A stretch of 62,817 nt of DNA, the filler included, from Deltaproteobacteria bacterium (GTDB taxonomy: Bacteria > JAUYMQ01): the NCBI GenBank assembly GCA_030698575.1. It is 6 parts of 6 records of this genome, joined end to end, with 100 filler letters (N's around TTAATTAATTAA, not from the genome) between each part and the next. Parts side by side here need not be neighbours in the genome. Positions count along the whole stretch, not along the records: positions 1 to 5,811 come from JAUYMQ010000095.1; 5 more parts are not named here. One strand, written 5' to 3'. How positions within the stretch are numbered: the first letter of the stretch is position 1; each line of letters starts with the position of its first letter. The notes beneath the pieces were generated by a model, which saw only the letters and a program-made list of their open reading frames with translations, made no database searches and was not told where the DNA came from. The translations under genes were made by a program, and so were the position numbers. Shown here piece by piece: positions 1-62,817 of the stretch.

Positions 1-82
1 GCGCCCGGCCGGGGTGCGCGCGGCGGCGAAGTCGGTTTCCGTGAACGGGGGTTCCGGGTCGAGGCCGAAGACGCTGGGGGGC

Positions 83-111
83 GGCCCCACCGGGCGGCGC
101 CCGGTGGGGCC
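83..111. terminator. GC-rich palindrome at the 3' end of the structural operon
   Basis: GGCCCCACCGGGCG-G-CGCCCGGTGGGGCC, 14-bp arms, abutting the stop codon at 111; no U-tract. Confidence 0.4.
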
Positions 112-671
112 TACAAGAAAGTTGCAAGCTCACTCGGCGTCAGCCCGACCAGGAGCCGGATATAGCCATTGAGGTTGATGGCGCCGGCCGTGTTCATGAC
201 GAGCCGGAGCTTGAGGTAAAAGTCGTTGTCCGTGATCGGGTACTTCAGCGTGGCTTCGCTAGCCTGCCACGGGACCGGCTGCTCGCCCGAGAAGGGGATG
301 CCGCCGGCAGCCGCGGGCAGGAAGCCGTCGCTCCGGACCACGCTGGGGGCGGTCCAGATTCCCCTGCCCGAGGGAATGAGCGTGCTGGCGAGATTGATGC
401 CGCCCCCGCCGCTGTCGCTCGCGACGAACAGCTGGACGGCGGTGAGCGGATTTCCGCTCGCGTGCTGAATGCCCCAGTACAGCTTGTCGATGACGGCCTG
501 ACCACTGAAATGGGGCGAGACGACGACGTGGGAGGTATTGAGGCCGAAGGCCCGGATCATGAAGGGCCAGAGCACGACCTGCGGCGGGGGGACGGCCGCG
601 GCCTGGGCGAAGGCGGCCCCGCCGAGGCGCCCCGGTCGGAGCCTGGGGTAGGTGCCGGCGACGACGGGCAC
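111..671 (-). CDS. Beta-rich hypothetical protein, candidate virion structural protein
   Basis: 186 aa; alternating hydrophobic strands (FYLKLRLV, GYIRLLVG); last gene of the capsid operon. Confidence 0.55.
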   Translation of the reverse strand: MPVVAGTYPRLRPGRLGGAAFAQAAAVPPPQVVLWPFMIRAFGLNTSHVVVSPHFSGQAVIDKLYWGIQHASGNPLTAVQLFVASDSGGGGINLASTLIPSGRGIWTAPSVVRSDGFLPAAAGGIPFSGEQPVPWQASEATLKYPITDNDFYLKLRLVMNTAGAINLNGYIRLLVGLTPSELATFL

Positions 672-675
672 GGCG

Positions 676-891
676 CTACCGGAGCCGCGAGAAGCGCGGC
701 GCGGCGCCGATGCCGCTCGCGGCGCGGCTCACTTCGCTTTGCTCGCGGGCCTCGACCGCTTCGAGCTTTTCTCTGACCGCGCGCAGCGCGAGAAGCAGGC
801 CGGGGCCGGCCGGGTCGTCCAGCCCTTCGATCTGCTCTCGCATCAGCTTCAGCTGGGCGAGCAGGGCGCTCGCGGCGCCGGGCTTGGGCAC
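676..891 (-). CDS. Small helical hypothetical protein
   Basis: 71 aa; fills the gap between its two neighbours almost exactly (GTG 1 nt after the upstream stop). Confidence 0.55.
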   Translation of the reverse strand: MPKPGAASALLAQLKLMREQIEGLDDPAGPGLLLALRAVREKLEAVEAREQSEVSRAASGIGAAPRFSRLR

Positions 892-892
892 G

Positions 893-1354
893 TTACACTT
901 CGTGACCGAGGAAGTAGACGCGCACGGTGTCCGATGCCTGCTCGAGGAAGATCATCGGATACTTGCCGGCCGGCACCTCGAGGTAGTAGTCAACGTCATA
1001 GATCACGTTCGCCGTGGCGGCGAGGAGCAGATTGCCCGCCGGCGTGAGCGAGCCGTCAGACCCGACGGCATTAGCGGGGGCCACGGCCGAGCTGAAGGCA
1101 ACGTCGTCATCTCCGTACCCCGCGGTCCAGGGGGCGATGACCGCGCTCGCGGTGTAGAGGATCCTGGTGATGACCAGGGTTTTCCCGGCGGTGACTTGGT
1201 AGCCGGCTGCGGCGTTGATCTTCCGTAGCGTGGTGTACCGGACGACGCCCGCCGCCGCGGTGACTCCACCGCGAAGGGCCAGTGGTGTCTGACGTGTCGC
1301 TCGCTCGTGAAGCCCGAATTTCCAGACTTCCGGGAAGACGCGCGACAGGAGCAT
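893..1354 (-). CDS. Beta-rich protein, candidate minor capsid/spike (single jelly-roll-like)
   Basis: 153 aa from ATG 1354 (TGATG overlap); YQVTAGKTLVITRI and EVPAGKYP strand-turn motifs. Confidence 0.6.
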   Translation of the reverse strand: MLLSRVFPEVWKFGLHERATRQTPLALRGGVTAAAGVVRYTTLRKINAAAGYQVTAGKTLVITRILYTASAVIAPWTAGYGDDDVAFSSAVAPANAVGSDGSLTPAGNLLLAATANVIYDVDYYLEVPAGKYPMIFLEQASDTVRVYFLGHEV

Positions 1355-1698
1355 CAGTAGCGCCCGATCACTTGCACGCTCGCCACCAGGCCGGCGACGA
1401 GGTTGTTGCCGAAGACGTACCGGGCATTGACATCCGGCGCCCACGTCTGACCGGCCCGGACGGTGATGGGGTCGGCGGCGACGTTGAGTTCCTTCCGGAG
1501 GTCGATCTGGGCGTCGTTGTTCTCGACGGAGATCTCCAGCCGGTTCGGCCGGCCGGTGAAGGCGAGCACGAGGGCGGCCGTCGTACCGAGCGCCACATAC
1601 CCGGCCGTCGCCTCGATCCCGCTGAAGCGGTCCGTGAGCACCCGCGGTTCACACCGCGGGCGCTCACGCTGCTGCGGATAGCCCCAGTGCTGGGGCAT
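1354..1698 (-). CDS. Small beta-rich protein, candidate penton/minor capsid protein
   Basis: 114 aa; starts 1 nt after the capsid gene stop; beta-strand pattern. Confidence 0.6.
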   Translation of the reverse strand: MPQHWGYPQQRERPRCEPRVLTDRFSGIEATAGYVALGTTAALVLAFTGRPNRLEISVENNDAQIDLRKELNVAADPITVRAGQTWAPDVNARYVFGNNLVAGLVASVQVIGRY

Positions 1699-1699
1699 G

Positions 1700-2683
1700 T
1701 TATCCCCTCGCGGTGACCCGCTCCAGCGGGTAGTACCGCACGTCCGTTGCCTCATCGCCCTGGCCGCGGATCTTCAGGTCGGCGGCCCCGGCGGTTTCCA
1801 TTTCATAGCTGCCGTCCCGCAGCGGGTCGAAGTCGAGGTAGGCGTACCCGCGGCTGCCCGTCGAGAGCGGCTGCACCACGTCGTCAGACGCCAGCTCGGC
1901 GCCGGCACCCTCGGAGGCCAGGTGCGTATGCCCGGCGTGCAGCGCGAACGCATTGCCCATCTGGTTGAGGAGCATCCCCGCCAGCGTCTCGAAGTCGCTG
2001 AGCGGGTAGTACTGCTCCACGTTGTCCTTGAGCAGCTTGACGGTGCCCCAGGAGAGCACCTCGTCGGAACTGGCGGCCAGGCCGGTGTCGAAGAGCAGGA
2101 TGCCGAGCAGCGGGTTGCCGATCGGCAGCGGGGCGTCGAACTGCCCGGCCACGCTCACGCGGGCCTGGCGCACATACTTCAAGTACTCGGTGGGCGTGGA
2201 GTCGATCAGCTCCACCGCCTCGAGGCTGAAGTTGATGTCATCGTACGCGGCCCCGTCCGCGCCCGCGTCCATCTCGAAGCGCAGATTTCCGCGCGAGGTC
2301 GCGGGGAAACACGAGTCCGGGTCATACATCCGCTTCCCGAGGCAGAGCGGGAACACGAGCGAGCGCACCCCGTCGTTGAGGTCGGTGATGTGGGACCACC
2401 CGGGGAAGGCGCGCTGATACACGGCGTTGAGCACCATGAGGTCGCGCAAGCTCCCGGAGATGATCTGCTCGCCCTTGTGGAGCACGCGCACCCCGGTGAT
2501 CTGGGTGATCGCGTCGTCGATGGCGCTGTAGGTGGCGATGGCGGCCGGGTCCACGCTCGTCAGCTGAAGCCGCAACAGCAGGACGCTGAGCGGGTTGACG
2601 GGCAGGTCGAACGGCGTGATGGAGGCCGACGCCACCAGGTCGGTGTTCGGCTGGACGATGGAGTGAAGGAACCGCTTGCCCAT
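1700..2683 (-). CDS. Double jelly-roll major capsid protein (PM2 P2/STIV-like)
   Basis: 327 aa; FDLPVNPLSVLLLRL, QITGVRVLHKGEQIISGSLRDLMVLN, PLPIGNPLLGILL and YAYLDFD...DLKIRG parallel, by eye and from memory, PM2 P2 motifs (IKLPIGQTYEVIDLRY, QIKNVRVELDG...LNDLILEN, YTIDF...DLRLKI); two internally similar halves. Confidence 0.75.
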   Translation of the reverse strand: MGKRFLHSIVQPNTDLVASASITPFDLPVNPLSVLLLRLQLTSVDPAAIATYSAIDDAITQITGVRVLHKGEQIISGSLRDLMVLNAVYQRAFPGWSHITDLNDGVRSLVFPLCLGKRMYDPDSCFPATSRGNLRFEMDAGADGAAYDDINFSLEAVELIDSTPTEYLKYVRQARVSVAGQFDAPLPIGNPLLGILLFDTGLAASSDEVLSWGTVKLLKDNVEQYYPLSDFETLAGMLLNQMGNAFALHAGHTHLASEGAGAELASDDVVQPLSTGSRGYAYLDFDPLRDGSYEMETAGAADLKIRGQGDEATDVRYYPLERVTARG

Positions 2684-2707
2684 GGTGGTCTCGTCTCCCT
2701 CGCGCGC

Positions 2708-3133
2708 TTAGCGCATCTTCAGCGCGTGCAGCGCCTGGGTGATGGGCGTGATCCGGCCGATGTTCGACGGATCGCCAGCAGGCCGCCGGGCCGGCAGGTC
2801 AGTCCGGCCGATCAGCTCCAGGTACGGGCCGATGCCGGCCTGGAACTCCGGTCCCGCCACCGCGGCGCCCTGCGCGTAGCGTGCGGGGCCTTTCTCGACC
2901 GTGTTCTTCTTCCACTTCGCGGTGCCCGCCTTGGTGACGCCCTTCTCGAAGCGGCCCGCGGCGGCGGCCGCCGTGACGGCCTGGCGGTAGCTGGGGCCGG
3001 CAGCCACCGCGGCGCCCGACCAGTCCTTGCTGGTCGTCTCGACGCCCTTCTGGTAGTCGGGCGAGGCAGCGGCCGTGCGCCGCGTCCATCGCTCGGCGGT
3101 GTCTCCGAGTGACTTGACCTTCGGGGTTGGCAT
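2708..3133 (-). CDS. Basic Ala/Lys-rich alpha-helical protein, candidate DNA-condensing/nucleocapsid protein
   Basis: 141 aa from ATG 3133 with GAGGAG RBS; immediately upstream of the capsid gene; no Walker A motif. Confidence 0.7.
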   Translation of the reverse strand: MPTPKVKSLGDTAERWTRRTAAASPDYQKGVETTSKDWSGAAVAAGPSYRQAVTAAAAAGRFEKGVTKAGTAKWKKNTVEKGPARYAQGAAVAGPEFQAGIGPYLELIGRTDLPARRPAGDPSNIGRITPITQALHALKMR

Positions 3134-3323
3134 GCTCTGACCCTCCTCGTCACAGGTTTGGCGGGCGGCCGCTCGATTCCGACTGACGGAAGTGTCGGCC
3201 AGGCTGACACTTCCTGTCAAGCCTTGGTTCGCGTGACTCAGCAGGTGGTTGATTTCATTGGACTCTTCGCTGGCACGGCTCCTGCATTTTCAATGGGGCA
3301 AGGGACCAAGGAGGCCCGAGGAG

Positions 3324-3503
3324 ATGGCGAGTTGGGGACGCGGTGGGATGGTCGGGGTGAGGAAGGCGATCTACACGCACGAGCGCACGCTGCGCCTCGC
3401 GTCGGTGATCCTGGCCGACGAGCACGGGGACAAGCACGCGCCCGGGACGCGGCGGGATCTCTGCCCGAAGTGCGCGGGGGCGCGGCGGGAGGAGGCGCGA
3501 TGA
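3324..3503 (+). CDS. Small protein with CPKC motif
   Basis: GAGGAG RBS, ATG 3324, ATGA overlap with the next gene. Confidence 0.5.
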   Translation: MASWGRGGMVGVRKAIYTHERTLRLASVILADEHGDKHAPGTRRDLCPKCAGARREEAR

Positions 3504-3799
3504 GATGCGGGGGTGTTGTGAGGGTCGGTGAGATTAGCTTCGAGCGTGCGCTACAGGAGGCGTCGAGCGTGAACACGATCAAGCGCCCGCGGACGCGCCC
3601 GCGGGTGAAGTCGGTCAACTTCCGGTCCTTCTGGTGGCTGGTTCGCCGGCAGGCCGCGCTACAGATCATCGCCGGCCCGCTGTCGCACCTGGTCTCGGAT
3701 GCCTTCGTCCGGTGGGTACTTCATCATCGCCCGGATGCGCTGCGCGATCGTGTCGCGCGGACGCTCCGGCAGAAACCAGAACGGAGAATCTACCCATGA
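3500..3799 (+). CDS. Small basic hypothetical protein
   Basis: ATGA overlaps at both ends. Confidence 0.5.
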   Translation: MRCGGVVRVGEISFERALQEASSVNTIKRPRTRPRVKSVNFRSFWWLVRRQAALQIIAGPLSHLVSDAFVRWVLHHRPDALRDRVARTLRQKPERRIYP

Positions 3800-4092
3800 G
3801 CATGACAGCATCCCTTCAAGCGAACCTCCCCGGATTCCTTCGCTCGGCGGCGCTGCCTGACATCGCCCTGGTGCTCGAAGCGGCGGCCGTCGAGCTGCGC
3901 GCGCGGGCGATGCCGGGGACGGTGGAGCTCGCGCATGCCGCTCACGTCCTGCGCCTCTACGTCTCCGCGTTCATCTCGGCCGGCGTCCCGATCTTCTCGG
4001 GTGACTGCGCGCCGGCGACGTGCATCTGTCTCGCTGGTCCCCTTGGTGCGCGCGTCCGTGGGTGGCATCGCCTCGACTGCCCGGCAAAGTAA
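3796..4092 (+). CDS. Small hypothetical protein with C-terminal Cys/His cluster
   Basis: ATGA overlap; CIC...HRLDC. Confidence 0.5.
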   Translation: MSMTASLQANLPGFLRSAALPDIALVLEAAAVELRARAMPGTVELAHAAHVLRLYVSAFISAGVPIFSGDCAPATCICLAGPLGARVRGWHRLDCPAK

Positions 4093-4519
4093 CCCACCGT
4101 CTCGACCGGGCGCCCGCGGCCCGGTCCTTCGCTGCCCGGTCTTCCGGGCGCGCGTTTCTTCGGGCTCGCGCGCTTCGCCGTCTACAAACGCGCGCCCTGG
4201 CCCGATGGAGACCCTTCTCCTCCGTCCCTCCCCTGGTCTGGTGTTTCCTCAGGGGGAGGCCGGCGGCGCCGGGGGGCGAAGCCCCCCAGGCCGCCCCAAG
4301 TCGTACCAAGCGGGCAGGGGGCGTGCCGGGCCGTTCTTGCCCGGCGCGGCCCCTGCCTTTGACGCGGTAAGATGCCCCAAACGGGGCACCCTCTACTGTT
4401 TCTTCTGTTGTAGTTCAACTGCTCTTGGGGGTATGGGGGGGCACGGATCGTGCTTGATCCCTCGTTTGGCGGGGAGGGCAAGCCGCGTGCCAACTACCCC
4501 ATTTTGACGCGACGCGCAG

Positions 4520-4550
4520 TTATCCCCAAGTTATCCACCGGATATCCACC
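4520..4550 (+). promoter_or_regulatory. Three DnaA-box-like 9-mers at 11-bp period (possible origin or ParB site)
   Basis: TTATCCCCA (4520), TTATCCACC (4531), ATATCCACC (4542) versus the consensus TTATCCACA, in a ~500-bp non-coding gap. Confidence 0.5.
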
Positions 4551-4592
4551 GAGCTTTGGGTGGGATTGTACCGATCGGTCTACCGCAGCGCG

Positions 4593-5408
4593 TTAGCCCT
4601 CGTGGGGCGAGCCGGCCGAGGCCGTCGCGCTGTGCTTCGCCACGATCAGTTGGTGGTGGCAGTCGAGGCACAGCCGAAGCCCGCGGGTATGCTCGAAGGC
4701 CGTCAGCTCGTCGCACCACTCGCAGGGGTAGGTGATGACGAAGCTCGCCCGCGCGGCCGCAAGCTCGGTGATGGTTCGCTCGTTGCTGATGATCCGCGTC
4801 CGGTCGGACAGGTAGTGCGCGCGCCATTCGTTCACGACGGCCGCGGTGGCGCCGCCCCGTTCCGCTTCGCGGATCAGGTCGCGCCGGTACGGCTCGTGGT
4901 CAATGTCGCTGAGGATCGCCACCACGGCCAGCGGCAGCCGTTTCTCCTCGACCGCGGCTTGCAGGTCGGCGGGCAGGGCGAGGAGCTCGAGCCGTTGCGA
5001 CACCCACGATGGGGTGCGCCGGAACAGCCGCGAGAGCGCCGCGAGCGAGTCGCCGCGGTCGCGGAAGCGCGCGAGCGCGGCCGCCTCTTCCATCGGGTTG
5101 AGGTCGGTGCGCTGCAAGTTTTCGCTGACGGCTGCAAGGAGCGGGTCGAAGTCTTGCGGGAACACGCGCGCGTGAATGCTCGGCCACTGGAGCAGCCGCG
5201 CCGCGAGCAGCCGGCGGTGGCCCCAGACGATTTCATACGCCCCGGATGGATCGGGGCCGCGTACGCCGACGGGCTGATGCAGCCCCTCGGCGGACATACT
5301 GTCCGCCAGCTCCCCGAGCGCGCCTTGATCCATCGTCGCGCGCAATCGGTGGCTCGGTTCCAGAATCAACGCGAGCGGCAAACTGGAGTAAACCGTTTCG
5401 GTCTGCAT
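4593..5408 (-). CDS. ParB/Spo0J-family protein with C-terminal zinc finger
   Basis: GLHQPVGV, WGHRRLLAA, SENLQRTDLNPMEEA, HTH, then CEWC...CLDC; GGAGG RBS. Confidence 0.9.
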   Translation of the reverse strand: MQTETVYSSLPLALILEPSHRLRATMDQGALGELADSMSAEGLHQPVGVRGPDPSGAYEIVWGHRRLLAARLLQWPSIHARVFPQDFDPLLAAVSENLQRTDLNPMEEAAALARFRDRGDSLAALSRLFRRTPSWVSQRLELLALPADLQAAVEEKRLPLAVVAILSDIDHEPYRRDLIREAERGGATAAVVNEWRAHYLSDRTRIISNERTITELAAARASFVITYPCEWCDELTAFEHTRGLRLCLDCHHQLIVAKHSATASAGSPHEG

Positions 5409-5580
5409 TGGGCACCTCCGGGAAGCTGACGAGGAACGCACGGCCGGGCGCCCGCGTGATGATGCAGTATTCCCGCGGCCCGGTCTGAAGCTCGCGGACC
5501 AGATCCGCGGGGATGCAGAACGCAGTCGCGCGCCCGATCTTCCAGAGCCGGTGCAGCGAGGTCGGAAGGTTCAGAGCCAT
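5233..5580 (-). CDS. AbrB/MazE-like DNA-binding protein
   Basis: N-terminal RLWKIGRATAFCIPADLVRELQ pattern; the 3' part overlaps parB. Confidence 0.5.
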   Translation of the reverse strand: MALNLPTSLHRLWKIGRATAFCIPADLVRELQTGPREYCIITRAPGRAFLVSFPEVPNADRNGLLQFAARVDSGTEPPIARDDGSRRARGAGGQYVRRGAASARRRTRPRSIRGV

Positions 5581-5637
5581 GTCTTAAGCAATGTAGCACA
5601 GGGGTTCAACAACTCGGCCCCCCCCCCGCCCGCTCAT

Positions 5638-5790
5638 CCGGTCGAGCGCATGATGCACGCGCTCGACCGGAGGGGAGCGGAGGATATCCACCGCCCCAAC
5701 CCCCCACGCGGTTTTTCTTCCACGGGAAGAAAAACAGCGGGGCGCCTGGGGCTCACGTGCCTCAACAACGTGAGCCCCAGGCGTCCCCTT
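5638..5790. repeat. Three consecutive perfect hairpins
   Basis: 12-bp stem 5638-5649/5659-5670, 11-bp stem 5711-5735, 16-bp stem 5743-5758/5768-5783. Confidence 0.8.
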
Positions 5791-5811
5791 TTCTTACAGA
5801 GTAAGAAAAGG

Positions 5812-5911
5812 NNNNNNNNNNNNNNNNNNNNNNNNNNNNNNNNNNNNNNNNNNNNTTAATTAATTAANNNNNNNNNNNNNNNNNNNNNNNNNNNNNNNNN
5901 NNNNNNNNNNN
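5812..5911. other. Artificial contig linker (also 8625-8724, 13166-13265, 17894-17993, 48720-48819)
   Basis: N44-TTAATTAATTAA-N44; stops in all six frames. Confidence 0.99.
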
Positions 5912-5912
5912 C

Positions 5913-7082
5913 GTTCTCGAGGGGAAGATCGGTGCTCAGGCGAGCGAGGTCGTGCAGGTCCTGGTCGAGAAGAAGCTCAAGCCGAAGCAGTCGCACGACT
6001 TCCAGCTCTATGACCGGATCATGAAATGGACCGATGGCCTGGGCCGCCTCAAGATCCGGGCCAATGCGGACCTTCCCGACCAGGCGGCGCAGGCCCTCGC
6101 CTTCGGCGCCCAGGGGATCGGGCTGTGCCGCACCGAGCACATGTTCTTCGAAAAATCGCGCATCGGAATCGTGCGGCAGATGATCCTCGCCGGGGACGCC
6201 GAGGGGCGGCGGCGCGCCATCGAGAAGCTTCTGCCCATGCAGCGCGAGGATTTCACCGGCATCTTCCGGGTGATGGGCGGGCGCCCCGTGACGATCCGGC
6301 TGCTCGACCCCCCGCTGCACGAGTTTCTACCCTCGAAGAACGAAGATATCGACGAGGTGGCCCACGGCCTGGGCGTCCCGCCGGCCCAGGTGAGAGAGCG
6401 CAACGAGGCCTTGCGCGAGACCAATCCGATGCTGGGGCACCGCGGTTGCCGTGTGGGGATCACCTACCCGGAGATCTACGAGATGCAGGCCCGGGCCATT
6501 CTCGAATCCGCGAGCGAACTGCGCCGGCAGCGCCTCTCCGTCTCGCCGGAAATCAAGATTCCTCTCGTGGGGCACGTGCAGGAACTCCGTACGGTGAAGG
6601 CGATGATCGACCGCGTGGCGGCCGAGGTGCGGAAGGAGACCGGAATCCGGCTCGCTTATCTCGTCGGCACGATGATCGAGCTGCCCCGCGCGGCTGTAAC
6701 CGCGGGCGAGATTGCGGAAGAGGCCGAGTTCTTCTCATTCGGAACCAATGATCTCACTCAGACTGTCTTCGGTTTCTCCCGTGATGACGCGGTTGGCTTT
6801 CTGCCCTACTACGTCGATCACAAGATCCTCCCCGAGAACCCTTTCGTCACCCTCGACCTGCCCGGGGTCGGAGCCCTCATCGAGCTCGCGGTGGAGCGGG
6901 GGCGCGCCACCCGGCGCGGGATCAAGCTGGGGATCTGCGGCGAACACGGAGGCGAGCCGAAATCGGTGGCATTTTGTGACCGCATCGGTCTCGACTATGT
7001 GAGTTGTTCTCCCTTCCGGGTGCCCATTGCACGCCTTGCCGCCGCGCATGCGGCGCTCGATCGCAAGAGGGGTCGCGCATGA
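5913..7082 (+). CDS. ppdK: Pyruvate phosphate dikinase, C-terminal part (5' truncated by contig end)
   Basis: GIGLCRTEHMFF, RLLDPPLHEFLP, NPMLGHRGCR, SFGTNDLTQ, GICGEHGG. Confidence 0.96.
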   Translation, partial: VLEGKIGAQASEVVQVLVEKKLKPKQSHDFQLYDRIMKWTDGLGRLKIRANADLPDQAAQALAFGAQGIGLCRTEHMFFEKSRIGIVRQMILAGDAEGRRRAIEKLLPMQREDFTGIFRVMGGRPVTIRLLDPPLHEFLPSKNEDIDEVAHGLGVPPAQVRERNEALRETNPMLGHRGCRVGITYPEIYEMQARAILESASELRRQRLSVSPEIKIPLVGHVQELRTVKAMIDRVAAEVRKETGIRLAYLVGTMIELPRAAVTAGEIAEEAEFFSFGTNDLTQTVFGFSRDDAVGFLPYYVDHKILPENPFVTLDLPGVGALIELAVERGRATRRGIKLGICGEHGGEPKSVAFCDRIGLDYVSCSPFRVPIARLAAAHAALDRKRGRA

Positions 7083-7633
7083 GCCTGTACCGCCGCCCAC
7101 ATCCCATCGCCTTGATCGCGCTTTTTGCCCTCCTGATCCTCGCGGCGGCGCCCGCGGCCCGGGCCCAGGACACGGTTCCGGCCGGGGAGCCTCGGGGACC
7201 CGGGGAATCCTGGATCGACCCCCCCGCCACGGAAGAGCCGCCGGCTGCACCCGACACCGGAACCGCCGGGATCGACGCACGGCTGCAGGCCAGGGCGGAT
7301 GCGCTCTATGGTTTCCTTCAAGGCAAGCGGGTGAACCTCTACGCCCTCTACACGAATGAGAGCTTTCGCGATTTCTTCACGACCGAGGAAGCGCTCGAGA
7401 ACTACGTCGCCTTCCTGACGAACACTCTCGCCAGGCGGCGTTTCAAGAAGTACCGCATCGAGCGGACGGAGTTCGTCGTCATTACCCCCGAGGGCGCGGA
7501 CGCCGCGCGCGCCCAGGTCCGCCTCGTCGGCCGCCACGTGCACGTGGTCTTCTTCTGGGACGTCACCGAAACAATCGAGAACAGTTGGAAGCGCATCGAC
7601 GGCGAGTGGTTCGTCTTCCCGCCCCCCTTCTGA
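7079..7633 (+). CDS. Secreted hypothetical protein
   Basis: Signal peptide ending ARA-Q; ATGA overlap with ppdK. Confidence 0.75.
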   Translation: MSLYRRPHPIALIALFALLILAAAPAARAQDTVPAGEPRGPGESWIDPPATEEPPAAPDTGTAGIDARLQARADALYGFLQGKRVNLYALYTNESFRDFFTTEEALENYVAFLTNTLARRRFKKYRIERTEFVVITPEGADAARAQVRLVGRHVHVVFFWDVTETIENSWKRIDGEWFVFPPPF

Positions 7634-7825
7634 AACGCCGGCGGAGCACAAGCGAACGCCGACACGCCAGCGTGACGTGGCGTCCATCTACCCAGAATGG
7701 GCAAATTTTCTCTCACTTCAGGAAAAACTTTTCCCTGCGCCCCGAAACATCGCAATAACTGCCCGTCCGGTTAAGATTTTCTCTAGGACTGCCGTCAACT
7801 TGGCGGAGGCGGGGTTAAAACCCCC

Positions 7826-7842
7826 TTGGCATGGATTTTGCT
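7826..7842 (+). promoter_or_regulatory. Sigma54 (-24/-12) promoter
   Basis: TTGGCATGGATTTTGCT with exact GG-N10-GC spacing. Confidence 0.75.
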
Positions 7843-7924
7843 TTCAGCATGGGTGGAAACCCCGGGCGGCGCCCCTGTTGACGCGCCGGGGTTACGTCGG
7901 GGCTGGCCCTGGTGGCCGCCCCGC

Positions 7925-8157
7925 CCCCTACTGAAACAGCCTGCTGACGTATGGAAGGAAGCTGACTCCCCTCGGCTTCCTGCGTGACGTGCGGAGTTTC
8001 GCAGATAGCCGCGCGCGCGAATGAAGGTTAGGCCACGAACAGGTCCCGGCTGGGCCATGCCGGGCTGTACGATCCGCCGTCTCTGCATCGTGGCAGCCGA
8101 ACTCCGGACTAATGCGGGCACTCCTCTGTTTCGTAGGGGATTGCCTGCGTTTTTTTT
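7925..8157 (+). ncRNA. Structured cis-regulatory leader (attenuator/riboswitch candidate)
   Basis: Nested helices plus mutually exclusive terminator and antiterminator pairings; family not recognised. Confidence 0.55.
8111..8157 (+). terminator. Intrinsic terminator upstream of the ECF sigma gene
   Basis: GCGGGCA...TGCCTGC hairpin 8114-8148 followed by T8. Confidence 0.7.
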
Positions 8158-8171
8158 GCACTGGAGGGGCT

Positions 8172-8624
8172 ATGCCAGCGACCAGACCTATGGCTCATCG
8201 GAACGACGATGCGCTGATTCAGGCGATCTTGGCGGGATCGCCGGAGGCGTTCGAGGATCTGTACGAGCGCCACTTTCCCCGTGTGTTCGGCTTCGTTTCG
8301 CGACGGCTCTCGGACAGGTCGGATGTCGAGGACGTGGTTCAGAACGTCTTCGTCCACGCCCTGACCAATCTGTCGAGCTATCGCGGCGAGGGAGCCTTCC
8401 TGAGGTGGCTGTACGGGATCACGCGCAACCTGCTTCGGCGCCACTATCTGAAGAAGAACCGCGCGGCCGAGCGACTGGGGCGGACGCGCCTCGACGTGAC
8501 CGAATCGCCTGACCTGCTTCAGGACGAGATCACGCCCGAACGGCATTTCGAGGCCCGGCAGCTGGGCCGCAAGGCGGCCGAGAAGCTCGATAAACTCTCC
8601 CCGGACGCCCGCGAGACCTTCCTG
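8172..8624 (+). CDS. ECF RNA polymerase sigma-70 factor (3' truncated)
   Basis: AFEDLYERH, DVEDVVQNVF, FLRWLYGITRN; GGAGG RBS. Confidence 0.92.
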
Positions 8625-8724
8625 NNNNNNNNNNNNNNNNNNNNNNNNNNNNNNNNNNNNNNNNNNNNTTAATTAATTAANNNNNNNNNNNNNNNNNNNN
8701 NNNNNNNNNNNNNNNNNNNNNNNN

Positions 8725-8931
8725 CTCTTGGTCCCAGCTCGCGAGAATCTCCCCGGCCCGCGCCGCACTGCCGGCCAGTTCGAATGAAACAATGCCCTGG
8801 GGTGCGGCTTCGGTCCGGAGCGGCAGATCGAAGGCGCTCATCACCGCGATCAGGACAAGAGTCAGGACCGTTACAACGGCAAAGGCGCGCTTCTGCCCGC
8901 TCCGGCCGAGCCAGCCGAACGGATCCTTCAT
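8725..8931 (-). CDS. Membrane protein, N-terminal fragment
   Basis: TM segment followed by GIVSFELAG; runs off the contig. Confidence 0.65.
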
Positions 8932-9015
8932 GCGTCATTCTCCCCTCTCGTGCTAGGCTTCCCGCGACGCCTCGCCACCATCAGATCCAGGGACCCCGGG
9001 TGGCGCGTCGAACCC

Positions 9016-9654
9016 ATGTCTATACGCCTATCACTGATTCTGGCGACCATCGCGGCCCTGCTGGCAAGCGCCGGCGACCTGATGCTTCTCTACGTCGGGA
9101 ACAGCGCCTGCGCTGCCTTCGCTTCCCTTCCGCCGCCGCCAGCCGGAACACTCCTGCTGGGAAACTATCTCGGTGTGCTCTTTATCCCGCTCTACGCGCT
9201 CGGATACCGGGCCGTCTCGCTTCTGATCGCACCTGCCGGCGAGCGAGCCGCGAGAGTCGTCTTTACACTCGGCGCCGGCTGTGCCGCGCTCGGCGCGGTC
9301 GTGCACGGGATCACCGCTGTAAGCATTGCGGCCGATCGCGCGGCGGGCCGGCTCGGCGGGGATCCTTTCGAAGCCGTCATGCGTTACGGCGCCTTTCTCG
9401 GCCCTCTCTGGATCCTGCTTGCCCTCGCGGCCTTCGCGATCACTGTCCTGTACGCCCGCGCAGTGATGAGTGGGCGAAGCGGACTGCCGCGCCGGGCCTG
9501 GGTGGCGAACCCCGTTGCGCTGACCCTTCTTCCGGTCCTGCTGGTCGCCCCCTTCCCCGTGCTGCGGGAGTTCATCGTGCCTGCGGCCCCCAACCTGGCC
9601 CACGTCCTCTTCTTTGGAACCGCTCTCTTGTCGCGCAGCGTTAGATCTCTGTGA
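9016..9654 (+). CDS. Multi-pass membrane protein (DUF6796-like)
   Basis: About 6 hydrophobic segments, GDLML motif. Confidence 0.7.
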   Translation: MSIRLSLILATIAALLASAGDLMLLYVGNSACAAFASLPPPPAGTLLLGNYLGVLFIPLYALGYRAVSLLIAPAGERAARVVFTLGAGCAALGAVVHGITAVSIAADRAAGRLGGDPFEAVMRYGAFLGPLWILLALAAFAITVLYARAVMSGRSGLPRRAWVANPVALTLLPVLLVAPFPVLREFIVPAAPNLAHVLFFGTALLSRSVRSL

Positions 9655-10246
9655 TGCCGATGGTGCCCGGCTGCCGCTTCACCCTGTCCAGCCAGGCGGG
9701 GATTGCCTGGTAGCGCCCGAGATCGAAGCCCCCCTCGTGGGCCACATGCGTGTAGGCGTAGAGGGCGATGTCCGCGATGCTATAACGCCCGGCGACGAGG
9801 TAATCGCTCCGACGGAGGTGGTTTTCCATCACGTCGAGAGCTCCGTAGCCGGGGCCGCTTTTCTCCTCCAGGGCCTGCCGGTACTTGTCGGGCTGCTTGA
9901 GGAAATGGAGGTAAAAACGGGAGGTGGCGATGAAGGGTTCATGGCTGTACTGCTCGAAGAACATCCACTGAAGAATGCGTGCGCGCGTCTCCGGATCGGC
10001 GGGAAGGAGCGGCGTTCCGTCCGCCAGGTAGTTAAGAATTGCGTTCGACTCGGCGAGGTGCTTCCCCGGGGCATACTCGAGCAACGGCACGCGTCCGTTC
10101 GGATTCATGGCGAGGAAGGCGGGCGTCCGGCTCTCGCCCTTCAGGATGTCGATCTCGATCCACTCGTATTCGCGCCCGAGCTGTCGCAGCAGGAGCCGCA
10201 CCTTGTAACAGTTGCCCGACTCCAGTGATCCGTAAACTCGAAGCAC
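9641..10246 (-). CDS. Glutathione S-transferase
   Basis: SGNCYKVRL, NPNGRVP, ESNAIL, SIADIALY; GTG start with GGAGG. Confidence 0.93.
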   Translation of the reverse strand: MLRVYGSLESGNCYKVRLLLRQLGREYEWIEIDILKGESRTPAFLAMNPNGRVPLLEYAPGKHLAESNAILNYLADGTPLLPADPETRARILQWMFFEQYSHEPFIATSRFYLHFLKQPDKYRQALEEKSGPGYGALDVMENHLRRSDYLVAGRYSIADIALYAYTHVAHEGGFDLGRYQAIPAWLDRVKRQPGTIGITEI

Positions 10247-10462
10247 ACGCACCTCCGGAGCAGCCACCCCCGACCGCCCACACCTGCAACGGAGGCTAGC
10301 ACAGGACGCCGGAAGGCGGGAAGAACACGTTCCCGCTGAACTGCGTTCAGCCGAACCGGCCGGGCGCCCGGCGGCGAAGGGTCGCTGGGTCTTTCGGCGC
10401 TGTCTCCGGCCCCGGGCGGGCGTCGGCGGCGGGGTCACCCGTGAGCTGAAAGAGGACGCGCC

Positions 10463-11239
10463 ATGCCAGAGATTCTCTACGAGAAGAAGGATCACCTCGC
10501 CTTCATCCAGATCAACCGGCCCGAAAAACGAAACGCCTTCACCGTCGACATGTTCCGCCAGCTCGGAACCACCTTTGCAGAAACCGAGACCGACGCCGAC
10601 GTCCGCTGCACGGTCGTGCACGCCGCAGGGCACGATTTCACGTCGGGCCTCGACTTCGCCAACGTCGCGCCCGCCTGGGCTTCCGGCGAGCGGCCCTTCC
10701 TGGATAGCATGGTCGATCCCTGGGGCGTCGACGGCAAGAAGCGCACGAAGCCGATGGTCGTCGCAACGCAGGGCCGGAGCTTCACCCTGGGCACGGAGTG
10801 GGCCCTGGCCAGCGACACCTGCGTGGCCGCGAGCGACAGCATCTTCGCGTTGAAGGAAGTGCGGGTGGCCATCTATCCCGCGGGCGGCGGGACCTTCCGC
10901 TTCATTCAGGCGGCCGGCTGGGGAAACGCTATGCGGTACGTGCTGACCGGCGACGAATTCGATGCGGCGGAGGCGTACAGGCTGGGAGTCGTCCAGGAAG
11001 TGGTCGAGCCGGGGAAGCAGCTCGAACGCGCCGTCGAGATTGCCGAGACGATGGCCGCCGCAGCGCCGCTGGGGGTGCGGGGCGCCATCGCATCCGGCCG
11101 GGCCGCGCTCGAGCGGGGAGAGGGAGCCGCCATCGAGCGCGTGGTGCCCGACATGCAGTCCCTGCTGCAGACGGAAGACGCGCAGGAGGCCATGATGGCG
11201 CTGATGGAGCGGCGCCCACCGAAGTTCAAGGGGCGCTGA
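10463..11239 (+). CDS. Enoyl-CoA hydratase/isomerase (crotonase family)
   Basis: NRPEKRNA, FTSGLD, YPAGGGT, LTGDEFDA. Confidence 0.93.
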   Translation: MPEILYEKKDHLAFIQINRPEKRNAFTVDMFRQLGTTFAETETDADVRCTVVHAAGHDFTSGLDFANVAPAWASGERPFLDSMVDPWGVDGKKRTKPMVVATQGRSFTLGTEWALASDTCVAASDSIFALKEVRVAIYPAGGGTFRFIQAAGWGNAMRYVLTGDEFDAAEAYRLGVVQEVVEPGKQLERAVEIAETMAAAAPLGVRGAIASGRAALERGEGAAIERVVPDMQSLLQTEDAQEAMMALMERRPPKFKGR

Positions 11240-11453
11240 TCGGGTGAGACTCAGTCCTTCGTGGCGTCGAGGCTCACTACCGCCTCGTCGCCCACGACTT
11301 CCGCGCTGTGAACCGTCCCGCGGGGGACCGCCTGGCAGTCGCCAGCCTCGAGCTTGCGCCGCAGCGCCGCCTAGGTCACCGGCCCCTCTTTCGCCCTGTC
11401 CCACTTCTCCACGCCCATGTTCTCTGAAACTCTTCTGCAACCGGCGGTAACCT

Positions 11454-12320
11454 CTACCGCGCGACCTCTTTCCCCGCCTCTGCGCCGGCGCGGGGGAGGA
11501 TGGCAATCGCGCGAACGGGCGCCCCGGATCCCCCGGCGATCTTCATGGGGAGTGCGATGATCACCGCGCCGGTCGGCGGCAGCTTTTCCAGATTGGTCAG
11601 ATTTTCGAGACCTGGCACGTTCCCGGTGGCCGCGATCTGATGCACGATGAAGTCCTTCGAGGGGCCGTGATCGAGCGAGGCCGAGTCGACCCCGAGTCCG
11701 GCCACGCGGCGCTCCGTGACCAGCAGCTTCGCCGCGCTCTCACCGAAGGCCGGGAAGTGAAGCTTCGAGGCGTCTCCCGGCGTGTCGTCTCCGAGGTAGG
11801 CCTTGCGGTCCGGCCAGCGCCGGCTCCATCCCGTCCGGAGGATCACCAGCGTGCCCGGCGCGATCCTCCCGTGCATCTTCTCGAAGGCCAGCACGTCGGC
11901 GGCGCTCAGCCGGTAGTCGTGATCCTGGGCCGCGCGCGCCGAGACATCGATGACCACGGCGGGCGCGATCAGCTGATCGAGAGGCAGCTCATCCACCGTC
12001 TGTTTTCCCTCGCCAAAGTGCTCCGGCGCATCCAGGTGCGTCCCCCCGTGCTCCGGCGCACGAAACGCGTTGGCGGCGTAGAAGTAGCCCGCGTCCGTGT
12101 GGCCATGGGCCAGCTGGGTAAGTTCGAAGCCCGAAGCGGCGGTGGGCCAGTAGATCGTCCGGCTCTCGAAGGGATGGGTCAGATCAACCAGTTCGTGGCC
12201 GAAAAGATCGAGGGGGCTCCCGCCGCCGGCCGCGGAGGAGGCCTGCCCGGCCAGAAGCGCCAGCGTGAGAACCATCGCTCTGGAGATTCGCCAGCGGGCC
12301 GGTGCGCCGCGTGTGAGCAT
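11454..12320 (-). CDS. Cyclase family (kynurenine formamidase-like) metal-dependent hydrolase, probably exported
   Basis: EHGGTHLDAPEH, ENL, GGSGAPVR; start uncertain. Confidence 0.9.
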   Translation of the reverse strand: MLTRGAPARWRISRAMVLTLALLAGQASSAAGGGSPLDLFGHELVDLTHPFESRTIYWPTAASGFELTQLAHGHTDAGYFYAANAFRAPEHGGTHLDAPEHFGEGKQTVDELPLDQLIAPAVVIDVSARAAQDHDYRLSAADVLAFEKMHGRIAPGTLVILRTGWSRRWPDRKAYLGDDTPGDASKLHFPAFGESAAKLLVTERRVAGLGVDSASLDHGPSKDFIVHQIAATGNVPGLENLTNLEKLPPTGAVIIALPMKIAGGSGAPVRAIAILPRAGAEAGKEVAR

Positions 12321-12434
12321 TTCATTTCTCCCGGGAGGGGGTTTGTAGTATATCCCCTCTGCGGCGTGAGAGGCACGCCGCCCGCCGCTCCGACGGCAAG
12401 CGGGCGGCCCCAGGCTCCTCTGGAGGATTCCCGG

Positions 12435-13160
12435 GTGAGAGCGCGCGTTTTCGTGGGCGATGTGCAGGGGTGCGCCGATGAGATGGAAGATCTCCTCGCC
12501 GCCATCGACTACGATCCGGCGCTCATCGATCTCTGGTTCGTAGGCGATCTCGTCAATCGCGGCCCCGCTTCGGCCCGCGCGCTCCGGCGCGTGATGGCGC
12601 TCGGTGCAGGGAGCGTTCTCGGGAACCACGATCTGCATCTACTCGGCGTCGCTGCCGGCGAGCGGCCAACGCGCAAGGACGACACGATCAGCGACATCCT
12701 GGAGGCGAAGGACCGCGAGGAGTTGCTCGCCTGGCTCCGCGCGCGGCCGCTCGTGCGCGTCTGGGATGACCTCATTCTCGTTCACGCGGGACTTCATCCT
12801 CGCTGGCGCGACCCGCGCGCGATCGCGGCCCCGCTCGAGGAGGCCGTGTCGCGGGGCGAGATCCCCTGGGACGACGAGAATCTCCGGTTCATGACGGGGG
12901 TGCGCCACTGCGATTCCGCGGGGCGCCGCCCGACGGACGACCGGACCCCCTCGCCCGGCTTCGCGCCCTGGGACGCGCATTACCGCGGCAAGCGAAAAGT
13001 CGTTTGCGGGCACTGGGCCTCCCGCGGCTTCCTCCGGACCGAGCGGGTGCGCGGCCTCGACAGCGGGTGCGTCTGGGGGCGCCGGCTCACCGCCTGGAAT
13101 GCCGTGACCGACGCGATCATCTCGGTTCCCGCGCGCGCCACCTACCGTCAGGTACGCTGA
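12435..13160 (+). CDS. apaH: Symmetrical diadenosine tetraphosphatase-like metallophosphatase
   Basis: GDVQGC, GDLVNRGP, LGNHDLH, VHAG, GHW, LDSGCVWG. Confidence 0.88.
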   Translation: MRARVFVGDVQGCADEMEDLLAAIDYDPALIDLWFVGDLVNRGPASARALRRVMALGAGSVLGNHDLHLLGVAAGERPTRKDDTISDILEAKDREELLAWLRARPLVRVWDDLILVHAGLHPRWRDPRAIAAPLEEAVSRGEIPWDDENLRFMTGVRHCDSAGRRPTDDRTPSPGFAPWDAHYRGKRKVVCGHWASRGFLRTERVRGLDSGCVWGRRLTAWNAVTDAIISVPARATYRQVR

Positions 13161-13265
13161 TCGGANNNNNNNNNNNNNNNNNNNNNNNNNNNNNNNNNNN
13201 NNNNNNNNNTTAATTAATTAANNNNNNNNNNNNNNNNNNNNNNNNNNNNNNNNNNNNNNNNNNNN

Positions 13266-13341
13266 CGCGCTCCTCGCCGCCCATCCGGGCCGCCATCGCC
13301 CTGCGACGCTCGAGCTCTTCCAGTTCACGCTTCCAGCTCAT
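13266..13341 (-). CDS. N-terminal fragment, probably an acyl-CoA carboxylase carboxyltransferase
   Basis: MSWKRELEELERRRAMAARMGGEER; runs off the contig. Confidence 0.55.
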
Positions 13342-13388
13342 GGGAGTTCCCGGGAAAGTGCGGCGCTCGCGCGGGGGGGTGGGTGAAA

Positions 13389-13467
13389 TAATGGGGACGT
13401 TCACCATTTTCGGTGCCCGTCTCAGGAACGCGACGGCGACCGGGGAAAATGGTGAACGTCCCCATTA
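13389..13467. repeat. 23-bp perfect inverted repeat (REP-like) abutting the tRNA 3' end
   Basis: TAATGGGGACGTTCACCATTTTC at 13389-13411 and its reverse complement at 13445-13467. Confidence 0.85.
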
Positions 13468-13468
13468 A

Positions 13469-13555
13469 TGGTGCCCAGGACTGGAATCGAACCAGCACAC
13501 CCTTGCGGGTACCAGACCCTGAACCTGGCGCGTCTACCAATTCCGCCACCTGGGC
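13469..13555 (-). tRNA. tRNA-Leu(CAG)
   Basis: GCCCAGGTGGCGGAATTGGTAGACGC...TTCAGGG loop...GGTTCGATTCC...CCA; long variable arm; 87 nt. Confidence 0.96.
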
Positions 13556-13742
13556 CCTATGTCGTTGCCACCTCTGAACGCCGCCATTATACTGCCCTCG
13601 ACCCGCCCGTCAATCGCCGCCGCGTGAACAGGCCCGTAGCCCATCGATCCGGCCACGTTCTCCCCGGCGGACCGAGGCGACCCTCCGACCGATCCCAGGG
13701 CGGGCCCGGCGTCACGCCGGCCGCCAGACGACCCGAGTTCGC

Positions 13743-16019
13743 ATGATCACCCCGCCTGTCATCGTCGCCTTTCTGGAGGCGCGCTCGCAGCACGCGGTCA
13801 CGCTCAAGACCATTCGTTCCCATTTCAATCTCCGAACCGACGAGCGGCGCTTTCTGAAGCGCATGCTCGCCGAGATGGTGGATGAGGGGCTCATCGTGAA
13901 AGTCGCAGGAAATCGCTACAAGACCCCCGGCTCGCGCGAGATGGTGACCGGGCGCGTCCAGCGCTTCGACGAGGGTTTCGCCTTCGTGATTCCCGAGGAG
14001 GCAGGGAGCCCTGATCTTTTCCTCTCGCCGCGAGCCGCCCAGGGCCTGGTCCAGGGCGACCGGGTGCTCGCGCGCATCAACCGGCGGGGCTCGCGCCCGA
14101 GCGGCTCGGTGGTGCGCGTTATAGAGCGCGCCCATCCCCGGGTGGCGGGCAAGATCGAGCGATACAAGAAGTTCTCCATCGTCCATCCCTACGGCGCGCG
14201 GGGGATCGGGCCGGTCAGCGTGGCCCAGGGGCACGAGATGGACGCCCCCGACGGGACCGTGGTCGTGGCCGAGGTGACCAGCTTCCCGACCGAGCAGGCC
14301 GGCGCCTTCGGCCGGGTGGCCGAGATCCTGGGCGATGCGTCCGATCCGAACGTGGAGTTCCAGGTAGTCGCTCTGAGCTTCGGGCTCCCCGTGCGCTACG
14401 CGCCGGACGCGGAGAAGGAGGCCGCCGATTGTCCGGCGAGTATTTCGGCCCGCGATCGGGAGGGGCGTCGGGATCTGAGGGACCAGGTTACGGTGACCAT
14501 CGACGGTGAGACGGCGCGCGATTTCGATGACGCCGTCGCGGTGGAGGAGCTTTCAGGCGGCGCGACCCGACTGCGCGTCTCGATCGCCGACGTGGCGCAT
14601 TACGTGCGCGAGGGGAGCGCTATCGACCGGGAGGCCTATGCGCGGGGGACCAGCGTTTATTTTCCTGATCGCGCGATCCACATGCTTCCCCCCGTGCTCT
14701 CGGCGGGCATCTGCAGCCTGAAGGAAGGGGAGGAACGCCTCACGCTCACGGCCGAGATGGAATTTGACGCCTCCGGGCGCCGGACGGGTTACCGGGTCTT
14801 CGAGAGCGTCATCCGGAGCCATGCCCGGCTCACCTACACGCAAGTAGCCGCGGCGCTGACGGGGGAAGGTGATCCGGGGAAACGCACGATGGATCTCATC
14901 GATCACCTCCGCCGCGTGGAAACCCTCGCCCGCCGCCTCGTCGCCGGCCGGATGGAGAAGGGAAGCATCGACTTCGACCTGCCGGAAGCCGAGCTCATCA
15001 TCGACGTCCAGGGGAAGACAGAAGACGTCGTGAAGCGCCAGCGCAACATCGCTCACCGGATAGTCGAGGAGTTCATGCTCCAGGCGAACATGGCCGTGGC
15101 GGAGTTCCTCGAGGGGCGTGGAGCGCCGGTCCTTTACCGCGTCCATGAGCCCCCGGAAGCGCAGGACATGAAGGAGTTCTCAGAGCTGGCGAAAGCCTTC
15201 GGCTTCACGCTGGATCTCAAGCGGGGAGTCCGGCCGAAGGATCTGGCTTCGATTCTCAGCCGCGTGAAGGCGCGCCCCGAGGAGCACCTGATCAACCAGG
15301 TGCTGCTCCGCTCGATGCGACAGGCGCGCTACTCCCCGAAGAATGCGGGGCATTTTGGTCTGGCTTTCGAGCACTACTGTCATTTCACCTCGCCCATACG
15401 CCGTTACCCCGACCTGATCAACCACCGGATTCTCAAGCGCGTCTTCCGCTCGGGCGACGTGGCCCGCGACAGCGCGGCGAAGCTCACGCAACAGCTCCTC
15501 GACCAGGGCGATCACACCTCCCGGCGGGAGCGGCTGGCGATGAACGCCGAGCGCGATATCGTGGCGCTGAAGAAAGCGCAGTTCATGGTCGACAAGATCG
15601 GGCAGGAGTATGAAGGATTCATCTCCGGGGTAACCAAGTTCGGCTTCTTCGTCGAGCTGGCGAAGTACTTCCTGGAGGGACTCGTCCCGCTGCGGACGCT
15701 CTACGACGACGACTACGTGTTCCACCCCCGGCTCTTCCAGCTGGCCGGCCGCGTGACCAAGCGCCGCTTTAGCCTCGGCGAGCGCGTGACTGTGCGGGTG
15801 GACGCCGTTGACGTGGATCGTCGCACGATCGACTTCGCGCTGCTCGGAAAGTCGGACGAGGGCGGATTGGCGGCGCCTCGCTGGCTCGAAGGCGCGGCGC
15901 CGAAGGGCCCGCGGCAACAGCAACCCGGCAAAGCGCGGCCGAAGGAGTCGGGGGGACAGCCGCCCGGCAAAGCGCGGCCGAAGGGCGGGCGGCGGAAGCG
16001 GCGCCGCGGGGGGCGCTAG
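13743..16019 (+). CDS. rnr: Ribonuclease R
   Basis: TIDGETARDFDDA, HFTSPIRRYPD, S1 domain, basic tail. Confidence 0.96.
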   Translation: MITPPVIVAFLEARSQHAVTLKTIRSHFNLRTDERRFLKRMLAEMVDEGLIVKVAGNRYKTPGSREMVTGRVQRFDEGFAFVIPEEAGSPDLFLSPRAAQGLVQGDRVLARINRRGSRPSGSVVRVIERAHPRVAGKIERYKKFSIVHPYGARGIGPVSVAQGHEMDAPDGTVVVAEVTSFPTEQAGAFGRVAEILGDASDPNVEFQVVALSFGLPVRYAPDAEKEAADCPASISARDREGRRDLRDQVTVTIDGETARDFDDAVAVEELSGGATRLRVSIADVAHYVREGSAIDREAYARGTSVYFPDRAIHMLPPVLSAGICSLKEGEERLTLTAEMEFDASGRRTGYRVFESVIRSHARLTYTQVAAALTGEGDPGKRTMDLIDHLRRVETLARRLVAGRMEKGSIDFDLPEAELIIDVQGKTEDVVKRQRNIAHRIVEEFMLQANMAVAEFLEGRGAPVLYRVHEPPEAQDMKEFSELAKAFGFTLDLKRGVRPKDLASILSRVKARPEEHLINQVLLRSMRQARYSPKNAGHFGLAFEHYCHFTSPIRRYPDLINHRILKRVFRSGDVARDSAAKLTQQLLDQGDHTSRRERLAMNAERDIVALKKAQFMVDKIGQEYEGFISGVTKFGFFVELAKYFLEGLVPLRTLYDDDYVFHPRLFQLAGRVTKRRFSLGERVTVRVDAVDVDRRTIDFALLGKSDEGGLAAPRWLEGAAPKGPRQQQPGKARPKESGGQPPGKARPKGGRRKRRRGGR

Positions 16020-16762
16020 CCCGTTCCCATCCGCGCCCCGATCACCGCCGCGAGCTTCTCCGCGAGCGGCCCGGCGTCGTCCTCGCCAAGGTTTGCCGTC
16101 GACTCGGCCGGGCCGATGGACACGCGGATCCGGCGGGGCGCGGCGTGCCACGCGCCGCGCTCTCCCGGCTCTCCCGGCTCGTATGTCTCCTCGAGGGCCA
16201 TGGGTATGACCGGTACGCCCGCTTCAATGGCCAGCCGGAAAGCCCCCCGCTTGAAGCGATGGAGCCCCGCCACGGGGCCGGGCCTCCCTTCCGGAAAAAC
16301 CAGCAGTGTGTAGCCCTCGCCAAGCCGCGTGATCCCCTCGCGCAGATCCGCCTCGGCCCGCGCCCGGTCCCCCAGCCTGATGAAGACGTGCCCCGCCCGA
16401 TCCGCCACGTATCCGAACAGCGGGATCTTGCGCATCTCCGCGCGGATGACTGCGCGCCACTGGAGCGGCAGCGCGGCCGCTGCGGCGTAGAAACCGTAGT
16501 GCGAGACATGGTTGGCCACGATCACGCAGGACCGGCCGGCATCGAGGTTCTCCAGCCCCTCCACGCGCAGTTCCACCCCGCACCAGAAGAGAATGAAGCG
16601 CCCCCAGGCTCGGGCGAACAGCCTGTGGCCGAGCCGGCCGCTCCCGGTGAGCGCGAGCGTCGGGATGCTCAGCGTGCCGCAGACGGTCAGGGCTGCGGCG
16701 ATCCCGAACCAGCGCCAGAGGCCTCGCAGCGTCCGCCAGACGCGCCCGAACGCGGGGGTCAC
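16016..16762 (-). CDS. 1-acyl-sn-glycerol-3-phosphate acyltransferase family (PlsC-like)
   Basis: ANHVS, FPEG, FKRGAF; HxxxxD motif altered to HVSHYG. Confidence 0.8.
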   Translation of the reverse strand: MTPAFGRVWRTLRGLWRWFGIAAALTVCGTLSIPTLALTGSGRLGHRLFARAWGRFILFWCGVELRVEGLENLDAGRSCVIVANHVSHYGFYAAAAALPLQWRAVIRAEMRKIPLFGYVADRAGHVFIRLGDRARAEADLREGITRLGEGYTLLVFPEGRPGPVAGLHRFKRGAFRLAIEAGVPVIPMALEETYEPGEPGERGAWHAAPRRIRVSIGPAESTANLGEDDAGPLAEKLAAVIGARMGTG

Positions 16763-17893
16763 GGTGATGACTCCCGGGGGCCTGGCGGTATCTCGATCAC
16801 CTGGTGGAGCGTGGCGGGGCCCAGCGCATCGAGAACCATCGGCGCGTCACCCGGCATGAAGCCAGGAAGCACGAGCGTCCGGACGGTCCAGCGGTAGTCG
16901 CCCGCCGGCAGGCCGGTGGCATCATGAACCTCGTAGGCAAGCGATCCGATCTCTCCCGGATGGTTCTCCGGGGCGTCGGGCCGATCCGCGTTGTCCCGGT
17001 AGCGGATCCTGACCTTCGGGGCCGCGACATCGTCGCCCTCACTCCCCCGGTCGAGCCATGAGAAGTACGCTGCCTGCTCACCGATGAGCACCGACCAGGA
17101 AGCGCGCGTCGCATCCAGCGCCCGTTCGGCGACGTCCATCCGCCCGTCCACGACGAACGGCGCCTCTGCGCCGGCGACCTGGAGGCGCATGCCGCGCGCA
17201 GCAGGGCTCCAGTCGGGACCCACGCGGAAGGAGAGGCGCGTAACGATCTGGCTCATCGCCGGCGGCTTGGCGAACCAGAGCGGGAACTCGAAGCCGTCCG
17301 GGTAGAAGATCTGGGCCTCATCGACCCAGGGCGAGCGGTAGCCGGGCATGAGGCGCACCCGCTGGCGGACGCCGCGCACCACGCGCACCGGGCCCGCGCG
17401 CAACCCCTCCACGTGGATTTCCATATCGCGCTCGCTCGCGCGCAGGGGAATAACGTGCAGCAGCCGGCCGCTGATGCGGATCTTCACCCGGTCGAGGATG
17501 TCGGGCGTCTCCGGGCCCGCGTGGAGGGTCGTTGATTCGGGGGGCGGCTCTGTTTCGAGGGGATGCAGGCGGAGGGTTTCGAGGATGCCGGGGTGGGCGC
17601 GCGAGAATTCGAGTGTGTAGGAGCGCGCCTCGATGCGATCTCCCCGTGCATTGCTTCGAACGTAACGGCGGGCTGAGCGCGGCGGCGGCGCGTCGAAGGC
17701 GAAGAGCGCGGCCGCGCCGCCCCGATCGATCTCGATGAGCGCGCCTCTGCGGCTCCCCGGCGGTGCTTCGCCTCGCGGCGGCAGCGAACCCAGGTCGCTT
17801 CGCATGAAGACGATCTCGTCGTCGGGCGCTAGCGGTCGGGCGTCCACGATGTCCTTCTCGCCTGGCGCGGCGAGCACGTGAAGGCGCCTGGGG
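16759..17893 (-). CDS. Hypothetical protein (5' truncated)
   Basis: Long ORF open to the contig end, coupled to the acyltransferase. Confidence 0.65.
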
Positions 17894-17993
17894 NNNNNNN
17901 NNNNNNNNNNNNNNNNNNNNNNNNNNNNNNNNNNNNNTTAATTAATTAANNNNNNNNNNNNNNNNNNNNNNNNNNNNNNNNNNNNNNNNNNNN

Positions 17994-18381
<388 letters not shown>

Positions 18382-18483
18382 TGCGTCCCTTTATTCAGCA
18401 AAAACGCGGGGCGACCAGACGCCCAGCATGGGCCGGTCTCGCTCCGCTAGAACCCCGCGGCCCGCCGCGGGGTTGACCCACTC

Positions 18484-18954
18484 CTACCAGCGGTAGTGGG
18501 CGAACGCCCGGTTGGCTTCCGCCATCCGGTGCGTGTCTTCCTTCTTCTTAATGGTCTCGCCTTCACCCTTCGAAGCGAGGATCAGCTCGGCGGCCAGGCG
18601 CTCCGCCATCGTCTTCTCTTTGCGCGCGCGGCTGTACTGAATGATCCAGCGCATGCCCAGCGCCGTGCGCCGCTCCGGCCGCACTTCGACCGGCACCTGA
18701 TACGTCGCGCCGCCCACGCGGCGCGACTTCACTTCCAGCGCCGGCTTCACGTTCGACAGCGCCTGCTTGAACACGTTCACGCCGGGCTGCCCCGTGCGCT
18801 GCTCGATCAGATCCATCGCCGAATAGAAGATCCGCTCCGACAGCGACTTCTTGCCGGCCGACATCAGGTTGTTCAGAAACTTCGACACCGTCTGGCTGTC
18901 GTAGCGCGGATCCGCCGGCACCGGCCGGCGCACCGCCTTCTTGCGACGACTCAC
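18484..18954 (-). CDS. rpsG: 30S ribosomal protein S7
   Basis: [27 protein letters not shown]. Confidence 0.99.
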
Positions 18955-19334
18955 TTCCCGGCCTCCTTGGGACGCTTGGCGCCGTACTTCGACCGCGACT
19001 GCTTGCGCTCGTTCACCCCGGCCGCGTCGAGCGTCCCGCGGATGATGTGGTAGCGCACGCCGGGCAGGTCCTTCACGCGGCCGCCGCGGATCATGACGAT
19101 CGAGTGCTCCTGCAGGTTATGCCCTTCCCCGGGGATATACGCCGTCACTTCGAACCCATTCGTCAGCCGGACGCGCGCCACTTTGCGCAGCGCGGAATTC
19201 GGCTTCTTCGGCGTGGTGGTGTACACGCGGGTGCACACGCCCCGCTTCTGCGGGTTGCCGCGCAGGTGCGGCGCCTTTTCCTTCTTCTCGACATCCCTGC
19301 GTCCATGCCGGACGAGCTGATTGATGGTCGGCAA
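18951..19334 (-). CDS. rpsL: 30S ribosomal protein S12
   Basis: [28 protein letters not shown] start. Confidence 0.99.
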
Positions 19335-19447
19335 AATACCCCTCGCGCATGCTGCTCCAAAAAGTCCCGCTCAAGCCCGCGAAATCAAGCCGGTATCTCG
19401 ACTTAGGTCAAGGGTGCGCCCCGGCGGGTAGTGGCCCAGTTTGATCC

Positions 19448-19705
19448 GTGACAAACCTTGTAGAGGAACCCCGAGTGGAACTATATAGACGCCTCATAGA
19501 GGAACAGTATGAGGCGCGGCCTACCGGCTGTGGGGCCAGTTTCGGGGAGATTCTGTGTTGGGAGATTCACTCAAACGGGCTGACGTTCGTCCAGCTAGCC
19601 GAAAAGTGGGGAGTGTCGCTCCCCACCCTCGGCGTCCTGATCGCGGATCACTGCGACCGGCTAGAACGCACTCCGCATGTCACCCACGGGTACCAAGCCC
19701 GTTAG
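19448..19705 (+). CDS. Small hypothetical protein, possible HTH
   Basis: GLTFVQLAEKWGVSLPTL. Confidence 0.45.
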   Translation: MTNLVEEPRVELYRRLIEEQYEARPTGCGASFGEILCWEIHSNGLTFVQLAEKWGVSLPTLGVLIADHCDRLERTPHVTHGYQAR

Positions 19706-19950
19706 CAGGTACCAAGGCGATCACGTTCCGCACAGTTCTTACACCGAGGCAGATTGCCGGTACCAGCGGTCTTGTACTGGGGCTCGATGTTGTTCCCCTC
19801 GGTACAGGTGTTACAATCGTGGTAGACGTCCTTAGTCTTACTGCTATGGAAGGGCGCGACTTTTGCCATACCGGCCTCCGGTTAGGGGTGCGTTTTGTCC
19901 AACCTACAGCCGGTACCGAACCCCGCTAGATAGGAAAAAATTCTTAGCCC

Positions 19951-20229
19951 ATGCCACGGCAACGCAAGTTCCGCGATTCGGACGATTCTAAGCTCCGCGA
20001 GGATACCGCCGAGACGGCCTTCCGCACGCTCCAAGAGGCCATCGGGGAGCGGCCCAAGACTGTGCCTGGCTCCGAACCTGCCGAGAAGAACGCGGCGGCA
20101 GTCGAGCGCGGGCGGAAGGGCGGGAAGAAGGGCGGCAAGGCACGCGCGGCGGCGCTCAGTCCCCGGCGGCTCACGGCCAGCGCGAAGAAAGCCGCGCGCA
20201 AACGATGGGCGAAGCCCCGCAGCGAGTAG
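19951..20229 (+). CDS. Small basic protein of the type that accompanies IS1-like transposases
   Basis: KNAAAVERGRKGGKKGGKARAAALS...KKAARKRW. Confidence 0.75.
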   Translation: MPRQRKFRDSDDSKLREDTAETAFRTLQEAIGERPKTVPGSEPAEKNAAAVERGRKGGKKGGKARAAALSPRRLTASAKKAARKRWAKPRSE

Positions 20230-20239
20230 GACCCCTCAG

Positions 20240-20659
20240 ATGGCCGACGTGTTCAGCCCTGCCAAGCGTTCAGCGATCATGTCCCGCGTTCGGAGTCGCG
20301 GCAACGCGAGTACCGAATTGCGGGTTGTGCGCGCCCTGCGGCAAGCGGGCATTACCGGATGGCGGCGGCATCTTCCCCACGTCCCCGGAAGCCCCGACTT
20401 CGTATTCCCCAAGGCGCGCGTGGCGCTGCACGTTCACGGGTGCTTCTGGCATGGGTGTACGCGATGCAGTGCAGGCGACGCTCCCGCGACGAGACGCAAC
20501 TACTGGATTCCAAAGGTCGCCCGGAACCGAGCGCGGGATGCGCGCAATCGGCGCGCCCTTCGGCGAGCTGGCTACCGGACTCTGCAAGTTTGGGAGCACG
20601 AGCTAAGAGAGAATGGCTGGCTTCGCCGACTGCGCCGTCGCCTTAGCGCCGCCGGATAG
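20240..20659 (+). CDS. vsr: Very short patch repair endonuclease
   Basis: DVFSPAKRSAIMSRVR, GSPDF, HGCFWHG, VWEHE. Confidence 0.93.
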   Translation: MADVFSPAKRSAIMSRVRSRGNASTELRVVRALRQAGITGWRRHLPHVPGSPDFVFPKARVALHVHGCFWHGCTRCSAGDAPATRRNYWIPKVARNRARDARNRRALRRAGYRTLQVWEHELRENGWLRRLRRRLSAAG

Positions 20660-21500
20660 GCGTCGCGGTTGACCGCTGCTGCATCACGCCGCCCCGCTCA
20701 ACTGTTGTCGTCCGGACCAGTTCCTTCCCCTTATGGGCAACGAAAAACCTGACGCGGTTGACCTCGGCGTCGTCGCCGCCGAAGCACTGATGGATGGCCG
20801 CGAGAAATCGAACGTCTGCCAGATGGTGCGGCTCCGGGTTGGGGTTGTTTCGGACGCTCGGAATGGTCGCAGGGAACAGGTAGATGCATGGGGGCGTGAG
20901 GAGATACGGTCCCACTTCTGTTTGACGCCCCTCGCGGAGGGCCAGCTTCGGACAGGGACGCGCCACCGTCCCGCAGAGCCAATCCCACACGACCAGCCCG
21001 TCCACCTGCTTTTCGTTCGCAATGATCTCTGCGCTCAACCGTGTGTGAATGCCAGACCAGACGTTCCGCCGAGGATCGCCGCCCGGGTTTTCGCAAATAC
21101 TCCACAGAATGAACTCCTGGGCGTGGGCTGGGCGCTCGAAGATCGTCGTGTTGTTACCATCGAGGCAGCCCTTAAGCTCAATGACGCACACACGGCCATC
21201 GGGAAGGGTGACGGTGTAGTCGTGCCTGTTCGCGCCGCCGGACGATTCCCAATTGTAAATAAGCGCACGGTCCTGCATATGGTTCAGGACCAACCGCACG
21301 AAGTCGCGCTTCGGGTTCATCGTCGCAGCGAACTGCCCGCGGAGACGTTCAATCACGCCACGAAACAGGCCGCCTTGGTAGAAATCCCTCTCGGACAGGC
21401 CATGAGTGCCGAGCGTGTGAGCCTCGGTCCGAAACACCTCGGCCAACTCGACGATTTGCTTCTTGAGATCCTTGTTCCGCTGGCAGGGAATGACGCTCAT
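20643..21500 (-). CDS. Putative type II restriction endonuclease (PD-(D/E)xK)
   Basis: HDYTV...VIELKG motif; translationally coupled to the C5 methyltransferase. Confidence 0.65.
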   Translation of the reverse strand: MSVIPCQRNKDLKKQIVELAEVFRTEAHTLGTHGLSERDFYQGGLFRGVIERLRGQFAATMNPKRDFVRLVLNHMQDRALIYNWESSGGANRHDYTVTLPDGRVCVIELKGCLDGNNTTIFERPAHAQEFILWSICENPGGDPRRNVWSGIHTRLSAEIIANEKQVDGLVVWDWLCGTVARPCPKLALREGRQTEVGPYLLTPPCIYLFPATIPSVRNNPNPEPHHLADVRFLAAIHQCFGGDDAEVNRVRFFVAHKGKELVRTTTVERGGVMQQRSTATPIRRR

Positions 21501-22744
21501 GCGACCAGGTGAATCACTGTCGCTTTCGGTGCCAAGATCGGTTCGAGGATTTGATCGGCTAAGTGCCGAACGACCGGGAGAACCACACCGTCGCCCGTGA
21601 GGTGATACGCCTCGTTGTAGTTCTCTGGCAAAGCGTAGCTGTCGGGCAAGCCCATCAAGCGGGCTGTCTCTCGACTAGAGAGCAAGCGCGAGCGCACCTT
21701 CTCGCCTTTCACGACGACGATTAATTGTCGGCTGGACCCGCCCGACGACGTGCGGAGACAGCCCGCCACCCCGTCAAATCGGACTTCGGCCCGCTGCACC
21801 TTATCCCCGTCATCGTCATGGCGGGTGCGCTTGTAGACAGTACCGACCGTGAGCTTGCCCGCCTTCTTCGCGTCACGGACCTTGTCCATGTTGCGCTTGT
21901 TCATCATGCCGAGGAGTTTGGCCGTTTCGTCCCGCGTGTGCCACGCAACGCTCGACGGTTCATCCTCAATGAGGTCCTTCAACCGAATCGTGCGCCGCGC
22001 GGGGGCGGCCATATTCCACCACACCCAATGCTGGCGCGTTTCCTCGTCCAGCCGGCCGTGCGCCGTGCGCAGTGCGCGCGAATGCCAGCGGGCCGTTGGC
22101 TCCGCCGCGACCAGAGCGGGCGGTATGGCAAGGTCGCCCGCCACGGCCACGATGAACAAGCGCGGCCGTGACTGCGGGACGAAGAGGGCGGCGTCAATTA
22201 CCAGTGCGCCGAAGTGGTAACCGGCATCCGCGAGCGCCTTGGCGATGGCGGTGAAGTCCTTCCCGCCGTGCGACGTGAGCGTACCGCACACATTTTCCAA
22301 GGCGACGACGCGAGGACCGCGACCCGCGCCGCTCAGTTTGGTGACCAGCTCCCAAAACGGCCAAAACGTCCCGGACCGGTCGCCCTTCAACCCCGCTCCC
22401 ATGCCAGCCAGCGAGAGGTCCTGGCACGGGAAGGACGCCCAAGCCAAGTCCGCGGAATCCCGAACCTCGGCGGCCTCAACGGTGCGCACGTCCTTCGTGA
22501 GAAGCGCGCCATCTCCCCAGTTCTGCCGGTAGATCGCGCTCTTCTTGAAGTCGAAATCATTGGCAAAGACGCAGCGCCATTGAGGACCGAGGCCAGCCCG
22601 GACCATGCCGCCGCCGGCAAAGAACTCAGAGAACGTGAACTGGTGGGCTTGGGCGGGAGCTAGTTCATGCGTGCTTGCAGTCACGGGCACCCCGAAGTCG
22701 AAAGTCACCGCTTTGGTGGCGCTAAGATACCACGAATCAGGCAC
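21497..22744 (-). CDS. DNA (cytosine-5) methyltransferase
   Basis: FFAGGG, FPCQDLS, ENV, QSRPR, RLMGLP, GDGV; true start may be slightly downstream. Confidence 0.95.
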
Positions 22745-22856
22745 TTACGCAATGCCCGGACGACGATTGACAGGCCGAACCGGCCCGCCTAGCTTCGGGT
22801 CCTATTCGGGGGTGGCCTTGCCTATGCGTGAGCGTTTGAGTAGATTGCCTGTTACA

Positions 22857-23705
22857 ATGAACGTCCTCACGACTGCTAAACGCGCCGCGATACTGGCGGC
22901 CCTCTGTGAAGGCTCCTCCGTCCGGGCAACCGCTCGGATCGTCCGCGTGTCGCGGACCACGGTCCTCAAGCTGCTGGTTGAAGTCGGGAAACTGTGCGCG
23001 ATCTATCAGGACCACACGCTGCGCAATCTGCCAGCGAAGCGGCTGGAGATTGACGAGTTGTGGGCGTTCGTCGGCGCGAAGGCGCGGCGGGCCACGCAGC
23101 CGGGCCATGGCGATATCTGGACGTTCACGGCCATTGACCCCGACTCGAAGCTGCTGGTCTCATGGCTAGTGGGAAATCGGACGCCGGAAGCTGCTGGCGA
23201 GTTCATGCGCGACGTAGCGTCGCGGCTCGCCAACCGCGTACAGGTAACCACGGACGGCCACCACATGTACCTGACCGCCGTGACGCAGGCTTTCCACTTC
23301 GACGTGGATTACGCCATGCTGGTGAAGCGGTACGGGCAGGCCGTGGGCGACGATACGAAGTACAGCCCGCCCGTGTGCGTCGGGGCGGACAAGACGTGGG
23401 TCAGCGGGAAGCCGGCCAGGGCGTTTGTGTCCACGTCCTACGTCGAGCGGTCCAACCTTACGGTGCGGATGCAGTCGCGCCGCTACACCCGACTCACCAA
23501 TGCGTTCAGCAAGAAGGTCGAGAATCACGCCCACGCCTTCGCCTTGTTCGCCATGCACTACAACTACTGCCGGGTCCACCAGACGTTGACCAAGCAGGTG
23601 GGCGGGATTCACACCACGCCAGCGATGGCGGCGGGGGTGACGGATCGGGTCTGGCGGGTGGAGGACATAATCTCCCTGCTGGACCCCGCTCGGCTGTTAC
23701 AATGA
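22857..23705 (+). CDS. IS1-family DDE transposase
   Basis: N-terminal [38 protein letters not shown]. Confidence 0.9.
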
Positions 23706-23773
23706 AACTGGGCCACCACCGGGGGCGCGCTCCCGTTCCCAGGCTTCAGCGTGTGGTCCGGAGCGGTGATGCC

Positions 23774-24118
23774 CTAAAGGGAGAGGACGAGTCGGAGTCC
23801 GGTATTCACCGCGGCCAGCGTGTCTGCCGAAACCCCGCCGGCCCGGTCAGTCAAGTCTCGTCGATCCAGCGTCAGGATCTGGGAGACGTTCGCGACCGAG
23901 TCCTTCGGGAGCCCCGACTCGCGCTTCGGCACCAGCGCATTCCCGGGCGCGTCCAGCAGGCGCAGGTTGGAAGTCAAGGCCACCGCCATCGTGGTATCGA
24001 TGCGGCTTCGATTAAAAGCATCGGATTGCACGATCAACAGGGGACGACGGAACCCCGGCTCGGAGCCTTGTGGCTCCCCGAGGTCAGCCCACCAGACCTC
24101 ACCACGCTGGATTACCAC
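23774..24118 (-). CDS. MazF/PemK toxin
   Basis: RGEVWWADL, GSEPGFRRP, DSVANVSQI. Confidence 0.92.
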   Translation of the reverse strand: MVIQRGEVWWADLGEPQGSEPGFRRPLLIVQSDAFNRSRIDTTMAVALTSNLRLLDAPGNALVPKRESGLPKDSVANVSQILTLDRRDLTDRAGGVSADTLAAVNTGLRLVLSL

Positions 24119-24348
24119 TCGGAACGCGCGGCGATACGTCGCTGCCTGCGGCGGACGGGTTCGTCGAGTTGACTCGGTTCGGCCGCGTAGACCGCATTCA
24201 GCCGCTCAGTCACTTTCGCCGTCCGGTGCTTGGCCAGGTACTCAGTCAGCGCGACGACGAACAGCCGGCTGCGTGAAATGCCGAGCTTCCGTGCCAGCGA
24301 GTCGGCTGAGCTGAAGAGCTCGTCTGGCAGGGAAATGGCGGTTTTCAT
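24112..24348 (-). CDS. Ribbon-helix-helix antitoxin
   Basis: MKTAISLPDELF...GISRSRL; overlaps the toxin start. Confidence 0.88.
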   Translation of the reverse strand: MKTAISLPDELFSSADSLARKLGISRSRLFVVALTEYLAKHRTAKVTERLNAVYAAEPSQLDEPVRRRQRRIAARSEW

Positions 24349-24409
24349 ACCAGCAGTATACCTGAGTAATACTACCTGGGCAAGCCGGCCACGAAGCACC
24401 TTGACTCGG

Positions 24410-24467
24410 CGCGCTCGCCGACCTCGGCCATGCGGTGGTACTCGTCCACGGTGAAGCGCCGGTGCGC
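24410..24467 (-). pseudogene. Uma2 endonuclease 5' remnant
   Basis: Reads HRRFTVDEYHRMAEVGE, nearly identical to the start of 46634-47197. Confidence 0.65.
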
Positions 24468-24628
24468 GAGCGTGCGCTCGGCTCGGCCGCCGAGTCAATG
24501 GTGGCGGGCGCGCCCGTTCCCAGGCTTAAGCCGGGGCCCGACCCGGCACTGTGCCTAGGCACAGTGATGTACCGGGCCCACGCTTCAGCGTGTGGTCCGG
24601 CGCGGAGGCAAAGGGCTTTCCGTGGTGA

Positions 24629-24973
24629 TTAACTGCGCAGCAGCAACGCGCCGACGGCGATGGCGGTGCCGATGATCCCTACGGCGGTGGGGACCCAGAA
24701 TGTAAACAGCCATTTGAGCGTGACCTGCTGGGCGTGCGAGAGCTCGCTCAGCGTGGCCTGCTGGGCGTGTGAGATCTCGATCGAGAGATCACGCCGGAGC
24801 TCGGCCAGGCGCTGCTCGAGCTTGGCCTCGAACCGCACGAAGTTCGCTTCGTTCAGCTCGCGCAGGTCCCCACGGTAGGTGTGCACGCTATTCAACAAGT
24901 CCACGAGCTCGTTCGTGTCCTCGTCCCCGAACGTCTCGTAGAGTTTGCGGGACAGTTTCGCGGTGACGGGCAC
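24629..24973 (-). CDS. DUF1640/CCDC90-like coiled-coil membrane-anchored protein, paralog 1
   Basis: VPVTAKLSRKLYETFG..., C-terminal TM. Confidence 0.75.
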   Translation of the reverse strand: MPVTAKLSRKLYETFGDEDTNELVDLLNSVHTYRGDLRELNEANFVRFEAKLEQRLAELRRDLSIEISHAQQATLSELSHAQQVTLKWLFTFWVPTAVGIIGTAIAVGALLLRS

Positions 24974-25236
24974 GTCCTGGTCCGTGAAGGGGGACCCGCA
25001 ATGTGTCGTGGGCTGATGCCCGAGCGAGCATCCAATCATTGCGGCAGGGGTCCGATTGACGCATGGGCCGAGCATACGCTCGGCTCGGCGGCCGAGTCAA
25101 TGGTGTGGGGCGCGCGGCCGGTCCCAGGCTCAAGCCTGGGCCCGACCCGGCACTGTGCCTAGGCACAGCGATGTACCGGGCCCACGCTTCAGCGTGTGGT
25201 CCGGCCAGGGCACGCGCCCTGAAGGGCGACGCGGGT

Positions 25237-25683
25237 TTAGCGGCGCAGCAGCAGGGCGACGACACCGATGGCGGTGCCGATGATGGCGATGGCGGTCGGG
25301 GCCCAGAAGGTGAACATCCACTTGATGGTGGCGGACTGGGCGCGTCCGATCGCCGCCGTCGTGTCACCTCGGAGGTCCCCGATCTGCGCGAGCAGCTCAC
25401 CCTTGAGCATGGCCAACTCTGCCTTTATTTCTCCGCGCAACTCGGCGATGCGTTCGCCCAGCTTCGCGTCCAGTCCCGTCCAGCGGACGATCCACTTGGC
25501 ATCGAGTTCCGCGAGCCGCTGCTCGAGTTTGGCATCGAAGCGCCCGAAGTTGAGCTCGTTGAGCTCGCGCAGATCACCGCGATACGTCGCGTCCACGCTA
25601 TTGAACCAATCCACGAGCTCGTTCGTGACGTCCTCCCCGAACGTTTCGTAGAACTTGCGCGACAACCGGGCAGTGACGGGCAT
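25237..25683 (-). CDS. DUF1640/CCDC90-like protein, paralog 2
   Basis: MPVTARLSRKFYETFG..., IKWMF, TM. Confidence 0.8.
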   Translation of the reverse strand: MPVTARLSRKFYETFGEDVTNELVDWFNSVDATYRGDLRELNELNFGRFDAKLEQRLAELDAKWIVRWTGLDAKLGERIAELRGEIKAELAMLKGELLAQIGDLRGDTTAAIGRAQSATIKWMFTFWAPTAIAIIGTAIGVVALLLRR

Positions 25684-25884
25684 GGGGGAATCTGGCGCTC
25701 CCGGGCGGGAAGGGGGGGACCGGAAACGCACGAATGGGACCGAAACGTCGCATGGTCCACGCTACGCTCGGCTCGGCGGCCGAGTCAATGGGGTCTTGGC
25801 CGTTTCGGGTCATTTTTAACCGTGTCCTGAAGAGCTTGCCCTGAGCGCAGCGAAGGGACCGGCTTAGCTGGTGTGATGTGTGGT

Positions 25885-26199
25885 TCAGCGACGCAGCAGC
25901 AGACTGATCACGCCCGCGCTACTGCCGATGACGGCGAGCGCCGTAGGCGCCCAGAACGCGAACATCCGCCAGGTGAGGCGGGACTCGAGTTGTGCAAGGC
26001 GGTCCGCCAGGTCACGGGCGAATTCGGCAAGCCGCTGCTCGAGCCTGGCTTCGAAGCGCGAAAAGTGATGCTCAAGAGTGTCCCGGAGTTCCGAGCGATA
26101 GGCGGCGTCCACGCTATTCAGAGCGTCCACGAATTCGTTCGTGACGTCCTCCCCGAGGGCCTCGTAGAACTTGCGGGAGAGTTTGAGGGTTACGGGCAT
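25885..26199 (-). CDS. DUF1640/CCDC90-like protein, paralog 3
   Basis: MPVTLKLSRKFYEALG..., TM. Confidence 0.8.
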   Translation of the reverse strand: MPVTLKLSRKFYEALGEDVTNEFVDALNSVDAAYRSELRDTLEHHFSRFEARLEQRLAEFARDLADRLAQLESRLTWRMFAFWAPTALAVIGSSAGVISLLLRR

Positions 26200-26437
26200 G
26201 CGGGCACGATACGGGACGGCGGTGCCGATCGGTAACCAAATAAACGCGGGGGGAAGCGGGCGACTGCATGCACCAGGGTACGCTCGGCGCGGCGGCCGAG
26301 TCAATGGGCTCCGCAATGTCACACCCCGAGGCCATATCTGCTCTAGTCAGGTGCTTGGGCGCGGGCTATATTCGCGATCCCTTGGCGCCCTAACGCGCGG
26401 AGTCAGCCTAGTCACTTTTTGCGTTCGGAGTGGGTTG

Positions 26438-28018
26438 GTGGAAGCCGAAGCCGAGTCTTTCCACATCACAAATCCGGTCCCCGCGTCGCACACGGAGACG
26501 CCGACCCCGTCCCGCACGGGATCGCGCGGCGTCGCGCCGTCGTCGGGCGAGCGGCGCCGCACGCCCGTCAACGTGCGGATGGGGCTGCAACGGCGGGCGC
26601 AGGTCAATCTCCGCCGCCATCTGTATCGCGCCGTTCGTCGCTTCGCGATTCTCCTAATCGCGGATCTCGCCTCCTTCTACGTCATGCGCGCGCTGCTGCG
26701 CGCGATTCGCGATGAGTCGGTGCTCGGCACCGTGATCGCCACGCCGTTTGTGGAGATCCTCCCCAAAGGCATTCTGAACGGCTGGCAGTTCGCCGTCGCG
26801 CTCCTCGTCGGGCTGTTCGTCACTGGCAACTACGGCCCTGGCGACCAGCGCAAGGATGCGAAGCGTCTGTTCTACGCCTGCGCCCTCGCGACCTCGCTGC
26901 CGCTCTGGGCGACGATCTGGACGCGGGGCATGGAGGTCGTGGCCCTTCAGTACTCGCTGACGACTGTCCTCGTTTGGCTCGGCTTGCTGTCGCAGCGGCT
27001 GCTGCTCGATCGGGTGATCGAGCTGGTGGCGCCGCGGCGCAACACGGCGCTGCGGACGTTGTTCGTGGGTCCCGCCGAGGACTGCGCCGAGGCGGTGCGC
27101 GGCCCGGCGTTCACCAACGGCTCGGAGCACCAGGTGCTCGGCTTCCTCGATGTACACGTCCCGCCGTCGACGGCGGCGCTCGGCCACATCGTGGACTTCG
27201 CGGCGGTGCTGCACGAGTCCGGCGCCGAGACGGTGGTGGTGTGCGGATATCTGAGCGACGGGCGATTCCATGACGTCGTGGACGCGGCGCTGACGGCGGG
27301 ATGTCAGGTGTTCTCGGTGCCGCGCGCGATCGAGCTGGCGGGCGTGCAGCCGACGGTGATCTGGCGCCATCATCAGCCGCTGGTCGAGCTGTCGGCGCCC
27401 ACGCTGCGCGGCGGCCAGCTATTCGTTAAGCGCTTCGTGGACATCGTAGCCTCGACGCTCGGATTGGTCCTGATCAGTCCGCTGCTTGCCGTCATCGCGC
27501 TTGCGGTGAAGCTCGACTCACGTGGGTCGGTGCTGTTCCGCCAGGAGCGGGTGGGGCGGGGCGGGCGGCGGTTCAGGATCATCAAGTTCCGGACGATGGT
27601 GCCCGGTGCGGAGGAGCAGCGCGAGGGGCTAATGGCGCAGTCGATCTACCCTGATCGCCGCCTGTTCAAGCTCCACAGTGACCCGCGCGTCACCCCGCTC
27701 GGCCGCTGGTTGCGCCGCACGAGTCTGGACGAGTTGCCGCAGCTGTTCAACGTGCTGCAGGGCGCGATGTCGCTCGTGGGTCCGCGGCCGCCGCTGCCGA
27801 GCGAGGTGGCGTTGTACGAGCAGCATCACTACGCGCGATTCGACGTGAAGCCGGGGATCACGGGGCCGTGGCAAGTGGCGGGCCGGAATGAGATCACGGA
27901 CTTCGAGCAGATCGTCTTGCTGGAGACGGACTATATCCGCAACTGGTCGCTGCTCCGGGATGTGACCATTCTGCTCAAGACGATTCCCGTCGTGGTTTGG
28001 ATGCGGGGGGCGGTGTAG
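26438..28018 (+). CDS. Priming polyprenyl-phosphate glycosylphosphotransferase (WcaJ/WbaP-like)
   Basis: KRFVDI, KFRTM, DPRVT, SLDELPQ, GPRP, KPGITG; start uncertain. Confidence 0.93.
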   Translation: MEAEAESFHITNPVPASHTETPTPSRTGSRGVAPSSGERRRTPVNVRMGLQRRAQVNLRRHLYRAVRRFAILLIADLASFYVMRALLRAIRDESVLGTVIATPFVEILPKGILNGWQFAVALLVGLFVTGNYGPGDQRKDAKRLFYACALATSLPLWATIWTRGMEVVALQYSLTTVLVWLGLLSQRLLLDRVIELVAPRRNTALRTLFVGPAEDCAEAVRGPAFTNGSEHQVLGFLDVHVPPSTAALGHIVDFAAVLHESGAETVVVCGYLSDGRFHDVVDAALTAGCQVFSVPRAIELAGVQPTVIWRHHQPLVELSAPTLRGGQLFVKRFVDIVASTLGLVLISPLLAVIALAVKLDSRGSVLFRQERVGRGGRRFRIIKFRTMVPGAEEQREGLMAQSIYPDRRLFKLHSDPRVTPLGRWLRRTSLDELPQLFNVLQGAMSLVGPRPPLPSEVALYEQHHYARFDVKPGITGPWQVAGRNEITDFEQIVLLETDYIRNWSLLRDVTILLKTIPVVVWMRGAV

Positions 28019-28025
28019 GCTTGGG

Positions 28026-29123
28026 TCAGTGGCAGGTACCGGTACCGGAATCAAGCATGCGACCGCCAGGTGCTTGGACGAACTCCCATTGATAGCTTGA
28101 GTCGTTCAGAGCGAGGCGCAGCACCCCCCATCGGCCCGTCTGCACGAATTCGCTGGTCGGCAGCCGCAAACGAATCCCGGTCAGCAGGGCTCCGCCAGTG
28201 CCGACCGTGAACTGACGAATGCCCTGGGCTGGATCGGGAGTGCCATCGGGCCTTTGCGGGACGAAACGTTCGTAGAGGTGGTCGTGTCCGGAGATGACAA
28301 CCTCGGCGCCAGCGGCGTAGAGCATTTCCCAAATGGGCTGCATCGCCGCTACGCTGCCATGCTGCCCAGAGCTGAAGCGTGGATGATACACGTAGGCGAG
28401 GAGGCAGTGCTTGTGGTTGGCGGCGAGGTCAGCGCGTAACCATGCGAACTGCGGCGAGCTCGAGTCTCGTGGAATGTTGCTGTTGAGAGCCACCACGTGC
28501 CACGCGCCCACTTCGTAACTGTAGTAGCCCTGGCCGGGTGTGCCGGCGCTCGGGCCAAAGTAGGCATAGTAGCCGGCCCCGCCGGGCGTTCTGTAGTCGT
28601 GTCCGCCGGGCGTCGGCCGGGTGCGCGTACGGAACCTACCCCAAGATGGATCGTAGCAGTCGGCGAAGTCTAAGGCCGTACCGTCTTGGTACGCGTTGTC
28701 ACCAGCCGTGAAGACGAAACCGGGGATCGCCTGGACGAGAGCGGCCGTCGCGTCGTCGCCGTCAAGAGCACAATCAGCTATGTCGCCAGCACCGACGAGG
28801 ACCGGCGGCATCACGGCGATGGTCGCCTCCAACATGCGGCCACTTCGCGTTCCGATTATGGTGTACCCATACCCCACCCCGCGCACAAGGCCGGTCGAAT
28901 CCACCGTCGCGACTGATGGATCCGAAGTGCGCCACACGCCCGGGCGCGCCGTGGTGTCTTCGGGCGCGAACCGAACCGTGTCTCCTGGGTTAAGCACCGC
29001 CCATCGCGGGACGAGCCCTCGAGGGCTCCGCGCGGGCGCCGTGTTGTCTAGGCAGGCGGCAGCGACGAGTGCCGCCGTGGCGCCAAAGAGACGGGTCCCG
29101 CACTCCTTCAACAGGAGGGGCAC
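28026..29123 (-). CDS. Exported metallophosphoesterase with Ig-like domain
   Basis: GAGDIA, AGDNAY, GGHDY, SGHDH; WRTSDPSVATVD. Confidence 0.85.
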   Translation of the reverse strand: MPLLLKECGTRLFGATAALVAAACLDNTAPARSPRGLVPRWAVLNPGDTVRFAPEDTTARPGVWRTSDPSVATVDSTGLVRGVGYGYTIIGTRSGRMLEATIAVMPPVLVGAGDIADCALDGDDATAALVQAIPGFVFTAGDNAYQDGTALDFADCYDPSWGRFRTRTRPTPGGHDYRTPGGAGYYAYFGPSAGTPGQGYYSYEVGAWHVVALNSNIPRDSSSPQFAWLRADLAANHKHCLLAYVYHPRFSSGQHGSVAAMQPIWEMLYAAGAEVVISGHDHLYERFVPQRPDGTPDPAQGIRQFTVGTGGALLTGIRLRLPTSEFVQTGRWGVLRLALNDSSYQWEFVQAPGGRMLDSGTGTCH

Positions 29124-29124
29124 A

Positions 29125-30123
29125 TTAGACCCGCACCATCCAGAAAGACCCTGGCTCCGCGTTGGGTTTCGTTGCCAGCATTGGGCACGCGTGCAGCAAG
29201 GTGCTTCTGTGGTGGTGCCAGAGAAAATTGAGGGCGGCGATCACGTTGTACTCTCTGTTGAAGCACAGATAGGCCTCAAGCAGATACTGCTCGTTCCAGA
29301 GTCGTTGTTTTCGGAGTACCCAGTCCTCTGGGTAGTCTCTGGGGGTGAAGATGTCATGGACGTGCAAGAGCACGCCCCGGCCCAAGTGCCCGAGTACTTC
29401 TAGGTATTCGTAGATGACGTCTCCCTGCGGTCGGATCACATGGGACGAGTCGATGAAGAGGATGTCGTTGCTCGCCAACTGATTGAACACTCCTAGCGAG
29501 ACCCGCTCTACTCGTTCTCGAATGACTCGTGCTCCCGTTGCTTCAAGCCATTTGTTCTCGTAGGGCTCGATGCACACATGATCGCAGTCGTAGGAAAGCT
29601 CCTCTAGTCGATTGTGCTCGATGGCTTTGCGTGCCATCAGGGTTGAGAAGCCCGCACCGATCTCGACTAGGCGACGCGGCTTGAAGTGCCGTATGACCGC
29701 GTACAGAAATTCGGCATCACCTTGCTCGAAGGCGCCATTCTCGTAGTAGTAGCTCGTCGCTCCAGTCGGCCTGAGTGGAATCTGCGCAAGCTCCTCTGCA
29801 TAATTGAGCCGCCTCAGGAGCCTCAGCTGGTCTTCCTCTCGAAGATCCAGTCCCACGATGGAGCGCTCGCTGCTGAGAGGTTGTCTGAGATCGTGCGGGT
29901 AGACGACGGGCTCATGATAGTGGTGACGCACGGGGAGCACGCCGACGATCCTGAAGACTGCTCTGGTCGCCGGCAGCCGATCGATGCCATACCGACGGAC
30001 GAAAACTGAGCAGATCGCCGAGATCAACGCTGCCGGAAGCATCAAGATGTCGACTAGTGGGCCGACCAATCCCAGCACCTTCTTGAGGGCGCGTCTGGAA
30101 CTGTCCACGGAGAATGTGACCAC
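29125..30123 (-). CDS. Class I SAM-dependent methyltransferase
   Basis: VEIGAGFST, LFIDSSH, HVHDIF. Confidence 0.88.
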   Translation of the reverse strand: MVTFSVDSSRRALKKVLGLVGPLVDILMLPAALISAICSVFVRRYGIDRLPATRAVFRIVGVLPVRHHYHEPVVYPHDLRQPLSSERSIVGLDLREEDQLRLLRRLNYAEELAQIPLRPTGATSYYYENGAFEQGDAEFLYAVIRHFKPRRLVEIGAGFSTLMARKAIEHNRLEELSYDCDHVCIEPYENKWLEATGARVIRERVERVSLGVFNQLASNDILFIDSSHVIRPQGDVIYEYLEVLGHLGRGVLLHVHDIFTPRDYPEDWVLRKQRLWNEQYLLEAYLCFNREYNVIAALNFLWHHHRSTLLHACPMLATKPNAEPGSFWMVRV

Positions 30124-30156
30124 AGCTACGAAGGCCCGGGAAAAGGGGCTCTAAAG

Positions 30157-31302
30157 TTGGCGTCAAAGGGACTCCGTGTCACGCACGTCGTCGAGGCCGC
30201 CGCAGGCGGTGTGCGTCGGCACATCTTCGACCTAGCGCGTGGCCTTCGTGACCTCGGCTTCGTACAGTCTGTGGCGTACTCTCCAGCCGGCGCGGACGGC
30301 GCCTTTCTCAACGGCATGAGTGAGCTCGAGCGGACAGGTGTTACATTCGTCCCGTTCCCACTTCAGCATCGCGTGGGATTGGCTGATGTCGGTGCGGTGT
30401 ACCGTCTGCGGGGGGAACTCCGTCGTTTGCGGCCAGACGTGCTACACCTACACAGCAGTAAGGCTGGTGCCGTCGGTCGCTTGGCCGCGATCGGCGCCTT
30501 CGCCGGTGCGGTCGTCTACACACCGCACGCGATGGGATCGCACGTTGGTTGGCACTACGGAGCGGTGGAGTGGGTGCTGGGACGCCTCACCCGCGCAACC
30601 ATCGTGGCGGTATCGCCTTCGGAATACGACGAACTTCGCCGATGGCGTGTCAGTTCGGCCGCGCGGCTCCGCCAGATCACGAGCGGGATCGACGTCGAGG
30701 AGGTCGAGCGTCTAAGTCGGGACGGCGACGTCGCCCCCGAACCGGTGGACGTTTCCGTGTGCGGCAGGATATCTAGACAGAAGGATCCCCTGACCGTTGC
30801 GCGTGCGTCCGCACGCGTCATCAGCGCCCGCCCTGACACTCGGTTTCGATGGATCGGCGACGGCGACATGCGCGTGCCGTTCGAGCGTGTTCTGGCTCGG
30901 GCAGGCATTCGAGATCACTGGTCCATTACGGGCTGGGTGAAATCGGCATACGGCTACCTTGCCGCCACCCGGGTGCTATGGCTCGCGTCGCTCTACGAGT
31001 CGTTCGGCTATGCCACCTTGGAAGGGATGGCCCTCGGTGTTCCGACCATCGGAACTCATGTTGCTGGCACGAGAGATCTCATCGTGGATGGAGAGACCGG
31101 ATTCCTCGTTCCCGTTGGCGATGCTTCTGCCTTGGCCGAGCGCACCCTGACGTATCTGAGCGACCCAAGTCTCCAGAAGAGCTTCTCTGAGCGTGCCCGG
31201 GCGCGTTGTGTCCGGTTCACGAACTCCGGCATGATCCGGGAAACTGCAGCGCTCTACCTACTATTGCATGAAGGGAGAACTAGTGGCCTTCAGCTACCGT
31301 GA
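30157..31302 (+). CDS. Glycosyltransferase family 4
   Basis: HLHSSKAG, YTPH, ESFGYATLEGM. Confidence 0.92.
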   Translation: MASKGLRVTHVVEAAAGGVRRHIFDLARGLRDLGFVQSVAYSPAGADGAFLNGMSELERTGVTFVPFPLQHRVGLADVGAVYRLRGELRRLRPDVLHLHSSKAGAVGRLAAIGAFAGAVVYTPHAMGSHVGWHYGAVEWVLGRLTRATIVAVSPSEYDELRRWRVSSAARLRQITSGIDVEEVERLSRDGDVAPEPVDVSVCGRISRQKDPLTVARASARVISARPDTRFRWIGDGDMRVPFERVLARAGIRDHWSITGWVKSAYGYLAATRVLWLASLYESFGYATLEGMALGVPTIGTHVAGTRDLIVDGETGFLVPVGDASALAERTLTYLSDPSLQKSFSERARARCVRFTNSGMIRETAALYLLLHEGRTSGLQLP

Positions 31303-32059
31303 CGTTCGCGCGAGCTTCTCTGGAGAGAAGGCGGCGCAGGAGCGCCACGACCTGATGTTTCGGTGGTTCGCGAGACCTCTGTCATTCCCTGTCGCCTGGT
31401 CTGCACTAAAACTTGGTCTCGTGCCGAACCACGTGACGTATGCCTCCCTCGTGGCCAACTGCACGGCATTGGTCCTGCTGGGGACAGGTTCTCGATCTGC
31501 GATGAGCCTTGGGGTCGTCCTAGCGCTCGCAGCCCTGATCCTGGACGCGGCTGATGGTAACATGGCTAGGACGTCGCGCCGGTTCAGTCCTCTTGGGGAG
31601 TGGCTCGAGGGCGTGGGTGCGTATCTCTTGTACGCCGGTTTCCACCTGGCTGGGGGGACCGGTGCGTGGCTCAGTGTGGTGCGAGGGGACGCGGTCGTGA
31701 GCTGGCCCGCCGATCCCCATGTGTCTGGCGTCCTGGCAGTCATGGGAGGCGTGGCTGCCGCCGCCATAACCCTGAGCGTGCTCATTGCCATCAAGTTTGC
31801 TGCCACGTTCCCGACGGTAGAACGTGGGCAGGTGATAGCGCGCTCAGGTGGCGGATTCTACGGCATGCTTTTCACGATTGGCCGGAACCTGTCGTTCCCG
31901 TCCGGGTTGGTGCTCCCGCTGACGCTACTCGGAATCGTGGTGAACCGCTATGAGATGGTTCTAGGTGCCTATGCTGTGATGAATGTCACGGCACTTTGCA
32001 TAGTCCTAGGGCGGTGCTATATCCTTGGTGCCCGTGCCGCTCGTGCGGGACGGGGATAG
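31268..32059 (+). CDS. CDP-alcohol phosphatidyltransferase family protein
   Basis: PNHVT, LDAADGNMAR...SPLGEWLE. Confidence 0.85.
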   Translation: MKGELVAFSYRDVRASFSGEKAAQERHDLMFRWFARPLSFPVAWSALKLGLVPNHVTYASLVANCTALVLLGTGSRSAMSLGVVLALAALILDAADGNMARTSRRFSPLGEWLEGVGAYLLYAGFHLAGGTGAWLSVVRGDAVVSWPADPHVSGVLAVMGGVAAAAITLSVLIAIKFAATFPTVERGQVIARSGGGFYGMLFTIGRNLSFPSGLVLPLTLLGIVVNRYEMVLGAYAVMNVTALCIVLGRCYILGARAARAGRG

Positions 32060-32071
32060 CAAGGGGAGGGT

Positions 32072-32482
32072 AGCACGGTTCCCACCACGCGGAAGCGGTG
32101 GATCAGAACGACGCTAGTGGTAGCCGCGGTCGGCGGGGCGTCGGCCTGTCTGGATATGGGTCTTACCGCCGTTCAGGCGCCGCTGCGGGGTATCGCTCCG
32201 CCGGCGGGGCGCGCGGTCCGGCGCTCGGTCTCGGCTGCGCTGCACCTCCACGGCTGGTCGAACCACAGTGGGAATTCTCGGCCCGCGTCCATTGCGTGGC
32301 ATACACAGCAGTACGCAGCCGCCGGCGTGGAGTTGCTCTGGTGGAGCGACCATTCAGACGTGTACTACCGCGTTCCGGACTTCATGGTCACACCACAAAC
32401 ACGGGCACTGCTGGCCACCAATCCTTGGCACGGTCCGAGATCCATGACTTGGTCGGCGGGCCCCCCTCAGCTTCTCAATTGA
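32072..32482 (+). pseudogene. Truncated PHP-like hydrolase fragment
   Basis: LHLHG...WWSDH motif; stops after ~130 codons; no start codon behind the RBS. Confidence 0.45.
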
Positions 32483-32489
32483 ACGTCTG

Positions 32490-33290
32490 ATGCCGCGAAA
32501 CCAGGCGGGCTCGGCGTATTCGGCACAGGTTGCTGAGCACTACGATCGGCACGTTTCGGCGTCGGATAAGCTTCCTCCGTACTTCCGACACTGCGTGGAT
32601 TATCAAGTCCCACGGGCCCTTGTGGGCCAACCGCTCAACGCTCTCGAACTAGGTTGCGGGAACGGCCGCCTCTCGATTCTACTTGCGAGACACTACGGCT
32701 TTCGGATGACCGCTGTAGATGTATCCCCAAGGGCCGTCGAGTTGGCCAGGGTGAATGCTGCCCGTCACCGTGCGGTTGTCAGGTTCGTAAACGCAGACAT
32801 TCTCGGCGAAGCAACCCTCCCGGAGCAGTACGACCTGATTATCGGGCATTTCATCCTTCACGAGGTGGTCGGGGACGATTTCGAGCGTCTTGCCCGGTTT
32901 CTCGTCGCCCATCTGGCTCCCCAGGGATACTGCTCCTTCCTGGAGAACAGCTACTTTAACCCTGTATTCCGCTGGATCCGTGAGGCCCTGCCGCCCGACC
33001 GGCGAGTCTCACATCCATTCGAATACCCCTTCGACCCGCAGCGGTACGCCGCGCTTAAGAGGCATTTCGCCTTTGTGCGACGCGACGTTCCAATAGTCAA
33101 TCTTGCCGAACGGTTCTACAGGCAGTTCTGGCCATGTTGGGGCCGCTCGCCGTGGTTCTACAAGGGGGCTGTCGGCCTCGACACCTTGCTAACGTTCGCG
33201 TTGCCACCCCGAGCAAGGAGGTGGGTGAGCTACTTCCAGCTCATCTCTTTCTCGCAGGTGGCTCTTGAGCCACGTCTGGGCCTTAAGTGA
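32490..33290 (+). CDS. SAM-dependent methyltransferase
   Basis: LELGCGNG, VDVS. Confidence 0.85.
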   Translation: MPRNQAGSAYSAQVAEHYDRHVSASDKLPPYFRHCVDYQVPRALVGQPLNALELGCGNGRLSILLARHYGFRMTAVDVSPRAVELARVNAARHRAVVRFVNADILGEATLPEQYDLIIGHFILHEVVGDDFERLARFLVAHLAPQGYCSFLENSYFNPVFRWIREALPPDRRVSHPFEYPFDPQRYAALKRHFAFVRRDVPIVNLAERFYRQFWPCWGRSPWFYKGAVGLDTLLTFALPPRARRWVSYFQLISFSQVALEPRLGLK

Positions 33291-33313
33291 GCACGTGGAC
33301 CACACTTGCGGAG

Positions 33314-34279
33314 CTACTTCCGGAGTAGTGCCGAGAGGCGGGCTACTGAGCTTCCTGCGGTCGCCCCCTGGATCGCCGCTCGATCCCGCAGGAGTCTCCC
33401 GCGCTCTTTCCAAATGAGGCACCAGGCTGCCGCCCAGTTGACGAGACTTCGGGGACGGCGTAGGAGCAAGTAGCCCGGGATCAAGAGCTCCGTAGCAACT
33501 AACGTAGCAATGCGCCTCCAGATCAGCGACATCGGTAGCGTCTTGATGATGGTGGCCAGCCGATTCTTTAAATGGTGCACCTGCGTCGCGTCCGGCTTCT
33601 CATAGAACCGGGACCGTGGTTTGGTCGAGGCGGAGCGCACATGCCACGCGTGCATGTCCGGAACGAAGCGGACTCTCCATCCTGCGAGATTAAGGCGAAG
33701 CATGACGTCAACATCCTCGCCGTAAGTGAAGTACCACGGGTCGAGCACGTAGCCCGCGGTGGCGCGCAGGTCCTCCAGCGCCTTGCGGCGGAAGACAGGA
33801 CAACTACCAGACACACCCACGACGTCCATTTCCCGTGTCGTAGGGAGAAGCACTGTCCGGTGGGTCGCGCTGAGGGTATAGCCGCACGCGTCAACCACCG
33901 ACGTTCTCGAGCCGTCTATTAGGAGATACACGGACCCGCCAACCGCACCGAGCGCCGACTCTGCTCTCATGGCGGCTACGGCGCGAGTGCAATAGTCCTC
34001 AGAAAGGATCAAGTCAGCGTTCTGCCAGAGCACGAACTCTCCGTGCGCCTCGTCCGTGCCAACGTTCATACCGCCCGTGAAGCCGGAGTTGAAGCCCATC
34101 TCAAGGAAACGCGCGTCTGGAAAGCGTCGCTTGAGTTCCTCCAGCGATCCGTCTTTAGAACCATTGTCCACAATGAGCAATTCCACCGACGTGCCCTTCT
34201 GGGCAAGAGCCGAGGCGGCGGCATCCAGCACAACGGCACTGCTGTTCCAATTGAGAAGGACGATCGAGACGTCGATCAC
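33314..34279 (-). CDS. Glycosyltransferase family 2
   Basis: VDNGSKDGS, NAD, YGEDVD. Confidence 0.92.
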   Translation of the reverse strand: MIDVSIVLLNWNSSAVVLDAAASALAQKGTSVELLIVDNGSKDGSLEELKRRFPDARFLEMGFNSGFTGGMNVGTDEAHGEFVLWQNADLILSEDYCTRAVAAMRAESALGAVGGSVYLLIDGSRTSVVDACGYTLSATHRTVLLPTTREMDVVGVSGSCPVFRRKALEDLRATAGYVLDPWYFTYGEDVDVMLRLNLAGWRVRFVPDMHAWHVRSASTKPRSRFYEKPDATQVHHLKNRLATIIKTLPMSLIWRRIATLVATELLIPGYLLLRRPRSLVNWAAAWCLIWKERGRLLRDRAAIQGATAGSSVARLSALLRK

Positions 34280-34282
34280 GAG

Positions 34283-35735
34283 CTAGTCTGCCCCGCGGAC
34301 GAGCGCCTTCAGTGCCAGTCGTTCGGGGGCCGAGGCGAATCCGTACATGATGGTGAACGCTACGATCGATCCACCCAGGCCAACGGCGAATCGTACCGCA
34401 ATCGGCAGGGCGTTGCCGGCTGGCAGCAAAGCCGCGACGAACACGGTGCCGCCGCAGGCAAGGCCTGAGCGGCCGACAGTCGCAAGTGGGATAGACACAC
34501 GAAACAGATGCCAGATTTGTAAGGCGCGGACGCCGTTCAGGAGTACCACAGCACCGGTGTACGCCAATGCAACGCCAAGAAGGCCGAAGTGCCAGCCCAG
34601 GAGGGTTCCGCCGATCGCCGTTAGGCCCAGGGCGACGGCGTTGTTGGCCAGAGCCAGGTAACTCCGACCTGAGAGTGGCAGGAAGTCTTCGGCGAGCGCA
34701 GTCGCCGAGTTCGCCCACTGGCCGACCGCGAGGACGCCCATGAGGGCGGCTCCGCGGACGAATTCTCCACCAAACAGGGCGAGAATCCCGGGCGCGGCCA
34801 GGACCAACCCCACGAGGAACGGCCCGTTGAACCACAGCACCGACGTAACCACCCTGTCATACATCGCCTGCAGAGCATCGTGTTGGTTGGGATTCTCGAG
34901 AAGTCGGGGGATACGCGGCAGAAACGGTGTCGCGTACGCGAGCTGAATCCACGACGCCAACATCACGACTCGGGTCGCGGCCGCGAGGAGCCCGGCGTCG
35001 CTTGGTGAGCCAACGGACCCTGCTACCGTCAGGGCTCCAAACATCATCGCGGTCTGCAGCGCGGCGGATATCGTCGTGAGGCTGCTGAACGTGATCACCT
35101 TCAGATGCTCGCCGGGTGCGGCAACGTGAGCTGGAAGCCCTCGGAGCGAGTGTTGCAGGAGAACGATCGTGGTTCCAAGTGAGGCCACCCCTCCAAGGAT
35201 GAAAGCCGACATGCCCCACCACCACGGGCCCCCGAGGATGACGGCGGCGCCCAACGTCACAAGTCGCACCAACGGATCGAGCAATGTCACGACTAACGCG
35301 TAGGCCCCGAAACGATCTTGCCGCTGCAGGCCTGCGCCGAGGGGAAAGAGAAGCGTGGCTGGTGGGACGGCAGCCGCTGCCAGACCGAACGCGATCAGCG
35401 GCGCCGCGTTCTGCTGCCCCTGTGCGAAGAAGGTGCCCCAGCTGGCGAGGGCCAGGGCAGCCGCGAGGCCTCCCAACAAGGACAGTGTCGTGCCTCTTAC
35501 AAGATGATCCTCGTCGTGACCCCGCAACACGACGGTATCACCGGCTGCCCGCCCCAGCATGGTGGCGGTCTGCATGCCAGCCTGGGCTGTGTTGCAGAGG
35601 CCAAAGATGCTCACGCCGTACGCGCGGGCGAGCAGCCACTGGAACGCGAACAGTACGGCAGAGCGAGCCACCGTTATGAGGAACTGGAGCCGGGCGGTTG
35701 AGGCGATCGACGCGCGGGCGCGCTCTTCCAGCGGC
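34283..35735 (-). CDS. Wzx-like polysaccharide flippase
   Basis: About 12 TM segments in a glycan locus; start approximate. Confidence 0.8.
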
Positions 35736-35861
35736 AGAGGTGCGGGCACGAACCGAAAAGGTAACCGTGACGTGCCTTGCGGCAATGCCGTCGGTCGTTG
35801 TTTGAGCACGTTGTGGATGGTATCTTGCGGTCCCTGCTGCGAGACTGTCGAGGGAGCTGCG

Positions 35862-37016
35862 TTGATACGACCGCACGGCGGTACGCTAATCGATTGCACG
35901 GTGACTGCGGCCGCGCGCGCTGAGGTCGAGCGCCTCGCGGACGAAGCGCCACGCCTCCCCGTGGATCGCTTCACTGCCATGGACGCCCTGAACATCGCGA
36001 TCGGCGCCTATAGTCCGCTGCGCGGCTTCATGGCGGAGGCAGACTACCTGAGCGTTATCCGGCAAAGCGCGCTGGCAGCCGGCTCCACGTGGACCGTGCC
36101 CGTCCTCCTCCACGTCCCGGCAGGCATGGCGACCAAACTCCGCCCCGACGGCCGACTCACTCTCGTGGACAGCGAAGCACAGCCGTTTGCCCTCGTACAG
36201 GTGGAGTCGGTTTTCGAGGTCGCGAAGCGCGAGTACGCCAAGCTGGTGTTCGGGACCGCCGACCAGAGCCACCCCGGAGTGGATCGTCTCACCTCACTGC
36301 CGAGCACCTGCGTCGGCGGCGCGCTCACACTGCTCCGCGAACCGGAGCTCGAGAACCGACAGTATTTCATCCGCCCGAGCGAGACGCGCAAGCTGTTCGC
36401 CGAAAGAGAATGGAAATCCGTGGCGGCATTCCATACCCGCAACGTTCCCGACCGGGCTCACGAGTACCTCCAAAAGCTGGCGCTTGAGTCTGCGGACGGG
36501 CTATTCGTGCATCCCATCGTCGGCTGGAAGAAAGCGGGCGACTTCTCCCAGCGCGCCCAGTTTGAGACGTACGAGGCGCTGTTCGAGCATTACTATCCAC
36601 GCGACCGGGTGCTGCTCGGTGGCTTCTACTGCCAGGTGCGCTACGCGGGGCCGCGCGAAGCGGTGTTCCACGCCATCGTGCGGCAGAACTTTGGTTGCTC
36701 CCACATCATCATTGGACGCGATCACGCCGGGGTGGGGCGGTTCTACGGTGTGTACGATGCGCATCGTGCGTTCGACGCCGTGAGCGATCTTGAGATCGTG
36801 CCGCTTCGCTTCGCGGGACCGTTCTACTGCCGCCGCTGCGGCGGGATCGTCACCGACCGTACCTGCCCGCACGGCGGCGACGACGTGAGCGAGATCTCCG
36901 GCACACTCGTGCGCAAGCACGTTGTGAACCGGGAAGCCGTGCCCGAATACCTGCTCCGTCCCGAAGTGTTCGACGTGCTGGAGCGACTGGCCACCGAGGA
37001 GGCGTTCGTCCGATGA
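35862..37016 (+). CDS. sat: Sulfate adenylyltransferase-like protein with altered motifs
   Basis: PHGG, GAYSPLRGFM, HTRNVPDRAH, YAGPREA, GRDHAG; TTG start. Confidence 0.85.
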   Translation: MIRPHGGTLIDCTVTAAARAEVERLADEAPRLPVDRFTAMDALNIAIGAYSPLRGFMAEADYLSVIRQSALAAGSTWTVPVLLHVPAGMATKLRPDGRLTLVDSEAQPFALVQVESVFEVAKREYAKLVFGTADQSHPGVDRLTSLPSTCVGGALTLLREPELENRQYFIRPSETRKLFAEREWKSVAAFHTRNVPDRAHEYLQKLALESADGLFVHPIVGWKKAGDFSQRAQFETYEALFEHYYPRDRVLLGGFYCQVRYAGPREAVFHAIVRQNFGCSHIIIGRDHAGVGRFYGVYDAHRAFDAVSDLEIVPLRFAGPFYCRRCGGIVTDRTCPHGGDDVSEISGTLVRKHVVNREAVPEYLLRPEVFDVLERLATEEAFVR

Positions 37017-37738
37017 CCGGCGTTCTCTGTACGATCAGTCCTCAGAACGGTCTCGTCCCCGGAGCGGACATGGTCCGCTGGAACGGAGCCTTCGGGAATC
37101 CGATGGAGGTACAGCGCTATTTCGACCGGCTGGCGGTGCCTCGGCTGCTCGATTTGCCGGGCGCCCGTAGTAAGCCACGCACGAGTACCATCAGCGACGA
37201 CGAGTGGCTCGAATTCGCGCAGAGCACGGCGTACGAGTACGTGGGGCTCTCCTATGTCAAGTCGGCGGACTGGATCTTTGACGTCAAAGGCCGCCTACGG
37301 GGGAGTCGGACCGGTGTGATCGCCAAGATCGAGACGCGCGAGGCGGTGGACAACATCGAATCGATCGTGGAGGCGAGCGACGGCGTCATGATCGATCGCG
37401 GTGACCTCAGTCGCGCGATTGGCGTGCTCGCCCTCGGCGCGGTCCAAAAGCGTGTGGCCCAGTCGTGTCGGCGAGGGGGGAAAGTGCTGATCGTTGCGAC
37501 GGGCGTATTCGCCTCGATGCGGGCAGACGATCAGCCAGGTATCTCAGAGGTAAGCGACGCCTTCAATGCCGTGTTGGACGGCGCGGATTACCTGATGCTG
37601 GCGGAGGAAACGGCGATCGGAAAGCATCCGGAGCTCGTTGTCGCGGCGCTGCGGAAGGTTGTGGACGCCGCGGTTTCCTACCAGGCGCTGACGACAGCCG
37701 AGCCGGAGGAAGGCGGCCACCTGCGGAGCCTGGCCTAG
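37013..37738 (+). CDS. Pyruvate kinase-like protein, barrel domain only
   Basis: AKIE, DRGDL, SEVSDAFNAVLDGAD, EETAIG; 241 aa. Confidence 0.85.
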   Translation: MTGVLCTISPQNGLVPGADMVRWNGAFGNPMEVQRYFDRLAVPRLLDLPGARSKPRTSTISDDEWLEFAQSTAYEYVGLSYVKSADWIFDVKGRLRGSRTGVIAKIETREAVDNIESIVEASDGVMIDRGDLSRAIGVLALGAVQKRVAQSCRRGGKVLIVATGVFASMRADDQPGISEVSDAFNAVLDGADYLMLAEETAIGKHPELVVAALRKVVDAAVSYQALTTAEPEEGGHLRSLA

Positions 37739-37744
37739 CTGGTC

Positions 37745-38266
37745 GTGCGCCGGATCTTGCGGTGGGTTCGTGGACTCCCCGCGCTGCGGTCGCTGTGGTT
37801 GGTGTGGCTTCGGATCCGCAACGAGGCGCCTAACCGGTGCCCCGTGGAGGTGGAGCCGGGGGTTTTCATCGGAGGGATTTGGACCGCGCGGCGGTGGCGG
37901 GCGCTCAGGGCGGTCGGCGTCAGGAGGGTCCTTGCGCTCACGGCCGAAGCCTGGTCCGATGCGTGGTTCGCCGATGCGGAGACCATCCTTTGGCTGCCGG
38001 TTCCTGACACGGAAGCCCCGTCGGCTGACCAACTGCGTGAAGGGTGCGCGTTTCTGGATGCGGCACGCGCTCAAGGGCAGGCCGTGATAATCGTTTGCGG
38101 TTCGGGGATCGGCCGAGCGCCCACCATGTACCTGGCGTGGGCGTTGCGTCGTGACGCTCAGGACGTCGCTCGTGGGATGGAAATCGTACGCAGTGCTCGC
38201 CCGATCATCGACCTATCACGGGCCCAGCGGGAGGGGTTGAGGTCCTGGCTGACAGCGGGGCGCTAG
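37745..38266 (+). CDS. Dual-specificity/PTP-like phosphatase
   Basis: CGSGIGR (CX5R). Confidence 0.85.
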   Translation: MRRILRWVRGLPALRSLWLVWLRIRNEAPNRCPVEVEPGVFIGGIWTARRWRALRAVGVRRVLALTAEAWSDAWFADAETILWLPVPDTEAPSADQLREGCAFLDAARAQGQAVIIVCGSGIGRAPTMYLAWALRRDAQDVARGMEIVRSARPIIDLSRAQREGLRSWLTAGR

Positions 38267-39585
38267 GAGGAGTGTCGGGCGAGCAGGTGGGAGGGTCGCG
38301 CAGAGATACAGAACGCAACGGTGAAGAACACGCCGCCAATCAGTGAGAACCAAATCGTTCGGCTCGGGTCACCTACCCGCGTGAAGTCGAAGATGAAGAA
38401 ACAGAAGGCCAAGTACAGGGTTGCATCCCCAACTCCCCGGCGGTGCTGGCGCCACTCCCAACCGATTCGTCCAAACCACCCGAGCCCGAAGAACCCGAGC
38501 ACTACCGCGAACGGTCCGCCTGCGGCGTACAGTTCGCCTATCGCCATTGGTGGATAGCCCGTGCGACCGAGCTCCGGTAGATAGCGAGACACGATGACCT
38601 CGCCCAAGGTAACCGGCTTGTCTGTCCAGATCCGCCTGGGGATAATCATCCAGGGAACGCGGACGAATGTCACCCCGTGGTTGAGTGGCAGTTCCTGTGG
38701 AACGTCTCGCACGACGATCGTGGCGGCGTCGAAGATCTTGAGTTCGCCCGTCGCACTGAACGCAAAGTGCACGGCGGCCTGCGGTTGCCTGAGAAAGACT
38801 TGCACGGCTCGTACGAGACGCTCGGGACCGAGCAACCGAATGAAGTTGTAGGAGAAGAGGAGCGTGCCCAGGGCCAACAAGCCGAATAGCATTCTAGCCA
38901 CGCGGATTGGTCGGATCGTGAGGTGATACAGCACAATCGGGTATGCGATGGCGAGGACCAGGAATGAGCGACGCCCAAGTGGAAACAGAGCTAATGCGGT
39001 TGCGAACGCCGCTACCCAGACCCACGACCGCGTTCGGCCTCTGACGGGGTCCACGAGCAGTAATGCCGTAGGAACCATCAACAGTCGTGCAAGTTGAAAC
39101 AGGGGCTGCTTGCCCTGTAGCCGAAAACCGAGTTCGACCTGGTGGCCAAGCGCATAGACCAGGCCCCCTCCTGCGTGGAGCAGCAAGGCCAACGCCAATA
39201 CACCGATGGCGCCCAAGCCGCCGGCGATCCAAATCGCTCGCACGGGATCAGGGTTAGGGAGCGTGAACCGAAGCCGCTGCGCGACTGCTTTCGCCGATCG
39301 TGCGCCGTGACCAGCTACGAAGGCGAGCACTCCTGCGGTTGACAGGGCGACGGTCTCTCCGATGAGCGCTGTCTGGTCGTTGAGCGTGAGCGCCCCAGAC
39401 GTGAGTGGGGCACGACCAAACCATAAGAGGTAGGCTGCGCGCGGCAGCACGTAGAGGCCGATGACTCCCAGGCAGATCGGGAGGGGAGCAACGAGCTCGC
39501 CTCTTCGTCGGAGCCAAAACCAGAAGGCACCGAGGATTGTGAGCGCGAGCAAGCCCCAGCTGATCCAGGCGATCGCCTGGGTCAC
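38263..39585 (-). CDS. Wzy-like polysaccharide polymerase
   Basis: Multi-TM; IPRRIWTDKP, GELY; GTG start overlapping the wzz stop. Confidence 0.8.
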   Translation of the reverse strand: MTQAIAWISWGLLALTILGAFWFWLRRRGELVAPLPICLGVIGLYVLPRAAYLLWFGRAPLTSGALTLNDQTALIGETVALSTAGVLAFVAGHGARSAKAVAQRLRFTLPNPDPVRAIWIAGGLGAIGVLALALLLHAGGGLVYALGHQVELGFRLQGKQPLFQLARLLMVPTALLLVDPVRGRTRSWVWVAAFATALALFPLGRRSFLVLAIAYPIVLYHLTIRPIRVARMLFGLLALGTLLFSYNFIRLLGPERLVRAVQVFLRQPQAAVHFAFSATGELKIFDAATIVVRDVPQELPLNHGVTFVRVPWMIIPRRIWTDKPVTLGEVIVSRYLPELGRTGYPPMAIGELYAAGGPFAVVLGFFGLGWFGRIGWEWRQHRRGVGDATLYLAFCFFIFDFTRVGDPSRTIWFSLIGGVFFTVAFCISARPSHLLARHSS

Positions 39586-40520
39586 GACCCGCGACCCCGC
39601 GGTAGTAATAGAGGAGACAACACATAGATCCAAGCCGCCATAATCGTGAACGCACCGATCCCGGAGAACAGGGCCCAGACCGACGCCCGCGGCCACACCT
39701 TCTTGGGACTCGCTTGCGGCGGCTGAATCAGCGAGATCGACGGCGTGTTCCGCACTTCTCGCAGCTTTGCCGCCTGCGCCTGATTCGTCAGCGCGAGAAA
39801 CACATCCTGCCGGATCTGGATCTGGCGCCGCAGGCGCGCATCCTCAAACTGGAGGGCAGGGGAAGACGCGATGCTGCGGTTTGCGCTCAAGAAGTCGCGA
39901 TGCTGATTCTCGGCAGCCCGCAGCGCCCCCTGCGCGCTGTCGGCCTGTGCTTCCGCGAACCGACGTTCCGCTGACCCGCCCGAGCGAATGCTAGCCGTCG
40001 TCACGGTGTTCAATGCCTCGAGCACCGCGGCCGTGAGCGCGGCCGCCGTCGCGGGCGAAGGAGCCCGCGTCCGCAAAGTCACGAGATCGGCCTGGTCATC
40101 AGTTCGCACGATGAGCTTGTCCTTCAACCGGCGAATCCCTTTCTCGATGCTCTGCGCGGTCGTGTCGTCGACGTCCAGCAACGCGAGCACGGGTACCCGT
40201 TGACCGTCCGCCTCGAGCGTATCGCTCGCCACCAGACGCAACACCTCGCGCGATTGCGCCACCTGCGCGAAGTAATAGACGTTGTAACCCTTGGTGCCGG
40301 CGCTCACGCCAAATTGGGCGGCGATGGACTGGAGATTGCCCGGCAACGTCGGACTGACATCCTCGGCCGGACTGAAAATCGCCACGCCCTCGTACTGCTT
40401 GGGCACGACGAAGGTCAGGAGTACCCCAACAACCGCGGCGAGCAGCGGCAGCGCGATCAGCGCACGCCAGCGCCGCATCAGCTCCTGCACGCCGTCGCGC
40501 AGCGGATTCGGATCGTCCAT
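39582..40520 (-). CDS. Wzz/GNVR chain-length determinant
   Basis: Two TMs flanking a coiled coil; proline-rich PPQASPKKVWP. Confidence 0.85.
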   Translation of the reverse strand: MDDPNPLRDGVQELMRRWRALIALPLLAAVVGVLLTFVVPKQYEGVAIFSPAEDVSPTLPGNLQSIAAQFGVSAGTKGYNVYYFAQVAQSREVLRLVASDTLEADGQRVPVLALLDVDDTTAQSIEKGIRRLKDKLIVRTDDQADLVTLRTRAPSPATAAALTAAVLEALNTVTTASIRSGGSAERRFAEAQADSAQGALRAAENQHRDFLSANRSIASSPALQFEDARLRRQIQIRQDVFLALTNQAQAAKLREVRNTPSISLIQPPQASPKKVWPRASVWALFSGIGAFTIMAAWIYVLSPLLLPRGRGS

Positions 40521-40524
40521 GGGA

Positions 40525-41745
40525 TCAGCCGGCACGGCCAAGTAACGCCTCCCCACCCAGTTTCCGGTGACACTCGCCCGCCAAATGCTCCCCGAACGGC
40601 AAGCTGCACGTCAAACCCGGCGACACCGCATTGAGCACGTGCACCGTCCGCTCGGTCTCGCGTACGACGATGTCGTCCACCATGTGCCCATCCCGCGATA
40701 CCACCGTCGCCCGATTTCCCGCAAACGAGCGGACCAGATCTGCACGCTCGAGCGCCGGAATCAAGAACCGCGCCTCCCGCCAAACCGCCCCGAGCGACAG
40801 GCTCTTGCGGACCTCGCTCACGACGAGTGAGCGAAACCGCGGCTCCCGAAACAGCCGGTAGAACCCCGGCCAAGATAGCGTGCCCGAGAGATCCCGCAGA
40901 TTCATCTGGGCGAAGCGGTACGCTTCCCGCCCAAACGCGAGCATCGCCCCGGGACCCACGATCACCCGCCCATCCACGCGCCGGGAAAGGTGCACTCCCA
41001 GAAACGGAAACGTGAGGTCCGGCACCGCATACACGTGGCTGCGAACCAGCCGTCGGCTGTCAGCCGTCAGTTCGGCGTAGTAACCACGAAACGGGATGAT
41101 CCGCAGGTCCGCCGCCACCGCGCCCGCGATCCGGTCGGCGTGCAGCCCGGCGCAGTTCAAGAGGGCAGGGGCCGCCAGCGTTCCCCCCGAGGTGTCCACC
41201 TCGACCACGCGCCCTTCCCGGAAGCCCCGCACAGCCGTTCCATACCGGACCTGCACGCCCAACGCCTCGGCGTCCGCCAGCAGCGCGCGCACATACGCCG
41301 GCGCGTCGAAGCTCGCTCCCTCAGGCGCGTGCAGCCCCTCGACACCCCGGGCATGCGCCTCGATCGCCGCGATGTCATCGCCGCTGACGATCCGGCTCTG
41401 CACGCCGTTGCCCTGCGCCCGCCGGTGCAGCTCGGCCAGCGTCGCCCGCTCGGCCTCCGTCCGAGCGACGATGAGAATCCCGCCCTCGTCCACGGGAATG
41501 CCGCGCTCCCGGCAATAGGCGCGCAGCCGCCGGCTCCCCTCGACGCAATACTTTGCCTTCAGACTGCCTGGCTTGAGGTTGTAGCCGGAATGGATGACGC
41601 CGCTGTTGCGGCCGCTCTGATGCTGTGCCGGCTGCGTTTCCTTCTCCACCACCAGGACCCGCGCGCCCAGCTTGGCCAGATGCAGCGCGGCGCTCGCGCC
41701 AATCGCCCCCGCGCCGATGACGATGACGTCGGGAGAAGCCGTCAG
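40525..41745 (-). CDS. lhgO: L-2-hydroxyglutarate oxidase family FAD oxidoreductase
   Basis: GAGAIG, HQSGRNSGVIHSG, FPFLGVH, NAVSPGLT; start inferred (CTG). Confidence 0.85.
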   Translation of the reverse strand: MTASPDVIVIGAGAIGASAALHLAKLGARVLVVEKETQPAQHQSGRNSGVIHSGYNLKPGSLKAKYCVEGSRRLRAYCRERGIPVDEGGILIVARTEAERATLAELHRRAQGNGVQSRIVSGDDIAAIEAHARGVEGLHAPEGASFDAPAYVRALLADAEALGVQVRYGTAVRGFREGRVVEVDTSGGTLAAPALLNCAGLHADRIAGAVAADLRIIPFRGYYAELTADSRRLVRSHVYAVPDLTFPFLGVHLSRRVDGRVIVGPGAMLAFGREAYRFAQMNLRDLSGTLSWPGFYRLFREPRFRSLVVSEVRKSLSLGAVWREARFLIPALERADLVRSFAGNRATVVSRDGHMVDDIVVRETERTVHVLNAVSPGLTCSLPFGEHLAGECHRKLGGEALLGRAG

Positions 41746-42626
41746 TTCAGGTGGCCCTTTGCGGCGAGATAGGCCCGCAGCGCGTCACGCCACCGGGGCA
41801 ACGGCGCACCCAGCAGCTTGCTGAGCCGTCCGGTATCCAGGGCCGAATTCCGCGGGCGACGGACCTTGGACGGAAACGTTGCGGCAGGGACCGCTTCGAC
41901 AGGGACGGTGAGTCCGGCGAGCGCGACGGCCTCGCTGGCGAAAGCGTGCCACGTACACTGCTCGGGGTTCGTGACGTGTACCACGCCGCGCGCGTCTCCG
42001 GTCGCGAGCCGGATGATCGCGGCCCCCGCGTCCGCTGTCGAGGTCGGCGTCATCCACTGATCGTTGACGACCTTCAACGGTCCGCCCTCGCGCGCCTTCT
42101 TGAGAATCGTCTCAATGAAGTTGCCGCCCTTGCCCCGCGCGCCGGCAACACCAAAGAGTGACGAGACCCTAACGACGAGATGGTCCTCGAGCGCCTGCGC
42201 CACCAGCTGCTCGCCCGCCGCCTTCGATGCGCCGTAGACATTGAGCGGCGCAACAGGATCGTCCTCGTCATACGCGCTTCCCGCTTCCCGCTTCCCGTCA
42301 AACACGTAGTCGGTACTGACGTAGACGCACCGCGCCCCCGCCGTTCTCGCCGCCCGCGCCACGAGCAGCGCGCCGACGGCGTTGACGCGATAGGCCTCGG
42401 CGGGATCCTCCTCGCAGCGGTCCACCTGGTGAAACGCGGCGCTGTTAACGACGACGGAAGGCTGCAGCCGGGAGAACGCCCGTTCTAATGAAGGGAAATC
42501 GGTGACATCCACCTCATCGTGCCCCAGCGCAGCATGCTCCACGCTGGCCGCGGCGGCCGCCCGCACGATGTCGCTGCCCAGCTGACCTGTGGCGCCGAGG
42601 ATCGCGACCGGCTTAGAGGACGACAT
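41742..42626 (-). CDS. rmlD: dTDP-4-dehydrorhamnose reductase
   Basis: GATGQLG, STDYVFDG, YGASK. Confidence 0.93.
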   Translation of the reverse strand: MSSSKPVAILGATGQLGSDIVRAAAAASVEHAALGHDEVDVTDFPSLERAFSRLQPSVVVNSAAFHQVDRCEEDPAEAYRVNAVGALLVARAARTAGARCVYVSTDYVFDGKREAGSAYDEDDPVAPLNVYGASKAAGEQLVAQALEDHLVVRVSSLFGVAGARGKGGNFIETILKKAREGGPLKVVNDQWMTPTSTADAGAAIIRLATGDARGVVHVTNPEQCTWHAFASEAVALAGLTVPVEAVPAATFPSKVRRPRNSALDTGRLSKLLGAPLPRWRDALRAYLAAKGHLN

Positions 42627-43632
42627 CGCGCTGCACGACGTCCTTCAGCGTCCGGTGCCACTGCATCAGGCTCTTGTACCACTCCACCGTGCGCGTCGTC
42701 GGGCCGTCGGTGAGACTGCCTTTACGGAGCGCGGCGAAGATCTCGCGGGCCCCAATTTCCGGCGTCTCGCACGTGGCGTAGCCGAGGCGCTCACCAATCT
42801 TCTTGAAGCTCACCTGATAGGACCGGTGATCGGGGTCGCCGTACCAGTCCTCGACGTATGGCATGTCGAGCGCGTGGCACAATCGCTGGGCGAGCGGCTG
42901 GACCTGGAGGTTCTGGTCGTCCGATCCGACGTTGAAGATCTCGCCGTTCACCGCCGCGGGGTCGGCCTCGAGCACCGTGATGAAGGCGCGGCTGGTGTCC
43001 CGGATGTGCACCATGGGCCGCCACTGCGTGCCGTCGCGCAGAATCTTCACGCTGCCCTGTTTGTGCAGCGCCAGCGTCATCCCGTTGATCGCCAGATCGA
43101 AGCGCATGCGCCGCGAGGGGCCGTACACCGTCGCCTGACGCACCGCGGTGACGGTGTAGTTCTTTGACGCAAGGCCGAGCGTCGACTCCTCGGCGCGGCG
43201 GTTCGCGACGGCGTAGGTCGTCAGCGGGTTGATGGCGCTGGTCTCGTCCACCACGTCGTCCTGGAAGCCGTAGATACTGCACGACGAGGCCAGCACGTAG
43301 CGCCGCACGCCCGCCTGTTTCGCTATCCGGCAGATACGCGCCCGACCCTCGTGATTGATCTCCAGCGTCTTCTCGGGATTCAGCTCGCCCGCCGGATCGT
43401 TGCTCAACGCCGCGAGATCGCAGACGGCGTCGATTCCCTTGAACACGCTGTCGGGACACCAGCGGATGTCATCCTGGATGACGTGGAGCTTTTGGTTGTT
43501 CCGCAGATCGGCCAGCGTGTCGCCAAAAAACATCCGGTCGAGGACGGTGACTTCGTAGCCGCGCTCCAGCAGGAGACCGGTCAGGACCGAGCCGATGTAG
43601 CCGGCGCCGCCGGTGACGAGCACGTGGGTCAT
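42613..43632 (-). CDS. NAD-dependent epimerase/dehydratase
   Basis: TGGAGYIG, LAALSNDP, SSCSIYG. Confidence 0.9.
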   Translation of the reverse strand: MTHVLVTGGAGYIGSVLTGLLLERGYEVTVLDRMFFGDTLADLRNNQKLHVIQDDIRWCPDSVFKGIDAVCDLAALSNDPAGELNPEKTLEINHEGRARICRIAKQAGVRRYVLASSCSIYGFQDDVVDETSAINPLTTYAVANRRAEESTLGLASKNYTVTAVRQATVYGPSRRMRFDLAINGMTLALHKQGSVKILRDGTQWRPMVHIRDTSRAFITVLEADPAAVNGEIFNVGSDDQNLQVQPLAQRLCHALDMPYVEDWYGDPDHRSYQVSFKKIGERLGYATCETPEIGAREIFAALRKGSLTDGPTTRTVEWYKSLMQWHRTLKDVVQRDVVL

Positions 43633-44201
43633 GACGATTGCTTCCACTGGAAGTTGTTCTCGGCGTCGGCCAGGGCAGGGGCCTCTGCATCCTTGGGGGA
43701 CAACAGCGGCGTCCGCGTCGGCCAGGTGATAGCGAGCTGGGGATCGTCCCACCGCACGATGCGCTCGTGCGATGGACTGTACTCAGCCGTCGTCTTGTAG
43801 ACGACCTCGGTCACGTCGCTGAGCGTGCAGAAGCCATGCAAGAAGCCGGGAGGCACCCAGAGAATCTTGCGGTTCTCGGCGCTCAGCTCGACCGCGACCC
43901 ATTTGCCGTAGGTGGGCGATCCGCGGCGGATGTCGGCGGCGACGTCGAACACGGCCCCCACCGTGCAGCGCACGAGCTTGCCCTGTGCCAACGGGTCCTT
44001 CTGATAATGCAGGCCGCGAATAACGCCCTTGCCCACGGAGCGCGAGTGGTTGTCCTGCCGGAACTCGTGCGCGATGCCCTTAGCCTCGAACTCACTGCGC
44101 TTGTAGGTCTCCATGAACCAGCCGCGATCATCCCCAAACGCCCTCGGCTCGAGCACCAAGACGTCGGGAAGTTTGGGATGGGGCTGAAACGCGACCGGCA
44201 T
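43629..44201 (-). CDS. rmlC: dTDP-4-dehydrorhamnose 3,5-epimerase
   Basis: DDRGWF, QDNHS, RGLHYQ, GFLHGF. Confidence 0.95.
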   Translation of the reverse strand: MPVAFQPHPKLPDVLVLEPRAFGDDRGWFMETYKRSEFEAKGIAHEFRQDNHSRSVGKGVIRGLHYQKDPLAQGKLVRCTVGAVFDVAADIRRGSPTYGKWVAVELSAENRKILWVPPGFLHGFCTLSDVTEVVYKTTAEYSPSHERIVRWDDPQLAITWPTRTPLLSPKDAEAPALADAENNFQWKQSS

Positions 44202-44204
44202 GAC

Positions 44205-45122
44205 TCAGTCTTTCTCCTTAATGATGGCCTGCAGGTACTGGGCGTACGGATTGTTCTTGAGCGGCGCGGCCAGCCGCTCCACCTGCGCCGCGTCGATGAA
44301 CCCCATCCGCCAGGCGACTTCCTCGATGGCACCCACCTTCAACCCCTGTCGCTGCTCGAGCGCCGCCACGTAATTGGCCGCCTGCAGCAGCGCGTCGGGA
44401 TTGCCGGTGTCGAGCCAGGCGATGCCACGGCTCAGCACCGTCACGTTGAGCGCGCCGCGCTTCAAGTACGTGGCGTTCACATCCGTGATCTCCAGCTCGC
44501 CCCGCGCCGAGGGACGCAGCCCAGCAGCGATGTCGAGCACGTCGCGGTCGTAGAAATAAAGTCCGGTCACGGCGTATGAGGACTTGGGAGACTTCGGCTT
44601 CTCCTCGATGCTCTTGGCCCGCCGCTCGGCGTCGAACTCGACCACGCCGTAGCGCTCGGGATCCTTCACGTGGTAGGCGAATACGGTGGCGCCCGTCGTC
44701 CGGCTCGCGGCCTGCTCGAGCAGCGGCCGCAAGCCGCCGCCGTAGAAAATGTTGTCGCCCAGCACGAGCGCCGACGGTGCGCCAGCGACGAAATCCCGCC
44801 CGATCACGAATGCCTGCGCCAACCCCTCCGGCCGCGGCTGCTCGGCATAGTGAAAGCACATACCGAACTGCTTGCCGTCGCCGAGCAGCATCTCGAAGCG
44901 CGGCAGGTCCTGCGGCGTGGAGATGACCAGCACGTCCCGAATCCCCGCCAACATCAAGGTGGAGAGGGGATAGTAGATCATCGGCTTGTCGTAGACCGGC
45001 AGGAGCTGCTTGCTGACGCTGAGCGTGAGGGGATGGAGCCGTGTCCCGGCGCCACCGGCGAGAATGATGCCCTTACGACCGTGCTCGACCTTTCCCCTTT
45101 CCCCATTCCCCGCAGTTTTCAC
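44205..45122 (-). CDS. rmlA: Glucose-1-phosphate thymidylyltransferase
   Basis: [34 protein letters not shown]; start approximate. Confidence 0.96.
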
Positions 45123-45406
45123 CGCGTCGCTACCACGATCAGCGCCACTGTGCTCGCGAGGGTCTGAGCACGGAGCACGGAGAACGGAGCAGTACACATG
45201 AGGGCGAAAAGATGGGAGCTAACTACTGCGGTGTCAACGAGAAACGAGATACTGACACGGAGCACGAAGCACGGAGCAGGGAGCAGGGAGCACGGAGCAC
45301 GGAGCAGTGTGGCTTGGACTCGCAAAATTGCCACGCGCGATAACATGCCCCGTCATGCATCACTTCGGTGACATGCCCAGCCTCCCGGTGCACCAGGTTC
45401 GCCCGC

Positions 45407-45513
45407 GTGCCCGAGAGATGTACTATGACGATCATCCGCCACCGCACTTCCACGTGCGATACGGCGAGCATCGGGCTATACTCGAGATCGAGACTGCTGC
45501 CGTGCTAGAGTGA
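45407..45513 (+). pseudogene. DUF4160 (toxin-like) remnant
   Basis: VPE, then out-of-frame MYYDDHPPPHFHVRYGE...VLE*; parts of the N- and C-termini missing. Confidence 0.75.
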
Positions 45514-45517
45514 GGTC

Positions 45518-45802
45518 ATGCTGAAGGATATCGTAGAAGTAAAGCCCTTGGGTGGCTACCGGCTCTACTTGCGCTTCGAGGATGGGGTCGCGGGTGAGCT
45601 GGATTTCGCCGGTCGCCTGCGGTTCGACGGAGTCTTCGCACCGCTGCGCGATCCCGCCGTCTTCGCCCAGGTGCGAGTCCACCCCGAGCTCGGGACGGTC
45701 GCCTGGCCCAACGGGGCAGACCTCGATCCCGATGTCCTCTACGCAGAGCTGTCAGGAACTGCCATCGCCGTGCCGCCAGCGCCGACCCGCCGAACGCGTT
45801 AA
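45518..45802 (+). CDS. DUF2442 family protein (antitoxin-like)
   Basis: LRFEDG...WPNGADLDPDVLY. Confidence 0.88.
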   Translation: MLKDIVEVKPLGGYRLYLRFEDGVAGELDFAGRLRFDGVFAPLRDPAVFAQVRVHPELGTVAWPNGADLDPDVLYAELSGTAIAVPPAPTRRTR

Positions 45803-45896
45803 ACGGAGTACGGAGCACGGAGCACGGAGCAGATGCGCGAAATTGCCACCGCCTAGTGCCGGCCAGCTGCAAGCCCGAGCGCGCGTGCTCCGTGCC

Positions 45897-46172
45897 CTAC
45901 CGTCCCGCTCCCCGGTTCCCCTTCGCCGCTCGCCGTCGCGCCCCCCTGATCGCCCGCACGATCCGGCTGATCGTCCGGACCGTGGGATTGCCCCGCCCGT
46001 GCTCCAGGCGCGACAACGTCTCGGGCCGCATACCGGCCCGCCGCGCGACCTCCGCCTGCGTCAGGCCGGCCGCGCATCGCTGCTGACGGAGCCCCTTGGC
46101 GATGGACACGCTCGCGTAGGCGATGGCGTCCACGTACCACTGGCGCCCAACACGAATCTTCGGCACACGCAT
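45897..46172 (-). CDS. XRE-family HTH antitoxin
   Basis: GLTQAEVARRAGMRPETLSRLEHG. Confidence 0.8.
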   Translation of the reverse strand: MRVPKIRVGRQWYVDAIAYASVSIAKGLRQQRCAAGLTQAEVARRAGMRPETLSRLEHGRGNPTVRTISRIVRAIRGARRRAAKGNRGAGR

Positions 46173-46173
46173 G

Positions 46174-46361
46174 TTATTGCTCATAGAAGCGATCCCGATG
46201 TCCAATCCTGACGACGAGGATGAGGCACCCCTGAGGGGCTTCGCACCACTGACGCGGGGCCACGAGCCCAGTCGCACCAACAACCGGCGAACCCGCGTCT
46301 GGATGACCGACGGGAGCGCGTCGAACTCCTGCTCCGCGCTCTGGGCAAGGGCAACCCTCAT
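46174..46361 (-). pseudogene. RelE/ParE toxin with internal frameshifting deletion
   Basis: MRVAL...GAKPLRG in one frame and VVRIGHRDRFYEQ* in another; the central R-x-GDYR segment is absent. Confidence 0.75.
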
Positions 46362-46633
46362 GGAGAGTATCGGGTGCGCATGACATAAAAGTCAAGCCAA
46401 CCGGCGGCGGGGGAGTAACCGGACTGCCGCTCACCGGAGCTGAAAAATGCGATCTGACTCGACGCCCGGGACGCACGGAGCACGGAGCACGGAGCACGGA
46501 GCACGGAGCAGGGAGCACGGAGCAGCGCCAGAATGGTCCGCCGCGCGGTCGTTCGATGACGGTGCGGCACGGCGCCGGCTCCATCATGGGTCGTGCCGGG
46601 CACTTGCCTCTCGCATCGCCGAGGACCGATAGT

Positions 46634-47197
46634 ATGGCCATGCCGCTCGCCGCGCACCGCTTCACGGTGGACGAATACCACCGCATGGGAGAGGCCGGGG
46701 TCTTCCACGAGGACGACCGGGTCGAGCTCATCGATGGTCACGTGGTCGCGATGACGCCCATCGGCCCCGCCCACGGCGGCTGCGTAAACCGTTTGACCAT
46801 GCTGTTCGCGCCGCCGCTGGCGGGCCGCGAGGCGACGCTGAGCGTCCAAAACCCGCTGGTCCTGGCCGAGCACCAGGAACCGCAGCCTGACGTCGCCGTG
46901 CTCCGCTACCGGGCCGACGGCTACCAGACCGGCCACCCGCGCGCGCTCGACACGCTGCTGGTCGTCGAAGTCGCCGATACCTCGCTCGCCTACGACCGCG
47001 ACGTCAAGCTCCCGCGCTACGCCCGCGCCGCGGTGCCCGAGGTGTGGCTCGTGGACCTGGCAGGCGACGCCATCGTCGTCCATCGCGAGCCGAGCCCGGA
47101 CCGCTACCGCGACATCGTCACCCTCACCCGAGGTGACACCTTGCGCCCACTGCTCCTGCCCGGGGTGGCTATCGCCGCCGCCGACATCCTCGGGTAG
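46634..47197 (+). CDS. Uma2 family endonuclease
   Basis: FTVDEY, VELIDG, PQPD, VEVADTS, K...Y, EVWLVD. Confidence 0.93.
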   Translation: MAMPLAAHRFTVDEYHRMGEAGVFHEDDRVELIDGHVVAMTPIGPAHGGCVNRLTMLFAPPLAGREATLSVQNPLVLAEHQEPQPDVAVLRYRADGYQTGHPRALDTLLVVEVADTSLAYDRDVKLPRYARAAVPEVWLVDLAGDAIVVHREPSPDRYRDIVTLTRGDTLRPLLLPGVAIAAADILG

Positions 47198-47366
47198 CAC
47201 GAGCACGGAGCAGAGAGCACGGAGCGGTACAGCTTCGATGCGCGCAATTGCCACCGCCGGCAGCGCCAGGGTACTGGTTATCGCCGGCGGGATCCCAATT
47301 TCGGTACATGCTGCGCGCCCGGTTGCGACGGGCGTAAGTCGGTCCTTACCTTAGCAAGGGTTGCGA

Positions 47367-47699
47367 ATGCCGGAGTCCGGACTCGACGAACGGGTGGCGA
47401 GATTGGAAGGCCGGGTGGAGGGATTCAACGATCGGTTCGATGGGCTGGAACGCCGAATCGACGGCCTGGCGCGGCGAGTCGAGGAGTCGACGGTACTTCT
47501 GAGCACTCGTATCGATACGCTCGATGCCAAGGTGGACCGCTTCCGCGAGGAGCTGCGCGCCGATCTCGGCGGGCGCATCGCGGGCCTGGGCGGCCGCCTC
47601 GACACCCTCGACCAAAAGGTCTCTCGCCAGTTCACCTGGACCACCGGCATCCAGGTCGCCGTCCTGCTCGCCGTCGTCGCCGCGCTGGCCGGCCGCTGA
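47367..47699 (+). CDS. Coiled-coil protein with C-terminal TM (DUF1640-like)
   Basis: Heptad repeats, then FTWTTGIQVAVLL. Confidence 0.8.
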   Translation: MPESGLDERVARLEGRVEGFNDRFDGLERRIDGLARRVEESTVLLSTRIDTLDAKVDRFREELRADLGGRIAGLGGRLDTLDQKVSRQFTWTTGIQVAVLLAVVAALAGR

Positions 47700-47809
47700 C
47701 AACGGAGCACGGAGCAGGGAGCACGGGCCGACGGAGCACGGAGATGACGCGTGGCCCGCATTCCCGCCCCAGATTGACCCGACACTCTCGCCGAGCCGAT
47801 ATTGTGCCC

Positions 47810-48367
47810 ATGGCGCTGCACATACACCGAGGCCCCTTCACCGTGGACGCCTACCAGCGGCTGGGGGAGTTGGGGGTCCTCCCGCACGGCGCCCGCGTCG
47901 AGCTCATCGACGGCCAGGTCGTCGAGATGACCCCCAGCGGGGACGACCATGCAAGCTGCGTGCGGCGCCTCAACCACCTGCTGGCGCGCGCCGCCGGCGG
48001 CCGAGCCATCGTCGACGTCCAGAACCCTGTGGTCCTCGGGCCCTACGACGCGCCGCAGCCCGACCTCGCGCTCCTCAGGCCGCAGGCCGACCTCTACCCG
48101 CGGCACCCCCGCCCCGGCGATGTGATCCTCGCGATCGAAGTCGCGGACACCTCGCTCGCGTACGACCGCGACGTGAAGATCCCCCGCTATGCGGCGGCTG
48201 GTATTCCGGAGATCTGGCTGGTGGACCTCGGCGCCGACACCGTCGGCGTCTACCGAAGACCGGGCCCGGATGGGTACAGCGAGGTGGTGATGCACGGCCG
48301 AGGTGAAACGCTGCGACCGCATTTGCTGGCTGGGATCGCCGTCCTCGCGGACGAGGTCCTCGGTTAG
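47810..48367 (+). CDS. Uma2 family endonuclease
   Basis: VELIDG, PQPD, IEVADTS. Confidence 0.93.
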   Translation: MALHIHRGPFTVDAYQRLGELGVLPHGARVELIDGQVVEMTPSGDDHASCVRRLNHLLARAAGGRAIVDVQNPVVLGPYDAPQPDLALLRPQADLYPRHPRPGDVILAIEVADTSLAYDRDVKIPRYAAAGIPEIWLVDLGADTVGVYRRPGPDGYSEVVMHGRGETLRPHLLAGIAVLADEVLG

Positions 48368-48632
48368 GGCCGCGACCGCCGCGTCACCGCGTCACCACCT
48401 GCGCCGCCCGGTTGCGACGGGTCCAAGTCGGTCCTTACCGTAGCAAGGGTTGCGAATGCCGGAACCCGCACCGCTTCCCAACCACGGGCCTGAGCGTCCT
48501 GCTCCGTGCTCCGTGCTCCATCAGGCTTCCACCCGCATGAACCCGTCCCCCTCCGGCGCGAAAACGATGACGGTTGGCCCGCAGTCCCGCCCCACATTGC
48601 CCCGTCCCTCTCGCCGAGCCCATATTGTGCCG

Positions 48633-48719
48633 ATGGCGCTGCACATGCTCCGGGGCCCCTTCACCGTCGAGTCCTACCAGCGGCTCGCCGAGCTGGGCGT
48701 GCTCGGCGCGGACGAGCGC
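48633..48719 (+). CDS. Uma2 family endonuclease, N-terminal fragment
   Basis: MALHMLRGPFTVESYQRL, paralog of 47810; runs off the contig. Confidence 0.85.
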
Positions 48720-49106
48720 NNNNNNNNNNNNNNNNNNNNNNNNNNNNNNNNNNNNNNNNNNNNTTAATTAATTAANNNNNNNNNNNNNNNNNNNNNNNNN
48801 NNNNNNNNNNNNNNNNNNNGAATTCCAATTTGTGGCTGATAATCCGGGATTCGGCCGGCTTGCTCCGGAGGCCGTTCTGCCCGAGACTTCCCCGCCATCA
48901 GGGCCCTGTGTACAGTCCTGTGTGACACCGCGCTGGTCACGATCGCGCGGCTCCTGAAACCTGGCCGCTCGAAGCCCATTGCCGGGGGCTGTACGAGCTC
49001 CCCATGGCGGCGTGATTAGCAATTCGCCCTGTACAGCTAAACTCTCAACCCCAACTGCAGGATCGACATGAAATCCTGATCATAGTTGGGGAGCAGGTCA
49101 GGCGGC

Positions 49107-49502
49107 ATGGTTTATCACACCCTGGCCGGTTTGGTCGTCGTCCTCCATCTCGCCTTCATCATCTTCGTGGTGGTTGGCGGGCTCCTCGCTCTGTGCTGGC
49201 ACTGGGCGCCGCTTGTGCATCTTCCGGCCGCCCTCTGGGGGGTGTTCATCGAGGTGTCGGGGGGAGTCTGCCCGCTCACGCCCCTCGAGAACGCGCTTCG
49301 TCGCGCGGCAGGTGCTTCGGGCTACTCGGGCGGCTTCATCGAGCACTACCTCGTTCCAACCATCTACCCGGTGGCGCTTTCGCACCCAGTGCAGCTGCTG
49401 CTGGCAAGTCTGGTAGTGCTGGCCAATGCGCTCGTGTACTGGTTCGTTTGGCGACGGTACAGGCGTGCGCGGGGGAGGCTGAGCGGTCGGGGACATGAGT
49501 AA
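49107..49502 (+). CDS. DUF2784 family membrane protein
   Basis: HLAFIIFVVVGG, CPLTPLEN, GFIEHY. Confidence 0.88.
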   Translation: MVYHTLAGLVVVLHLAFIIFVVVGGLLALCWHWAPLVHLPAALWGVFIEVSGGVCPLTPLENALRRAAGASGYSGGFIEHYLVPTIYPVALSHPVQLLLASLVVLANALVYWFVWRRYRRARGRLSGRGHE

Positions 49503-49684
49503 CCAATCAGTCCGGGGACATGGGTGAGAGTTTCTTCCTTCTTTTTCCTCTCAAGGCATCCTCGATCTTCAGATCTCTGAACCGTATTCGCGATGGACCT
49601 CGATCGGGTCAATCGGCATGACGCGAGTCTCCTTCACGAGGAACAGGTTCGGACCTGTGTAGAACCCCCGGACGCTCTTTCCAT

Positions 49685-49724
49685 GCAGAGAGTGGTTATG
49701 AAGGGGGTTGGCTCTGGGGAGCCA
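49685..49724 (+). repeat. 40-bp direct repeat, copy 1 (candidate att/island end)
   Basis: 36/40 identical to 58600-58639; each copy lies ~0.8 kb upstream of a DUF2924 gene. Confidence 0.75.
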
Positions 49725-50545
49725 AATCAGGAGCCGCGTCGTGGGCGCGGATGGTTGTGAACAGCGAGCCCGATCGCGGTGGCGATCGGGTTCGTTGATT
49801 CTTGCCAAGTTTCCCGGACTTTCCGCAGCCCGCAATCTCGCGACGACTCTCTCTCCTTCCCAAGAATGTCCGACGATCGAGAACCGAGGCCTCTTCCGCC
49901 CGCTTGTCGTAGCGAGCCCGCCCTGGAACTCTCAATCCTCTCTACTCTCGCGAAGCAGCGGGGAAATAGCCTGTCTGCAGCTTGCGGCGGCCGGCGAGGG
50001 GAACAGAGGGAATCGAGAGCGGCCCCCACGCGGGGGACGCCGGATGGCCCCTCGGGCTGCGCCTGCGGCAACCGCGCCGACATCGCGCCGTTGCCGCAAC
50101 GTGATCCCGATTTATACCGAGATCGCCGATTCCGGATTTCGGTATCACTTTGGCGCCCACGGCCGCGCATTGGCGAGCCTCTGATATTCGCAACTCCCCG
50201 GAAGATTGAGACTAATCGACGGAGCAGGCGCGTCGCGGGGGTGTTATCCCGTGGGCTCATCCTCGGCATCATTCGGGCTCATTTTCGCCCAGTTCGTTAT
50301 CCCCCTGGCTTCAAGGATCGGACCGCCCGGATTCGAAATGCTCGGGCACTTTCGGGGCCCGAGATCACGGAGCGCATCGCATCGACCACCCAGCGAACCT
50401 TCGGCATCGCAGGCCCGCCGACCCCCCGTAACGTCCCGATAGAAGGGGCTATTTCAGACCTCCAATTGAGTTGACGTGTTCCCCGAACAGAGCGTGTATG
50501 GGCCCCCCACCAGGAGTCGCGATCCGTGCACAGGAGGACGCCCCC

Positions 50546-51061
50546 ATGAAGCCCTCGATCGCCGCCACCATCCGCGCGCTCCAGGCTATGAGCGTCTTCG
50601 ATCTCCAGGCCAAGTACCGCGAGGTCTTCGGAGAGGACACGCGGTCGCGGCACCGGACCTACCTCTGGCGACGGATTGCGTGGCGCATCCAGGCACTCGA
50701 AGAAGGGGGCCTTTCGGAGAGGGCGCGCCGTCGCGCCGCCGAGCTTGCCAACGAGGCCGACGTGCGCATCCGACCCCCGCGGGGTGCCTTCGAGGAAAAC
50801 CCTGCGCCCGCTTACGATCCGCCGCCGGTCTCCCGGGGCGGCCGCGACCCGCGTCTCCCGGCGCCGGGCACGCTGATCACCCGGGCGTACCGGGGGCAAG
50901 CGATCCGCGTCACCGTCCTCGAGAGAGGGTTCGAGTATGAGGGTCGCGTTTACCGATCACTCACGGCGGTGGTGGGCGAGGTCACGGGGTCGCACTGGAA
51001 CGGCTTCCAATTCTTCCGTCTCACGCAGGGGCGGTCGACGCCGAGGCGAAGGTGTCCCTAA
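50546..51061 (+). CDS. DUF2924 protein, copy 1 (3' end hit by an IS)
   Basis: LWRRIAWRIQA, PGTLITRAYRG, YRSLTA, HWNG. Confidence 0.88.
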   Translation: MKPSIAATIRALQAMSVFDLQAKYREVFGEDTRSRHRTYLWRRIAWRIQALEEGGLSERARRRAAELANEADVRIRPPRGAFEENPAPAYDPPPVSRGGRDPRLPAPGTLITRAYRGQAIRVTVLERGFEYEGRVYRSLTAVVGEVTGSHWNGFQFFRLTQGRSTPRRRCP

Positions 51062-52454
51062 CGTAAATTCCATCCGTCGTGATCTGAGTGGCCAATTCTA
51101 GCACCGTCCCCCGAAGAGATGCATCATCAAGGAACGATTTGAGGGATTGCTGCCCGGGTCTCCTGGCGGGGGATGGGTTCAGGGCAGAGTTCTGCCTGCG
51201 TCGGTTCGCCGGGAGAGACCTTCGAAAGCCACGGAGCGTGGCTTCACGCAGCTCGTTTGTAATGGTGGTGCAAGCCGCCGACGTGCGGGATGGCAATCAC
51301 ACGACCACGCCCGGGCTCGACTTTCCTCGGGATGGGCGCGTTGCGGTGCAGCGAGAGATGGGGCCGGACGCCGTGGTAGTAGCGGATGTAACTTTTGAGG
51401 AGGCGGCGGAGGTGATCCTCACCGAGCACGATGACGTGGTCCAGACATTCCCTCCGAATTGTTCCGATGACCCTCTCCACGAACGGGTTCTGCCAGGGTG
51501 ATCTCCGGCTTGTGACGAATTCCCGTATTCCCATGTTTTGAACCCTGCGCCGGAAGTAGCCACCGTAAATCCCATCACGATCCCGGATCAGGTATTTCGG
51601 GATTGGGCCATCGCCGGGAAAAGCCTCGACCATCTGCTGAGCCGTCCACTTGGCCGTAGGGTTCGAAGTGACGTTGAAATGAACGATGCGCCGACGGTCG
51701 TGGGAGAGGATCAGGAAGCAGTAGAGAAGCCGAAACGTGGCGGTGGGCACGACGAAGAAGTCGCAGGCGACGGTCTCGGGCAGATGATTCTTGAGGAAGG
51801 TGCGCCAGCGCTGAGAAGAGGGTCCGTGCCTCCGTCTGGGCAGATACTTCGCGACGGTGGTGTCCCGGACCTCGTAGCCGAGCAGGAGCAGCTCGGAAGT
51901 AATGCGCGGGGCTCCCCAGGTCGGATTATCGTTCGCCATCCGGTGGATCAGCGCGATGATCTCAGGGTCCAGCGGCGGTCGCCCCGGTTTTTTCCTTCTT
52001 GATTTCCATCTCCAGAAGGCCTTGAAGGCCTGGCGATGCCAGTGGACGACCGTTTCCGGTTTCACGAGGATCAGGCTGGACTCCCATTTTTCCCAGGCGT
52101 GCCTGAGAAAGACCCAGAAGAGCCGATCGCGCCGGCGGAGCTTCGGTCGTTTGACGCTTCGCCGGAGGACCGCAAGTTGCTGGCGCAGCGCGAGATTTTC
52201 GAGCACGAGGCCCGAGCGACCCTGGAAGAAGGCGCGGATGAGCGTGAGCACCATATGAAGGATAGCCATGGACGAAATCCGGGGCTGGGATCGAGGGGGA
52301 CGTGCCGTTGGGGAGTATGGAGGGCGGCCGGTGCGTCCGGCAAGGCGGGCTGTCTAGGGCCGAGCGAGCCGCAGATCGAGGGATTGAGGCGTCCAAGAAG
52401 CCGAGCGAAGATCACGAATGATTCCGCGGCGGACGTAGCTTACGGATAGGCACA
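51053..52454. mobile_element. Insertion sequence with integrase-core transposase
   Basis: Imperfect TIRs TGTCCCTAACGTAA and TTACGGATAGGCACA; no clear TSD. Confidence 0.7.
51244..52269 (-). CDS. Integrase-core (rve, DDE) transposase
   Basis: ACDFF, IRDRD, PWQNPFVERVIGTIRRECLD. Confidence 0.93.
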   Translation of the reverse strand: MAILHMVLTLIRAFFQGRSGLVLENLALRQQLAVLRRSVKRPKLRRRDRLFWVFLRHAWEKWESSLILVKPETVVHWHRQAFKAFWRWKSRRKKPGRPPLDPEIIALIHRMANDNPTWGAPRITSELLLLGYEVRDTTVAKYLPRRRHGPSSQRWRTFLKNHLPETVACDFFVVPTATFRLLYCFLILSHDRRRIVHFNVTSNPTAKWTAQQMVEAFPGDGPIPKYLIRDRDGIYGGYFRRRVQNMGIREFVTSRRSPWQNPFVERVIGTIRRECLDHVIVLGEDHLRRLLKSYIRYYHGVRPHLSLHRNAPIPRKVEPGRGRVIAIPHVGGLHHHYKRAA

Positions 52455-52774
52455 GGCGCCGGGCGACCAGCGTTCCTACCGCGAAAGCTGCTCAGGCTCG
52501 GACGGATTTTTTGAGCGGGACAGGCTTCGCTTGGGTTAGCCGGTGGGGAGCCTTTCCCTGATTGACTTCGGAAGAAGTTGTCCACTAAGCTAGGCGCTTG
52601 CGATGAACTCGGTGATCGCATTCCGCGCGGCGCTCATCGTTCCCGGCCCAGGGGGCTCTGCCCCAGCCCCCTTGCTCGTCTCCCTGTGAACCGAAATCGA
52701 AGCCTTAGGGAGTGGTCCCTGACCTATCCCCCCCTGCGCGCGGCCGTCAGACCAGCGCACGGGTCAGGTGTTCC

Positions 52775-55700
52775 ATGCTTGCTCGCCTCGCGGCCGCCGT
52801 GTTGCTGTTCGCCGGCGCGTTGTTCTGTCTTCCCGGCCAGGACGCCGCGGCGCAGGTCACCACCTGCGCGCAACTGTTCCCGGAGTCAGCCCCCATCTTC
52901 CGCGGCGTGACGGCGAACTTCGTGGCGTCGGGGGGCGGCGTCTTCTATTACCGGGTCGGCGTGGACACGGCCACGGGCATCAGCGGCGGCACCCACCTGG
53001 TGCTCAAGTACGATGTTGCGCCCGGGAGCACGGGCGGGAACACCTTCGTGGATTTCACGGCGGAGCTGAACAAGACGCACTACGAGACGGGCGGTGGTGC
53101 TCCGAACCCCCAGTACGGGCAGGTCCTCGTTTCCAGCGCGACGGGCGGGGCAATCACGCTGACGGCGTTCTTCACCTTTGGCATTGGTGGCATCTGTCTC
53201 GACGGGACCTACGAGATCCCGGCGGGCATCGAGGACCCGACGGAAGTCTGCGACGGCGTGGACAACGATGGAATTGGAGGAATTGATAATGTGCCCGGCG
53301 GGTGCAACGCCCAGCCGGTGCCTCCATGCCTGACGACCCTCAACTGCGCCCGCAAGCAGTGGAACGCCTGCGCGGACAGCACCCTCGGGCCCCTCGTGCC
53401 CTGCGCCGGGGGGATGTTCGACACCCGCTTCGGCTTCGAGCAACGCCGCATCACCCTCTTCGAGGCTTCCTCGCCCGGGCTTCCCCTTCGTTTCGAGCTT
53501 TTCTACAACAACCGCAACGAGACGGGGTCGGTCATTCCCGGGCGCTGGTTCACCGGCTATGACACGAAGCTCACGCTGCAGCCTGCGACGCCGACAAACT
53601 TCGTCGAAGTCCTCTGGCCCGACGGCACGCGTTCCCGGTATCTGGACACGGGGACCTGCACGAGCGGCCAGTGCCGGTTCGACGGCGTTCTCTCGGATGG
53701 CTCCTTCGTGAACCAGAACAAGCCAGGGCAGGTGATCCAGGGCTGGGATCTTCACGCCCAGGACGGGCTCGTCTACCACTTCGCGGCGGCGGGATATCTC
53801 GAGTCGATCCAGGACGGCAGGGGCAACAGCCTGACCGTCGCGCACGAGGACACCGCGAACCTCTCGCGGGTGACGAAGGTCTCGGACAACCACGGCCACA
53901 CGATCCTCCTGTCCTACGGAACCACGGGCGCCGACCTCGGCAATCTGCTGCAGGTGACCGACCCGGCCGGACGCACCTACGACCTCGCCTACGAGAACTT
54001 CCGGCTGAGACGCATCACGCTTCCCGCACCCACCCCCGTGGATCCCAGGCCGAGCTACGAGCTAACCTACGCGGACGACGGCGGATTCGATCAGGGCGGC
54101 TATCGGGACAACCTGACCAGGATCGAATTCCGGCGGGACGTGAACGATCCGGACCCACAGGTGGACCGGATCAACGGGAGGTGGAACTACGACAACCGGA
54201 GCCGCGTGGAGAGTGAAGAGGGGCCAGGAAGCTCTCTTGCGCGCACGGTTGGCTACGATACGGACCAGACGACCGTGACCGACTCCCGCGGGAACGACAC
54301 CGTCTACGGCTTCGACCTGACGAACGGCCTGACACTGACGACAACCATTCCCTGCGACACGGGCGATACCGAGAGCTGCCCGAGCGGCACGGCGACCTCG
54401 ACGCTGGTGCGAAACGCCCAAGGGCAGATCACGAGCCGGACCGACTTCCGAGGGACGGAGACCGTGTGGGCCGACCACGACGCGAACGGGGACCCGGGCA
54501 CGATCACGGAGGCAGTGGGCAAGCCGGAGGAGCGCACGAGCCAGTTCGGCTACCACCCGGAGCTTCACGTCCCGCTCTTTATCATCCGGACCAGCACGAT
54601 CCAGACGACCGAGAACAAGGTAACCATCTTCGACTACGAAGACCCGGCCACAGCGCCGGCCGACCCGCCCCTCAACCCGGCCCAGGAACTCGACCCCGCC
54701 GATTTCAACGATCCGGCCAATCTCACGAACCTCGTCCATCGCGTCATGGAGAGCGGCTGGACGCGGGACGTGGCGGGCAAACCCGTGCGCGTGGCCTACG
54801 TGACGAAATTTACTTACGACACCACCCACGGCCGGGTGACCACTATCGACGGCCCGCGCGGCGGCACGCCGAATGACGATACCGACTTCCTCTACTATCC
54901 AGACGACGCGTCCGAGGGGGTCAATAACCAAGGGCAGCTCAAGAAAGTCACGAACGCGCTGGGCCAGGAGACGACCTTCGACGGCTACGACGCCCTGGGG
55001 AACGTGCTCTCGGTCACGGACCCAAATGGCCTTGTGACGACGTTCACCTACGACGCGGCCGGCCGCGTCCGAGCCATCACACAAGTCAACGGGGGTAAGG
55101 ACGGAGCGGGACAAACGATCGACCTGGTGACCGAGTACGTCTACGAGGCGAACGGGAACCTCGACTACATCAAGCTCCCGCGGGGGAACTTCTACAACTA
55201 CCAGTACGACACGGCCAATCGCCTCGCGTCGATCACCCGGACGTTCACCCAGCCCTCGGGCCCTGCGGACACGCCCGCCGGCCAGACGATCCGCTACGGC
55301 TACGATACCGAGGGGAACCGTACTCGGGAGGAGGTGGCCCCGGGCGTCTCGGACCCGGAACTGCGCTTCACGGAGTTCGAGTACGACGCCCTGAACCGCC
55401 TCAAGCGCGCGTACAACCCGGTCTACGGCGAGCTTCCTTCGGCGACGGTCTACCGTGAGTCCATCTTCGACGCCAACGGCAACCGCAAAGCGCTCGACCT
55501 CTTCAAGGACTCGGGCGCCACCGACCTGCGCAGTACGGCCTTCCTGTTCGATCCCCTGAACCGGCTGGGGATGGTCACGCAGGACGCAAATCCGGATCCC
55601 GATGTTGAGACCCTCTACGCCTACGACACTCAGGATAACCTGACGAAGCTCACCGACGGGAAGAACCACGACACGGACTACGTGACAGACGACTTCGGCC

Positions 55701-58144
55701 GCCAGGTCGAGGTGGTCTCGCCCGACACGGGGACGACGCGGTTCGAATACGACGAGGCCGGCAACCTCATCGAGAAGGACCAGAACGGGCTCGCCACCGA
55801 GTACGCCTTTGACGCGCTGAACCGCTTGACCGATGTGAATTTTCCCTCGGACACGAGCCAGAACATCACCTATGTCTACGATAACCGTACCGACGGCCCC
55901 ACGCTTCCGCCCGCGGACGGCGACAACTGGGTGGGCCGGCTGGCCAAGATCACGGACGCTTCCGGCACAACCTACTTCTCCTACGACGAGCGCGGGAACG
56001 TGGTCCTCGAGGAGCGCCACCAGGGGTCGGTCACACTCACGACGACGTACTCGTGGGACGAGAACGGTAATCTGCTGGCGCTCACTTATCCGTCGGGGCG
56101 GAAGGTCAGCTACACCTACTACGGCGCGGCGAACGACCAGCCCCTTCTCGTGGGGATGATGCACCAGGGCCAGAACCGTCTCCTTGCCTCGGGCATTGTC
56201 TTCGAGCCCTTCGGCCCGCTCGCCTCGCTCCGCTACGGTAATGACTTGGTGAAGACCCGCACGTACGACGAGGCGGGACAACTGCTGACCCTTAAGGTAA
56301 AAGCAACGGGCGGGCCCACGGTGCTCTCGCTGGACTACACGTTCGACGAGACGGGGAACATCACGAGAATCGACGATCAGCTTGACGCCCTGCAGTCGAA
56401 GATCTACGAGCCGGACGGCTACGATAAATTGGATCGTCTCATAAAGGCGACGATCGGCGGCCTGGGGACTTTTCAATACACCTATGACGCTGTGGGGAAC
56501 CGCACCGAGGAGAACCACGACGGGGCGGTCACCACATACAATATCGTGACCACGAACAACCAGATCGACACCCTCTCCGGGGCCACCACGGCGACGTTCG
56601 GCTACGACGTCCACGGGAACACCACCACCGACGGCACGCTGACCTTCTCCTACCACCCGACCCATCAGCTGAAGGAGTTCACCGACCAGACGCCAACCGT
56701 GCTGGGCAGCTACCAGTACGACGGCCAGTCGCGCCGGACGGCCAAGACCGTGAATGGGCTCGCGCGGCTTTTCGCCTACGATACGGGCGCGCAGCTCATC
56801 GGCGAGTACGACGACGCGGGGAACGTGCTGAAGGAGTACGCCTACCTCGGGACGCAGCGCCTTGCGATGATCGATCACGACCAGGACGACGAGGGCATCC
56901 GGGACGAGGTGGACAACTGCCGGATCGTGGTGAATCCCACGCAGAGCGACGGGGACACGGATACCCTGGGAGATGCCTGCGATGCAGCCCCCTCGAATCC
57001 CGACCGGGACGGCGATGGACTCCTGGACGGGGAGGAAGATGCCGACAAGGATGGGCAGGTCAGCGCCGGGGAGACGGATCCGGACAACCCGGACACGGAC
57101 GGGGACAGCTTCAGCGACGGCGTCGAGGTCGCGGCCGGGACGGACCCGTTGGATCCGAACTCCTACCCGGGCGCGCCGACGGCGATACCGGCCCTCTCGG
57201 GGCCGGGCGTGGGGCTGGCCATCGTGCTGGGCCTCGGAGTGGTGTGGTTCGTGCGGCGCCGCTACCCGCGGGGCGGGACCATCGCGGGCTTCGTGCTGCT
57301 GGGGATCGGAGTGAGCTTGGTGGTCCCGGGAACAGTCACCTCGCAGGGAGGCGGTACACCGGAGCGTGTGTACTTCATCCACACGGACCATCTGGGGACG
57401 CCGCTGAAACTGACGGACGCCTCCAAGACGGTGGTGTGGAGCGGGACGGCGGAGCCGTTTGGGGAGACGGATACACAGGGCAGTAGCATTACATTTAATC
57501 CGAGATTTCCGGGCCAGTACGCGGACAATGAGGCGGGAATTCACTACAATTGGTTCCGATACTATGACCAAGAGACGGGGCGGTACAGCTCGGCTGATCC
57601 GATTGGTCAGTTAGGGGGACACCATCTTTACCACTACGCTCTGAACAACCCCATAAATGTTTTTGACCGCTACGGATTGATAAGTGCCGCGCTTGCCGGA
57701 AACGTGATCCGTGCAGTAGGTCGGTTAACTGGTCAAACCGCCACCGAAGCCCAGGTGGCAGGTAGCATGGCAAGCGCGGCAGTTGGGTTTGGGAATGATT
57801 TATCTTCAAGCTTTACGGGGGATCCGTCCATCGGTGACACGGTCGCTCAGGCAATGGGACTAGGCACCAGGAATGCGGCTACCATTGATGCATCGGTTAA
57901 TCTTGTGTCGGCGTCCGGTGCCTCAGATCTTGCTGCAGGAGCGTATGCGACCGCCGTTACTGGTGGGGTGTTCGCGACTGGCGTAGCCCTCAGTGGATCA
58001 GCAATCGCTGGATTCGAGCTGGGAAACTTTGCACGAAAAGCCTCGATTGCCACTTCGGGCGCTGACCCCGGCACGTTCTGGGGCGACTTGCTGTTCGATT
58101 ACCTATACGGTGATTCCAGTGAGGACGCGATTTGTGACGAGTAG
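52775..58144 (+). CDS. Secreted Rhs/YD-repeat protein with internal TSP3 repeats and TM hairpin, and a C-terminal toxin-like domain
   Basis: Signal peptide, many YD repeats, HTDHLGTP, FPGQY, RYY, DPIG, PINVFDRYGL. Confidence 0.93.
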   Translation: MLARLAAAVLLFAGALFCLPGQDAAAQVTTCAQLFPESAPIFRGVTANFVASGGGVFYYRVGVDTATGISGGTHLVLKYDVAPGSTGGNTFVDFTAELNKTHYETGGGAPNPQYGQVLVSSATGGAITLTAFFTFGIGGICLDGTYEIPAGIEDPTEVCDGVDNDGIGGIDNVPGGCNAQPVPPCLTTLNCARKQWNACADSTLGPLVPCAGGMFDTRFGFEQRRITLFEASSPGLPLRFELFYNNRNETGSVIPGRWFTGYDTKLTLQPATPTNFVEVLWPDGTRSRYLDTGTCTSGQCRFDGVLSDGSFVNQNKPGQVIQGWDLHAQDGLVYHFAAAGYLESIQDGRGNSLTVAHEDTANLSRVTKVSDNHGHTILLSYGTTGADLGNLLQVTDPAGRTYDLAYENFRLRRITLPAPTPVDPRPSYELTYADDGGFDQGGYRDNLTRIEFRRDVNDPDPQVDRINGRWNYDNRSRVESEEGPGSSLARTVGYDTDQTTVTDSRGNDTVYGFDLTNGLTLTTTIPCDTGDTESCPSGTATSTLVRNAQGQITSRTDFRGTETVWADHDANGDPGTITEAVGKPEERTSQFGYHPELHVPLFIIRTSTIQTTENKVTIFDYEDPATAPADPPLNPAQELDPADFNDPANLTNLVHRVMESGWTRDVAGKPVRVAYVTKFTYDTTHGRVTTIDGPRGGTPNDDTDFLYYPDDASEGVNNQGQLKKVTNALGQETTFDGYDALGNVLSVTDPNGLVTTFTYDAAGRVRAITQVNGGKDGAGQTIDLVTEYVYEANGNLDYIKLPRGNFYNYQYDTANRLASITRTFTQPSGPADTPAGQTIRYGYDTEGNRTREEVAPGVSDPELRFTEFEYDALNRLKRAYNPVYGELPSATVYRESIFDANGNRKALDLFKDSGATDLRSTAFLFDPLNRLGMVTQDANPDPDVETLYAYDTQDNLTKLTDGKNHDTDYVTDDFGRQVEVVSPDTGTTRFEYDEAGNLIEKDQNGLATEYAFDALNRLTDVNFPSDTSQNITYVYDNRTDGPTLPPADGDNWVGRLAKITDASGTTYFSYDERGNVVLEERHQGSVTLTTTYSWDENGNLLALTYPSGRKVSYTYYGAANDQPLLVGMMHQGQNRLLASGIVFEPFGPLASLRYGNDLVKTRTYDEAGQLLTLKVKATGGPTVLSLDYTFDETGNITRIDDQLDALQSKIYEPDGYDKLDRLIKATIGGLGTFQYTYDAVGNRTEENHDGAVTTYNIVTTNNQIDTLSGATTATFGYDVHGNTTTDGTLTFSYHPTHQLKEFTDQTPTVLGSYQYDGQSRRTAKTVNGLARLFAYDTGAQLIGEYDDAGNVLKEYAYLGTQRLAMIDHDQDDEGIRDEVDNCRIVVNPTQSDGDTDTLGDACDAAPSNPDRDGDGLLDGEEDADKDGQVSAGETDPDNPDTDGDSFSDGVEVAAGTDPLDPNSYPGAPTAIPALSGPGVGLAIVLGLGVVWFVRRRYPRGGTIAGFVLLGIGVSLVVPGTVTSQGGGTPERVYFIHTDHLGTPLKLTDASKTVVWSGTAEPFGETDTQGSSITFNPRFPGQYADNEAGIHYNWFRYYDQETGRYSSADPIGQLGGHHLYHYALNNPINVFDRYGLISAALAGNVIRAVGRLTGQTATEAQVAGSMASAAVGFGNDLSSSFTGDPSIGDTVAQAMGLGTRNAATIDASVNLVSASGASDLAAGAYATAVTGGVFATGVALSGSAIAGFELGNFARKASIATSGADPGTFWGDLLFDYLYGDSSEDAICDE

Positions 58145-58145
58145 T

Positions 58146-58394
58146 TTAAACGTCGTTTCGGTGAGTTTCCTTCGACGCATAATAGAGAAGAATACCGAGG
58201 AACAGAATGGTCCATGCGGCAGCGTACGCCCCATAGGGACCGATTAGGTATGCCTTCACAAAATGCAAGTGCTGCCCGAAAGCTGCAACGAGGATGAAGG
58301 CGAAAATCACCCCTGCACTGCCTAGTCCGACAACGAGCTGCTTTTGAGAAAGCGTGCCGCGGGGCGGATCGGTTCCTGTGCGATCCTCGCTCAT
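58146..58394 (-). CDS. Small two-TM protein, candidate immunity protein
   Basis: 82 aa; convergent, its stop 1 nt from the Rhs stop; lower GC like the toxin tip. Confidence 0.5.
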   Translation of the reverse strand: MSEDRTGTDPPRGTLSQKQLVVGLGSAGVIFAFILVAAFGQHLHFVKAYLIGPYGAYAAAWTILFLGILLYYASKETHRNDV

Positions 58395-58599
58395 ATGATT
58401 CCCTCCACGTGTTTTATCGTCATCTTGGGTGGCGAACTTTAGCAAGGAATAGGTCTTTCAGCCTGAGGGAAAACATGCACTGGCGTGTGGGTGGCGAATT
58501 CCGATTTGTGCCAGAAAATCAGCGATTCGGCCAGCTTGGTCCCGGCGTAAGGTTCGGAGCCCAGTCCGCTTCGGTAGACCGTCCGCGCTCTCTGTCCGA

Positions 58600-58639
58600 G
58601 CAGAGATTGGTTATGAAGAGGGTTGGCCTTGGGGAGCCA
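58600..58639 (+). repeat. 40-bp direct repeat, copy 2 (candidate att/island end)
   Basis: 36/40 identical to 49685-49724. Confidence 0.75.
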
Positions 58640-59124
58640 TCTAAAGGATCGCCGACAGAAGGCGGTCCATGGTGAACGACGACCTCGGAGGCAGGCGCTT
58701 TCGGGGTCGTCGCTTATCTGCCCTTCGTTCGCTGACTTACAGGCGACGGCGTGCACGGTGCGACTCTCCGTTCCGCGCCGTTGCGCCTGGATACCGAGAG
58801 CAACCGGTGGGGTTCGCTTTGGGAGTCCGGGGAAATGACTCTCGAACTCTCACTCTCTCTGTTTATCGGCCGCCGTTGGTTAACAGGTCTTGCGATTTTG
58901 GGGTCCAAAAGAGTTGCGTTTCGAACCCGCTTCGTGTAGCCTTCATCGTAGTTAAATAGTTTGAGCAGTTAGACTGAGCCACCAGACAACGTACTCACCG
59001 CGAAGCGGACGGCGTTGTGGGTGCCGCCTAAGGCGGAATCCGCAGCGCCCTTTTTGTTTCCGCGGTCTCCACGGCGGCACCCGCACGACGCTCTTCTTGA
59101 GAGCCGTCCGAGCCGGAGGCCGCC

Positions 59125-59385
59125 ATGTTCGACCCATCCGATCCTTCCGCTAGCACCCCTGAAGATCGCACCCGCGAGATCGCGAGCATCCTCGCCACGG
59201 GCTATTTGCGCCTTTGCGCGATGGGGCTGCGTGAGGCCCCTACTCCCCCGATAGCAGGGCACAATTCGGCCGGAACCGATCCCCCGATCGAGCCTGGGAA
59301 CGGACTTGATACGTCTCCGAATCAGAGCGTGTATGGAGAGCGGGTTAACGCCGGAGAGGGCGGGCCCGATAGGGGGTGCCCATGA
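59125..59385 (+). CDS. Small protein preceding DUF2924
   Basis: EDRTREIASILATGYLRL; GGAGG RBS; ATGA overlap. Confidence 0.6.
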   Translation: MFDPSDPSASTPEDRTREIASILATGYLRLCAMGLREAPTPPIAGHNSAGTDPPIEPGNGLDTSPNQSVYGERVNAGEGGPDRGCP

Positions 59386-59906
59386 AATCAACGCTGGTCG
59401 CGGAGATCCGAGCGCTCCGAGAGATGAACGTTTCGGAGCTTCACGCCAAGTACCGCGAGGTGTTCGAGGAGGAGCCGCGCTCGCGCAACAAGGACTTCCT
59501 GTGGCGGCGGATCGCCTGGCGCATCCAGGCCCTGGAGCAAGGGGATATCTCGGAGCGAGCGCTGCACCGGGCCGCGGAGTTGGCCCGCGATGCGGACGTT
59601 CGGGTGCGGGCCCCGCGCGGCGCGTTTGAGAGCGATGCTCCCGGCGCGGTCGCGCGAACGCACCTTCACGCGTTCAAGGGTTCCCACGATGCCAGGCTTC
59701 CCGTGCCGGGAACGATCCTTACGCGTGTCTACCGAGGTCGGACCATTCGGGTCACGGTCCTCGATCGGGGCTTCGAGCACGAGGGGTGCGTGTACCGCTC
59801 CCTCACGGCGCTGACTCAGGCCATCACGGGGGCGCACTGGAACGGCTTCGAATTCTTCGGACTTCGCAAAGCTGAAAGGACAGGAACGCGAGGAGGAAAC
59901 CGGTGA
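59382..59906 (+). CDS. DUF2924 protein, copy 2
   Basis: Clear paralog of 50546-51061. Confidence 0.9.
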   Translation: MKSTLVAEIRALREMNVSELHAKYREVFEEEPRSRNKDFLWRRIAWRIQALEQGDISERALHRAAELARDADVRVRAPRGAFESDAPGAVARTHLHAFKGSHDARLPVPGTILTRVYRGRTIRVTVLDRGFEHEGCVYRSLTALTQAITGAHWNGFEFFGLRKAERTGTRGGNR

Positions 59907-61486
59907 AGAGGAACGGAAGCGGCGGGGCACCGCGCGCCGAGCAGGCGACCGTGCGCTGTGCCATTTACACACGGAAGTCGACGGACGAGGGCTTGGACCA
60001 GAGCTTCAACACGCTGGATGCCCAGCGCGAGGCGGCCGAGGCATTCATCCAGAGCCAACGGGCGGAGGGCTGGGAGATTCTCCCCGACCGCTACGATGAT
60101 GGAGGGTTCTCCGGGGCGACGCTGGAGAGGCCGGCCTTGAAGCGCCTTCTCGGGGACATCAAAGTGGGCAAGGTCGGCTCGGTGGTCGTCTACAAGGTGG
60201 ACCGGCTCACCCGGTCTCTCCTCGACTTCGCCCGCATCGTAGAGATTTTCGATAATCACCACGTGGGCTTCATCTCCGTGAGCCAGCAGTTCAACACGGC
60301 CACGTCCATGGGGAGGCTCATGTTGCACACCCTCCTCTCCTTCGCGCAATTCGAGCGCGAGATGATAGCGGAACGCACCCGCGACAAGATGTCGGCGGCG
60401 CGAAGGAAGGGGAAGTGGGTCGGGGGGATGCCGGTCCTGGGCTACGACGTGGCCTCCGAAGGCGGGCGACTGATCGTGAACGAGGCCGAGGCCGCGCGGG
60501 TCAGGGAAATCTTCGAAACCTACCTCCGGGAGCAATCGCTCGCTGCGACAGCGGCCGACCTGCATGCACGGGGCTGGACCCTGAAGTCGTGGACCACGAA
60601 GGAAGGGCGGCACCGTGCCGGTCGTCCCTTCAACAAGTCGACTCTCTTTGCGCTCCTCTCGAACGTCATCTACCTCGGGCAGGTCAACTACAAGGGGACC
60701 CTCTACCCCGGCGAGCATCCCGCCATCGTTGATCCGGAGGTCTGGCGGAAGGTCCACGAAGTGCTCCGTCACAACGGCAGGACGGGCGGCAGCGGGGTGC
60801 GGAACAAGCACGGGGCCTTGCTCAAGGGCCTGCTTCGATGCACGCCGTGCGAGGCCCCGATGGTGCATTCGTACACGGTCAGGGGCCGGAAGCGATACCG
60901 CTACTACGTCTGCGGTCGGGCGCAGAAGGAGGGATGGGCCTCGTGCCCCTCGAAGTCGGTTCCGGCCGCGGAAGTCGAGCGGTTCGTCGTCGATCGGATA
61001 CGCGCCCTGGGGCAGGACGAGGGATTGCTTGAGGAGACGCTGCGGCAGGCCCGCATCCAAGGCGCGTCAGAGGTAAGGGCCATCGAGGCCGAGCAGGAAG
61101 CACTTCGCACGGAGTTGAAAGGTCGAAACGCAGAGATTCAACGCAGCCTACAAGGGGATAACGGCGCGAGCGTCGATCCCGATCGGCTCGCTAGCCTTGA
61201 AGGCCAGGTCCGCATCGTCGAAGAGAAGCTGGCGGAAGCCCGGGAGCGGCTGGAGGCGGAATGCGGACAGATGGTGGACGAGCGGGATCTGACCGCGGCC
61301 CTCTCTCTTTTCGACCCGGTCTGGGATGCTCTCTTCCCGCGGGAGCAAGCGCGAATCATGCGCCTCCTCTTAGAGGGCGTCGGCTACGACGGCGGCGAGG
61401 GCATGCTGGCCCTCACCTTCCGGCCGGCGGGGATCACGGCGCTGGGTCGTGAGGGGAGCGCGGGGGGACAGGAGGTGGCACGGTGA
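59903..61486 (+). CDS. Large serine recombinase
   Basis: CAIYTRKS, DRLTRS, recombinase domain, Zn ribbon CTPC...YYVC...C, coiled coil. Confidence 0.95.
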   Translation: MKRNGSGGAPRAEQATVRCAIYTRKSTDEGLDQSFNTLDAQREAAEAFIQSQRAEGWEILPDRYDDGGFSGATLERPALKRLLGDIKVGKVGSVVVYKVDRLTRSLLDFARIVEIFDNHHVGFISVSQQFNTATSMGRLMLHTLLSFAQFEREMIAERTRDKMSAARRKGKWVGGMPVLGYDVASEGGRLIVNEAEAARVREIFETYLREQSLAATAADLHARGWTLKSWTTKEGRHRAGRPFNKSTLFALLSNVIYLGQVNYKGTLYPGEHPAIVDPEVWRKVHEVLRHNGRTGGSGVRNKHGALLKGLLRCTPCEAPMVHSYTVRGRKRYRYYVCGRAQKEGWASCPSKSVPAAEVERFVVDRIRALGQDEGLLEETLRQARIQGASEVRAIEAEQEALRTELKGRNAEIQRSLQGDNGASVDPDRLASLEGQVRIVEEKLAEARERLEAECGQMVDERDLTAALSLFDPVWDALFPREQARIMRLLLEGVGYDGGEGMLALTFRPAGITALGREGSAGGQEVAR

Positions 61487-62022
61487 GACCTGAGGGGACC
61501 GAGCAGGCGTCTCGGCGGAAGGATGGGTGGACCGTGGAGTGCCCGGTCCGCTTCGAAAGAGCGAGGAATGGTCGCAGGCGGCTGCAGACGGCCGATGCCC
61601 CCCTGCCCTCCGCTCTTCCCCCACAGGGACGCGTCCCTCGGGTAGCGCGCCTGCTGGCCTTGGCTCATCGCTTCGAAGGCCTACTGCGATCCGGCGTAGT
61701 CAAGAAGCACGCCGATCTGGCCCGGCTCGCCGGCGTCTCGCGGCCCCGCGTGACCCAGATCTTGAACCTCCTTCACCTGGCCCCGACCATTCAGGAAGCG
61801 ATCCTCGAACTTCCTCCGACGTACAAAGGCCACGATCCTCTGTCTGAATCGGACCTGCGTCCCATCGTCAGGGTGCCCGAGTGGCCGAAGCAGCTCAGGC
61901 AGTGGAATGAGCTTCTCGGGAGGGACAGGGACACATTGGCGATGGACCCTCCGATGGCGGGCGCTGCCGGAGGAGGGAAGGTTCGGTTCCGTATCGGCGC
62001 TGGCAAGGCAGATGGAAGTTGA
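61483..62022 (+). CDS. Recombinase-associated HTH protein
   Basis: LLALAHRF...LARLAGVSRPRVTQILNLLHLAP. Confidence 0.75.
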   Translation: MRPEGTEQASRRKDGWTVECPVRFERARNGRRRLQTADAPLPSALPPQGRVPRVARLLALAHRFEGLLRSGVVKKHADLARLAGVSRPRVTQILNLLHLAPTIQEAILELPPTYKGHDPLSESDLRPIVRVPEWPKQLRQWNELLGRDRDTLAMDPPMAGAAGGGKVRFRIGAGKADGS

Positions 62023-62191
62023 CGCCTCTTATGTTGGCCGACTGCTGATGCTGACGTCTCTTGCCCCGGCGACCGTCGAGGATCTCCTGCGAGGCACTGA
62101 GCGCAGCGGCCTTTCCTCTCGCGACCTGGTCCACAGCCCACTTCTTTGGAGCGAGCAAGGTGAGAGCCTCTCCTCTATGGGCCATCGCTGA
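61907..62191 (+). pseudogene. Degenerate second recombinase-associated HTH gene
   Basis: SVSALARQMEVDASYVGRLLMLTSLAP...WSEQ; lacks a proper 5' end and overlaps the previous gene. Confidence 0.5.
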
Positions 62192-62725
62192 GACTGCCAA
62201 TCACGCCCCATTCGAGAAAAGACGGGCTAGTACCGAGAGACACTCTAAGCGGTTGATTTCTTTGACAAAGGTCATCGCCTCCGGCAAATTGGTATCCATT
62301 CCGACTATCTATAAGGACGCTCACTCGCTGGCTATCGTGAGGTTGTGACCGTGGACACCAGAGACGCCGTGTGGCTGGCGAATTACAACTTCAGTCATAA
62401 AAACAGGCGCTTGGGCCGGCTTGTCCCAGGGGACTGTCTGCCCTACGCTTCCCCGCCATGAAAGAGCTGCCGGGGGCCATTCGAGCTTCCCCTCGCAGCA
62501 TGATTTGCAATTCGCCATGCACAGGTCAGGAAAGTGAACGCCGCCCTTCGGCGACCCATTTGACCCGGTTCTGAAAATCGCCGATAATTCCGAGGTGGAC
62601 ATATTTTTTGAAACCACAGGATTGTTTTGGGGCGGACAATCGCGCTGGAGATTCGTTGGCGGCGCAGAAATCTCTGCTCCCCTAGAAACGGCGTCCCGGA
62701 GTCAGGGAGGCGAGGAGTAGCAGCC

Positions 62726-62817
62726 ATGGCAGCCCGCAAGAAGAAGGGCGTCGCGAAGAAGAGCAAGGTGAGCGTCCGGAAGAAGACGAGCACGAAGAAG
62801 GCCTCGGCGTCCAAGAA
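62726..62817 (+). CDS. Lys-rich protein, N-terminal fragment
   Basis: GAGGAG RBS, MAARKKKGVAKKSK...; open to the window end. Confidence 0.6.
   Translation, partial: MAARKKKGVAKKSKVSVRKKTSTKKASASK

Follow-up and report, generated by a model that had tools for sequence, protein, structure and literature searches.

The Odin group of viruses, in the part of the paper of Yutin et al. (2018, Virol J, PMC5894146) that deals with it, associates a double jelly-roll (DJR) capsid protein with genomes of 7-11 kb that carry repeats, and is stated to lack a packaging ATPase. Its genes comprise ParB, AbrB/MazE, PD-(D/E)XK and, sporadically, an M15 peptidase (Yutin et al., 2018, PMC5894146, same part). They also comprise a small gene, 'cons1', located upstream of the capsid gene, and its product was proposed to be essential for DNA packaging. 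According to the same excerpt, these viruses may assemble their capsid around the genome, an account repeated in the corresponding passage of San Martin and van Raaij (2018, PMC6260650), and in the portion of Woo et al. (2021, PMC8328091) that bears on the matter the ATPase was again not found. One member, Huginn virus, is assigned an archaeal host in the relevant lines of Tamarit et al. (2022, PMC9246712). Chaacviruses and the Huginnvirus group share an uncharacterised protein, the gene of which precedes that of the capsid, as reported in the excerpt of Laso-Perez et al. (2023, PMC9894754) that describes it. In the later literature on the Odin group, Huginn virus and Chaacviridae we found no functional study. 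How DNA enters the ATPase-less DJR viruses has been a question since 2018, and a protein of the type described here is the only published candidate.

The locus that we consider belongs to a window of 62,817 nucleotides (the whole stretch of DNA that was analysed), positions 1..5811 of which (JAUYMQ010000095.1) are a viral contig fragment with a capsid operon that runs off the contig end. The gene of interest, P1 (P0001), occupies 2708..3133 on the minus strand, i.e. 141 codons plus the stop, with its ATG at 3133-3131. A Shine-Dalgarno motif, GGAGGG, is read in the sequence 7 nt before this ATG (3141..3146, minus strand), so that the 141-aa frame with a strong ribosome site proposed in the initial annotation is borne out. 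A longer P1 of 170 aa, started at a TTG, was considered and is unlikely. The first 49 homologues are all 138-148 aa long, with the same Met-Pro start, and it is because they share this length range and start position that the 141-aa form is the right one. The stop codon of P1 is separated by 24 nt from the start of the capsid gene (1700..2683, minus strand). Beyond it, three downstream ORFs on the minus strand were recognised as conserved by ORF clustering: 1354..1755 (cluster c7, the true start of which is probably later than listed), 893..1444 (cluster c25, 183 aa) and 111..671 (cluster c9, 186 aa).

On the other side of P1, the minus strand codes for a ParB-like protein (4593..5441, with ParB_N and HTH_ParB) that is kept in 46 of the 84 loci analysed, and for a small ORF of cluster c10 (5233..5580), one relative of which displays a weak AbrB/MazE match, at 23.4 bits, below the Pfam cut-off of 24.7. 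The ParB-like gene and P1 are about 1.46 kb apart (3134-4592), a region that might harbour regulatory or replication signals. Conserved ORFs are absent from it, except that a part of the minus strand (4182-4493) is similar to an ORF in L001, one of the related loci. A sigma-70 promoter scan returned 0 sites. It is plausible that P1 is the first gene of the operon.

What makes this a capsid operon is the product of 1700..2683. Its AlphaFold model has a pLDDT of 85 and a pTM of 0.85, and Foldseek retrieves with it STIV (2bbd, E 2e-12), then PRD1 P3 and PM2 P2. The model matches the capsid proteins of STIV, PRD1, PM2 and PBCV-1 with a probability of 1.0 and TM values of 0.6-0.7, and a look-up in the ESM Atlas agrees with the DJR assignment. 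As predicted by this model, the gene after P1 codes for a true DJR major capsid protein, which upholds the view that P1 heads a capsid module. To follow this neighbourhood, related loci were fetched, 3 on contigs of genomes and 80 on contigs of metagenomes, with 84 loci analysed in all. A capsid-sized conserved gene comes directly after the P1 homologue in every one of the 71 loci that have at least 300 bp downstream; the other 13 were left out of this count, with too little sequence on that side. HMM or hhalign comparisons place the gene in the DJR family in 54 of the 71. In the other 17 it belongs to clusters c16, c96 and c184 (271, 265 and 304 aa, respectively), which gave probabilities below 1% when compared to the DJR family with hhalign, and empty results in Pfam and PDB sequence searches. 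The expectation that homologues of P1 always precede a DJR capsid gene thus stands if a capsid-sized gene is meant, and stands for the DJR family proper in the 54 loci just mentioned.

P1 itself is basic, with a pI of 10.27 and a net charge of +11. Its composition (A 26, G 15, K 11, R 11, K+R being 22 vs 11 for D+E) is that of the Ala/Lys/Arg-rich basic protein that had been anticipated. Nine aromatic residues punctuate the sequence, W16, Y27, W38, Y49, F62, W74, Y86, F97 and Y104, at intervals of 11, 11, 11, 13, 12, 12, 11 and 7 residues. Having seven of eight gaps within 11-13 is a regularity reached in 1 of 200,000 random placements. The initial annotation had perceived this periodicity, which holds, and had listed eight aromatics, missing Y104. 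An alignment of 26 diverse sequences shows all nine columns to be 85-100% aromatic, with conserved K/R or D/E on their flanks. The self-similarity of the profile peaks at shifts of 11, 22 and 35 (z 3.3-4.0). We therefore take residues 14-106 (2816..3094, minus strand) to consist of approximately eight repeats of 11-12 residues. Each repeat opens with a conserved aromatic, W alternating with Y/F, and the Y/F units continue with xxGV; along the 11-residue period, positions 1, 4/5 and 8 are apolar, with K/R flanking them. The apolar face is mostly made of Ala/Gly/Thr, and the mean hydrophobic moment, 0.245 vs 0.18 in shuffles (12/1000 shuffles), speaks for a modest amphipathicity. The repeats are succeeded by a conserved non-repeat tail, delineated by the alignment and the model (residues 111-141; 2711..2803, minus strand), where L113, P114, R116, P118, G120, N124 and R127 are conserved ahead of a helix. 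In the family, as sampled by these 26 sequences, R85, N124 and R127 are invariant.

The AlphaFold2 model of P1 is all helix, as the initial annotation had supposed, with a pLDDT of 84.5 and a pTM of only 0.39. Short helices up to residue 58 lead to a helix spanning residues 61-110, then to a coil and a final helix, and the tail (111-141) is the best-modelled part, at a pLDDT of 88-91. Seen through this model, P1 is an extended helical rod of no known fold. Foldseek against PDB returned nothing at E <= 0.001. A wide search with VIA collected long single helices or coiled coils only, with a best Z of 4.9 at an rmsd of about 30 Å. BFVD gave nothing at E <= 0.001, its best match (E 0.063) being an uncharacterised archaeal-virus protein. 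Sequence and profile searches against Pfam, PHROGs, NCBIfam and PDB gave no match. Hence neither these four nor the three structural searches (Foldseek PDB, VIA wide, BFVD) yielded a DNA-binding fold or family for P1. A likeness to SIRV2-fold capsid proteins and to VP1 of SPV1 had been suggested, and these are absent from the matches of the three structural searches, for a query model of such low pTM. With tblastn, P1 and the capsid protein had no match in 50,697 phage records, and a scan of IMG/VR produced 47 pattern matches, among them no relative of P1. A complex prediction that combined P1 with two copies of the capsid protein (two alignments, without controls) scored 0.00, which is uninformative either way.

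The family is large. An exhaustive HMMER search gave, with E <= 0.001 as the threshold, 786 clusters at the 50% identity level, and 384 when the limit was set at E <= 1e-10, with members that are nearly all about 140 aa long. They come from soil, sediment and groundwater, and the source of one homologue, P0040, is named as marine sediment metagenome. Basicity characterises the whole family: 167 homologues of 130-150 aa have a median pI of 10.27, with 99% of them above 9, and the median net charge ranges from +10 to +13 across all types of capsid gene. In 630 of 742 pairs drawn from the main DJR cluster, identity is higher for P1 than for the capsid protein. Between this cluster and that of the 271-aa proteins, similarity is detected for P1 in 420 of 462 pairs, at about 45% identity (40-47% across lineages), and for the capsid-sized proteins in 0 of 462. 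A conservation exceeding that of the capsid protein fits a constraint imposed by an unchanging ligand such as DNA. Some members depart from the common architecture. In P0074, P0081 and P0078 the P1 domain runs directly into a transmembrane helix, and the ORF of P0078 continues in frame into a capsid-like protein that is 38% identical, over 266 aa, to the gene product that follows P1 in L042. Two loci (L059:983-1842 and L060:338-1280) have tandem P1 paralogues ahead of a 358-aa DJR-family gene. The paralogues are basic and have the repeat, and in L059 the two are 40% identical. A 123-nt inverted terminal repeat was also noticed in L059.

The full-length records of relatives do not exceed 11.0 kb, with the exception of one of 13.9 kb. 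Five have direct terminal repeats of 117-127 nt, typical of circular assemblies. Three of them, L030, L015 and L023, measure 9.5-10.2 kb, with direct terminal repeats of 123-127 nt, and two measure 5.9 kb; as circles these are of about 9.4-10 kb and about 5.8 kb. In the 10-kb class, as ordered by ORF clustering of the 84 loci, genes succeed one another as AbrB-like, ParB, a gap, P1, the capsid gene and three small proteins. Further genes specify a variable protein of 330-470 aa, a protein of 146 aa, one of 550-690 aa and, in some genomes, an M15 peptidase. The 550-690-aa protein (cluster c13, e.g. L003:7494-9332, in 19 loci) has no family match, and 56% of its members possess a hydrophobic segment. 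Near P1 the 10-kb class has no conserved small membrane protein, a search upstream of P1 in 14 loci having found none, and none of the complete genomes has a recognisable replication protein. The class of about 5.8 kb, with L069 (5951 bp) and L053 (5921 bp), and also L040, L044, L048, L050, L052 and L056, consists of circular assemblies that have terminal direct repeats of 117-125 nt, and in which P1 is followed by the 271-aa protein, without ParB. No similarity between this 271-aa protein and DJR capsid proteins could be detected. If it were a DJR capsid protein all the same, these circles would fall below the published range of 7-11 kb. P1 has the same length (about 142 aa) and the same charge in both classes.

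Three of the related contigs, L001, L002 and L003, of 4.4-10.5 kb, were found in bins labelled Burkholderiales, Gemmatimonas and Egibacteraceae. That related contigs sit in three differently labelled bins suggests an element belonging to no single host genome, and their binning does not reveal the host. As for the packaging ATPase, no conserved cluster with a Walker A motif exists across the 84 loci, five of which are circular assemblies. Among ORFs of 120 aa or more, the motif appears in just seven scattered ones, and scans of the conserved proteins of the relatives with Pfam, PHROG and NCBIfam displayed no ATPase. An absence of ATPases is what the initial annotation had named as support, and for this genome itself it amounts to a partial test, its own contig being a 5.8-kb fragment.

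Judging from gene context, we consider it highly probable that P1 is the small pre-capsid protein, 'cons1', of the Odin group, a set of small prokaryotic varidnaviruses devoid of a packaging ATPase. Both have a small orphan protein before a DJR capsid gene, no ATPase, ParB, an M15 peptidase and genomes within 7-11 kb with terminal repeats. The AbrB/MazE gene of the Odin group is paralleled here by the below-cut-off match only, and its PD-(D/E)XK nuclease by a weak Card1-like hint (E 0.065) in the relatives. There are also differences. In that part of the paper, the published alignment is stated to have no conserved polar residues (Yutin et al., 2018, PMC5894146), unlike the three invariant ones in our alignment; the samples named there are marine sediments, whereas the present contig occurs in groundwater runs; and the 5.9-kb class lies outside the range of 7-11 kb given in that part. 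The comparison with chaacviruses and the Huginnvirus group is one of position: in the excerpts concerned, they too have a protein placed before the DJR capsid gene, in genomes of 10-11 kb (PMC9894754; PMC9246712), and this upstream protein is common to lineages with very divergent capsid proteins (PMC9894754), a distribution that P1 also has here. In contrast to what we have here, these are archaeal viruses, and chaacviruses are described in the same excerpt as linear, with a protein-primed polymerase (PMC9894754).

A role in condensing the genome, which the initial annotation had put forward, is reasonable and already in print as a hypothesis, so that it is not new: the part of Yutin et al. 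(2018, PMC5894146) quoted above had proposed a role in packaging. That part of the description of the Odin group makes no mention of an 11-residue aromatic repeat, of a basic charge or of a circular class of 5.8 kb (PMC5894146). What the present analysis adds is the 11-residue repeat, the uniform basic charge, a conservation above that of the capsid protein and the fusions to membrane helices, to which come the tandem paralogues and the sameness of P1 in length and charge between the 5.8-kb and 10-kb classes. Since the finding repeats a published hypothesis, its value resides in a sharper description rather than in a discovery. The P1 family is large and easy to express, and its charge, its repeat, its separate tail and its high conservation are as many handles for experiments.

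How could such a protein work? In the reading that we prefer, to which we would give a probability of about 0.4, P1 would be made together with the capsid protein and become an abundant internal protein of the virion. Its N-terminal 100 residues would make up an elongated helical rod, whose 11-residue repeats set K/R on the flanks of an aromatic stripe; this rod would bind the genome and partly neutralise its charge. Through the conserved C-terminal tail the rod would be anchored to the inside of the shell or to an underlying membrane, and the capsid would close on a genome already coated with protein, with no motor to fill it. Presence in the virion, binding, docking and co-assembly are all inferred. 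This motor-free co-assembly is favoured by the lack of an ATPase, by a charge that is kept across the family, by the strict linkage to the capsid gene and by the pattern of conservation. A PM2-sized shell has 600 copies of the capsid subunit, and as a rough estimate one P1 per subunit would bring approximately 6,600 positive charges, to be set against the 20,000 negative ones of a 10-kb duplex. One may go further and imagine a new kind of nucleocapsid protein, a rod of about 16 nm that follows the DNA, its K/R facing the phosphates and its aromatics set into the grooves or against the bases. The 22-residue super-repeat (about 33 Å) would then match one turn of B-DNA, and P1 would be the conserved core of motor-free encapsidation in a very large bacterial and archaeal DJR assemblage that takes in even the circles of 5.8 kb. 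We see this extension as improbable.

Several points count against the binding of the genome. The searches described above yielded no DNA-binding fold or family, and the amphipathicity is modest. The position just before the capsid gene is classic for a helical scaffolding protein, and a basic charge combined with a stripe of aromatics would be just as suitable for an anionic membrane. P1 might accordingly be a scaffold, a cement or a tape-measure that lines the capsid, its rod running along the inner lattice with no essential contact with DNA, and we hold this to be possible, if somewhat doubtful. Being directly upstream of the capsid gene, and apparently co-transcribed with it, P1 would be well placed for this. 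A predicted rod with about 105 helical residues has as its nearest, weak, structural neighbours lattice-lining and coiled-coil proteins; the tandem paralogues of L059 and L060 are what is expected of a stoichiometric structural part; and in one relative P1 and the capsid-like protein that comes after it share a single reading frame. It would be odd, however, that the partner of nothing but the capsid should remain 40-47% identical where capsid-sized proteins have diverged beyond detection, and a ruler should not keep a constant length (about 142 aa) between genomes of 5.8 kb and of 10 kb. To our knowledge, moreover, a strong and conserved positive charge is unusual among scaffolding proteins, and this again goes against such a role.

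A peripheral protein of an internal viral membrane, with an interfacial helix of 11-residue repeats lying on anionic lipid, its aromatics in the interface and its K/R on the phosphates, where it would organise or curve the vesicle under the DJR shell, is in our opinion unlikely. An 11-residue pattern with an apolar stripe is that of helices lying at lipid surfaces, such as those of apolipoproteins, and P1 has this period, with apolar positions 1, 4/5 and 8 and K/R on their flanks. The transmembrane helix placed right after the P1 domain in P0074, P0081 and P0078 favours a membrane-proximal location of P1, the c13 protein with its frequent hydrophobic segment points the same way, and the cultured prokaryotic DJR viruses that we know of have an internal membrane. 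On the other hand, the hydrophobic moment is modest for an apolar face built mostly of Ala/Gly/Thr, conserved small membrane proteins are missing near P1 in the 10-kb class, and the internal membrane is itself putative in a group of the Odin type. Finally, that no family assignment limits the role of P1 leaves room for a non-structural passenger of the capsid gene (a regulator, a host-takeover factor or an assembly chaperone). This we regard as very unlikely: strict adjacency, a strong ribosome site and a conservation higher than the capsid protein's speak for a core, abundant function, and P1 is kept even in the minimal circular genomes of 5.8 kb.

Known virion proteins illustrate these possibilities without enrolling P1 among them. 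Phage scaffolding proteins share with P1 its predicted helical nature and the location of its gene next to that of the capsid. Protein J of phiX174 and protein VII of adenovirus are small basic internal DNA-binding proteins of icosahedral viruses that are motor-less or contain a core. P1, as a small basic protein with a proposed DNA-binding part and a proposed docking tail, in genomes devoid of a translocating ATPase, may resemble them in its way of working. This is an analogy and not a membership, for there is no relation in sequence or fold, and P1, with a rod built of repeats, is much longer than J. With the SIRV2-type proteins and SPV1 VP1, P1 has in common that it is helical, basic and proposed to coat DNA, while its model shows one long rod in place of a bundle of helices with an arm. 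Among DJR viruses, P30 of PRD1 and the minor proteins of PBCV-1 are minor capsid or tape-measure proteins of extended shape. P1, likewise small and extended, could run along the inner shell as they do; it differs from them in its constant length across genome classes, its strong basicity and its conservation, higher than that of the capsid protein. Compared to helices of the apolipoprotein or synuclein type, its periodicity is clear, for an amphipathic moment that is modestly above that of shuffles (12/1000).

We must add a comment about the origin of the sequence. Three DNA sequencing runs contain the contig or part of it, two from groundwater in one study and one from sediment in another, and no RNA run is listed among the sequencing runs that contain it. 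The contigs of the three DNA runs include strain variants and fragmented unitigs, and in them no bridging or circular joint for the contig was found. At least six contigs make up the window, linked in a chain by blocks of 44 N + 12 nt + 44 N (5812-5911, 8625-8724, 13166-13265, 17894-17993 and 48720-48819). Because unrelated contigs have been joined in this way, adjacency to the viral contig is uninformative about integration. The later contigs carry ordinary bacterial genes, such as a long RNase R-like ORF at 13743-16019.

Follow-up and report, generated by a model that had tools for sequence, protein, structure and literature searches.

What is known about the export of Rhs toxins, and where does the protein described here fit in? 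The Rhs effectors of the T6SS, including Tse15 (8uy4), Tse5 (8cp6), RhsP (8h8a/b), RhsA (7q97) and the Salmonella bongori and Advenella proteins (8qj*), are built from a YD-repeat cocoon, a core that closes it and a polymorphic C-terminal toxin, and our protein is likewise composed of these parts. However, folding of the T6SS effectors takes place in the cytoplasm and PAAR/VgrG carries them, whereas the present protein opens with a Sec signal peptide and carries a 162-aa insert at the junction of shell and core. In its signal-peptide export, presumed surface tethering and lack of a dedicated injection machine it rather resembles WapA of Gram-positive bacteria and the bacterial teneurin-like proteins. 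Both are described as Sec-exported toxins with a YD shell in PMC13018210 and PMC12704120, and the former states that the delivery route of the teneurin-like proteins is not known.

The Rhs gene and its shell-core insert

The Rhs polymorphic toxin gene occupies positions 52712..58144 on the plus strand of the window, by which we mean the whole analysed stretch of 62,817 nucleotides, and encodes 1810 aa counted from a GTG start; the database version (P0003) is 100% identical, starts at M22 (window 52775) and comprises 1789 aa. The GC3 of the gene is 0.82. With cocoon repeats, a core and a variable C-terminal toxin, its product is an Rhs/YD-repeat polymorphic toxin: in profile searches of the 1810-aa protein, RHS_repeat (PF05593) scored 166 bits over nine stretches, RHS (PF03527) 48.2 bits at residues 1553-1586 (cut-off 27.9), and the NCBIfam model Rhs_assc_core (TIGR03696) 72.3 bits at residues 1581-1656 (cut-off 32.5). 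Three strong hydrophobic segments stand out by Kyte-Doolittle (KD) hydropathy with a 19-residue window, namely 22-40 (score 2.26), 1496-1514 (1.91) and 1524-1542 (2.17). The first belongs to the N-terminal Sec signal peptide (residues 22-47, 52775..52852, plus strand; MLARLAAAVLLFAGALFCLPGQDAAA↓QV, with the arrow marking a cleavage site, here DAAA↓QV, that is deduced from the sequence), and signal peptides also open the full-length homologues. As no PAAR or VgrG domain was found in the Pfam search of the protein, the original prediction of a Sec-targeted Rhs cage free of both has held.

The Rhs/YD-repeat shell, delimited by Pfam and AF2, extends over 53459..56875, its last strand before the insert ending in TQRLAMI. 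Beyond the insert, a linker (QGGGTPE) and the Rhs-associated core follow on the same strand (residues 1545-1656, 57344..57679; Pfam, NCBIfam, AF2). The core ends in NPINVFDRYGL↓, which we take to be an autocleavage motif of the DPxGL type. The remaining 154 residues (57680..58141, plus strand) form the Gly/Ala/Ser-rich polymorphic toxin domain, recognized by comparison with homologues that have the core in common and C-terminal domains unrelated to one another. This domain matched no known family in Pfam or NCBIfam, drew Atlas scores of at most 0.88, with low recognition, and was modeled by AF2 with a pLDDT below 35.

The insert itself comprises 162 aa (56876-57361), in frame within the single 1810-aa ORF, and lies between ...EYAYLGTQRLAMI and ERVYFIHTDHLGTP, that is, between the last strand of the shell and the Rhs core. 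Translation thus bore out the expectation of about 160 in-frame residues with TSP3 repeats and a hairpin, and the flanks are indeed normally close neighbors, standing 8-15 residues apart in ordinary Rhs sequences (P0229, P0150). In the classical Rhs proteins of two genomes (G402 and G406), none of the frames matched by the anchor pattern encodes a hydrophobic segment at this junction.

Three elements, all on the plus strand, follow each other in the insert and lead up to the core. Acidic, Ca-binding repeats of the TSP3 type fill residues 1389-1487 (56876..57172), with TSP3_bac (PF18884) matching at 1461-1482 with 30.2 bits when the whole protein is searched and 34.2 bits when the search is confined to the insert (cut-off 25), and the NCBIfam models CglD and MtsC giving partial matches; many Asp, Cys and Pro positions do not vary among 11 homologues, and we read this region as a stalk. 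It is followed by a tripartite anchor (residues 1488-1517, 57173..57262), defined by hydropathy and alignment and consisting of the motif APTAIPALS, a 21-residue TM helix (helix 1) and RRR, in which P1489, P1493, R1515 and R1517 are invariant across an 11-sequence alignment while the helix residues vary. Via the short loop YPRGG (residues 1518-1522, 57263..57277), delimited by eye in the sequence, the chain enters a second hydrophobic segment (helix 2; residues 1523-1544, 57278..57343, TIAGFVLLGIGVSLVVPGTVTS), with the KD score of 2.17 given above. Hydropathy and the positive-inside rule together give the putative topology, the latter predicting a cytoplasmic location for RRR and the loop. A cleavable Sec signal peptide is marked by a basic n-region, by an h-region of some 7-15 residues and by small residues at -3 and -1 of its c-region. 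Helix 2 looks like a signal peptide: its n-region and h-region fit this form, and a conserved Pro leads to the putative c-region V-T-S↓QGG.

The AF2 model, which leaves out the N-terminal 639 residues, has confident shell strands up to model residue 749 (protein residue 1388) and resumes with a strand at model residue 913 (protein residue 1552) at a pLDDT of about 90; between them, helices are placed at 1498-1517 and 1519-1533 with a pLDDT of only 40-58. Solved cocoons of both Rhs and Tc proteins match the model as a single body across the insert (Z 33-38, Foldseek E-values of about 1e-43), for instance Tse15 (8uy4_A) with Z 37.1 and an rmsd of 2.6 A over 713 aligned residues (model 31-1017 against chain 611-1395). 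The suggestion that the insert loops out of an intact barrel is thus upheld by the modeling as far as the barrel is concerned, with a shell predicted to be intact on both sides of the insert.

Downstream, a convergent ORF of 82 aa (58146..58394, minus strand; GC3 0.58) with two hydrophobic helices and GGAGG before its ATG matched no Pfam family and is a weakly supported candidate for an immunity protein. The other scanned neighbors on the 14-kb contig encode a transposase, DUF2924, a serine recombinase and DUF2784, and neither the protein nor the scanned ORFs of this contig contain a T6SS module (PAAR, VgrG, prePAAR) or T6SS neighbors. Among 10 flanking ORFs we found no conserved accessory neighbor of the family.

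Conservation and parallel architectures

Seventeen further sequences, 41-71% identical to the window protein, keep the layout of insert and hairpin, so that the predicted in-frame internal two-helix hairpin with its basic loop proves to be a conserved feature of the family. The [IV]P opening helix 1 and the second, shorter apolar segment occur in 18/18 sequences, window included, and an R/K cluster of at least three residues in 17/18. Among the 15 members parsed by script, the apolar span measures 19-26 residues for helix 1 and 10-24 for helix 2, just 10-16 in several members; in the other 3 of the 18, the hairpin was assessed by eye. In the window's clade the putative cut site follows the register P-x-x-[VLP]-x-[S/P/L]↓QGG; in five members (P0005, P0006, P0008, P0123, P0124), position -1 is taken by Pro or Leu, which signal peptidase I disfavors there. 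A second clade of the family has AWA↓A (P0051) and ALA↓S (L090) before the core.

The full insert was found in a single genome (G001) among 401 sampled from its phylum, seven others matching the TSP3 part alone; this metagenome-assembled genome (MAG), the only whole genome with a family member, served as a stand-in for the window's own. A search of genome contigs gave 79 loci, comprising one full-length member (L001), one distant hairpin form (L075) and otherwise TSP3 proteins or classical Rhs, and a metagenome search added two family members (L089 and L090) among the at least 80 loci listed.

To judge from their sequences, unrelated Rhs lineages have, at the very same junction, other anchors of the C-terminal type and, after these, a textbook signal peptide. 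The distant form L075 reads TPLG-TM-HRRR and then PAEA↓C. In the genomes G421 and G407, a type A junction combines a DUF11-like domain with CFI_box_CTERM (NF041770; 95.3 and 93.6 bits, cut-off 40), a model without a match in the window protein in the NCBIfam search, and continues with NASA↓DQIYYVHTDHL; in a type B junction of G421, a DUF11 repeat precedes a GlyGly-CTERM-like segment (13.2 bits, below the cut-off of 15.5), and TSQA↓EQIYY comes next. The AxA sites of these sister lineages lie 2-5 residues upstream of the core. Finally, at locus L203 the architecture is split over two genes: a 1401-aa shell gene has a signal peptide but no TM helix at its end, and through an ATGA overlap it runs into a 245-aa gene for a signal peptide (AVSA↓G), core and toxin, the two genes being translationally coupled. 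The idea that helix 2 acts as a signal peptide at which the chain may be split has therefore gained comparative support from the sister AxA sites and the coupled two-gene form.

Short ORFs with a signal peptide directly before the core make up 25 of the 105 representatives matching the core pattern. Some of these may be orphan cassettes or fragments: P0167 comes from an Rhs gene disrupted by an IS, one orphan ORF of G421 begins inside helix 1, and in L204 a frameshift at an A7 run seems to have caused the split. Overall, the junction of shell and core looks like a modular break point at which signal-peptide core-toxin cassettes can be fused, split or swapped. G421, a genome with many paralogues, encodes a protein identical to an NCBI protein of a cultured isolate, so that experiments on this architecture are feasible.

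A proposed two-step export route and its rivals

What could such a hairpin accomplish? We think it probable, if by no means assured, that the window protein is a T6SS-independent, Sec-exported Rhs toxin in which a module of the kind found at the C-terminus of surface proteins and an internal, signal-peptide-like segment have been placed in the loop between shell and core. In this scenario, the N-terminal signal peptide would start the Sec export of some 1480 residues, shell and stalk, until helix 1 acts as a stop-transfer anchor, with RRR remaining in the cytoplasm. Helix 2 would then restart export for core and toxin, which would close the cocoon at the outer face of the cytoplasmic membrane. 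Signal peptidase would probably cut helix 2 thereafter, yielding a two-chain cocoon tethered by the stalk and helix 1 only, and a later cut at [IV]P[AT]L by a dedicated sorting enzyme is possible. Cleavage at helix 2 is argued for by geometry, since a stalk of about 100 aa would be useful only if the link of about 10 residues between helix 2 and the core were severed. A point against this scenario comes from an RNase R on a neighboring contig, whose nearest relatives with a name are of the deltaproteobacterial type; if the host is such a diderm, a tether in the inner membrane would leave the cocoon in the periplasm with no evident route across the outer membrane.

Could the insert simply be an artefact that stems from misassembly, from a chimeric junction or from two fused genes in decay? 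The record is a metagenome assembly, and a single X2 contig contains a joint of low support that skips 57052-57427, at a side of 27, which we read as coming from a relative or a repeat. Yet in an independent assembly of run X1, possibly the source sample of the window, one 618-nt contig spans 56818-57435 and thereby both insert borders with 0 differences, and the right border is also crossed by contigs from two further studies (X3, 57324-57474; X4, 57333-57462). Together with the GC3 of the insert (0.86), which is in line with the gene, and the open frame kept by the 17 homologues on separate contigs, this makes an artefact hardly credible; the check for a chimeric junction and the search for homologues sharing the architecture, both called for by the original prediction, came out in favor of the insert. 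Rather unlikely, in our view, is that the hairpin serves as a permanent, uncleaved two-helix anchor, pinning the completed cocoon flat against the outside of the cytoplasmic membrane. In its favor, the two segments have a hydrophobicity sufficient for spanning a membrane and flank a basic loop, the Pro or Leu that five clade members have just before the putative cut would fit a site that is never cut, and G001 has neither an exosortase nor a rhombosortase above cut-off. However, a helix 2 of 10-16 apolar residues, as in several members, is short for a stable TM helix, the sister lineages have canonical AxA sites, the conserved stalk would be left without reach by an intact 10-residue link, and the two-gene form of L203 makes covalent continuity dispensable. 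A third conceivable role, as a device for translocation across the membrane of the target cell rather than the producer's, comparable to the N-terminal TM domains of prePAAR effectors of the T6SS, would be in keeping with the hydrophobic stretches just after the toxin cleavage site in several homologues (P0010, P0013, P0016 and P0123). It is very improbable here: the window protein lacks PAAR and VgrG, and, given the Sec signal, a 21-residue apolar helix with RRR behind it would be expected to halt transfer in the producer.

Helix 1 could also be a genuine mid-protein sorting signal, of the IPTL-CTERM/exosortase or another CTERM type, with the hairpin discarded and the shell displayed on the surface, a reading that we hold to be unlikely but that is compatible with two-step export as an extra step. 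The family does show the tripartite design of IPTL-CTERM (motif, TM helix, basic cluster), with Pro and Arg invariant and the helix variable, and all 10 family segments searched match sorting-signal models only, the commonest being midcut_by_XrtH (NF033207) in 6/10 with 12.5-18.1 bits (window segment 13.7-15.9; cut-off 45). All these matches are below cut-off, though, and the original assignment of helix 1 to IPTL-CTERM failed: 0/10 segments reach any curated sorting-signal cut-off, IPTL_CTERM (TIGR04174) matches one of them with 16.8 bits against a cut-off of 20.5, and it does not match the window segment at all; in hmmscan, neither the whole protein nor the insert or short pieces of it brought any sorting-signal model above its cut-off. 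Nor is the location that of such a signal, which sits at the extreme C-terminus, as 293 residues follow RRR. Sorting systems usually serve several substrates, yet a six-frame search of G001 gave an IPTL-like match at E <= 1 only at the Rhs site (15.5 bits). The proposed co-occurrence with an exosortase was likewise not borne out, with 0 matches to Exosortase_EpsH (PF09721) in G001, no rhombosortase above cut-off in that genome, and no exosortase among the 40 ORFs scanned in the window's 62.8 kb. Thus, processing by a sorting enzyme is unsupported for the window's own family. The other lineages are more favorable to a sorting signal: at the equivalent position G421 and G407 have a true CFI-box-CTERM, and each of these genomes also codes for a rhombosortase that scores above cut-off (134.8 and 144.5 bits). 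An exosortase is present in 5/5 genomes of these other lineages, but exosortases are common in such genomes, so that this is not specific support. For two-step export, in turn, the CFI-box forms count as a point against, as they hold a hydrophobic stretch of 33 residues, for which more than one number of membrane passes is conceivable.

Relation to known toxins and sorting signals

Beyond the window protein, we raise tentatively, and with some doubt, the possibility of an undescribed but widespread class of T6SS-independent Rhs proteins, in which an extracytoplasmic cocoon is made of two separately translocated parts, either fused by a hairpin or encoded by two coupled genes, and its shell is displayed on the cell surface by a rhombosortase, an exosortase or some other enzyme of C-terminal sorting that acts on a mid-protein signal. 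An Rhs architecture with a hairpin between shell and core is not described in the published literature covered by our search, and a two-step export architecture of Rhs toxins without an injection machine, recurring in relatives from other bacteria, is apparently undescribed. For the problem of how Rhs and YD-shell toxins are delivered without a T6SS, it points to a concrete route, Sec export in two instalments. If true, it would also provide a natural case of sorting or anchor domains of the C-terminal type at work in mid-protein, one such anchor in a related lineage being a bona fide CFI-box-CTERM domain.

The family name 'midcut-by-XrtH' of NF033207 by itself implies what is presumably an exosortase-type signal in mid-protein; our literature search found no account of this family. 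Generally, C-terminal sorting signals are tripartite, with a motif that is followed by a TM helix and then by a cluster of Arg, as outlined in bioRxiv 10.1101/2023.06.07.544157. IPTL-CTERM, GlyGly-CTERM/rhombosortase, PEP-CTERM/exosortase and MYXO-CTERM/myxosortase all share this design with the window protein, including its place after an adhesin-type domain. Unlike them, the window's signal is internal, scores below cut-off, has no second site in G001 and is followed by a signal-peptide-like segment.

Among the toxins, the window model matches the T6SS Rhs cocoons with Z 33-38 and an rmsd of 2.5-5.5 A over about 700 residues, and the teneurin-like shell (9ifo_A) with Z 31.6, a comparison of the shell without the TIP, TTR and FN-plug domains that flank it in teneurin-like proteins. 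In the teneurin-like proteins, however, the tether is not an internal hairpin between shell and core as proposed here, and the word 'hairpin' does not occur in PMC13018210. The closest precedent for the two-gene form of L203, and for the two-chain product that cleavage at helix 2 would yield, is the TcB-TcC cocoon of the Tc toxins (4o9x, 6h6g, 4igl), which is likewise assembled from two polypeptides and on which our model superposes with Z of about 35 and an rmsd of 2.3-2.8 A. In the Tc toxins, though, the split falls in the middle of the shell, both parts lack a signal peptide, and TcA provides the docking site for the cocoon.

An internal hairpin between shell and core

The Rhs gene of the window is a single open frame of 1810 codons (52712-58144, plus strand) whose third-position GC, 0.82, is the same as that of the other window genes; the database copy of its product (P0003) starts at M22 and has 1789 aa. 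Pfam detects nine stretches of RHS repeats (166 bits), a bacterial TSP3 repeat (residues 1461-1482) and the RHS core signature (1553-1586), and no PAAR or VgrG domain, and the NCBIfam model Rhs_assc_core matches residues 1581-1656. In agreement with the original prediction, 56876-57361 translates in frame, into 162 residues flanked by ...EYAYLGTQRLAMI on one side and ERVYFIHTDHLGTP on the other. The insert is composed of acidic TSP3 repeats (1389-1487), the motif APTAIPALS with a 21-residue helix and RRR (1488-1517), a YPRGG linker, a second apolar segment ending in ...VVPGTVTS (1523-1544), and QGGGTPE, after which the Rhs core begins. Three segments stand out in hydropathy: the N-terminal signal peptide (residues 22-40, then DAAA↓QV) and the two apolar segments of the insert, helix 1 (1496-1514) and helix 2 (1524-1542).

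Could the insert be a product of misassembly? Independent contigs from public runs, aligned to 56500-57800, argue against this: a single 618-nt contig from X1, a run that may be the source sample, spans 56818-57435 without a difference and bridges both insert borders. The left border is also bridged by X2, from the same study, and the right border by contigs of X3 and X4, from two other studies, with 1-5 differences. X2 further contains, at 56978-57198, a second, diverged copy from the same sample series (33 differences over 221 nt) whose loose end codes for a helix 1 like that of the database protein P0005, and which thus points to coexisting paralogues or strains with different hairpins.

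A structure model of residues 640-1810, based on a 31-sequence alignment (mean pLDDT 74, pTM 0.71), predicts a shell that is intact despite the insert. Its strands are confident as far as residue 1388 and restart at 1552 with pLDDT near 90, and when superposed on solved cocoons, the YD-repeat shells closed by the core, the model forms one body across the insert (Tse15, 8uy4_A: Z 37.1, rmsd 2.6 Å over 713 residues, model 31-1017 on chain 611-1395; TcdB2-TccC3: Z about 35, rmsd 2.5-2.8 Å). The insert itself, modelled with low to moderate confidence and with two helices (1498-1517 and 1519-1533), would project outward from the cocoon.

The hairpin recurs in homologues. In a search with residues 1340-1620, 11 sequences among the best 120 of 1609 matches, the window's own protein included, align over 74% or more of this region; the remaining matches examined comprise the TSP3 part only and were left out of the family. 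A query of hairpin and core against 1.84 billion representatives aligned with five further sequences from the first residue (P0123, P0124, P0125, P0127 and P0165), and two metagenome loci (L089 and L090) bring the family to 18 sequences with the window's. The ten full-coverage homologues are 41-71% identical to the window over the region. Helix 1 opens with [IV]P in 18/18 sequences, all of which also have a shorter apolar segment between helix 1 and the core; 17 have three or more clustered R/K residues, and P0165 has PHVH in their place. Across the alignment of 11 sequences the helix residues vary, but the motif prolines and two arginines never do. At the N-terminus the full-length members carry signal peptides, and their C-terminal toxin domains are unrelated, which is the polymorphic-toxin pattern. 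The shell-core junction of ordinary Rhs proteins measures 8-15 residues and has no hydrophobic segment. In several homologues (P0010, P0013, P0016 and P0123) a strongly hydrophobic stretch lies right behind the toxin autocleavage motif, and may be a membrane-entry element of the toxin domains.

Sorting signals and genomic setting

Helix 1 had originally been read as an IPTL-CTERM-like motif with its transmembrane segment, an identity that does not hold. When ten family segments (motif, helix and basic cluster) were scanned with NCBIfam, none reached a curated sorting-signal cut-off; IPTL_CTERM matches only L001 (16.8 bits vs a cut-off of 20.5) and leaves the window segment without a match. The model midcut_by_XrtH matches six of the ten, at 12.5-18.1 bits vs a cut-off of 45, and the other matches are to assorted sub-threshold sorting-signal models. 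In G001, the only whole genome with a family member, the Rhs site alone gives an IPTL-like match (E <= 1), and neither a match to Exosortase_EpsH nor a rhombosortase above cut-off is present. The segment thus shares with sorting signals their tripartite design, as described in bioRxiv 10.1101/2023.06.07.544157, but does not qualify as one by its score, by its place in the protein, which is not the C-terminus, or by the number of such sites in a genome.

An N run around TTAATTAATTAA at 48719-48820 shows that two or more contigs are joined in the window. The one with the Rhs gene (48821-62817, about 14.0 kb, in agreement with the 13,998-nt contig recorded for P0003) carries mobile elements on both sides of the gene: upstream a DUF2924 region (50471-51061) and an rve_3 transposase (51244-52269, minus strand), and downstream DUF2924 followed by a serine recombinase (59376-61486). 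Over 252 nt the DUF2924 regions share 71% identity. The toxin gene may be part of an integrative element or lie between such elements. Near both contig ends lies a 49-nt direct repeat of 78% identity (48850-48898 and 62411-62459). Convergent on the Rhs stop codon is an 82-aa ORF (58146-58394, minus strand) with GGAGG before its ATG, two hydrophobic helices and a GC3 of 0.58, below that of host genes; it is a weak candidate for a membrane immunity protein against a membrane-active toxin. Among the 40 window ORFs scanned there are no T6SS genes or sorting enzymes. The first contig (1-48718), tied to the Rhs contig by binning only, holds a polysaccharide-synthesis cluster at about 26-45 kb (sugar transferase, Wzz, rml genes, glycosyltransferases, ATP sulfurylase) and a C-5 cytosine DNA methylase adjoining an IS1-type transposase (21497-22744, minus strand, and 22605-23705, plus strand).

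The same junction in other lineages and in split genes

What decides the mechanistic reading is the comparison with unrelated Rhs lineages, where the same junction follows the same logic with different parts. L075 (genome G404) lacks TSP3; at its junction TPLG precedes a TM helix and HRRR, and the second segment ends PAEA↓C just ahead of ISYFHYDHLGSP. The 4.6-Mb genome G421 (loci L198, L199, L200 and L202) encodes a protein identical to P0167, which NCBI assigns to a cultured gammaproteobacterium; of its 17 Rhs-core matches, 11 fall in open frames of 1231-1712 aa. Four full genes were read from G421 and one from G407. Type A, seen in both genomes, combines a DUF11-like domain with a complete CFI-box-CTERM (95.3 and 93.6 bits vs a cut-off of 40), after which comes a signal peptide that ends in NASA↓DQIYYVHTDHL or ATQA↓EELYY. 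In type B of G421 a DUF11 repeat (25 bits) precedes AAFGGAFG with a TM helix and basic residues, a GlyGly-CTERM-like anchor at 13.2 bits, under the 15.5 cut-off; the signal peptide behind it ends in TSQA↓EQIYY. All four CFI-box matches in G421 fall inside Rhs-type frames, and both genomes have a rhombosortase above cut-off. In a second clade of the window's family the second segment ends AWA↓A (P0051) or ALA↓S (L090). G421 also holds an Rhs copy in L200 broken by an inserted gene.

The junction also occurs split between two genes. In L203 (G430) the first gene (1401 aa) encodes a signal peptide and shell ending without a TM helix, and the second (245 aa, MNNARIIFTLFSIRPGIALFFMLWCCSAAVSA↓GTLYYVHTDHLGTP...) a signal peptide, core and toxin, the two overlapping by ATGA. 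L204 (G408) resembles it, with a shell ending in a CFI-box and TM helix; its ORFs overlap at an A7 run (11318-11342), which may reflect a frameshift, either of a pseudogene or from an error in sequencing, or else a slippery site giving split and fused products. Short ORFs (145-310 aa) with a signal peptide directly ahead of the core make up 25 of the 105 core-pattern-positive representatives from the search with hairpin and core (P0134, P0153, P0158, P0162, P0168, P0171, P0173, P0177-P0179, P0191, P0192, P0210, P0219, P0223, P0226, P0241, P0242, P0244, P0252, P0253, P0255 and P0258-P0260); another 43 representatives lacked the core pattern. The class seems common; genomic context was seen for one of the 25, the P0260 type, found as the second gene of L203. 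Orphan cassettes or fragments may account for some of the short core ORFs: P0167 is a fragment of a gene disrupted by an IS, and an orphan in G421 (L202, 14014-14895) begins within helix 1.

A proposed export model and known systems

How would such a protein be exported? Most economically, helix 1 would be a stop-transfer anchor taken from surface proteins, and helix 2 an internal signal sequence at which Sec export of core and toxin restarts, so that the cocoon would close outside the cytoplasmic membrane. Lineages with AxA sites are likely to be cut after helix 2. Such a cut is plausible for the window's clade too, whose conserved register reads P-x-x-[VLP]-x-[S/P/L]↓QGG (VTS↓Q in the window); five members have Pro or Leu at -1, which speaks against signal peptidase I in their case. 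Cleavage is argued for because the stalk ahead of the anchor, TSP3 in the window and DUF11 elsewhere, would have reach only if the link of about 10 residues between helix 2 and core were severed. A further cut by a sorting enzyme at the helix 1 motif is possible, with no backing in the data for the window's family. The RNase R on the first contig has its closest named relatives among deltaproteobacterial-type proteins (44-50% identity); if the host is such a diderm, a periplasmic cocoon would still have the outer membrane to cross.

In the open-access literature and bioRxiv, we found no description of an Rhs protein with an internal hairpin of anchor and signal peptide, of the two-gene forms with a signal-peptide shell and signal-peptide core-toxin, or of the short signal-peptide/core/toxin ORF class. 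Among the closest published cases are WapA (PMC12704120) and the Sec-exported teneurin-like proteins, whose delivery is stated to be unknown in PMC13018210, and which, according to the same paper, are tethered by lipoprotein or S-layer domains, whereas the tether of the window Rhs protein would be its internal hairpin.
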